Below are positions 1 to 24,000 of a stretch of 24,000 nt of DNA, piece after piece. The stretch is from an uncultured Dehalococcoidia bacterium. Its GTDB lineage: Bacteria; Chloroflexota; Dehalococcoidia; SZUA-161. The first letter of the stretch is position 1. Every line of letters begins with the position of its first letter. The notes under the pieces were generated by a model. The model was not told the origin of the DNA. It ran no database searches and saw only the letters and a program-made list of their open reading frames with translations. The stretch is from positions 5,804 to 29,803 of the forward strand of contig CAZCXP010000009.1 of the NCBI GenBank assembly GCA_964502665.1, in the 5' to 3' direction. Made by a program: the position numbers and the translations under genes.

Positions 1-1823
1 ATTAGCAGATGTCGCACGTCATCTTTTCCTTGGAAGTTGGTTTCCAGCAGCTCAGCTAGCTCCGACATAGTGAGCACCTGGTCATCGAAGACGAGCTTCT
101 TGATCGCTGCCAGCGAGTCGGCAGCAGTGCCCAGCCCCCTTGCTGTGATTGAGCCAAAGTTGTAGAGCGCTCCACCATCCGTTGCGTCCTTGCCGCTTTC
201 AACACAGCCCGTCAGAGTGGCGGAGACGAACGGTGCGGGGAATTCCGCTTGGTAGATAGTATCCTTCACGTTGGTCGCATCGACTGCAAAGTTCACATTA
301 TGCTCCAGCTGCTTGCGGAAGGCATCCATTACCTCATCGAAGGTCTTGAACCTTGTGGGATCTCCTGTGCGAAGCCCCTGCCCTCCCATCAGGCGATAAC
401 CCCCATTGGTGAGCACCATCTCTAAAACCCCTCCGAGCTTGAGATCGTTGCCACCGGTGCAGGCAAAGCTGTCCCCAGAGCCGGTAGGCTCAACGCAGCC
501 AACGATGGCGTAATCCCTAGCGTCTTCCAAGCTATATCCGTCGCTGAGCAACGCTGGAATGATTGCTTCATCGTTGTAGAATGCCTGTCCTGAGGTTGAC
601 CTGTAGACCCGGCATGCCCTCAGCAGGAAATCCTCAGTGGTCTTGCTATGAATCCTTATCGCCAGGTTGTTGATGACGGCCTTCAGTCGCTCGGATGCTT
701 CCAAGATCATGTAGGACAATTCGTTGGTAGCATCCTTGCCATCTCGGGTCTGGCCGCCTATGGTTATTGGCTGTGGGCTTGTGCCCAGTGTGCTTGCAAC
801 CTCGAGCCCAGCTTCAGGCAGCAACAGTATGTTTGATGTCAGCTTGAGTTCTAGCTCCTCAATAAGCTCCTGAGCCTCTTCTTTGGTGATTATCCCCTCC
901 GCAACATCTCTTCTGTAGAATGGATAGAGGTATTGATCGATCCTTCCCAGGGCGAAGGTTGCAGCCATACCATAGCTGATTTGGGCGATTACCTGGGTAA
1001 ACCACAGGCACTGCATTGCTTCATAGAATGTCCTCGGGGGGTTGGCGGGAACCCATCGACAACTCTCCGCTATCCTTTGCAACTCATCTCTTCTGTTCGG
1101 ATTTGCTTCCTTCCTGGCCAGTTTCACTGCCTCCTCAGCAAACCTGCCAGCGAAAGCGATGGCGGCCACTGAGCAGATGGTCACCGCCTGGAGGAAGTCG
1201 GCCTTCCTTCTCGCATCAGGATTTTCCGTTTGCAGTCTCTCCAGGTGCTCGGCTGCCTTCTCCTTGATTCCGTTGAAACCCTGACGCATCACGTTCCCGT
1301 GTCCCAACACCAGATGGCCTTGGACGTCGAATATGTCCGTGGCCAGGTTTGGGCAATTTCTATCGATTTCGCCGAGGCCTTTCACTTTCATCAAGCCCTT
1401 TTCGGCCCATAGGGAGGCTTTCTTGTCTCGGACCGTTCGCCCCTTCCAGTAGGGAAGAATTTCCTCCCTCAACACTTTCTTGTCATCGTCGCTTATCATA
1501 AAAGGGCGTTTCCTCTTTCCCATTGTGTCCATCTCCAGCTCCAGGACAGCGCTAATGTCGCCACGCTCAACGGGGATTACTCCAGCCAGGCGCTTGCTCG
1601 TTCTGTTGCCAACAATCAGTTCGTCTTCGTCGATGTGGATGGTCATCTCGGCAAGCGTCTTGGCCAGGGCCTTTGCTGCCCTGATAGCTGGTGGCTGCCC
1701 TTCTGTTTCCTGATAGCTGCTTGTATAGAGGCGCGCTCTCTCGACACAAACCTCATAAGGCGAGGAAAGCAGCTTCTGCTTCATTCGCTCGACCCTAGAA
1801 CGAATCGTCCCTGGCGTTTCCAC
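1..1823 (-). CDS. Glycyl radical enzyme (PFL-fold, Cys-x-Glu eliminase/dehydratase type), N-terminal ~607 aa. The C-terminus with the glycyl-radical loop lies beyond the left edge.
   Basis: My own translation of the minus strand gives an uninterrupted frame that is not in the ORF track because it runs off the edge. It starts VETPGTIRSRVERMKQKLLSSPYEVCVERARLYTSSYQETEGQPPAIRAAKAL...DELIVGN, a typical GRE N-terminus. It contains the catalytic loop DYAIVGCVEP and, further on, GCVESGKDATDGGALYNF. A GTG at 1823 follows GAGGG with a 7-nt spacer, and a TGA lies 5 codons upstream in frame. An alternative ATG is at 1784. Confidence 0.85.
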   Translation of the reverse strand, partial: METPGTIRSRVERMKQKLLSSPYEVCVERARLYTSSYQETEGQPPAIRAAKALAKTLAEMTIHIDEDELIVGNRTSKRLAGVIPVERGDISAVLELEMDTMGKRKRPFMISDDDKKVLREEILPYWKGRTVRDKKASLWAEKGLMKVKGLGEIDRNCPNLATDIFDVQGHLVLGHGNVMRQGFNGIKEKAAEHLERLQTENPDARRKADFLQAVTICSVAAIAFAGRFAEEAVKLARKEANPNRRDELQRIAESCRWVPANPPRTFYEAMQCLWFTQVIAQISYGMAATFALGRIDQYLYPFYRRDVAEGIITKEEAQELIEELELKLTSNILLLPEAGLEVASTLGTSPQPITIGGQTRDGKDATNELSYMILEASERLKAVINNLAIRIHSKTTEDFLLRACRVYRSTSGQAFYNDEAIIPALLSDGYSLEDARDYAIVGCVEPTGSGDSFACTGGNDLKLGGVLEMVLTNGGYRLMGGQGLRTGDPTRFKTFDEVMDAFRKQLEHNVNFAVDATNVKDTIYQAEFPAPFVSATLTGCVESGKDATDGGALYNFGSITARGLGTAADSLAAIKKLVFDDQVLTMSELAELLETNFQGKDDVRHLL

Positions 1824-1853
1824 CTTCTTTCCCTCTTGTCAGATGATTGTAGG

Positions 1854-2399
1854 CTAGCCTGGCCGGGTCAAGGCGCAGAGCACGAAATAGACGAGAAGCG
1901 AGTATTCTTTTTCCCAAGGGAATTTATGATACCCCTGACCGAGAAAGACACCATCTTCGATCTTTCGGAGTTCATCAATTGTGCCAAACATAGGCGATGG
2001 AAACGGGGCATAGACCAAAGCAAGACACTGGTCTTGGTCAAACATCGACTCCTTGATGCAGGTATCAAAGGAGAATCGACGGGGTAGCAGCCGATTCTGA
2101 TACAGGTTGAGTCCCTTCCCTGTCGTGTCTTCATCGAAGCGAGTGACGAATCTCTTTCCAGTCCAGCGGGCAGAAGGGTTATCGAAGCCAATGCGTGTAA
2201 GTAGTTTCATCCGCCACGAAGTCTTGGGATTCCATGCCAGGAAACTACCTGCGGTGTCTCCTTCAAGCTCTTCAAAAGAGGGTGTCTTGCCTTCCTTGAA
2301 CAACCAATGAAGGTCATCAAAGGAGTATCCTCTCAATTTAGCCATAATTGCTTGAGCATTCTCCCTGGAATGGCGTTGTACAGCCACAGTAGCAGACAT
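1854..2399 (-). CDS. GXWXG/DUF4334-like protein (181 aa)
   Basis: The track ORF 1854..2660 is trimmed to the internal ATG at 2399, which is preceded by GAAAGGAGGG. The sequence shows W-x-GKRF (ARWTGKRFVTRFDED) followed by LALVYAP...IDELRKIEDGVFLGQGY...YFVL, which resembles the GXWXG plus DUF4334 two-domain layout. The first GXWXG motif is degenerate. It ends 30 nt upstream of the GRE start, which implies an operon. Confidence 0.55.
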   Translation of the reverse strand: MSATVAVQRHSRENAQAIMAKLRGYSFDDLHWLFKEGKTPSFEELEGDTAGSFLAWNPKTSWRMKLLTRIGFDNPSARWTGKRFVTRFDEDTTGKGLNLYQNRLLPRRFSFDTCIKESMFDQDQCLALVYAPFPSPMFGTIDELRKIEDGVFLGQGYHKFPWEKEYSLLVYFVLCALTRPG

Positions 2400-2660
2400 A
2401 TTTGATAACCCTCCTTTCAGGCTCTCCGCAGTGCCACCCGATAGTGGACAGGGGCGAACTCGGTCTTCTCCAAATGCGCCTGGACGGGCGTAATCATTAA
2501 ACCCCTTCCCCCAATGTATGGTAACACAAGAAGTCCGTAGTGCAATACAGTAGCAATGGAAGAAAGGGGGAGCACGCGCAAACAGCCACCTTTGAACACA
2601 GCATGAAGCACTGCGGAGCCCCCTTGTCGTGACTCCCCCATAAGGGCTACGAAAGAACAA
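2400..2660 (-). promoter_or_regulatory. Long, apparently structured 5' leader of the DUF4334-GRE operon (candidate cis-regulatory RNA, class unknown)
   Basis: An 11-nt perfect long-range complement, plus 2 more bp after a 2-nt bulge, joins plus-strand 2608-2620 (GCACTGCGGAGCC) and 2420-2434 (GGCTCTCCGCAGTGC). The pairing encloses ~173 nt, and its 3' arm abuts the SD. A pyrimidine run CCCCCTTTCTTCC inside the leader is complementary to the SD GAAAGGAGGG. Other G-rich and C-rich complementary runs are also present. Confidence 0.35.
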
Positions 2661-3021
2661 TATCTACCAGGACTATTTCCTCATTGACTGAGAACAATGC
2701 AGCCCTTACTCTGAATCTGATAGCGTATGCCTGTCTGAAAAGACTCGCACGATGTGCAGATGAAGTGGTGGAGAGGTATGCTTTTCCTTCTGGGAGTGAT
2801 TGGCGGACTAATCTGTGGGCTAATCGACGCTCTAGCCAGCTACTGGATACGGCTTGTTGGCGTAGCAGCCAAAGGCACTTGGAAATGGTGTAGAGCCATA
2901 GTCGATGAGTTGCCATCTAGAACGCCATAAAACACTGGCCCCAAGACAAGGGCTTCCGAAGCTGTTGGAGTCCCCTAATCTACAAGATGATGCAGGAAGC
3001 CTCCGTATGCCCCAGCATTTG

Positions 3022-3726
3022 TCAGAAAGCCATGTCTGGTTTCCACACTTGCCATACCTTGCCCGCGAGGTCTGGCCCCGGCTTCAACGTCGGCTTGCCT
3101 GGCTGCCATCCGGATGGCGTTGCTTCTCCCGTTTCTCTGACATGCTGAAATGCTTTGACCTGCCGAATCAGCTCTGCAACATTTCGCCCTACAGGAGGTG
3201 TCACAACTTCCATTGCCTGAACTACACCATCTGGATCAATGAGGAAACGACCTCGAACGTCTACGCCTGCATCCTCATCGTATACTCCATAGGCCGCGCC
3301 GATTCGTCCTCCAGCATCAGAGAGCATCGGATATGGCACGCCCCCTGGCACCATCTTCGAGAGTTCTTCTTCCTGCCATATTTTATGGGTGAATCGGCTG
3401 TCGGTGCTCATTGATAGTACCTGTACTCCCAGCGACTTGAGTTCTTCATGTTTGACAGCAACTGCTGTCAGTTCTGTTGGTCAGACGAATGTGAAATCAC
3501 CGGGATAGAAACACAGTACGACCCATTGACCTCTGTAATCGGAAAGCTTGATGTTCTTGAAGCCGCCATCCACAAAGGCGCTGGCCTCGAAATCCGGTGC
3601 TGGTTTGCCAACCTGAGGAGTCATCTTACGCGCCTCCTTATGCGTTTCTAATGGTGAGGATTCTTCTAATTCCGGCAAGATCGGCCCTTTCGCTGGTTGC
3701 ACACACTGGTCTTTTGCTTCGGGCAT
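3022..3726 (-). CDS. Peroxiredoxin (AhpC/Prx1 family) with an in-frame UGA at the peroxidatic position; putative selenocysteine peroxiredoxin (PrxU-like)
   Basis: Track ORFs 3481..3726 and 3022..3411 are in the same frame (3483-3411=72). The only stop between them is the TGA at 3481-3483. Read-through gives [49 protein letters not shown], which is the canonical FTFVCPTE active site with TGA in place of Cys. The ATG at 3726 has GGAGGT 5 nt upstream. The internal ATG at 3624 ([12 protein letters not shown]) has AAGGAGG 8 nt upstream and would give a canonical 200-aa Prx with Sec at position 48. Confidence 0.8.
3453..3483 (-). promoter_or_regulatory. UGA recoding site plus candidate bacterial SECIS hairpin
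   Basis: On the mRNA the sequence reads UGA, then 10 nt, then a 7-bp perfect stem UGACAGC / GCUGUCA (3453-3470) with apical loop AGUU. The loop has G at its second position and lies 17 nt after the UGA. This geometry matches published bacterial SECIS models. Confidence 0.55.
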
Positions 3727-3755
3727 CGGATACCTCCTTTCCTATTTGCCCCACA

Positions 3756-3775
3756 GATAATTGATGATATTTGAT
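3756..3775. promoter_or_regulatory. Tandem AT-rich 10-mer (GATAATTGAT GATATTTGAT), a candidate Fur/PerR-family-like operator between the catalase stop and the prx start
   Basis: Two adjacent 10-bp copies differ at one base. They contain GATAAT-type hexamers like Fur-family boxes and lie 30-50 nt upstream of the prx ATG at 3726. Confidence 0.25.
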
Positions 3776-3782
3776 ACTAGGG

Positions 3783-5294
3783 TTACTGAGCAGTAGCCTT
3801 AACCCGCTCCTCCTGTGACATCTCAGCTAAACGCTCGACCTTCTTAACATCCAGTCCCAGCCCCTCCGCTACACGGCGGCCATACTCTGGATCTGCCTTG
3901 TAAGAGATGGCTGCCTGCCGCAACTGAATACGCTTCTGAGCGTTGCAAAGGTGGGTCGTTATATTCCCAATCAGATGGTCTCTGTCCTCGTCTGTCATCA
4001 CTCGTCTATATAATTCCCCTGCCTGGAAGAAATCGTCGTTGGGGTGAGTGTACGGTTGACGCGCCGCCAGGCCGGAAACCTCAAAGGGTGGCTCACTGGC
4101 GTCAGGCTGTGGTTCCGGCCCTCCGAAACTATTGGGGTAATAGTTAGGAGCCCCGCCGAAGTTGCCACCCACTTGCATAAACCCATCACGTTGGTAATTG
4201 TCTACCTTGGCCGCTTTAGGTCTGTTTATTGGGATCAGGTGGTAGTTAGGGCCTAGGCGATGGCGATGAGTGTCATGATAGCTGAAGAGCCGCCCCTGAA
4301 GTAGCTTGTCAGGAGATGCTGCTATACCGGGGACGAAGTTGGCGGGCGAAAAAGCGGCTTGCTCTACCTCGGCGAAGTAATTCTCCGGGTTACGGTTGAG
4401 GACCATGCGGCCGATCGTGATCGGTGGATAGTCAGCGTGAAACCACACCTTGGTTATATCAAAGGGATCAAAGCGGTACTCTGTAGCCTGCTCAGGGGTC
4501 ATGATCTGCACTTGCACCCTCCACGATGGGTACTCTCCACGTTGAATTGCGTCACAGAGATCGCGTGTCGCATGGTCTGGGTCCTCGCCCTTAAGCTTGG
4601 TCGCTTCATCGCGGGTCAAATTCTGAATCCCCTGCTCAGTTTTGAAGTGGTACTGCACCCAGAAGAATTCACCTTTGTCGTTGTACCACTTAAAGGTGTG
4701 ACTGCTGTAACCATTCATGTGCCGGAAGGTTCTGGGCGTGCCGCGGTCGGAAAACAGAATGGTCACCTGATGTATCGATTCAGGTGTTAGGGAGAGGAAG
4801 TCCCAGAACATGTCGGCGTCCTTGAGGTTGGTCTCCGGATTACGTTTCTGTGTATGGATGAAATCGGGGAACTTGAGCGGATCACGGATGAAGAAAACGG
4901 GTGTATTGTTCCCCACCATGTCGTAGTTGCCATCCTCCGTATAGAGCTTAACTGCAAAACCGCGAGGGTCCCTTTCGGCATCGGCGGAGCCCTTCTCACC
5001 CCCGACTGTGGAGAAGCGCGCAAAGACGTCCGTACGCTTCCCGATCTTTGAAAGGAATTTGGCCTTGGTGTACTTGGTTACATCGGCGGTAACCTCGAAA
5101 TAGCCATGTGCCCCTGCTCCTTTGGCATGTACTACTCGCTCTGGAATCCGCTCACGGTCAAAATGAGCCAGCTTCTCCAGCAGGTGGGCATCCTGTATCA
5201 GAGCGGGACCGGGGCTGCCCGCAGTTACGGTGTTCTGGTCGTCCTCAACCGGCTTGCCGAAATTGGTTGTCAACTTCTTGTCATGAAGCGTCAT
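3783..5294 (-). CDS. katA: Monofunctional heme catalase (small-subunit, clade-3-like), 503 aa
   Basis: The sequence has [24 protein letters not shown] (distal His), the [12 protein letters not shown] motif and [17 protein letters not shown] (proximal Tyr). I moved the start from the track's 5387 to the ATG at 5294 ([13 protein letters not shown]), which is preceded by GGGGAGGTG with a 5-nt spacer. Confidence 0.95.
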
Positions 5295-5346
5295 TTCACA
5301 CCTCCCCTTTTTGCCAATATCCCATCCGTTCCGCGTGGTACGGTGA

Positions 5347-5374
5347 ATTATAAACATATGGGAATGCCTGTCAA
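5347..5374 (-). promoter_or_regulatory. Sigma70-type promoter for the catalase gene
   Basis: The minus strand reads TTGACA (5374-5369), a 16-nt spacer, then TATAAT (5352-5347). Both hexamers match the consensus, about 50 nt upstream of the ATG at 5294. Confidence 0.55.
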
Positions 5375-5555
5375 GAGGTAATAACAAGTCGACAAAAATG
5401 CTGCGAAACTACAAAAGACATCGGGCGCCGCATTGATCGGTGATGCAGTCCATGATGAGGGCATCACGCCGGAAACAGAGAAGGCAAAAGCACTCTACAG
5501 CAATGGTTCCTTTTTCTGATTCCTCCGTTTTTCGTCCCTGGCTTGCCTAGAATCC

Positions 5556-5584
5556 TTGCAATAGTGTGATTATTTAAATAGAAT
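5556..5584 (+). promoter_or_regulatory. Sigma70-type promoter for the DUF2804/heliorhodopsin transcription unit (near-leaderless)
   Basis: TTGCAA (5556-5561), a 17-nt spacer, then TAGAAT (5579-5584). Only 10 nt separate the -10 element from the ATG at 5595, and no SD lies between them. Confidence 0.45.
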
Positions 5585-5594
5585 GTCGTAAATC

Positions 5595-6632
5595 ATGGGC
5601 GGATTGTTGGAGACCCCTGACAGGGCAGTAGTGGACGGGCAAGTGCAGTTCGGCCGCTTCGCGCGGCCGTTCCGGGAGCTGAATCTCCTGGATGCACAGT
5701 GCGGGATTCCCCGACTGGGCGGGCTACGGCGTTTCCGGCTCAAGGAGTGGGAACACGTCGCACTGGTACATCACGACTGGTACCTCAGCCTGGCGATCGT
5801 TGATGTCGGGTTCCTGGTGACCTCCTGGCTGCACCTTTTCGACCGGCGGAACCACGAGGCCTTCGAGCACGTGCGGAAGCTACCGCCGGGCAGGTTTCGC
5901 GCCCCAGCGAACGTATGGGATCATTCTGGAAAGATCGAGACCAGGGGATACCGGGTGTTGGTGCACAACCACCTTGAGCGCCAGGTCCACCGGTTCCAGA
6001 TCGAGGTGCGCGGAGAGCGGTCTCTACCCGCTGTGGCGGGCACCCTGCTGCTTCACGAGGACCCTGCCCGGACGCAGCCGCTGGTGGCGCTGCTTCCCCT
6101 GGGGCCCAACCGCCCCATGTTCACGCATAAGTCAGCCTGCCCCGCCAGCGGACTGCTTGAAATAGGGGGCGAGAGGGTGGAGTTCACCCCGGACCGCAAC
6201 GTGGGGTTGCTGGACTACCACAAGGCGTACTACCCCCGCAACACCTTCTGGAGGTGGGCCACTTTCGCCACCATCGACGCGACCGGGAACCTGCTGGGAG
6301 TCAACCTCACTCACAACGTCATCGAGGACGACACGCGATTCAATGAGAACTGCATCTGGCATGGGAACTCTATCTCGCTGGTAGGGGCTGCTCGCTTCGA
6401 AGTCCCGAAGGACCCCACGCAGCCGTGGACGATTCGGACCTCCGATGAAGCCGTGGACCTGGAACTCACCCCGCAGGGATTGCGCCGGGAGCGGGTGAAC
6501 CTCGGCCTCGTCCGGTCAGCCTACGACCAGCCGTACGGCCTGTACTGCGGCACACTGGTGGATTCCGGAGGCAGGAGACACGCCGTCGAGAAAGCCTTCG
6601 GCGTGGCCGAGGACCACGTTGCGAAGTGGTAA
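5595..6632 (+). CDS. DUF2804-like protein (345 aa), function unknown
   Basis: A full-length ORF with LKEWEHVALVHHDWYLSLAIVDVGFL near the N-terminus and a C-terminal FGVAEDHVAKW. Both resemble what I recall of the DUF2804 family. The gene is strongly G/C-biased: my spot counts of 60-nt lines give 63% and 70% GC. Confidence 0.55.
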   Translation: MGGLLETPDRAVVDGQVQFGRFARPFRELNLLDAQCGIPRLGGLRRFRLKEWEHVALVHHDWYLSLAIVDVGFLVTSWLHLFDRRNHEAFEHVRKLPPGRFRAPANVWDHSGKIETRGYRVLVHNHLERQVHRFQIEVRGERSLPAVAGTLLLHEDPARTQPLVALLPLGPNRPMFTHKSACPASGLLEIGGERVEFTPDRNVGLLDYHKAYYPRNTFWRWATFATIDATGNLLGVNLTHNVIEDDTRFNENCIWHGNSISLVGAARFEVPKDPTQPWTIRTSDEAVDLELTPQGLRRERVNLGLVRSAYDQPYGLYCGTLVDSGGRRHAVEKAFGVAEDHVAKW

Positions 6633-6697
6633 GCTGCCAATTGTCTATTCCTACTGAAGATGCTGATACTTAAGAATACTTAAGGCAGGAGGGCGAA

Positions 6698-7492
6698 ATG
6701 GAGGCTGACACCAGGCAAATCAACGATACCAGCTTCAAGTTCCTGCGAAGATTCAATGCTGCAATGTGTGTACTGCACCTTGTTCAAGCAGCAGCCATTT
6801 TCGCACTGAGTAATGATTACTCTGTCACCTTAACGACCTCTTTTCTCAAACGATTGCCTGGCGTGGAGTTCCCTGAGACGGCTCTGGAGGGATTATATGA
6901 TCTTCGACTCGGCCCGATGGTTGCTGTTTTTCTGCTAATATCGGCCATAGCACATTTCATTATGGCCTCGCCATTCGGGTTCCCCTGGTACGTGCGTAAC
7001 CTTAAAAAGCAAACAAACTACCTCAGATGGTATGAATACTCTCTCAGTGCTTCACTGATGGTGGTCCTCATAGCAATACTCAGCGGTATATATGATGCCC
7101 CGACCTTAGTTTTGCTTTTCGTACTAACTGCGGTGATGAGCTTCTTCGGGCTAATGATGGAGCTGCACAATCAGACTACAGAGAAGACCAACTGGACAGC
7201 CTACATATTTGGCTGCATCGCCGGTATAGTCCCCTGGATTATCATATTCTGGTATTTCTCTGCAGCTTTCGCCTCAGCAGAGGGAACGATCCCGACCTTT
7301 GTTTACTACATACTGGCCTCACTCTTTATTCTGTTCTCTAGCTTCGCCTTGAATATGTTCCTGCAGTATAGAAAGGTAGGGCCCTGGAAAGACTACCTGT
7401 TTGGCGAAAAAGTCTATATGATCCTGAGCCTTGTAGCCAAGTCGGCACTTGCGTGGCAGGTATTCGGAGGAATTCTGGCCAGGTCACTTTAA
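6698..7492 (+). CDS. Heliorhodopsin (264 aa, 7-TM retinal protein)
   Basis: Blocks closely match heliorhodopsin 48C12 as I recall it. These are FNAAMCVLHLVQAAAIFALSNDY, LRWYEYSLSASLMVVLIA (counterion Glu113), FGCIAGIVPWIIIFWY, FALNMFLQYRKVGPWKDYLFGEKVYMILSLVAKSALAWQVFGG (Schiff-base Lys248, codon 7439-7441), plus His27 and His86. A strong SD, AGGAGGG, lies 4 nt upstream of the ATG. Confidence 0.9.
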   Translation: MEADTRQINDTSFKFLRRFNAAMCVLHLVQAAAIFALSNDYSVTLTTSFLKRLPGVEFPETALEGLYDLRLGPMVAVFLLISAIAHFIMASPFGFPWYVRNLKKQTNYLRWYEYSLSASLMVVLIAILSGIYDAPTLVLLFVLTAVMSFFGLMMELHNQTTEKTNWTAYIFGCIAGIVPWIIIFWYFSAAFASAEGTIPTFVYYILASLFILFSSFALNMFLQYRKVGPWKDYLFGEKVYMILSLVAKSALAWQVFGGILARSL

Positions 7493-7710
7493 GCTGGATA
7501 CATTCCTGCTGAAAATGAGTCGTCAAACATCACCGCCCGGCACTGTTGAGACAGCCGGGTAGCCGAGACTATCGTCATCGGTAGCTGGATTCGCTACCCT
7601 GCCAGCCATCTGGAATGCTATCTGAGCAGTTTAGGACAATCTCCGCTCGACTCTTATGGAATCCTGATGAATTATGTGGTAGGTCTGTCGCTCGTGAGCC
7701 TGCTCTCTGG

Positions 7711-7947
7711 TCAGCGCTGTGAATCTGGCGGGAGTCCACGGAACTCGCCTTTGCTACCCTCGTAGTTAAAGACATCCTCAATACTTACGTTGAAAAGCTT
7801 AGCAATGCGGAAAGCCAAACCCAGCGATGGGTCATACTTACCATTTTCAATGGATACAACGGTCTGCCTCGTAACATCGAGCTTGTTTGCCAGTGCCTCC
7901 TGGGTGAGATCGTGCATTGCCCGAAAGACCTTTAGCCTGTTCTTCAC
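7711..7947 (-). CDS. XRE/Cro-C1 family helix-turn-helix transcriptional regulator (78 aa, YozG-like)
   Basis: The sequence LTQEALANKLDVTRQTVVSIENGKYDPSLGLAFRIAKLFNVSIEDVF is a textbook HTH_3-type small regulator. Confidence 0.9.
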   Translation of the reverse strand: MKNRLKVFRAMHDLTQEALANKLDVTRQTVVSIENGKYDPSLGLAFRIAKLFNVSIEDVFNYEGSKGEFRGLPPDSQR

Positions 7948-7960
7948 TCAGTTCCCTCGT

Positions 7961-8341
7961 TCACAGTTTTCGGCTGAAGTAGGAGTAAAAAGTTAGATAC
8001 ACCAGCAGTACCACGCAGACAGAGTAGCCTAGAGCTTCGCCGAAGAAGGCCAGTTCGACTGAGAGATTCTCTTTCAATGATAGAAGAACAACTGCCGCCA
8101 AGCCCATTGCAGGCAGCAAGAGCCGCATAGTAGCAGCCGATGCCTTCTCATAAATGTGGTGGATGCGTTCATCATCGATGGCTTCTTCAGTAGCCCTCCG
8201 GCACAAGTACATAAGCCCTACAGCCACTGCTACGGCCGTAACAGGCACCACCGGGTTTCCTGCCGTTACTGACCATCCAACCACTATCGCCAGTGCGACG
8301 ACTAGAACAGCCCTGCAGACTTTGTACATTCTGGTGCTCAT
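7961..8341 (-). CDS. Small 4-TM membrane protein, DUF2178-like, partner of the downstream XRE regulator
   Basis: Four hydrophobic segments surround a cytoplasmic loop, AIDDERIHHIYEKASAA, which carries a DER...KA motif. The gene ends 13 nt upstream of the HTH gene, an arrangement common for this membrane protein plus small XRE pair. Confidence 0.55.
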   Translation of the reverse strand: MSTRMYKVCRAVLVVALAIVVGWSVTAGNPVVPVTAVAVAVGLMYLCRRATEEAIDDERIHHIYEKASAATMRLLLPAMGLAAVVLLSLKENLSVELAFFGEALGYSVCVVLLVYLTFYSYFSRKL

Positions 8342-8395
8342 TTCATTTACCCCACGCTAAGTTCTACAGACTTATTGTAAAGCAAACTAGACTAT

Positions 8396-8683
8396 TTGTC
8401 AAGTTGCAGCTTCTCCCTGAACAAGAGGCTGCTTGAATTCAAGGGTGTGGGGCCAACCACAGTGAACATCTTCTTGAGGGAGCTGAGAGGGGTGTGGCAG
8501 AAGGCAAGACCACAGCCGTCACCTCTTGCCAGGGAGGTTGCCTCCAGGATTGGACTGGCGGAAGCGGAGCTGGAGCTCCCCAATGTCGAGTCGGCCTTGG
8601 TGAAACTCGGCTTGGAATTCTGCAAGGGCAGAAAATGCTCTGGGTGCCCCCTCATGGAAGAATGCCGCGGGGCAAGCACCTGA
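8396..8683 (+). pseudogene. C-terminal remnant of an HhH-GPD / endonuclease-III-like protein
   Basis: It contains only the helix-hairpin-helix LLEFKGVGPTTVNIFLREL and a four-Cys cluster loop, FCKGRKCSGCPLMEEC. The ~120-aa N-terminal half expected for this fold is absent. Only 54 nt separate the ORF from the divergent gene at 8341, and the ORF opens on a TTG with no SD. Confidence 0.4.
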
Positions 8684-8755
8684 CCATGTGCCGGGTGATC
8701 ACTGCTGCCAACAGTACTGTGGCGAACAGAACCGCACTGAGAGCTGCTTTTTGAA

Positions 8756-10285
8756 TCACATTCTAGCTCTCAACTTGTCGGCCCCAACGTGACAGAGGGT
8801 GCTGCTCGCTGCTGGCTCTGCGGCCAGACTCTCTCGGTCTGTTGGGCACGGAACCCTGGAAAGGCAGAGTTGTTCTGCTAGTTCAAGGTGTCTCAGGACC
8901 TGATTTCCCCACGAGAATTCCTCAGCATACCCAAGGGCTCTCTCCGAGATCTGCGCCCTGAGCTTGGGGTGCAGGATAGTCTGTGCTATCTTGAAAATGA
9001 GTTGTCCAAAGTCCGCGCTGGCCAATCCTCCAGCCATTTTCACAGTTTCGCCAACGCCCTCCCTGTCGCGGCAGGCGATTGTTGTGCCAGCGCCCAGGGC
9101 GTGCGCCACAATTCCGCTCTGAGTGCAGTTGCTGGGCCAGTAGAAATAGATATCCAGAGCTCTCAGCATGGCTGCGAGCATATCTCCAGGCAGATAGGTC
9201 TCCAGGAAGAACTGTCCTGCACCGTTGTGTCTGGCCTTCAACTCCCCGGCGAACTCGCTGTCGACGCTATTGTCGACCTCCCTTAATAGGCCTGTATACA
9301 CCGCTGCGATCTTGTGTTTGGGCAGCACCTGCTGCAGCACGTTATGGACATGGTAGAGTAGCTCCGTACCCTTGCTGGTGGTGATGAATCCGGTGCCGCC
9401 AATTATGACTGTGTCGGGGTCGAGGAACACGCGTTGCTGTCTCAGGTTGTCCTTGCTTAGCTTATCCAGCCCGGATTGGTCAACCAGATACTCATGGATC
9501 CTTGCCTTGGCTTCGGCTTTGCTCATTCTGGCGAATCTAGGGTAGAGATGAGTACCATGCCTTAGCACGTGTACTTTGTCGGTATACCCGGGGAATGCGT
9601 GCGTGACCGCCTTATACACACCGTCGCTGAACACTGTGATGGCATCGGTGTGAGGAAGAAGAGCGTGCAGGAAGGAATACTCCTCGTTGCGCAGCCCGTA
9701 GCGGGTCTCGTTGCTTTGGAAGTGGAGAGTGTGGAGGGTAACCACTTTTGGCATGTACAGGTGTCTGAGCATGTTGACAAATCTGGCATTGTCTCTCCAG
9801 ATACCGAATTCGTGTTGGAACCAGAGGACTTGGTTTGCGTGGGGTTTGAGTCCCTGCAAGATGGAGGTAGCGGAGAAATCGTGGCGGCTGGAGATGCCGT
9901 ACCAGACGTGGTTGGTGGCTGAGGGTTGGTCCTCGCTCAGGGGGACTCCGTAGTTATCCAGATCGAACGATAACACATCCCAACAGTGGGCTGGCGCCTC
10001 TCTGGTGAGAAAATACGCGTAGTCGGCAATTCCGCAGATTATGGGCTTGTATGGGGAGACCAAGGCAATGGATGGCATCATACCCTTCTCTTGATGCCAG
10101 AATCTCTCTGATGCCGCCAGGTGTTGCCTGCTCTTGGGCTCGTTCAGTAGGCCTAGAACGTCTGCCACCGGTTTACTTTGCGTCGACTTGCTAGTTGTCA
10201 CCACGTCTTGGCTACCTACTGTCCTCGGTGCGGTCAGGATAAGCGAGTTATCATATCTACAAATATCCTGCCCGAACTCTATCAT
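8756..10285 (-). CDS. Glycosyltransferase, GT-B fold (GT4-like) with a ~68-aa N-terminal extension
   Basis: SIALVSPYKPIICGIADYAYFL is a typical GT4 N-terminal motif. A C-terminal Glycos_transf_1-like half follows (GGTGFITTSKG...YFYWPSNCTQSGIVAHALGAG). The ATG at 10285 has AAGAGG 5 nt upstream. The track's GTG at 10291 and the internal MMPS at 10081 are alternative starts. Confidence 0.7.
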   Translation of the reverse strand: MIEFGQDICRYDNSLILTAPRTVGSQDVVTTSKSTQSKPVADVLGLLNEPKSRQHLAASERFWHQEKGMMPSIALVSPYKPIICGIADYAYFLTREAPAHCWDVLSFDLDNYGVPLSEDQPSATNHVWYGISSRHDFSATSILQGLKPHANQVLWFQHEFGIWRDNARFVNMLRHLYMPKVVTLHTLHFQSNETRYGLRNEEYSFLHALLPHTDAITVFSDGVYKAVTHAFPGYTDKVHVLRHGTHLYPRFARMSKAEAKARIHEYLVDQSGLDKLSKDNLRQQRVFLDPDTVIIGGTGFITTSKGTELLYHVHNVLQQVLPKHKIAAVYTGLLREVDNSVDSEFAGELKARHNGAGQFFLETYLPGDMLAAMLRALDIYFYWPSNCTQSGIVAHALGAGTTIACRDREGVGETVKMAGGLASADFGQLIFKIAQTILHPKLRAQISERALGYAEEFSWGNQVLRHLELAEQLCLSRVPCPTDRESLAAEPAASSTLCHVGADKLRARM

Positions 10286-10515
10286 ACCCACCTCTTAGGG
10301 ATATACAATGGCTCTTTCGGTGGGCCTCAGGTGGGAAAATAGTCCTGCAATGTGTGAACGAGCGACGGGGCACATGGCGGTTGCCACCAACGCCTGGAAT
10401 GGTCGCAGGACTCCAACCCGAGCTGGGGAGCGAGTGTCAGTCGCCCGCAGTGTTCAAAAAGCCTTCCTTCTGGACCTGTGGTAGGAAAAGTGTGGATGAG
10501 TTAGGTAGCAGGGGG

Positions 10516-10544
10516 TTGATTCCTGCGAAGTAATCTCGTATTAT
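10516..10544 (+). promoter_or_regulatory. Sigma70-type promoter for the cohesin/FN3 surface protein gene
   Basis: TTGATT (10516-10521), a 17-nt spacer, then TATTAT (10539-10544). The track's ATG at 10543 lies inside this -10 element, which argues for the downstream GTG start. Confidence 0.45.
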
Positions 10545-10638
10545 GGTCGAAACCGGTGCCGGGCGATGGCGCACGAGCGGAGGGACAGTCAGCCAGGATG
10601 TGCTTCTGCCCTCGTTGTACGGAAGAGGTTGGTATATC

Positions 10639-12078
10639 GTGAAATACAGGAATGTCCGGCGGGCGCTGATACTGCTCACCCTTCTTTGTGTGGTGGCAGG
10701 CCTATTCTTTGCTGCCGGAGTATCTGCACAAGGTGACACCACGGTTGATATCTCACCGGCCAGCCAGACGGTCGCTCCACTGGAGGTATTTACAGTTGAC
10801 GTAGTAATTGCCCCAGCAGTTCCCATAGCTGGTGTCGAGTTCGACCTGAGCTTTGATCCCTCGCTTCTAACTGCAAATAGCGTTGCCGAGGGCAATCTAC
10901 TGAATCAGAATGGCGATGAGACATTCTTCCTGCCTGGCACAATAGACAATGTTGCTGGGACTATCACCGGCGTTGGTGGTGCCATCTTAGGAGTTGGTGC
11001 CAGTGTGTCATCGCCAGGGACATTTGCCACAATCACCTTCACTGCCAAAACAACGCCGGGAACCTCACCACTTGACTTGACGTACGTTCTAGTGGGAGAC
11101 CCTGCAGGAGACCCGGTACCTATAGTGGTGACCGATGGGAGTGTAACGATTGAGATACCACCCACGCCGACACCGACACCCACGCCAACACCGACACCCA
11201 CACCTACGCCGATTGATACCACTCCACCCACGATAACCGGGGTTCAAGCCATTGATATCACCCCGACATCGGCAACCATCATCTGGACCACGGATGAGCC
11301 GGCGGACAGCGTGGTCCGCTATGGAACCACAAAGCCACCAACTACTGAAGTATCAGACCCTGCACTTGTTACCAGTCACTCCGTAACCTTAAGCGGGCTC
11401 GGGACGACCTACTACTACGAGGTGCAATCAACGGATGAAGCTACAAACACCGCCATCGACAACAATGGAGGCGCCTACTATTCCTTTACCACACCGGTTG
11501 TTGTTAGCATTTCCGGATGGGGGTGGTGCAGCGACTGCAGCAAGCTTGCCACCGCCACGCTGGAGGGGAACGCGACGATGGTTGAGAGGTCGCATGCCTC
11601 GGAGAGCTTCTCTCTGCACCTTGTGGGCAACGTCACGCTACACATATCAAATGCGCCCGATGAGACGATCGAACTTGATATGTATGGCAGCAGGGTCAGG
11701 TCGTTGTTCTACCTCCGGCAGGAGACCCCAGGCAGGTCCGCGAGCTTAGATGGAACGTGGATCGATGCCCCAGGTGATCAGTACTATATCGGCGCAACAG
11801 GCATGATTGCGCTGCCTAACCCTGAGGGTGAGGTACTTAAAACAGCAAAGCTTTGCTTTGTCGTGCTGCGAACACCTGACGTGGAGGTCCCCATCGCAGA
11901 GCCAGGTAGCTTTGTGGAAGATGTGGAGTCTATGATCACCAGGTTTGTAAGATTCATGGACAGACTACTTGATAGCTTGATAGGTACTGGCTTCGGGGAA
12001 ACACTGAGTGCCATTCTGGGCAAGGTAGCGACACTGTTGGCTGCGCTGCGGGCGCTTGGCGTACCCTATATTCCGTAG
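10639..12078 (+). CDS. Secreted surface protein: signal peptide, cohesin-like domain, (Pro-Thr)n linker, FN3-like domain, and a ~190-aa C-terminal domain of unknown family
   Basis: The GTG at 10639 gives VKYRNVRRALILLTLLCVVAGLFFAAGVSAQG, a signal peptide with an A-x-A site. ISPASQTVAPLEVFTVDVVI...VPIAGVEFDLSFDPSLL is cohesin-like. The linker reads PPTPTPTPTPTPTPTPTP. ITPTSATIIWTTDEPADSVVRYG...YYYEVQSTDEATN is FN3/PAP-N-like. Confidence 0.8.
   Translation: MKYRNVRRALILLTLLCVVAGLFFAAGVSAQGDTTVDISPASQTVAPLEVFTVDVVIAPAVPIAGVEFDLSFDPSLLTANSVAEGNLLNQNGDETFFLPGTIDNVAGTITGVGGAILGVGASVSSPGTFATITFTAKTTPGTSPLDLTYVLVGDPAGDPVPIVVTDGSVTIEIPPTPTPTPTPTPTPTPTPIDTTPPTITGVQAIDITPTSATIIWTTDEPADSVVRYGTTKPPTTEVSDPALVTSHSVTLSGLGTTYYYEVQSTDEATNTAIDNNGGAYYSFTTPVVVSISGWGWCSDCSKLATATLEGNATMVERSHASESFSLHLVGNVTLHISNAPDETIELDMYGSRVRSLFYLRQETPGRSASLDGTWIDAPGDQYYIGATGMIALPNPEGEVLKTAKLCFVVLRTPDVEVPIAEPGSFVEDVESMITRFVRFMDRLLDSLIGTGFGETLSAILGKVATLLAALRALGVPYIP
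11158..11211 (+). repeat. (Pro-Thr) dipeptide repeat coding tract, 18 codons
   Basis: The tract reads cca ccc acg ccg aca ccg aca ccc acg cca aca ccg aca ccc aca cct acg ccg. It is an imperfect hexanucleotide repeat encoding PPTPTPTPTPTPTPTPTP. Confidence 0.95.
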
Positions 12079-12103
12079 GTGAAGTCACCATATTCCAGCA
12101 CAT

Positions 12104-12439
12104 TCACCTACTCCCCAAGGACTTAAACCACAATTTCACTCTTTCCCCTGTGCGACTTGGCCACGACTGCTTTCTGGCCCAGACCCATATCAGCGCTACC
12201 CCTGTCAGGCCAGACACCATCAGCGAGGTATTTAGCAGCGTTATCCTGACATCGAAGAGCCAGTTGAACCAGAAGACAAGCAGGGGCACCAAGGCTATGG
12301 ATAACCCAAAGGACAGCGCAACCCTCTCGATCCAGTCAATGTTTCTCTTTGCGAAGAAGACATAGCTCCAGGCGAATCCAGGCACAAAGAGAACGAATAC
12401 CGAACCAAAGAATATCCTGAATCCCTCTAACACAGTCAT
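12104..12439 (-). CDS. DUF1616-like membrane protein, short form (111 aa; only the N-terminal 3-TM module)
   Basis: VFVLFVPGFAWSYVFFAKRNIDWIERVALSFGLSIALVPLLVFWFNW matches the conserved N-terminus of DUF1616 (lPGY...iERlaLSfGLSia.vPL) as I recall it. GGAGG lies 7 nt upstream of the ATG. The gene is 3 nt downstream of the preceding gene. Confidence 0.55.
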   Translation of the reverse strand: MTVLEGFRIFFGSVFVLFVPGFAWSYVFFAKRNIDWIERVALSFGLSIALVPLLVFWFNWLFDVRITLLNTSLMVSGLTGVALIWVWARKQSWPSRTGERVKLWFKSLGSR

Positions 12440-12442
12440 ATA

Positions 12443-14047
12443 CTAGCCTCCGCCGAGATACCTGTACACTACTGCCCCTTCTCGATAAGCCTCCTGAAAG
12501 AGTGGGTTCTGGAACTTCCGTAGGTTAAGATAGTTCCCCTGATTCTGCGAGTGGTAGATATATATCGGTGGCTGATAGGCATCCAGGAACCGCTCTGCCG
12601 TCTCCAAATCGCCTGCCTTGAGGAATTCAGCCCATTCCTTCTCGCCGTGAGCGCTCCACTCAAAAAGCCCCGGCGCGATCACCCTCCTCTGGCTCCATCC
12701 CAGAACCCAGGGGGCATCATAGCTGGTGGCGAGTATATATGCATCCTCCTCGGTATTCTCTGCTATCCACTGAACAGCTTCCAGCTGCTGCTCCGTTATC
12801 AGCGGCTTGGCGCTTCTTGTCCCGTCTACCGTTGGCATTCCGGCTACCGCGATTAGCAGAAGCACGATGATCACTGCTGCCACCTTAACCATCCCACCTC
12901 TCCGCAACAGGGTACACTCGATGCCTACAGCGGCCAATATCACAAAAGCGATGTCCAGCGGGATGATGAACCTCTTGAAAAAGAACAGCTGAAAAAGGAC
13001 AATGATCGAGCTTATCACAAAGTAGAAGAATATGCTATTCCAGTCCCTTCTCAGCGCCAGATACATAGCTCCTATCAGAGTGAAGGGCAGGTAAGCCAGT
13101 GAGACCGCCCGGTACGTTGCGAAATCGAAGAATGTCCCCCCGCCTAATGCCTCCCCTGTCTCAATATTGGTGATCGCCGTCTCGATGGTGCCCGATAACA
13201 CTGCCCAATTTGCTTCCCACCTGGGAATCCAGAAGAGGGCAATCAAGGCAGCAGCGCCAAGCGCTGCAAATACGATCCCCTTCCGTCGATGCAATATGAA
13301 GTAAGGTATCAATATCAGTGCAAACAGCAGAAACTCAGGCCGATGGAAAATGCCCAAGGCGGCAAACATTACCGCCATCAGGCCATACCTTTTCTTCTCC
13401 AGGGCATAGATGGAGAACAGCAGAAACATTAACCCCAATACATTCTTGAAGTAGAACATGGTGAAGACGTCAAACTGGGTATATGAAACAGCATATAGGA
13501 CAGCCGCCACCAATCCTGCCCTCTGACCAAAGAGGCCTCTGGTCACCACGAAAACCGGGAAGACCAAGAATGCCCCCAGGAAGGGAAACAGAAAATTCAT
13601 GAACTCGAGGGCATCGGCACCGGCCACAACATGCAGGGTATCGGAGAGCACAGGCAGGCCCTGCGGCATCATTTCCTTCACCCAGCCTGCCAGGTCTGCC
13701 TCCGGTATCTGGGGAAGAGCGCTGGCATAAAGCTCCATGGTATGCTTATAAAGGCCTGGGTCATACCCCAGGGGAACGGTGCTGTGGGTGTGAGGAAAGA
13801 GCCGGACGGAGAGGGCAAATAGAAAGGCCGCCAGCAATATGGGCAACGCCCCCTTGAGGCTTCTGGCCTGCGATGACCTTGCCGCTAACAAAGCAGGTAT
13901 GGCAAGCAGTGGCAGGGTGTAGGCAAACAGTTCATAGTTGAACGGGGGAGAAAGGATTTCCAACTCCCTGAGCAAGACCAGGATGATGAAAATCAGGGCC
14001 AGCTGAAGGTAGCTGAGGTCAATGACCTTGGCTATCTTCTTCCTCAT
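12443..14047 (-). CDS. Polytopic membrane protein with a C-terminal extracytoplasmic domain; GT-C-fold glycosyltransferase-like (ArnT/PMT/OST-like)
   Basis: 534 aa with roughly 12 or more hydrophobic segments, followed by a ~130-aa soluble tail (EQQLEAVQWIAENTEEDAYILATSYDAPWVLGWSQRRVIAPG...IYIYHS). The gene neighbours a polyprenyl-P sugar synthase and a flippase. The functional call rests on architecture only. Confidence 0.55.
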   Translation of the reverse strand: MRKKIAKVIDLSYLQLALIFIILVLLRELEILSPPFNYELFAYTLPLLAIPALLAARSSQARSLKGALPILLAAFLFALSVRLFPHTHSTVPLGYDPGLYKHTMELYASALPQIPEADLAGWVKEMMPQGLPVLSDTLHVVAGADALEFMNFLFPFLGAFLVFPVFVVTRGLFGQRAGLVAAVLYAVSYTQFDVFTMFYFKNVLGLMFLLFSIYALEKKRYGLMAVMFAALGIFHRPEFLLFALILIPYFILHRRKGIVFAALGAAALIALFWIPRWEANWAVLSGTIETAITNIETGEALGGGTFFDFATYRAVSLAYLPFTLIGAMYLALRRDWNSIFFYFVISSIIVLFQLFFFKRFIIPLDIAFVILAAVGIECTLLRRGGMVKVAAVIIVLLLIAVAGMPTVDGTRSAKPLITEQQLEAVQWIAENTEEDAYILATSYDAPWVLGWSQRRVIAPGLFEWSAHGEKEWAEFLKAGDLETAERFLDAYQPPIYIYHSQNQGNYLNLRKFQNPLFQEAYREGAVVYRYLGGG

Positions 14048-14726
14048 CCCCCTCCCTCCAGATCAGCAGAAACAATAGCACGATCAGCCCACCACTTATC
14101 ACTGATATGACATAGGAAAGCCATCCTATCTCCTCGGTCTTGTACCACACGATGGCTATTCCGGCCAGCCCGGCGCAGACTACGGTGACAATGTCTCCTC
14201 TGCCGAGTCGTCGCTTCTCTCCCCTCACCCCTTCCGGCCTGGTAAGAACAGAAGCCCCGGTCTCGAGGCCATCCGCTGCCGAGAATTCTTCCACCGTGGG
14301 CTCCTCGATTTTCTCCACCCAGGCCCGCTTACTGTGATCCCAGACCCACGTGGCTCTGGGCTTGAGCTCGTTTGCGTCCTCGCATCCGGACTTGCTGCCA
14401 GATTCAGGTTCCTCCACAGGTCTTGCCCCGATCAGGGCTCCTCCAAGACCGTCTGGCTCTGTTGGTTCATCGATTTGCGCCCTCACCCTCTCCGGCCTGG
14501 CAAGAACGGCCGTTACCCCCACTACGATGACCGCGATGAGCAGATAATCGAGACTCAAGTAAGAAGAGACACTTCTCTCCCAAATGCTCTCCACCAGTAG
14601 CAATAATAAGAAAGTAATGAGCAGCACAGCAAACAGTTGCTGGGCAAGCTCAGCCGCTCTCTTTATATGCCTGTTCTCCCGCCCTTTCATGGAGAGCGTC
14701 GTCAACCGGCTACCTAATCTCCCCAT
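14019..14726 (-). CDS. Hypothetical 4-TM membrane protein with an acidic central linker
   Basis: Two N-terminal and two C-terminal hydrophobic helices flank a Glu/Pro-rich segment. The ATG at 14726 overlaps the upstream stop (TGATG) and has GGAGAGGA upstream. The 3' end overlaps the next gene by 29 nt. I recognise no family. Confidence 0.5.
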   Translation of the reverse strand: MGRLGSRLTTLSMKGRENRHIKRAAELAQQLFAVLLITFLLLLLVESIWERSVSSYLSLDYLLIAVIVVGVTAVLARPERVRAQIDEPTEPDGLGGALIGARPVEEPESGSKSGCEDANELKPRATWVWDHSKRAWVEKIEEPTVEEFSAADGLETGASVLTRPEGVRGEKRRLGRGDIVTVVCAGLAGIAIVWYKTEEIGWLSYVISVISGGLIVLLFLLIWREGDEEEDSQGH

Positions 14727-15532
14727 CACATCCTCTCCCAGACGGGCGGTATTTTCAGACGTATTTCAATCCAGTCTATAGGGATAGTCCTCTCCTGTTC
14801 CTCCGTCTGGCTGAGATGGGGCGCCCTAAAGCAAAAGCTGAGCTTATCATCCTTGATGAAGAGGTCTTCTCTCTTCCAGCTCGCTTGTGCCGTCATCCAG
14901 CCATCATCCTGCGATGGCGCGATATAGTCTCCATAGTCAACGATTACATAATCCGCGTTCGCCCTGGCCCACGAAAGATCGTATTTCAAATCCACCACCT
15001 TACACCCCTGATCTATGCTCAAGCCCTTGTCATTCCGTGCCACCACCGAGCCCACGGGCGGGTTCTGCAGGAATTCCTCCACGCTGTCAAAGCTAGCGCT
15101 GCTTCCCTCGCCTGTGGCATATACCTTGATGCTGCCATCCTCCGCCACAAGTGGAAAATCCGCCAGTTGTCCATAGAAGGGAACGTAGATGTCCTGCCAA
15201 CAATAGCTCCACTCCGCCTCATCCCTAGCCCCCAACATGAACTTTCTATCGCTGGGGAGATTATCCTCGAATCTCACCCTCACCTCAACCTCAGCAGCAT
15301 CTCCCAGCCTGCGGCTATCCAGCTCAAAGTATACCAAGTCCTTCTCCAGTTCCCTGAAGCTGGTACCATTTGCCACCATCTTGTCCGAGATTCTATCAAA
15401 AGGCCCGGTAATCATGGCCTTCCCCCCGCTATCATCCCCACCGACGTCGATAAGGTAGGTGGGGGTGCTGCCAAAGGGCAGTAGATTCACCCAGCCGATA
15501 TACCCCAGCACCACGATAGGAATAAGCCACAA
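14726..15532 (-). CDS. Hypothetical N-terminally anchored extracytoplasmic protein (268 aa), no recognisable family
   Basis: The ORF has a TTG start and an N-terminal hydrophobic segment, WLIPIVVLGYIGWVNLL. The rest is a soluble, beta-rich-looking sequence. The reading frame stays open upstream with no earlier ATG, GTG or TTG, so the true start is uncertain. Confidence 0.5.
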   Translation of the reverse strand: MWLIPIVVLGYIGWVNLLPFGSTPTYLIDVGGDDSGGKAMITGPFDRISDKMVANGTSFRELEKDLVYFELDSRRLGDAAEVEVRVRFEDNLPSDRKFMLGARDEAEWSYCWQDIYVPFYGQLADFPLVAEDGSIKVYATGEGSSASFDSVEEFLQNPPVGSVVARNDKGLSIDQGCKVVDLKYDLSWARANADYVIVDYGDYIAPSQDDGWMTAQASWKREDLFIKDDKLSFCFRAPHLSQTEEQERTIPIDWIEIRLKIPPVWERM

Positions 15533-15638
15533 CCCCTTAAGGAACCTGTTGCCCTTGCCAGTTTCCTGCTCAGCTATCTCGCCCGTTTTGGCACTCCTAT
15601 TGAGTGATTTTGTCCCTGTTCCCTGGATAGGGAAGCCG

Positions 15639-17114
15639 TCACGGGGTGAGGTCTCCAGAACCCATGAACCTCTCCAATGGCACTATCCGCCTGAAGGTTT
15701 CCAGATCGTCTCTCCCAAGCCCTTTGATCAGCCACAGTGTGCCTCCATACAGCGCCAGTAAGCCTATGTAGATAAGCGGGAGCCATGGCGGAGAGAGCGA
15801 GACCTGGAGGGCAATAGCATAAACCGCTCCCGCTGCCAGGCAGATCTTGGCCAACGAGCCAGGGCTAACCAAAGCCCGAAACCGCCAGAATACATAGACT
15901 GCTGCAGCACACATGCCGAGAAATCCGGTTGTGGTGGTCGCCCAGGCTGCCCCCTCCAGCCCGTACTCCGGTACAAGCAGGATGTTCAACCCGATGTCTG
16001 TTCCTGCCAGCAGCAGGGCCATGGCCAGAACCACCCCCGGCCTCCCGCTGCCCATGATTACATAGGCCAGAACAAAGAATATGCTTAAGAACCCCAGCCC
16101 GAAGGCCAGAATACTCAGGGTCTCGGCCGCCTCCACATACCTGGAAGAATAGACCAGGGTGAGCAAATCAGCGGAGCTAGCGCTTATCAGAAGGACCACC
16201 GGTACCAGCAGCATTAACATGTACTTCATCGAATGCCGAATGTAGCTAGCAGCAAGCTCCGTGTTGGCTGTAGAAGTTGCCCTCGAAATGGAGGGCAACA
16301 AAGTGAGGCCCAATGCCGCAAAAAGGAAGTAGGGCAACCGGGCTATGGTCGCCGCGGAGGTGTAATAGCCGGCGCTGGCTGCACCAGGGGCAATGGCCTT
16401 TACCGCAAAGAGGTCCACGTTCATGATCAAGAGCAGTATCGCTGAAAACAGCGTAGCCGGCAAGCCGAATTTCAGCAGCTTGCTATATTGAAAGCTGGTA
16501 GGGCTCCGTTGCACCCTTCCCAGATACCTAAGCGCGAGAACGAAGCCAAGCAAGGCAGCAACGAGGTACCCCAGGATGGCCCCCTTAATGCCCAAACCAA
16601 GTAGCACCAGGGCGAAAACAGCGCCTACCCTCACAATAGATGAGCATATCCTCACTTTGGCTTGCTTGCCAAACTGCTTGAGCCCATTGAGATAGCCATC
16701 ACTATAGATAGCTCGCAGGGCATAGAACGGAACCACAAAGGCTGATACCCTGATATAGGGGGTAAGCTCGGGGTCACCGAGCCAATCGGCAATGAAGCCT
16801 GCCAACCCGAAGACAAGCGCAAAGACAATCAGTGAAATCACCACCTGAGAACGGTTCCCAGCTCGTACTATACTGCCCAACCGGGCATTGTCCTCGGCGA
16901 TATACTTGGAGGCGCCTTGCGGCCAGCCGGAGGTCAGCAGAAGATCGGCAATCGTCATCAAAGCCAGCACTATCCCAAATAGTCCATAGCTTTCGGGTCC
17001 CAGATAGCGTCCCAGCCAGAAGTGAATGACATAGCCGCTGACCAGGAAAACGCCGGCAGCAACCATGAGGTAAAGCGTGCCTCTACCCATTCCAGTCTTG
17101 GCTTCGTTGTTCAT
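15639..17114 (-). CDS. MOP-superfamily oligo/polysaccharide flippase (Wzx/MurJ-like), 491 aa
   Basis: About 14 TM segments with the typical polysaccharide-biosynthesis-protein N-terminus (LYLMVAAGVFLVSGYVIHFWLGRYLGPESYGLFGIVLAL) and its two-fold repeat organisation. Confidence 0.8.
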   Translation of the reverse strand: MNNEAKTGMGRGTLYLMVAAGVFLVSGYVIHFWLGRYLGPESYGLFGIVLALMTIADLLLTSGWPQGASKYIAEDNARLGSIVRAGNRSQVVISLIVFALVFGLAGFIADWLGDPELTPYIRVSAFVVPFYALRAIYSDGYLNGLKQFGKQAKVRICSSIVRVGAVFALVLLGLGIKGAILGYLVAALLGFVLALRYLGRVQRSPTSFQYSKLLKFGLPATLFSAILLLIMNVDLFAVKAIAPGAASAGYYTSAATIARLPYFLFAALGLTLLPSISRATSTANTELAASYIRHSMKYMLMLLVPVVLLISASSADLLTLVYSSRYVEAAETLSILAFGLGFLSIFFVLAYVIMGSGRPGVVLAMALLLAGTDIGLNILLVPEYGLEGAAWATTTTGFLGMCAAAVYVFWRFRALVSPGSLAKICLAAGAVYAIALQVSLSPPWLPLIYIGLLALYGGTLWLIKGLGRDDLETFRRIVPLERFMGSGDLTP

Positions 17115-17265
17115 AACCTCTCACCCGCCGTGCTCGACATCCCTGAGTGGGCATCGGGCTGACCTTCGGCTTCACCCCGAGGCCGGAATTCCATTCGGAG
17201 CTGGTGGTCGGCTTGCCGATAGGGGGCTACCCAAGCACCATCGTTGAGCGAAGAAGAGGCAGTGC

Positions 17266-18807
17266 TCAATCCTGCACTACCTCCCTCAGCACCTTCCCAT
17301 CCATGTCTGATGGCATATCCACGCCCATTAGCTTCAGGATAGTAGGGGCAAGGTCGATTATCTCGGCATTGTCTATTTTACATCCCTTGGTGACGCCCCC
17401 TCCATAGGCAAGGAAAATCCCATGACCTCTGTGCTCCCCCGATTTGAGTGTCTTGGGTGGCGAGAATATTTTCCCTGAGGGGAAAGCAAGCATAGTAGCG
17501 GCAGCATAGGAGTAATCCCTCATGCAGAGGTTGATATCGGGAAGCATATCTGTTTTGTTGCCCCAGTAAAGCTCTTCCCTCTTCCACACGTGGTCCACCA
17601 GTCTTTCCCCGCTGTCAGTGACTTTGATCGCCTTCAACCGGGCTATTATCTCCTCCCTCAGCTCGTCATACTCTTCAGGGGCAACACTGCCTTGTGTCTC
17701 CCTCCCTTTCAGGTTAATGAAAATCTCGCCATAGTAGCCGAAGGAATACGCCTTGGTTCGACGCCAGTCTATATCCTTCCAGGTGTAGCCAATGCTATCT
17801 AGAACCCTCTTCGGCAACCCGCGGGCCGCAGAGGGCGATGGTGTGGCTACCCTGCCCATGCCCATCTTCAGGGCTAGCCCGATCACCGACTGTGGGGTAA
17901 CGCCCAGAAAACGCAATAGCGCCTTCAGTGCGCTGGAGGGAGACCTTTTTAATTTCAGATAGCCCTTCTCCTTCAGCCACTGATTCATGTTAAAATCCTT
18001 CACATACATGCCGAAGCCATGGTCCGACATCAGGACCAGGGTGCTATCCTGGGGAAGCCGCTGCATCAATCTCTCAAGAACACTGTCAATCTGCACATAT
18101 GTCTCCAGTATCTTGTCCTTGAACTCCTCATCTGCCTCATAAGCGGGATGTGACTCATCCATGTACTTCCAGTACCAGTGCTGGATATGGTCAGTGGCCA
18201 TGAAGGTTATCATATAGAAGTCCCAGTCTTCCTTTTCTATCAAATAGCAGGCGACCTTCGCGTGTATCTCAGTCAGTTCAGCAATATCTCGGGCGAATCT
18301 CCTCTTGTCCTCACTTCTCTCCGAATACCTGCTATCTTCAGATATTCTGAACTCCGGTATCGCCCTGAGCAGCTCCCTTTTCAGCTCCCTGGGGTAAGTG
18401 AAGTTGCTGCGAAGGCTGGGGGTGGTGAAGCCAGAGACCATATAGCCATTTACTTCGTGTGGTGGATAGGTAAAGGGCACGTTTATAACGCAGCACCGTT
18501 TGCCCTCTCTCGATAGAATCTGCCAGATCGTTTCCTCGGTCCTGTACTCCCTCCAATCCACATCGAGCCCGAAGCTTTTATTGAGCCTGTAAAAGGAAAA
18601 CTGCCCGTGCTTCCCCGGGTTTTTTCCGGTCATAAACGAACTCCAGGCGCAGGGGGTTATCGGCGGCACAGTGGATTTGAGCCTGCCCCAGGCCCCGCCC
18701 CGCATCAGCTTCTCGAAGGTCGGCAGCCTCCCCTGTTCGACCCACGGCTCTATCAGGTCGAAGGTAGCCCCGTCCAGGCCGATCACCACTACTCTATTTG
18801 CGGTCAT
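17266..18807 (-). CDS. Alkaline-phosphatase-superfamily enzyme (type I phosphodiesterase/nucleotide pyrophosphatase-like), cytoplasmic, 513 aa
   Basis: VVVIGLDGATFD carries the metal-binding Asp. STVPPITPCAWSSFMTGKNPGKHG carries the Thr nucleophile motif. LVLMSDHGF and GEHRGHG are metal ligands. No TM segment is present. Confidence 0.8.
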   Translation of the reverse strand: MTANRVVVIGLDGATFDLIEPWVEQGRLPTFEKLMRGGAWGRLKSTVPPITPCAWSSFMTGKNPGKHGQFSFYRLNKSFGLDVDWREYRTEETIWQILSREGKRCCVINVPFTYPPHEVNGYMVSGFTTPSLRSNFTYPRELKRELLRAIPEFRISEDSRYSERSEDKRRFARDIAELTEIHAKVACYLIEKEDWDFYMITFMATDHIQHWYWKYMDESHPAYEADEEFKDKILETYVQIDSVLERLMQRLPQDSTLVLMSDHGFGMYVKDFNMNQWLKEKGYLKLKRSPSSALKALLRFLGVTPQSVIGLALKMGMGRVATPSPSAARGLPKRVLDSIGYTWKDIDWRRTKAYSFGYYGEIFINLKGRETQGSVAPEEYDELREEIIARLKAIKVTDSGERLVDHVWKREELYWGNKTDMLPDINLCMRDYSYAAATMLAFPSGKIFSPPKTLKSGEHRGHGIFLAYGGGVTKGCKIDNAEIIDLAPTILKLMGVDMPSDMDGKVLREVVQD

Positions 18808-19460
18808 TCCTTCATTGCCACCATGCAGATTCTCTTAATGAATAGCTCGCATCCGGTCAGGCGAGCCAGCACCCGCTCCATTTCTCCGTATATCGGAAAG
18901 TGGGCTGGACGGTGATAGCTTCTCAATATTCGGAACTGGTGAGCGGTGAGGGCATCTACTATCTCCGCCCTGATGCGCAAGGCAATATGTCCTTCGGGCT
19001 TTGGTCTGACAAACTCAAAAATGTGCTTCCTGTTGGGAGTATAAATGTGTAGCTTTCCTCCCTTCTTCAGAACCCGGTAGCTCTCCCTGAGACCTGTCTG
19101 GAAATCCTCCTCAGGCAAATGCTCAAGTATATCAATAAGCATGACCTTGTCGAAGGTATCGGCTTGGAAGGGGATCGCCTGCACGTCAGCTAAGCAAATC
19201 GCGCTATTGGCTGGATTGCCGAATCTCTGGACCGCTTCGCTAGCCACTTCCACACTGGCAGGTGAAGAATCGATACCAACGATCTTGGTTATCCCGGAAA
19301 TCATGGCGCAGTATTTCCCCGACCCACAGCCTGCGTCAAGAATATATTCCCCACGCTGTGGCTGAACCAGCCCCATTACATTCCTCACCTGATCTTGCAT
19401 ACGGCGGGTTGGCCTCACAAATGCCTGCTCGCCCCTTCTCTTATAGGTATCCCTTATCAT
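18804..19460 (-). CDS. Class I SAM-dependent methyltransferase (218 aa)
   Basis: Motif I is ILDAGCGSGKY, post-I is VGIDSS, and KVMLIDILEHL is a Methyltransf_11/25-type motif. ATGA overlaps occur at both ends (19457-19460 and 18804-18807). Confidence 0.85.
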   Translation of the reverse strand: MIRDTYKRRGEQAFVRPTRRMQDQVRNVMGLVQPQRGEYILDAGCGSGKYCAMISGITKIVGIDSSPASVEVASEAVQRFGNPANSAICLADVQAIPFQADTFDKVMLIDILEHLPEEDFQTGLRESYRVLKKGGKLHIYTPNRKHIFEFVRPKPEGHIALRIRAEIVDALTAHQFRILRSYHRPAHFPIYGEMERVLARLTGCELFIKRICMVAMKE

Positions 19461-21106
19461 GTCCCGTGCCCTTCAGCTTGTTCCCCAGGTCGGATCAACT
19501 GATATAGATCGGTCATTTCAGTACCAAATACCTGCTCAAAGCAATCGCTTGCTTCAAGCCCCTCAACCGCTCCCGGGGATATATAAGCAACCCATCTCTC
19601 AGGGTTGCCCACCCACCGTTCGTCGATGAAGATGTAAGAGACACCTTCTCTATCCATGACGTCGGCCAACTGGCTGTCGCTCCCGAAATTCAGCGCCTCA
19701 TACAGCTCCGTGCCACCTAGCGGGTTTATCCAGATTACCCTGCGGTGAGCATATTGAGCCAGCTCATTCTGTCGAGGCGTGAGTATAATAGCATCCTGGG
19801 GCAACTCTCTGTCTATCCACTCACCCATGTCCTGATATTCTCCCTGCTTCGGCAGCGAGTCGACCGCCCTATCAAGACTCGGTTGATACGTTGTCACTGC
19901 TGCTATTGACACTCCCGAAATGACAACGAGTCCGAGCACAGCTTGTATCACCGTTCTTGGCCTGTAACGGGTAAACAATGCACCCTGCCCCACTCTCACC
20001 AGGCCATAGGCGAAGATTACACCAGCCAACAGGGGCATCACTGAAAAGTAGCTTTTTGCGTGTATAGAGGTGATGTAGAGTATAGCTAGTAGGCCAAGAC
20101 ATAGGGCCACCGCCATTACGGTCTTGTTTCTATCCCTGAATACATAAACAACGCCGAAGACGAGGAACAGCACGAAGAAGCCCTCCAGGAAATCTCTGCC
20201 GGCACTGCTATTGTCGAAGCTATTAAGAAAGCCTATCGTCCCCTCTGGACTGGCCTCTGCTCTCCGCTGGGAAATCGCGCCGCTGTTCCTGTGGTATTCG
20301 CTATAGGCTGAATTGGGCTCATACCTCTCTACACCAAGCCAGGAAGCTACCTCCTCCTCCGCTTGGGCTGCTGGTCCTGGCAGTATCCCGATGTAAAGGA
20401 TGTAGCCAGTAGTTGAGAACTGGTAGAAAAGAACCGGAAAGAGAAGCACGACAGCTACCGCTATGGCAATCAGGCCATCCCTTAGTCTTTTTTTCCAGAT
20501 CCTCGTTTCAGTGGCGGCATAGATAATGGTTGCCAGGACTATGAATAGGATGGCGAACCACCCCTCCTGCTTCATCCCCACAGCCCCAGCAGCGAATATC
20601 CCGGCCAGCAGAAGCCACCTCTTCCTGCCTGTCTGAAGCGCCAGGTGAAACCCGAGAAGGGAAAGAGCGGCCAGCAGAAATAGCGACATCTCTGCCTCTA
20701 TTCCCTTGACGCCGATAACTGCTGGGATCGCTACCAGGGAGGCTAGGAGTCCTACCCTGTGTCCGCAGAGATGCTTGCCCAGGATGTAAATAACAACGAT
20801 CATGAAAGCCACCGAAATGGAAGGGACCAGCTTAAGAGCCAACGGGCCGGTAAACTGGTGAAGCGTGGCAACCAGGGCGAAATACAGCTGAGGGTACACT
20901 ATAGGAAACAGCGAATCGGGAGTAGCCAGCTTGTAGGGCTCGGTAGAGCTGATCTCTCCGCTCTGCGCTATCTGAGTGATGATGTTAGCATTCGTCGAGT
21001 TGTCGGACCAAAATGCGGTATTTTGATGCAAATAGAGGTTGGCAGCCAAAGCGACGACAAATATCAGTCCAATAAGAATGCCTTCGACAAGCCTAGCTCT
21101 ATTCAT
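19457..21106 (-). CDS. Second polytopic GT-C-fold glycosyltransferase-like membrane protein with a C-terminal soluble domain (549 aa)
   Basis: It has the same architecture as 12443..14047. Its C-terminal domain aligns with that protein by eye (PQDAIILTPRQNELAQYAHRRVIW...GVSYIFIDER versus EEDAYILATSYDAPWVLGWSQRRVIA...PPIYIYHSQ). Confidence 0.55.
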   Translation of the reverse strand: MNRARLVEGILIGLIFVVALAANLYLHQNTAFWSDNSTNANIITQIAQSGEISSTEPYKLATPDSLFPIVYPQLYFALVATLHQFTGPLALKLVPSISVAFMIVVIYILGKHLCGHRVGLLASLVAIPAVIGVKGIEAEMSLFLLAALSLLGFHLALQTGRKRWLLLAGIFAAGAVGMKQEGWFAILFIVLATIIYAATETRIWKKRLRDGLIAIAVAVVLLFPVLFYQFSTTGYILYIGILPGPAAQAEEEVASWLGVERYEPNSAYSEYHRNSGAISQRRAEASPEGTIGFLNSFDNSSAGRDFLEGFFVLFLVFGVVYVFRDRNKTVMAVALCLGLLAILYITSIHAKSYFSVMPLLAGVIFAYGLVRVGQGALFTRYRPRTVIQAVLGLVVISGVSIAAVTTYQPSLDRAVDSLPKQGEYQDMGEWIDRELPQDAIILTPRQNELAQYAHRRVIWINPLGGTELYEALNFGSDSQLADVMDREGVSYIFIDERWVGNPERWVAYISPGAVEGLEASDCFEQVFGTEMTDLYQLIRPGEQAEGHGT

Positions 21107-21115
21107 GAACGACTA

Positions 21116-22285
21116 TTATGCCCTGAGCTCCTCTAGATATAGCCTGGCGACCTTCTCCCAGCCGTAGTTTTCGAGGGTGAATTCTCTGGCTCTGGTACCG
21201 AATTCTCTCCTTCTTCGGCCATCTGCCAGTAGCCACTCGATTATCTCGACAAATCCCTGGGTATCACAGGGCTCAACCAGGAAACCATTCTCTCCGCCCT
21301 TAACGGCATCCTTTATCCCCTCCAGATTTGAGGCAACCACCGCCAGACCGCAAGATGAAGCCTCCAAAGCGACAAGGCCGAAGCCCTCCATGTCTCCTTC
21401 TACTGGCATATTAGGCATTATGAAGATGTCAGACGCATTGTACAAGCACTTAAGCGTGTCATCGTCCACGCGGCCCAGCATGAACACACAGTCCTTCAAA
21501 TTGCGCTCTTCTATGGCATTTCGAATCTTGGGCGCGAAGGCACCTTCACCGGCGATCAGGTAGACATATGCCCTGTCCTTTTCCGTCAGTACCGGCATGA
21601 CGTTTTCCACGAACAAGTGAATTCCCTTTCTTTCCACCAGTCTCCCCACAGATAACAGAATCTTCTTGCCATCTAGCTCAACCTTGAGTTCTTTGGACAA
21701 TCTGCCTCTTAACTCTTGTTTGCCTTCCTCCATATAGAAGTCATCCGAGATACCATTTGGAATTACGGCTATTCTCTCACCCTGTATACCCCTCCTCAGA
21801 CACGCTTCCTTTGTAGCATCGCTAACGCAGATAACCTTATCCAGCCTCTCAGCGCACCTTGGGATGACAAACTGGTAGAGCCTATTCTCGTAGGTAATGT
21901 CAAGCCCGTGGATAGTTATGACCACGGGCTTCCTCGCAAGAGTCTTTAAGATCAAGCCAAGAGGAGCGAGCAGGCCATCTTGAAGGTAGACCACGCTTGC
22001 CTTGCGCCACGTCAAGAGCCAGAGGGACTTGAGGAAAAAATAAGGTAAAATGAGGGGCAGCCACTTGTTTGAGCCACCCCACTTCACCAGTCTTACGTCG
22101 GCCACGCTGGACAAATGCTTGGAAAGGTCATAGGCTGCTTTCTCCATCCCTCCCTTTGTCGGCGGAAACTTGCGCGTGATGAAGAGGATCACCTCTTTGG
22201 ACCTTCGAGCGCTTACCTGCTCCCCTCGCTCTTCCTCAACCGATACGGGATCTCCCCGTCCAGCAACGCCTGCCTTCTCAGACAT
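21116..22285 (-). CDS. GT4 family glycosyltransferase (GT-B fold)
   Basis: The sequence has TRKFPPTKGGMEKAAYDL, VITIHGLD and the E-x7-E motif EGFGLVALE within NMPVEGDMEGFGLVALEASSCGLAVVAS. I prefer the ATG at 22285 (MSEKAG), which lies 1 nt after the upstream TGA. The track's GTG at 22309 is an alternative. Confidence 0.85.
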   Translation of the reverse strand: MSEKAGVAGRGDPVSVEEERGEQVSARRSKEVILFITRKFPPTKGGMEKAAYDLSKHLSSVADVRLVKWGGSNKWLPLILPYFFLKSLWLLTWRKASVVYLQDGLLAPLGLILKTLARKPVVITIHGLDITYENRLYQFVIPRCAERLDKVICVSDATKEACLRRGIQGERIAVIPNGISDDFYMEEGKQELRGRLSKELKVELDGKKILLSVGRLVERKGIHLFVENVMPVLTEKDRAYVYLIAGEGAFAPKIRNAIEERNLKDCVFMLGRVDDDTLKCLYNASDIFIMPNMPVEGDMEGFGLVALEASSCGLAVVASNLEGIKDAVKGGENGFLVEPCDTQGFVEIIEWLLADGRRRREFGTRAREFTLENYGWEKVARLYLEELRA

Positions 22286-22286
22286 G

Positions 22287-23273
22287 TCACCGGGGAGGCC
22301 TGTCCCCACGCTTGTACCTCTGTAGCTTGCTATGGTAGAGCTGCTCCTCTTCGATTCTCCTTAGCCTCCCCAGCATATCAGCAATCAAGGCTAATACGAG
22401 AAAGATGGTGCCCAGTACAAGCAGCACAACTACCAAATACAGGAGCGACGTAAAAGGGGATGTCCGCCCTGTGCTTGCCCAGTGACCAAGCACAAACAAC
22501 CCGATAACAACCCCGGGTATCAGCGCTAACAAGCTTATAGAGCCAAAGAACCTCAGCGGTTTGTGATCCCTGAAGACTCTGATCGCAATTACCAGGGCTT
22601 TGAGTCCGTAGGAGTACCAGTGGGTGACCACCTTCGATTTGCCTTCCCTCTCTCTAACCTGGACCGGGACCTCCCTGACTCTCATTCTCTTATTGAGCAG
22701 GTCAATCAATACCTCCTGGGTATAGGTGAAATCCCCGAAGGTATTCAATCTCAAGGCTGCCTCCCAGGAGTAGGCCCGGAAGCCACACTGTGTGTCGGCA
22801 AGCTTCTGGCCGGTAAGCGAATTCACTATCCTGGTAAACAAGCTGTTCCCCATCTGTTTAATCCAGGGCATCTTCGGCTTGAGGCTGCTATCGAGAAAGC
22901 GCGAGCCGGTAACAAAGTCCGCCTGCCCCTGCAAAATGGGTTCAATTAGACGGGGTATGTCATTGGGATCGAATTGCCCGTCAGCATCCGTAGTGACGAT
23001 AATATCAGCTCCCATTCTGAGCGCAAAATCCCTGCCGGTGGAGAAGGCAGCTCCCACTCCCTCATTGGCCGCATGGGAGACCACCCTGTCGGCTCCCGCT
23101 TCCTTCGCCTGTTCAACTGTGCCGTCAGTAGAGCCATCATCTACGACCAGAACCTCGACCTGATCTACCCCTTCTATCGCCCTGGGGATTTCAGCGACCA
23201 CTCGAGCTATTGTCTCTTCTTCATTATAGGCTGGTATAGTAACGACTAGCTTCACGGCTTGAGCCCTATTCAC
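22287..23273 (-). CDS. GT2 polyprenyl-phosphate glycosyltransferase (Dpm1/GtrB/ArnC-like) with two C-terminal TM helices
   Basis: The sequence has TIPAYNEEETI, VVDDGSTDGT, the DxD motif TTDADGQ and QCGFRAY. Two TM segments follow (FFGSISLLALIPGVVIGLFVL and LLYLVVVLLVLGTIFLVLALI). The start is GTG at 23273, or GTG at 23255. Confidence 0.85.
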   Translation of the reverse strand: MNRAQAVKLVVTIPAYNEEETIARVVAEIPRAIEGVDQVEVLVVDDGSTDGTVEQAKEAGADRVVSHAANEGVGAAFSTGRDFALRMGADIIVTTDADGQFDPNDIPRLIEPILQGQADFVTGSRFLDSSLKPKMPWIKQMGNSLFTRIVNSLTGQKLADTQCGFRAYSWEAALRLNTFGDFTYTQEVLIDLLNKRMRVREVPVQVREREGKSKVVTHWYSYGLKALVIAIRVFRDHKPLRFFGSISLLALIPGVVIGLFVLGHWASTGRTSPFTSLLYLVVVLLVLGTIFLVLALIADMLGRLRRIEEEQLYHSKLQRYKRGDRPPR

Positions 23274-23388
23274 CGCAAGAACAGATTCCAGGAGCTATGG
23301 CCTGTAGCCAACAACGGAGATGTTCATGCTATCCGATGTATGCTCGTTAGTCAATCGACGAAGCTGTAGGCCCCGATAGTTGGAGAGG

Positions 23389-23416
23389 AGTATAGCAGAT
23401 AGGTGGCAGAAGTCAA
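23389..23416 (-). promoter_or_regulatory. Sigma70-type promoter for the minus-strand glycosylation operon
   Basis: The minus strand reads TTGACT (23416-23411), a 16-nt spacer, then TATACT (23394-23389), about 115 nt upstream of the GT2 start. Confidence 0.45.
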
Positions 23417-23490
23417 GCACGTTTTCGATTGCACACACATAGATGACCGTCATGGTATCGACATTGGCTGGGAAACGAGGTCCGAAGGTG

Positions 23491-23519
23491 TTGACAAAGC
23501 GCCTTTCGTTTGTTATTGT
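23491..23519 (+). promoter_or_regulatory. Candidate sigma70-type promoter for the Gly-Tyr-repeat surface protein gene
   Basis: TTGACA (23491-23496), a 17-nt spacer, then TATTGT (23514-23519). It is divergent from the operon promoter. Confidence 0.35.
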
Positions 23520-23596
23520 TCCGAATAGGAGGGTGGCTGCTTACCGTTTGCGGCATAGCTGCGTCGTGGAAATGCGTATTCCACGGGATACAGCGA

Positions 23597-24000
23597 ATGA
23601 AAAAGCTGGACCCAAAGCTGGTTATAACGGCTGTCAGCATTCTTCTAACGGCAGCAATCGTTCTTCTGTTGCTTCTGATAGGGCCCAAGTCGGTTGAGGC
23701 AGTCAACGTTACCGTCACCCCATCGCCCGGCAGTGTTGCGCCAGGTGGAAGCGTAACATTTGATCTCACCGTTGAAATCCTGGCCAGTGAGCGCATCCCA
23801 ATTGAAGGCATCCATCTGCGCATCTTTTCCGATGCCGAGGCTACCATAGAGCTCACCGCCTCTCCCTACAACTCTCCCCTGAGCACGAGTCTCTTTTCAG
23901 CTACCCCATCTACCGGCTACTACGGATATGGATACGGATACGGGTTTGACCCCATTGTCGGCCAGGGGTATAGCTTTGGCTACGGATACGGGTACGGCTA
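23597..24000 (+). CDS. Secreted or anchored protein (partial, runs off the right edge): signal-anchor, Ig-like segment, Gly-Tyr repeats
   Basis: This is my own translation; the ORF is not in the track because it has no stop in the window. It reads MKKLDPKLVITAVSILLTAAIVLLLLLIGPKSVEAVNVTVTPSPGSVAPGGSVTFDLTVEI...STGYYGYGYGYGFDPIVGQGYSFGYGYGYG. There is no clear SD, and the AGGAGGG at 23527-23533 is not followed by a suitable start in this frame. Confidence 0.6.
   Translation, partial: MKKLDPKLVITAVSILLTAAIVLLLLLIGPKSVEAVNVTVTPSPGSVAPGGSVTFDLTVEILASERIPIEGIHLRIFSDAEATIELTASPYNSPLSTSLFSATPSTGYYGYGYGYGFDPIVGQGYSFGYGYGYG
23915..24000 (+). repeat. Gly-Tyr (GYGYGYG) low-complexity coding repeats, two blocks
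   Basis: Block one is ggc tac tac gga tat gga tac gga tac ggg ttt (23915-23947). Block two is ggc tac gga tac ggg tac ggc (23978-24000), which continues past the window edge. Confidence 0.85.

Follow-up and report, generated by a model that had tools for sequence, protein, structure and literature searches.

Selenocysteine (Sec)-containing peroxiredoxins of the TxxU type are an experimentally founded prokaryotic selenoprotein family, for which Sohling et al. 2001 is cited in the passages on these proteins in PMC13188914, PMC9312934 and PMC1088965; the first two of these passages attribute to that study the founding member, PrxU from Eubacterium acidaminophilum. Members of the PrxU family have an AhpC/Prx1-type domain, carry Sec in a PxxxTxxU motif and lack the canonical C-terminal resolving Cys, and Sec/Cys pairs occur among their orthologues. 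Typical 2-Cys peroxiredoxins, such as human Prx2 and Salmonella AhpC, have a peroxidatic Cys at the position of the Sec. The SECIS of E. coli fdhF is a stem-loop located about 11 nucleotides after the UGA; its apical loop is GGUC, in which G23 and U24 are needed for SelB binding.

The whole stretch of DNA analysed here, which we refer to as the window, is 24 kb long. Two of its minus-strand ORFs (3726..3481 and 3411..3022) shared one frame, and the sole stop between them was the TGA at 3483..3481. No further stop or frameshift was present in the read-through frame, which was terminated by a second TGA (3024..3022). Reading through gave a gene of 234 codons including Sec82 (3022..3726, minus strand; supported by frame, translation, Pfam and NCBIfam), which is designated prxU. 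The active site of the read-through protein was PGDFTFV-U-PTEL, i.e. P75-x3-T79-x2-U82. The in-frame UGA (3481..3483, minus strand) encodes the predicted Sec82, which occupies the peroxidatic position in PxxxTxxU; in a phmmer search against the PDB, human Prx2 and Prx4 both had their peroxidatic Cys exactly at this codon. The initial annotation had claimed that the two ORFs lie in one frame with the TGA as the only intervening stop, that this TGA falls on the peroxidatic residue, and that the gene is a likely selenoprotein mis-split by ORF calling. Frame, translation and alignment reproduced the first two of these statements, and the third was upheld by the orthologues, the selection on the downstream part, the hairpin covariation and the NCBIfam score presented below.

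A Pfam search with the short form of the protein (see below), in which Cys was substituted for Sec, returned AhpC-TSA (1.1e-38) as well as 1-cysPrx_C. The read-through protein scored 394.6 bits against the NCBIfam equivalog model NF040737 (peroxi_PrxU), which has a cutoff of 270; residues 6-232 matched positions 2-233 of the 233 in the profile, and the profile covers the N-terminal tail. The second-best model, AhpC TIGR03137, gave 191 bits and was under its own cutoff of 272. Alignment of the window protein with Prx2 by phmmer had an E value of 6e-55. The structure was modelled with AlphaFold2 on P0017, a Cys-form homologue 75% identical to the window protein (mean pLDDT 88.7), and the best Foldseek matches of this model were typical 2-Cys peroxiredoxins (Prx2, AhpC and Prx4), with a TM of 0.91 and 40-46% identity. 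The window protein has the same fold and active-site residues as these enzymes but differs from them in having Sec in place of the peroxidatic Cys and in its additional N-terminal tail. Compared with the PrxU family it showed no family-defining difference, sharing the AhpC/Prx1-type domain, the Sec in PxxxTxxU, the lack of the canonical C-terminal resolving Cys and the Sec/Cys pairs among orthologues.

We therefore regard the minus-strand region 3726..3022 as, with high confidence, a single functional Sec-peroxiredoxin gene of the PrxU family and of the AhpC/Prx1 structural class. The locus adds one more member to a family that is known, curated and widespread. The novelty attributed to it in the initial annotation was overstated, as PrxU is already catalogued under NF040737, and the description of Sec-peroxiredoxins as rare was mistaken, the TxxU proteins being a long-known and abundant family. 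For annotation, this means that the locus should be entered as a single gene for a selenoprotein (transl_except Sec at 3483..3481) and not as two hypothetical fragments.

A protein search revealed thousands of full-length homologues, which were up to 86% identical to the window protein. A genome scan, using one genome per species, was used to follow the homologous codon through the 80 nearest loci, all from MAGs, in which 81 peroxiredoxin genes were present. These loci belonged to Chloroflexota, Thermodesulfobacteriota (deltaproteobacteria), Ignavibacteria, Zixibacteria, Acidobacteriota, Actinomycetota and Bacillota. The codon was TGA in 80 of the 81 orthologous genes and TGC in the remaining one (L028), which settled a check on orthologue codons proposed with the first reading of the sequence; all of the nearest relatives (82-86% identity) had TGA. 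Cys forms, with TGC or TGT, were found in L028, in Aggregatilinea lenta and in others, so that a Sec/Cys pair exists.

In the alignment of homologues, many of the closest proteins showed Trp at the catalytic position and others showed Cys. Of the 23 aligned homologues in the public protein sets searched, 13 were recorded with a Trp that does not belong at the catalytic position. At the P0001 locus the codon was TGA, and the stored protein was not reproduced under translation table 11. Judging from these sequences, the Trp in the databases is an artefact of gene calling with genetic code 4.

The approximately 150 codons that follow the TGA were under strong purifying selection, with a pN of about 0.09 and a saturated pS of about 0.8. 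Over 148 codons, eight of the nine relatives compared gave pN values of 0.08-0.12 and pS values of 0.74-0.84; the ninth comparison, with L001, gave a pN of 0.20, for which an indel offset that was not checked is suspected. The combination of low pN and saturated pS argues that the part downstream of the TGA is translated.

TGA was also the commonest stop in the window, ending 12 of the 19 ORFs checked, prxU included. This ordinary use of TGA rules out a reassigned genetic code, and reading through the internal TGA of prxU requires a local signal. No selA, selB, selC or selD, nor any tRNA gene, was found in the 24-kb window. A mechanical search of the window for genes split by TGA gave nine candidates. 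Apart from prxU, all of them fell within stretches occupied by other long ORFs, and one of them (855..1409), when translated, encoded nothing recognisable.

A candidate for the local signal is a bSECIS-type hairpin (3453..3470, minus strand) that starts 10 nucleotides after the UGA (spacer CCAACAGAAC) and is supported by its fold and by covariation. It has the sequence UGACAGC-AGUU-GCUGUCA, which forms a perfect 7-bp stem (UGACAGC/GCUGUCA; -10.7 kcal/mol), and was found at the distance from the UGA, and with the G in the apical loop, that had been noted initially. The single-sequence fold was not significant by itself (z = -0.73 over 61 nucleotides). As the hairpin is unremarkable in a single sequence, the case had to rest on comparison with other genomes. 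A search of the whole window against Rfam at the gathering score matched no family, and a permissive Rfam search of 3380..3540 gave chance matches only (e.g. mir-194), none of which corresponded to the hairpin.

The comparison was made by explicit pair counting on a 9-pair structure in an ungapped alignment of 82 sequences and 51 nucleotides (A2); RNAalifold returned no consensus structure for the 51-nucleotide alignment. Wobble positions 5′ of the hairpin took all four bases and those inside the hairpin were restricted. The proportion of paired cells was 87.7%, versus 80.8% in shuffled alignments and 19-77% in slid controls. The covariation score was 0.274 versus 0.140 in the shuffles, none of which (0/500) reached the observed score. 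Of five measures of the whole structure, four had observed values that none of the 500 shuffles reached. Changes on both sides were seen in 6 of the 9 pairs, a count reached by 11 of the 500 shuffles, and hairpin covariation, another of the checks suggested at the outset, was found to be kept among the relatives. Pair 21-30, for example, was G:C in 70 sequences, A:U in seven, G:U in three and C:G in one, and was never unpaired.

The apical loop of the window hairpin, A-G-U-U (3460..3463, minus strand), has a central G-U (G25 and U26 of the alignment) that was invariant in the 82 sequences. The fourfold-degenerate wobble positions that flank it (24 and 27) were A:U in 45 sequences, G:C in 34 and G:U in two, and never A-C. 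The loop is R-G-U-Y, with AGUU in 45 of the 82 sequences and GGUC in 34, and in this respect the comparative data sharply define the SECIS of the PrxU family. The predicted SECIS of the window resembles the fdhF type in its distance of 10 nucleotides from the UGA and in its R-G-U-Y loop, the invariant G-U at +22/+23 from the U of the UGA being the counterpart of fdhF G23/U24. It differs from the fdhF SECIS in that it has no evident bulged U and that its stem is short (7-8 bp).

Hairpin energies of four Cys-form genes, a small control, were -4 to -8 kcal/mol versus -10.7 to -12.5 kcal/mol, the hairpin being weaker or altered in these genes. L028, which has TGC, retained the full hairpin and looks like a recent change from Sec to Cys. 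The hairpin potential derives in part from the Ala-rich peptide encoded here (GCN repeats), and a weaker hairpin persists in some Cys forms.

On the proposed mechanism, a ribosome arriving at the UGA (3483..3481) would encounter the hairpin (3470..3453), whose G-U loop lies approximately 20 nucleotides downstream and would recruit SelB-GTP-Sec-tRNA(Sec). Sec would then be inserted in place of termination at 3483..3481, and the second TGA (3024..3022), which has no such hairpin, would terminate translation. We infer that Sec insertion in the source organism is SelB-dependent, and the presence of prxU would imply that this organism uses the Sec-decoding trait.

Other explanations for the in-frame TGA were weighed against Sec insertion. 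The gene could be a pseudogene in which a nonsense mutation changed TGC or TGT of a Cys-peroxiredoxin to TGA, leaving the two ORFs as decaying remnants. The two halves were indeed called as separate ORFs and the 24-kb window shows no Sec machinery, but a decaying gene would not be expected from what the comparison revealed: the same TGA across unrelated phyla (80 of 81 orthologous genes), a frame with no other stop or frameshift, a pN of about 0.09 with saturated pS after the TGA, and a hairpin that is both conserved and covarying. The TGA conservation, the hairpin covariation and the downstream selection effectively refute this explanation, which we consider extremely improbable. A change introduced by sequencing or assembly, from TGC to TGA in this contig, would require a single base. 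The nearest relatives (82-86% identity) nevertheless all have TGA, and the perfect hairpin seen with TGA forms is retained in the window, so the probability of such an error is close to negligible.

It is also conceivable that the UGA is recoded, but not as Sec. Cys might be inserted through the Sec pathway under selenium limitation, Trp might be inserted by near-cognate suppression, or the lineage might recently have come to be without Sec decoding and make mostly truncated product. The Trp at this codon in metagenome gene calls would fit such recoding. That Trp is, however, the code-4 artefact described above, the codon itself being TGA, and an enzyme with Trp as its peroxidatic residue would be catalytically inactive. 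TGA is moreover the main ordinary stop in the window, and a SelB-type hairpin with its invariant G-U has been kept. Recoding as anything other than Sec is accordingly judged very unlikely.

The canonical resolving-Cys motif GEVCPAGW reads GEATPSGW in the window protein, with Thr at the Cys position, as the initial annotation had read it; translation and phmmer alignment gave the same result. Thr replaced the resolving Cys in all 24 sequences of alignment A1. The C-terminal resolving Cys in GEVCPAGW, by which the typical 2-Cys mechanistic class is recognised and which forms an inter-subunit disulfide there, is absent from the window protein, and on the evidence of its sequence the resolving step must differ from that of typical 2-Cys peroxiredoxins. 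The conserved chalcogen positions in the family were exactly three: Cys8 (in all long forms), Cys72 and Sec82. Cys72 (VVLCFYP; 3511..3513, minus strand) is the second conserved thiol and was Cys in 81 of 82 sequences. Natural short-only genes encoded Cys72 and Sec only. The second copy at L046, a paralogue, had neither Cys8 nor Cys72 and carried a C-terminal Cys in KVCEIW.

From what is known of the family, Thr79 and Arg158, which belong to the PxxxTxxU/Arg active site, would activate the selenolate of Sec82 for the reduction of H2O2 or organic peroxides, in which it would be converted to selenenic acid. With Thr in place of the canonical C-terminal resolving Cys, resolution of the oxidised selenium would then require a different thiol, before a final reduction by thioredoxin. 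The candidates for this thiol are the tethered Cys8 of the tail, Cys72, or thioredoxin directly. Cys8 as a tethered resolver is attractive but unproven.

Cys8 belongs to the N-terminal tail that distinguishes the long form of the protein. Both of the Shine-Dalgarno (SD)/ATG pairs listed in the initial annotation were located. The first SD, GGAGG at 3733..3737 (minus strand), lies 6 nucleotides before the long-form ATG (3726..3724); the internal SD, GGAGG at 3633..3637 (minus strand), lies 8 nucleotides before an ATG encoding Met35 (3622..3624, minus strand), which is the probable start of a 200-amino acid short isoform. The long form consists of the short form plus 34 amino acids. The statement that Cys8 is a lone Cys was correct for this extension, of which it is the only Cys, but not for the protein, which has the nearly invariant Cys72 as well.

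In the window gene the tail carries the motif K5-D-Q-C8-V-Q-P-A-K-G-P-I16 (3679..3714, minus strand; Cys8 codon 3705..3703). In 74 of the 81 genes the frame ran upstream into the corresponding M-x-E-x-K-D-x-C-V-x-P-A-x-G-P-I. Among these 74 tail-bearing genes the C and G were absolute, followed by V (72), the second P (65), the first P (63) and A (60). A linker of some 20 residues comes after the motif. Its sequence is variable and not conserved; despite this, the spacing from the Cys to the Sec was fixed at 74-78 residues. In 64 of 69 orthologues an SD-like core was present upstream of the ATG of the long form, and this, together with the tail, indicates that the 234-amino acid form is real. 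The suggestion that Cys8 and the long form matter, originally offered as speculation, gained support from the motif and from its spacing to the Sec. The window gene and the 74 of 81 relatives that encode the Cys tail differ in this respect from PrxU of E. acidaminophilum, which we take to be recorded as 203 amino acids, i.e. as a short form.

A start codon at about Sec-47 was present in 78 of 82 genes (ATG in 67), and an SD-like core was located 7-16 nucleotides ahead of it in 75 of these 78. The density of SD cores along the gene peaked at the internal site, with 155 hits in 75 genes; the next highest position had 56. GGAG at this site was kept in three reading registers (e.g. K-E-x and K-G-G). 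Where the site was read as a Glu codon, GAG:GAA was 74:12 versus 538:665 elsewhere (Fisher p 2e-14, a value that ignores phylogeny). Both start sites are under selection. As the internal SD/ATG is conserved at the nucleotide level, we read it as probable selection for two isoforms, of 234 amino acids (from ATG 3726) and 200 amino acids (from ATG 3624), in the sequences compared. A literature search found no published function for the N-terminal tail of PrxU or for the conserved internal start. Only in these two features, the conserved tail with its Cys and the nucleotide-level conservation of a second start, does the locus go beyond the descriptions found in the literature. They could explain how a Sec-peroxiredoxin without a canonical resolving Cys completes its cycle.

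We know of no description of a tethered N-terminal Cys as the location of the resolving residue in the AhpC/Prx1 class. It is possible, although we think it rather unlikely, that the two SD/ATG pairs give two isoforms with different roles, in which Cys8 of the long form would act as a built-in resolver through a selenenylsulfide with Sec82, the short form would lack it, and the redox behaviour of the oligomer would be adjusted through the relative use of the two starts. The conservation of the motif, the selection on the internal SD and the absence of the canonical resolving Cys speak for such an arrangement, as does the lack of the internal SD/ATG in the few signal-peptide forms seen (L039, L055 and three of four planctomycete forms). 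It is weakened by the natural short-only forms with Cys72 and Sec, and by the modest pLDDT (49-70) of the tail in the P0017 model, in which the tail showed one isolated beta-bridge residue at position 13.

The N-terminal region of human Prx4 resembles the Cys8 tail in having a single Cys (Cys51) 73-74 residues before the peroxidatic residue, and the phmmer alignment extended such that Cys8 of the window protein fell on Prx4 Cys51. In Prx4, Cys51 takes part in inter-dimer disulfides, the role of which is unclear (PMC3824332). Homology between the tail and this region was rejected: an HMM of the tail only gave no match even at E <= 1000 (with a Prx4 sequence entered by hand), and the Foldseek matches covered the peroxiredoxin domain only. 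The match between Cys8 and Cys51 is treated as a coincidence.

A catalase gene (3783..5294, minus strand; Pfam Catalase 1.7e-200) was located directly upstream of prxU with a gap of 56 nucleotides. Its start at 5294 was set at the first Met after a promoter-like site, a sigma-70-like TTGACA-16-TATAAT (5347..5374, minus strand) with 12/12 matches that lies upstream of the catalase. A terminator-like hairpin with a T-rich tail (2938..2953, minus strand) follows about 70 nucleotides after the prxU stop. The catalase gene and prxU are probably co-transcribed; as promoter and terminator are consensus matches only, the kat-prxU operon is something we infer. Linkage of catalase and prxU was seen in the window and in L027 only, and a conserved linkage was rejected, the arrangement being a local pairing and not a family trait.

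The neighbours of prxU in the related loci included rubrerythrin (11 loci), pyridine-nucleotide disulfide oxidoreductase (nine), desulfoferrodoxin (eight), a flavodiiron-type protein (seven), a Fur-family regulator (six) and a ferritin-like protein (six). These recurrent neighbours are the oxygen-defence repertoire of anaerobes, and the catalase and prxU of the window probably belong to the genes with which an anaerobe defends itself against oxygen and peroxide. With this locus, the oxygen-defence genes of the source organism, an anaerobe that is probably a Chloroflexota of the class Dehalococcoidia, would include a Sec-dependent peroxidase beside a catalase. The left end of the window encoded a glycyl radical enzyme, the nearest named relatives of which were from Dehalococcoidia MAGs (86-89% identity). 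The contig of the closest of these relatives (89% identity, GCA_030619685.1) was not syntenic with the window and contained no prxU. The window also encoded a heliorhodopsin.

Within prxU, an internal Shine-Dalgarno (SD) sequence (GGAGG) and an ATG are found at window positions 3622-3637 on the minus strand. Comparison with the prxU orthologues at the 80 best genome loci of other species (L001-L080) revealed that 75 of 78 keep both elements at homologous positions at the nucleotide level. The SD motif was preserved in three reading registers, and the codon bias at this site was 74:12 for GAG over GAA. Together, this conservation suggests that prxU would be translated into two isoforms of 234 and 200 amino acids.

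The N-terminal extension carries the conserved motif K-D-x-C-V-x-P-A-x-G-P-I (3679-3714, minus strand), which was kept in 74 of the 81 Sec-peroxiredoxin genes at the best 80 loci, at a fixed distance of 74-78 residues from the Sec. The planctomycete Cys forms P0026, P0036, P0044 and P0051 also contain the motif, where it follows signal peptides. No published function for this motif was found in the literature.

Only one of these 81 genes, at L028 (3244-3294), has TGC (Cys) at the catalytic codon. As this gene retains the full hairpin (GGCGGC-GGUC-GCCGCC) despite its TGC, it looks like a recent Sec-to-Cys replacement. Locus L046 encodes two Sec-peroxiredoxin paralogues, with Sec codons at 677 and 3226. 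The second paralogue lacks both the N-terminal tail and Cys72 and has a Cys in a C-terminal KVCEIW; it may belong to a separate subtype, in which another residue does the resolving.

In public metagenome protein sets, the catalytic residue of the Sec-peroxiredoxins P0001-P0008, P0012, P0014, P0018, P0092 and P0109 is recorded as Trp; locus L085 goes with this group. The DNA behind these entries has TGA at the catalytic codon, and the Trp probably arose when gene callers selected, for short contigs, a genetic code in which TGA stands for Trp.

The window's left end cuts a minus-strand ORF (1-1836, 612 codons) which by homology encodes a PFL-like glycyl radical enzyme, 86-92% identical to proteins of Dehalococcoidia MAGs and metagenome contigs; of all features in the window, this ORF points most clearly to the host organism. 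Between this gene and prxU is a called ORF with a putative start (1854-2660, minus strand), for which neither the full 268 amino acids nor the C-terminal 88 gave a Pfam match.

Upstream of prxU, the longest catalase ORF contains a perfect TTGACA-16-TATAAT match (5347-5374, minus strand), which implies that the catalase would really begin at ATG 5294 instead of TTG 5387. Among the other loci compared, a catalase was upstream of prxU only at L027 (1132-2587), where a frameshift or a stop codon divides it into two ORFs.

Two adjoining plus-strand genes, which encode a heliorhodopsin (6698-7492; Pfam, 1.1e-97) and a DUF2804 protein (5595-6632), are located within a few kb of catalase and prxU. The host of the heliorhodopsin gene seems to be an anaerobe. 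Further along, a long minus-strand cluster (12104-23273) encodes glycosyltransferases (GT1, GT2 and two PMT_2), a flippase, a phosphodiesterase/sulfatase-like protein and a methyltransferase. Genes for a DUF1616 protein and for one with a cohesin domain belong here too, and together with 10543-12078 on the plus strand this is probably a cell-envelope glycosylation locus.

Follow-up and report, generated by a model that had tools for sequence, protein, structure and literature searches.

A heliorhodopsin gene near katA-prxU and DUF2804 in a Dehalococcoidia genome: an arrangement found in a single species

In a MAG of Dehalococcoidia (Chloroflexota), a heliorhodopsin (HeR) gene lies within a few kilobases of genes for a catalase (katA), a selenocysteine peroxiredoxin (prxU) and a DUF2804 protein (Table 1). 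We consider it likely that these genes form two independent back-to-back transcription units, and that HeR came to lie beside katA-prxU and DUF2804 through a recent rearrangement at the species level, in a lineage with very little synteny, rather than as part of a conserved functional module. On the minus strand, katA and prxU would make up a self-contained H2O2-detoxification operon with a perfect sigma-70 promoter and strong ribosome binding sites (RBSs). On the plus strand, DUF2804 and HeR would form the second unit, HeR probably being read from the DUF2804 promoter. A preliminary description of the window (the whole stretch of 24,000 nucleotides analysed here) had placed HeR amid the peroxide-defence genes of a probable anaerobe. 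This description was accurate, as was every gene identification in it. Its reading of the juxtaposition as a meaningful link between a light sensor and peroxide defence was not supported, given that the layout is confined to one species, the orthologues on all sides are unlinked and the catalase count is at chance. Because the layout occurs in one species only, the adjacency gives no real evidence of a light sensor controlling peroxide defence.

Table 1. Features of the window discussed in the text (positions in the window; strand; basis of the assignment).
Feature	Position	Strand	Basis
Glycyl radical enzyme, PFL2/glycerol-dehydratase subfamily, N-terminal 612 aa	3..1838	-	Pfam PFL-like 2.1e-168
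ORF without assigned function, 181 aa, own RBS	1854..2399	-	no Pfam/NCBIfam match
prxU, selenocysteine peroxiredoxin, 234 aa	3022..3726	-	NCBIfam NF040737 PrxU
Candidate bacterial SECIS hairpin, UGACAGC-AGUU-GCUGUCA	3453..3470	-	RNA fold
katA, monofunctional haem catalase, 503 aa	3783..5294	-	Pfam Catalase and Catalase-rel
Sigma-70 promoter for katA-prxU, TTGACA-16-TATAAT	5347..5374	-	12/12 consensus match
Weaker promoter-like site, TTGCAA-17-TAGAAT	5556..5584	+	9/12 match
DUF2804 protein, 345 aa, predicted soluble double beta-barrel enzyme	5595..6632	+	Pfam PF10974 1.7e-51
HeR, heliorhodopsin, 264 aa, GGAGG RBS	6698..7492	+	Pfam PF18761, NCBIfam NF038020
XRE-type HTH_3 regulator, small	7711..7947	-	Pfam
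DUF2178 membrane protein	7961..8341	-	Pfam

Genes of the window

The identification of HeR was confirmed by matches above cut-off to Pfam PF18761, over the full profile (positions 1-242 of 242; 1.1e-97, 326.6 bits, cut-off 26.7), and to the NCBIfam HeR equivalog NF038020 (336 bits, cut-off 100). The best PDB match was TaHeR from the Thermoplasmatales archaeon SG8-52-1 (6is6; 5e-78, 53% identity over 251 columns). Residues H27, H86, E113 and K248 were invariant among 35 homologues and aligned with H29, H88, E114 and K244 of TaHeR 6is6 (chain numbering), in agreement with the residue numbers and the motifs RWYEYSLS and SLVAKSALAWQ given in the preliminary description; in the published numbering, the conserved His pair of TaHeR is H23/H82. 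HeR aligned with few gaps to solved HeR structures, in keeping with the inverted 7-TM topology, retinal binding and long photocycle predicted for it; Lys, Glu and both His were in register with TaHeR (6is6/7u55) and with 48C12 HeR (6su3), and the TM7 motif SLVAKSALAWQVF is the same in TaHeR. HeR differs from TaHeR in its bacterial host (Dehalococcoidia) and in a slightly longer loop at residues 186-196 (FSAAFASAEGT), where TaHeR has a 5-residue gap. By its predicted Schiff-base Lys in TM7, Glu counter-ion in TM3 and His pair, HeR is a canonical heliorhodopsin. As judged from its family, it would most likely scavenge all-trans retinal from the surroundings of the cell and bind it through K248, E113 serving as counter-ion; it is most likely no ion pump, and in light would act via protein-protein contact with a partner.

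The katA product matched Pfam Catalase PF00199 (1.5e-200, 666.6 bits) and Catalase-rel (3e-20), its translation carries the motifs RVVHAKGAG (distal His) and RLFSYHDTH (proximal Tyr), and its closest named homologues are from Dehalococcoidia/Chloroflexota. Its ATG is preceded by a GGAGG RBS and lies approximately 50 nt downstream of the promoter, consistent with the catalase driven by a consensus promoter that had been noted earlier. An inverted-repeat operator was looked for at this promoter and not found.

The putative Sec-peroxiredoxin of the preliminary description proved to be PrxU, and the true gene reaches beyond the ORF start given there. With U modelled as C, prxU scored 383.5 bits against the PrxU equivalog NF040737 (cut-off 270). 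As in the PrxU family, an in-frame TGA (Sec; 3483..3481) replaces the peroxidatic Cys and is followed by a hairpin, here a SECIS candidate only; Thr (EATPSGW) occupies the usual position of the resolving Cys. The hairpin begins 13 nt past the UGA and has a 7-bp stem and an AGUU loop; its z-score of -0.7 was not significant, and an Rfam search gave no match. Both the in-frame TGA, with the reading frame conserved to either side of it, and the N-terminal extension of prxU recurred in two further loci, the conspecific contig L006 and L170, and in L170 the hairpin carries one compensatory pair (A-U to G-C) and one broken pair. The dN/dS of prxU over the whole gene was 0.018. Unlike the PrxU family generally, this prxU shares an operon with a catalase gene, and the window that carries it is devoid of Sec machinery (selABD, tRNA-Sec).

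The genome is that of a sediment-type and probably anaerobic Dehalococcoidia. The oxygen-labile glycyl radical enzyme reported earlier is indeed present and provides context for this lifestyle; it continues past the window start, and its score of 484 bits against NCBIfam TIGR01774 stayed under the cut-off because the protein is truncated. The 181-aa ORF lies in a segment of approximately 670 bp (1843..2512) that is missing from L006, where the blastn alignment breaks at 1842/2513. Downstream, the DUF2178 and HTH_3 genes form a pair (7711..8341) convergent with HeR, and the small HTH_3 protein is the sole regulator near HeR. The scanned window ORFs of at least 140 aa included neither a retinal-synthesis gene nor a gene for a histidine kinase or response regulator, as the preliminary description had stated for retinal synthesis and obvious transducers, and HisKA, HATPase_c and Response_reg gave no match in the scanned ORFs from -6.7 kb to +16.5 kb of HeR.

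Heliorhodopsin neighbourhoods beyond the window

The hypothesis that HeR senses light in connection with photo-oxidative stress, to which the preliminary description had appealed, has been published together with HeR-catalase adjacency (Bulzu et al. 2021, mSphere, PMC8612252). That study reported at least three cases of a catalase gene beside HeR in Actinobacteria, an enrichment of redox genes near HeR, and an enrichment of two-component systems in HeR neighbourhoods generally (PMC8612252). Like these cases, the window places HeR within a few kilobases of a catalase and a peroxiredoxin in a monoderm, with katA ending 1.4 kb and prxU 3 kb away from HeR. The published cases are Actinobacteria, whereas the host here is a probably anaerobic Dehalococcoidia; moreover, the window deviates from the published pattern, by which two-component genes would be expected within about 10 kb of HeR, in having no kinase or response regulator among the scanned ORFs and in its unconserved linkage.

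Conservation was evaluated in 165 HeR loci from 101 lineages (85% identity; mean flank 7.7 kb per lineage, many contigs being short). Outside the window, the katA-prxU/DUF2804-HeR layout was found only in L006 (96.5% nucleotide identity), and a comparison of the two revealed purifying selection on all four genes (dN/dS 0.02-0.28). Close HeR orthologues had other neighbours (PNPOx, UvdE, DUF2071 and DUF2178 at 83%, 81% and 80% identity): PNPOx lies upstream in L174 (83%) and L001 (81%), a DUF2178-HTH module follows HeR in L002 (80%), as in the window but in reversed orientation, and PNPOx/2-thiouracil desulfurase/DUF1722 lie upstream in L003-5 (74%). Catalase orthologues (92-89%) were all in unrelated contexts, with neither HeR nor DUF2804 at three of their loci (L169, L171, L173), and in L170 katA and prxU(Sec) form a stand-alone pair without either gene. 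The preliminary description had itself stated that its proposal would be refuted if HeR homologues in related genomes lacked conserved linkage to katA, prx or DUF2804; we found no conservation of this linkage beyond the species, and the adjacency is thus most likely incidental.

Counting the window, a catalase gene within 6 kb of HeR occurred in 2 of the 101 lineages (window/L006 and L109/L118). Random placement predicts 0.2-0.6 catalase-adjacent lineages; setting the window aside, we observed one. Corrected for the ascertainment of the window, catalase-HeR adjacency is thus indistinguishable from chance. With the window included, the P for catalase having come to lie within 3 kb of HeR twice independently is about 0.02-0.13.

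These data bear on a functional coupling of HeR, as a light sensor anticipating photo-oxidative stress, to the divergent katA-prxU, either by signalling to a regulator of the divergent promoters, which share a 300-bp region, or by binding directly to the enzymes. We regard such a coupling as unlikely. It accords with an adjacency that is real, is kept in L006 and involves genes under purifying selection throughout, and with the published hypothesis and actinobacterial precedents. It further draws on a second, independent Fur-catalase pair near HeR, on the same strand in 2 of the 5 informative contigs of the L109/L118 lineage, on a Prx gene 22 bp after HeR in L014, and on MsrB near HeR in 5 of the 101 lineages. 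However, conservation stops at the species level for HeR, DUF2804 and catalase alike, katA-prxU is an autonomous pair elsewhere, the katA promoter, at which no inverted-repeat operator was found, is a perfect consensus and looks constitutive, the scanned ORFs hold no two-component or other transducer gene, and the catalase count excluding the window is not above chance.

Prx occurred near HeR in 2 of the 101 lineages (window/L006 and L014, the window counted). Taken together, the HeR-Prx pair of L014, the MsrB neighbours and the two catalase landings echo the redox enrichment described by Bulzu et al. (PMC8612252) and weigh against a purely incidental adjacency.

DUF2804 as a neighbour of heliorhodopsin

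HeR, katA and prxU are ordinary additions to families already known; the new detail here is the presence beside HeR of a DUF2804 gene whose product is confidently modelled as a double beta-barrel resembling kievitone hydratase and 25-phosphosteroid lyase. The AF2 model (pLDDT 95.3, pTM 0.92) predicts a soluble enzyme. Its Foldseek matches included CghA (4e-8), kievitone hydratase (2e-7) and 25-phosphosteroid lyase (2e-6), all with the same double beta-barrel fold (probability 1.0, E 4e-8 to 1e-5). The likeness is one of fold, with an identity of only 9-11% and TM-scores of 0.38-0.57, and a sequence search against solved structures revealed no sequence-level relationship to any of them.

No RBS is visible ahead of the DUF2804 start, and the promoter-like site stops 10 nt short of the ATG, pointing to a transcript with little or no leader. 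HeR follows on the same strand after a gap of 65 bp in which no promoter- or terminator-like site was found; from this spacing and lack of sites, the two genes are probably co-transcribed.

Three HeR functions have been characterised by experiment, and each involves a protein encoded in the operon of the HeR itself: glutamine synthetase is regulated by AbHeR, photolyase is aided by TfHeR, and the ABC transporter OmrDE is modulated by OcHeR (PMC9529153, PMC9769723, PMC11109279). As in these operons, HeR is distal in a short same-strand gene pair in the window. By analogy, HeR might be a light-dependent allosteric regulator of DUF2804, a reading for which the tight, uninterrupted spacing and the confidently folded, soluble, enzyme-like model of DUF2804 also speak, yet which we judge improbable. 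Unlike the three partners, for which binding has been demonstrated, DUF2804 is unconserved beside HeR and does not belong to the ten recurrent groups of frequent HeR operon partners, which likewise do not include catalase or Prx (PMC11109279). The pairing was confined to the window/L006 lineage, 1 of 101 (window counted), and DUF2804 orthologues (91-83%) lay in four unrelated contexts with no HeR nearby; in genome CP070667, 0.5 Mb separates the two genes. DUF2804 also occurs in diderm Deltaproteobacteria, while HeR is reported missing from diderms (PMC8612252).

The fold of DUF2804 raises a further alternative. Kievitone hydratase is a member of the CrtC family of carotenoid hydratases, and such enzymes act on isoprenoid-type substrates. 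DUF2804 might accordingly have an isoprenoid, carotenoid or apocarotenoid as its substrate and thereby supply or modify the HeR chromophore in an organism without blh/crt genes, in line with the scanned window ORFs, which hold no retinal-synthesis gene. We consider this highly improbable, since TM-scores were just 0.44-0.57 at the low identity given above, DUF2804 was unlinked to HeR everywhere else surveyed, and the literature yielded a single context for DUF2804, a Pseudomonas glycerolipid regulon. Moreover, solved HeR structures have a lateral fenestration, proposed as the entry for retinal from outside.

A possible light-responsive module

The likely reading remains that of two independent units brought together by recent rearrangement. 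Missing conservation is no proof of missing function, and an operon of recent origin may be adaptive. It is conceivable, if quite unlikely, that the rearrangement made a working light-responsive module in which HeR, when illuminated, binds directly to DUF2804 or to the peroxide-defence enzymes and modulates them. In the proposed module, HeR would be co-transcribed with DUF2804 and the divergent control region would be common with katA-prxU. If true, this module would give an anaerobic Dehalococcoidia of sediments an anticipatory defence on exposure at the sediment surface, and would represent the first functional assignment for DUF2804.

The heliorhodopsin gene and its genomic setting

Judged by sequence, the ORF encoding the heliorhodopsin (HeR) is unambiguous. 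It matched the Pfam family across the whole profile (1e-97) and the NCBIfam equivalog with 336 bits, and it shares 53% identity with the crystallised heliorhodopsin TaHeR (PDB 6is6). H27, H86, E113 and K248 were invariant across 35 homologues and aligned with their TaHeR counterparts. The HeR identification of the preliminary description is thereby borne out. Its factual statements all hold, the sole correction being that the peroxiredoxin gene reaches to position 3726.

The window (24 kb, about 53% GC) is most closely related to L006 (CAYVES010000165), a conspecific 5.3-kb contig from an uncultured Dehalococcoidia MAG, with 96.5% DNA identity over 5 kb. Named homologues of HeR, DUF2804 and the catalase were overwhelmingly from Dehalococcoidia/Chloroflexota. 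The host had been described as a probable anaerobe, which is reasonable given the glycyl radical enzyme (GRE), the selenoprotein and the gene content of related contigs, which encode rubrerythrin, desulfoferrodoxin, aldehyde:ferredoxin oxidoreductase and a protein of the 2-hydroxyglutaryl-CoA dehydratase type. Scanning all 24 kb for Rfam families and tRNAs gave no matches.

Features of the window and of the contigs compared with it
Contig	Feature	Position	Strand	Basis or remark
Window	PFL2-type GRE	3..1838	-	cut by window start
Window	segment absent from L006	1843..2512		~670 bp
Window	181-aa ORF	1854..2399	-	no family match (Pfam/NCBIfam)
Window	peroxiredoxin (prxU)	3022..3726	-	one internal TGA
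Window	catalase (katA)	3783..5294	-	Pfam
Window	DUF2804	5595..6632	+	Pfam
Window	heliorhodopsin (HeR)	6698..7492	+	Pfam, NCBIfam, PDB match
Window	DUF2178 + HTH_3 pair	7711..8341	-	Pfam; convergent with HeR
Window	large surface-glycosylation cluster	8756..23273	mixed	Pfam
Window	surface protein	10543..12078	+	inside glycosylation cluster
Window	signal-anchored protein	~23600..24000	+	runs off window end
L002	DUF2178 + HTH_3 pair	2194..2799		orientation opposite to window
L014	HeR-peroxiredoxin pair	3172..4500		Dehalococcoidales MAG
L118	HeR locus	124..7911		
L170	katA-prxU(Sec) pair	6001..8259		
L049	MsrB	7239..7652		SelR domain
L146	MsrB	2690..3520		SelR domain
L045	MsrB	8046..8447		SelR domain
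L161	MsrB	4983..5399		SelR domain
L066	MsrB	1234..1635		SelR domain
L001	PNPOx_N-type flavoprotein	9393..9833		divergent from HeR
L174	PNPOx_N-type flavoprotein	243..686		divergent from HeR
L003	PNPOx_N-type flavoprotein	7943..8326		

The 181-aa ORF has its own RBS and lies directly upstream of the GRE gene. In L006 the segment listed as absent is replaced by ~98 bp of unrelated sequence, a loss or gain which, as read from these two contigs, is a strain-level indel. The 15-kb glycosylation cluster encodes PMT_2 and DUF1616 membrane proteins, GT1/GT2/GT4 transferases, a flippase and a phosphodiesterase; its surface protein combines a cohesin domain, a (PT)n linker and an FN3-like domain. The signal-anchored protein carries C-terminal GYGYGYG-type Gly/Tyr repeats.

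The katA-prxU operon

The catalase gene, identified by its Pfam match, had been described as driven by a consensus promoter, which was confirmed by a 12/12 match to the sigma-70 consensus; a GGAGG RBS is present. The putative selenocysteine (Sec) peroxiredoxin likewise stood up to analysis. On translation, the TGA of prxU occupies the position of the peroxidatic cysteine, and with Cys substituted the protein scored 383 bits on the PrxU equivalog (cut-off 270). The identical UGA and a 34-residue N-terminal extension were found in two further contigs, and dN/dS was 0.018 with both sides of the UGA included. A candidate SECIS hairpin (7 bp, AGUU loop) begins 13 nt 3' of the UGA, but its energy was no better than that of shuffled sequence; the Sec call therefore rests on the position of the UGA, the conservation of the frame and the PrxU HMM. 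Horizontal acquisition of katA-prxU was considered and rejected, as the GC content is unremarkable and Chloroflexota supply the nearest named catalases.

L170, a contig with an 89% identical catalase, carries katA followed by a UGA-containing prxU, neither HeR nor DUF2804 lying within 6 kb; the pair there adjoins NifU and Fe-S assembly genes. Three further catalase relatives (92%, 90% and 89% identity) are accompanied by neither prxU nor HeR. The katA-prxU pair is thus an autonomous module, and katA-prxU(Sec) seems to recur in these anaerobes as a two-gene operon for peroxide defence. As a by-product that may be useful, this operon is now known in the window, L006 and one other related contig.

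Conservation of the HeR neighbourhood

The preliminary description tied HeR as a light sensor to the neighbouring peroxide defence. In L006 the katA-prxU / DUF2804-HeR layout is the same as in the window, and comparison of the two contigs shows purifying selection on all four genes. Our survey drew on GTDB species genomes, JGI metagenomes and individually looked-up homologues and comprised 165 HeR loci. Clustering at 85% HeR identity reduced them to 101 lineages, each with 7.7 kb of usable flank on average; the genome-contig part covers 80 of more than 537 matched HeR loci. Among the 101 lineages, DUF2804 lies beside HeR in the window/L006 lineage only, a peroxiredoxin in this lineage and L014, and a catalase near HeR in this lineage and the L109/L118 lineage. 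L014 holds the sole tight HeR-peroxiredoxin pair of the survey; its AhpC/TSA-family protein (Tpx/BCP-like, 170 aa) is encoded 22 bp after the HeR stop. No surveyed locus had rubrerythrin or desulfoferrodoxin near HeR.

In the L109/L118 lineage a Fur-family regulator, catalase, DUF1295, acyl-CoA synthetase and HeR follow each other on one strand. The regulator and catalase are found upstream in two of five informative contigs, the other three having enough upstream sequence and no catalase. The core of this lineage (L109, L110, L112, L113, L118) comprises DUF1295, an AMP-binding acyl-CoA synthetase, HeR, DUF2177 and SDR/DUF2867, some contigs being without one core gene. One randomly placed catalase per genome would give 0.2-0.6 catalase-adjacent lineages in the sample; two were observed with the window, which was chosen for its adjacency, and one without it. 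The count is not evidence of enrichment near HeR.

HeR orthologues (83%, 81%, 80% and 74% identity) are flanked by a PNPOx-like flavoprotein, UvdE, DUF2071, DUF2178-HTH, or 2-thiouracil desulfurase/DUF1722. In the closest clade (74-83%), a PNPOx_N-type flavoprotein gene just upstream of HeR seems to represent the ancestral setting that gave rise to the window arrangement. Among the loci surveyed, the layout was not found beyond the species, and on these gene contexts the position of HeR beside katA-prxU is a species-level event. That HeR is truly coupled to katA-prxU, as the layout shared with L006 might suggest, is accordingly unlikely. The annotation of the preliminary description was correct, and its functional reading of the neighbourhood was an over-reading of linkage confined to one species.

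Genes recurring near HeR were ABC-transporter ATPase (13/101 lineages), alpha/beta hydrolase (7, named from sequence only), DegV (6), nitroreductase and MsrB (5 each), and DUF1295, SDR/DUF2867, UvdE, SRAP and PNPOx (4 each; PNPOx named from sequence and precomputed annotation of related loci). ABC transporter, alpha/beta hydrolase, SDR and DUF2177 are among the published HeR partners (PMC11109279), in line with these counts. MsrB (methionine sulfoxide reductase B) lies 0.1-4.4 kb from HeR in lineages of which at least three of five are archaeal, where random placement gives at most about 0.6 such lineages and the loci may share ancestry. MsrB, UvdE and SRAP are mildly consistent with a general link of HeRs to light-damage repair, which does not single out the window locus.

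DUF2804 and the function of the locus

DUF2804 and HeR lie on the same strand with a 65-bp gap holding no promoter- or terminator-like site; by this arrangement, no other gene of this locus is coupled to HeR as tightly as DUF2804, whose structure was therefore modelled. The AlphaFold model (pLDDT 95.3, pTM 0.92) is an all-beta double beta-barrel. Foldseek matched it to the Diels-Alderase CghA, kievitone hydratase and 25-phosphosteroid lyase (E 4e-8 to 1e-5, TM-scores 0.38-0.57). A sequence-profile search against PDB and a low-threshold Pfam scan returned no relative. These named fold matches, from which the substrate class is taken, suggest a soluble enzyme whose substrate would be lipophilic, a lead and not a function. 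The only literature context found was a glycerolipid regulon of Pseudomonas, and our literature search returned no paper connecting HeR with DUF2804. The confident fold assignment is a by-product that may be useful as a structural clue to this uncharacterised Pfam family.

DUF2804 orthologues (91%, 86%, 84% and 83% identity) occur in four unrelated contexts, and the complete genome CP070667 has HeR and DUF2804 separated by 0.5 Mb. This non-conserved linkage argues against a chromophore-related role, and that DUF2804 would be a chromophore-processing enzyme is highly improbable. By analogy with AbHeR-GS, TfHeR-photolyase and OcHeR-OmrDE, HeR might regulate DUF2804 as its operon partner; the short gap is what such a pair would have, and with the orthologues so dispersed we consider this doubtful.

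Other candidates were rejected. No inverted-repeat operator was found in the divergent promoter region 5290..5600. A direct repeat upstream of HeR (ATACTTAAG-A-ATACTTAAG, 6665..6684) was dropped as an operator because it has two differences in L006 and is missing upstream of HeR in 10 relatives. A DUF2178 membrane protein and a small XRE/HTH_3 regulator adjoin HeR in the window and in L002, a contig with an 80% identical HeR. As the pair occurs in two related lineages only and in opposite orientations, residual synteny with local inversion probably explains it better than a role as HeR transducer.

The locus probably consists of two independent back-to-back units, with HeR acting like other heliorhodopsins. 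One, katA-prxU, would be a strongly expressed peroxide-detoxification operon; the other would be a DUF2804-HeR transcript. As other heliorhodopsins are thought to work, HeR would bind retinal at K248 and transport no ions, and in light would regulate, by protein-protein contact, a partner whose identity the locus does not reveal.

To our knowledge, HeR function has been established for few members only, so that hypotheses come mainly from gene neighbourhoods. The present locus, in which a probable anaerobe combines a light sensor with a catalase and a selenoperoxiredoxin, exemplifies how an attractive neighbourhood can mislead: the three candidate HeR partners are all unlinked from HeR in its nearest relatives. 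The HeR-catalase adjacency is known in kind, since at least three such adjacencies in Actinobacteria, and an over-representation of thioredoxin, peroxidase and catalase in HeR neighbourhoods, have been reported (Bulzu et al. 2021; PMC8612252). If the coupling were true, the photo-oxidative-stress model would reach to strict anaerobes and DUF2804 would gain a role; as now read, the locus is a further anecdotal case of HeR-catalase adjacency within the pattern in the literature.
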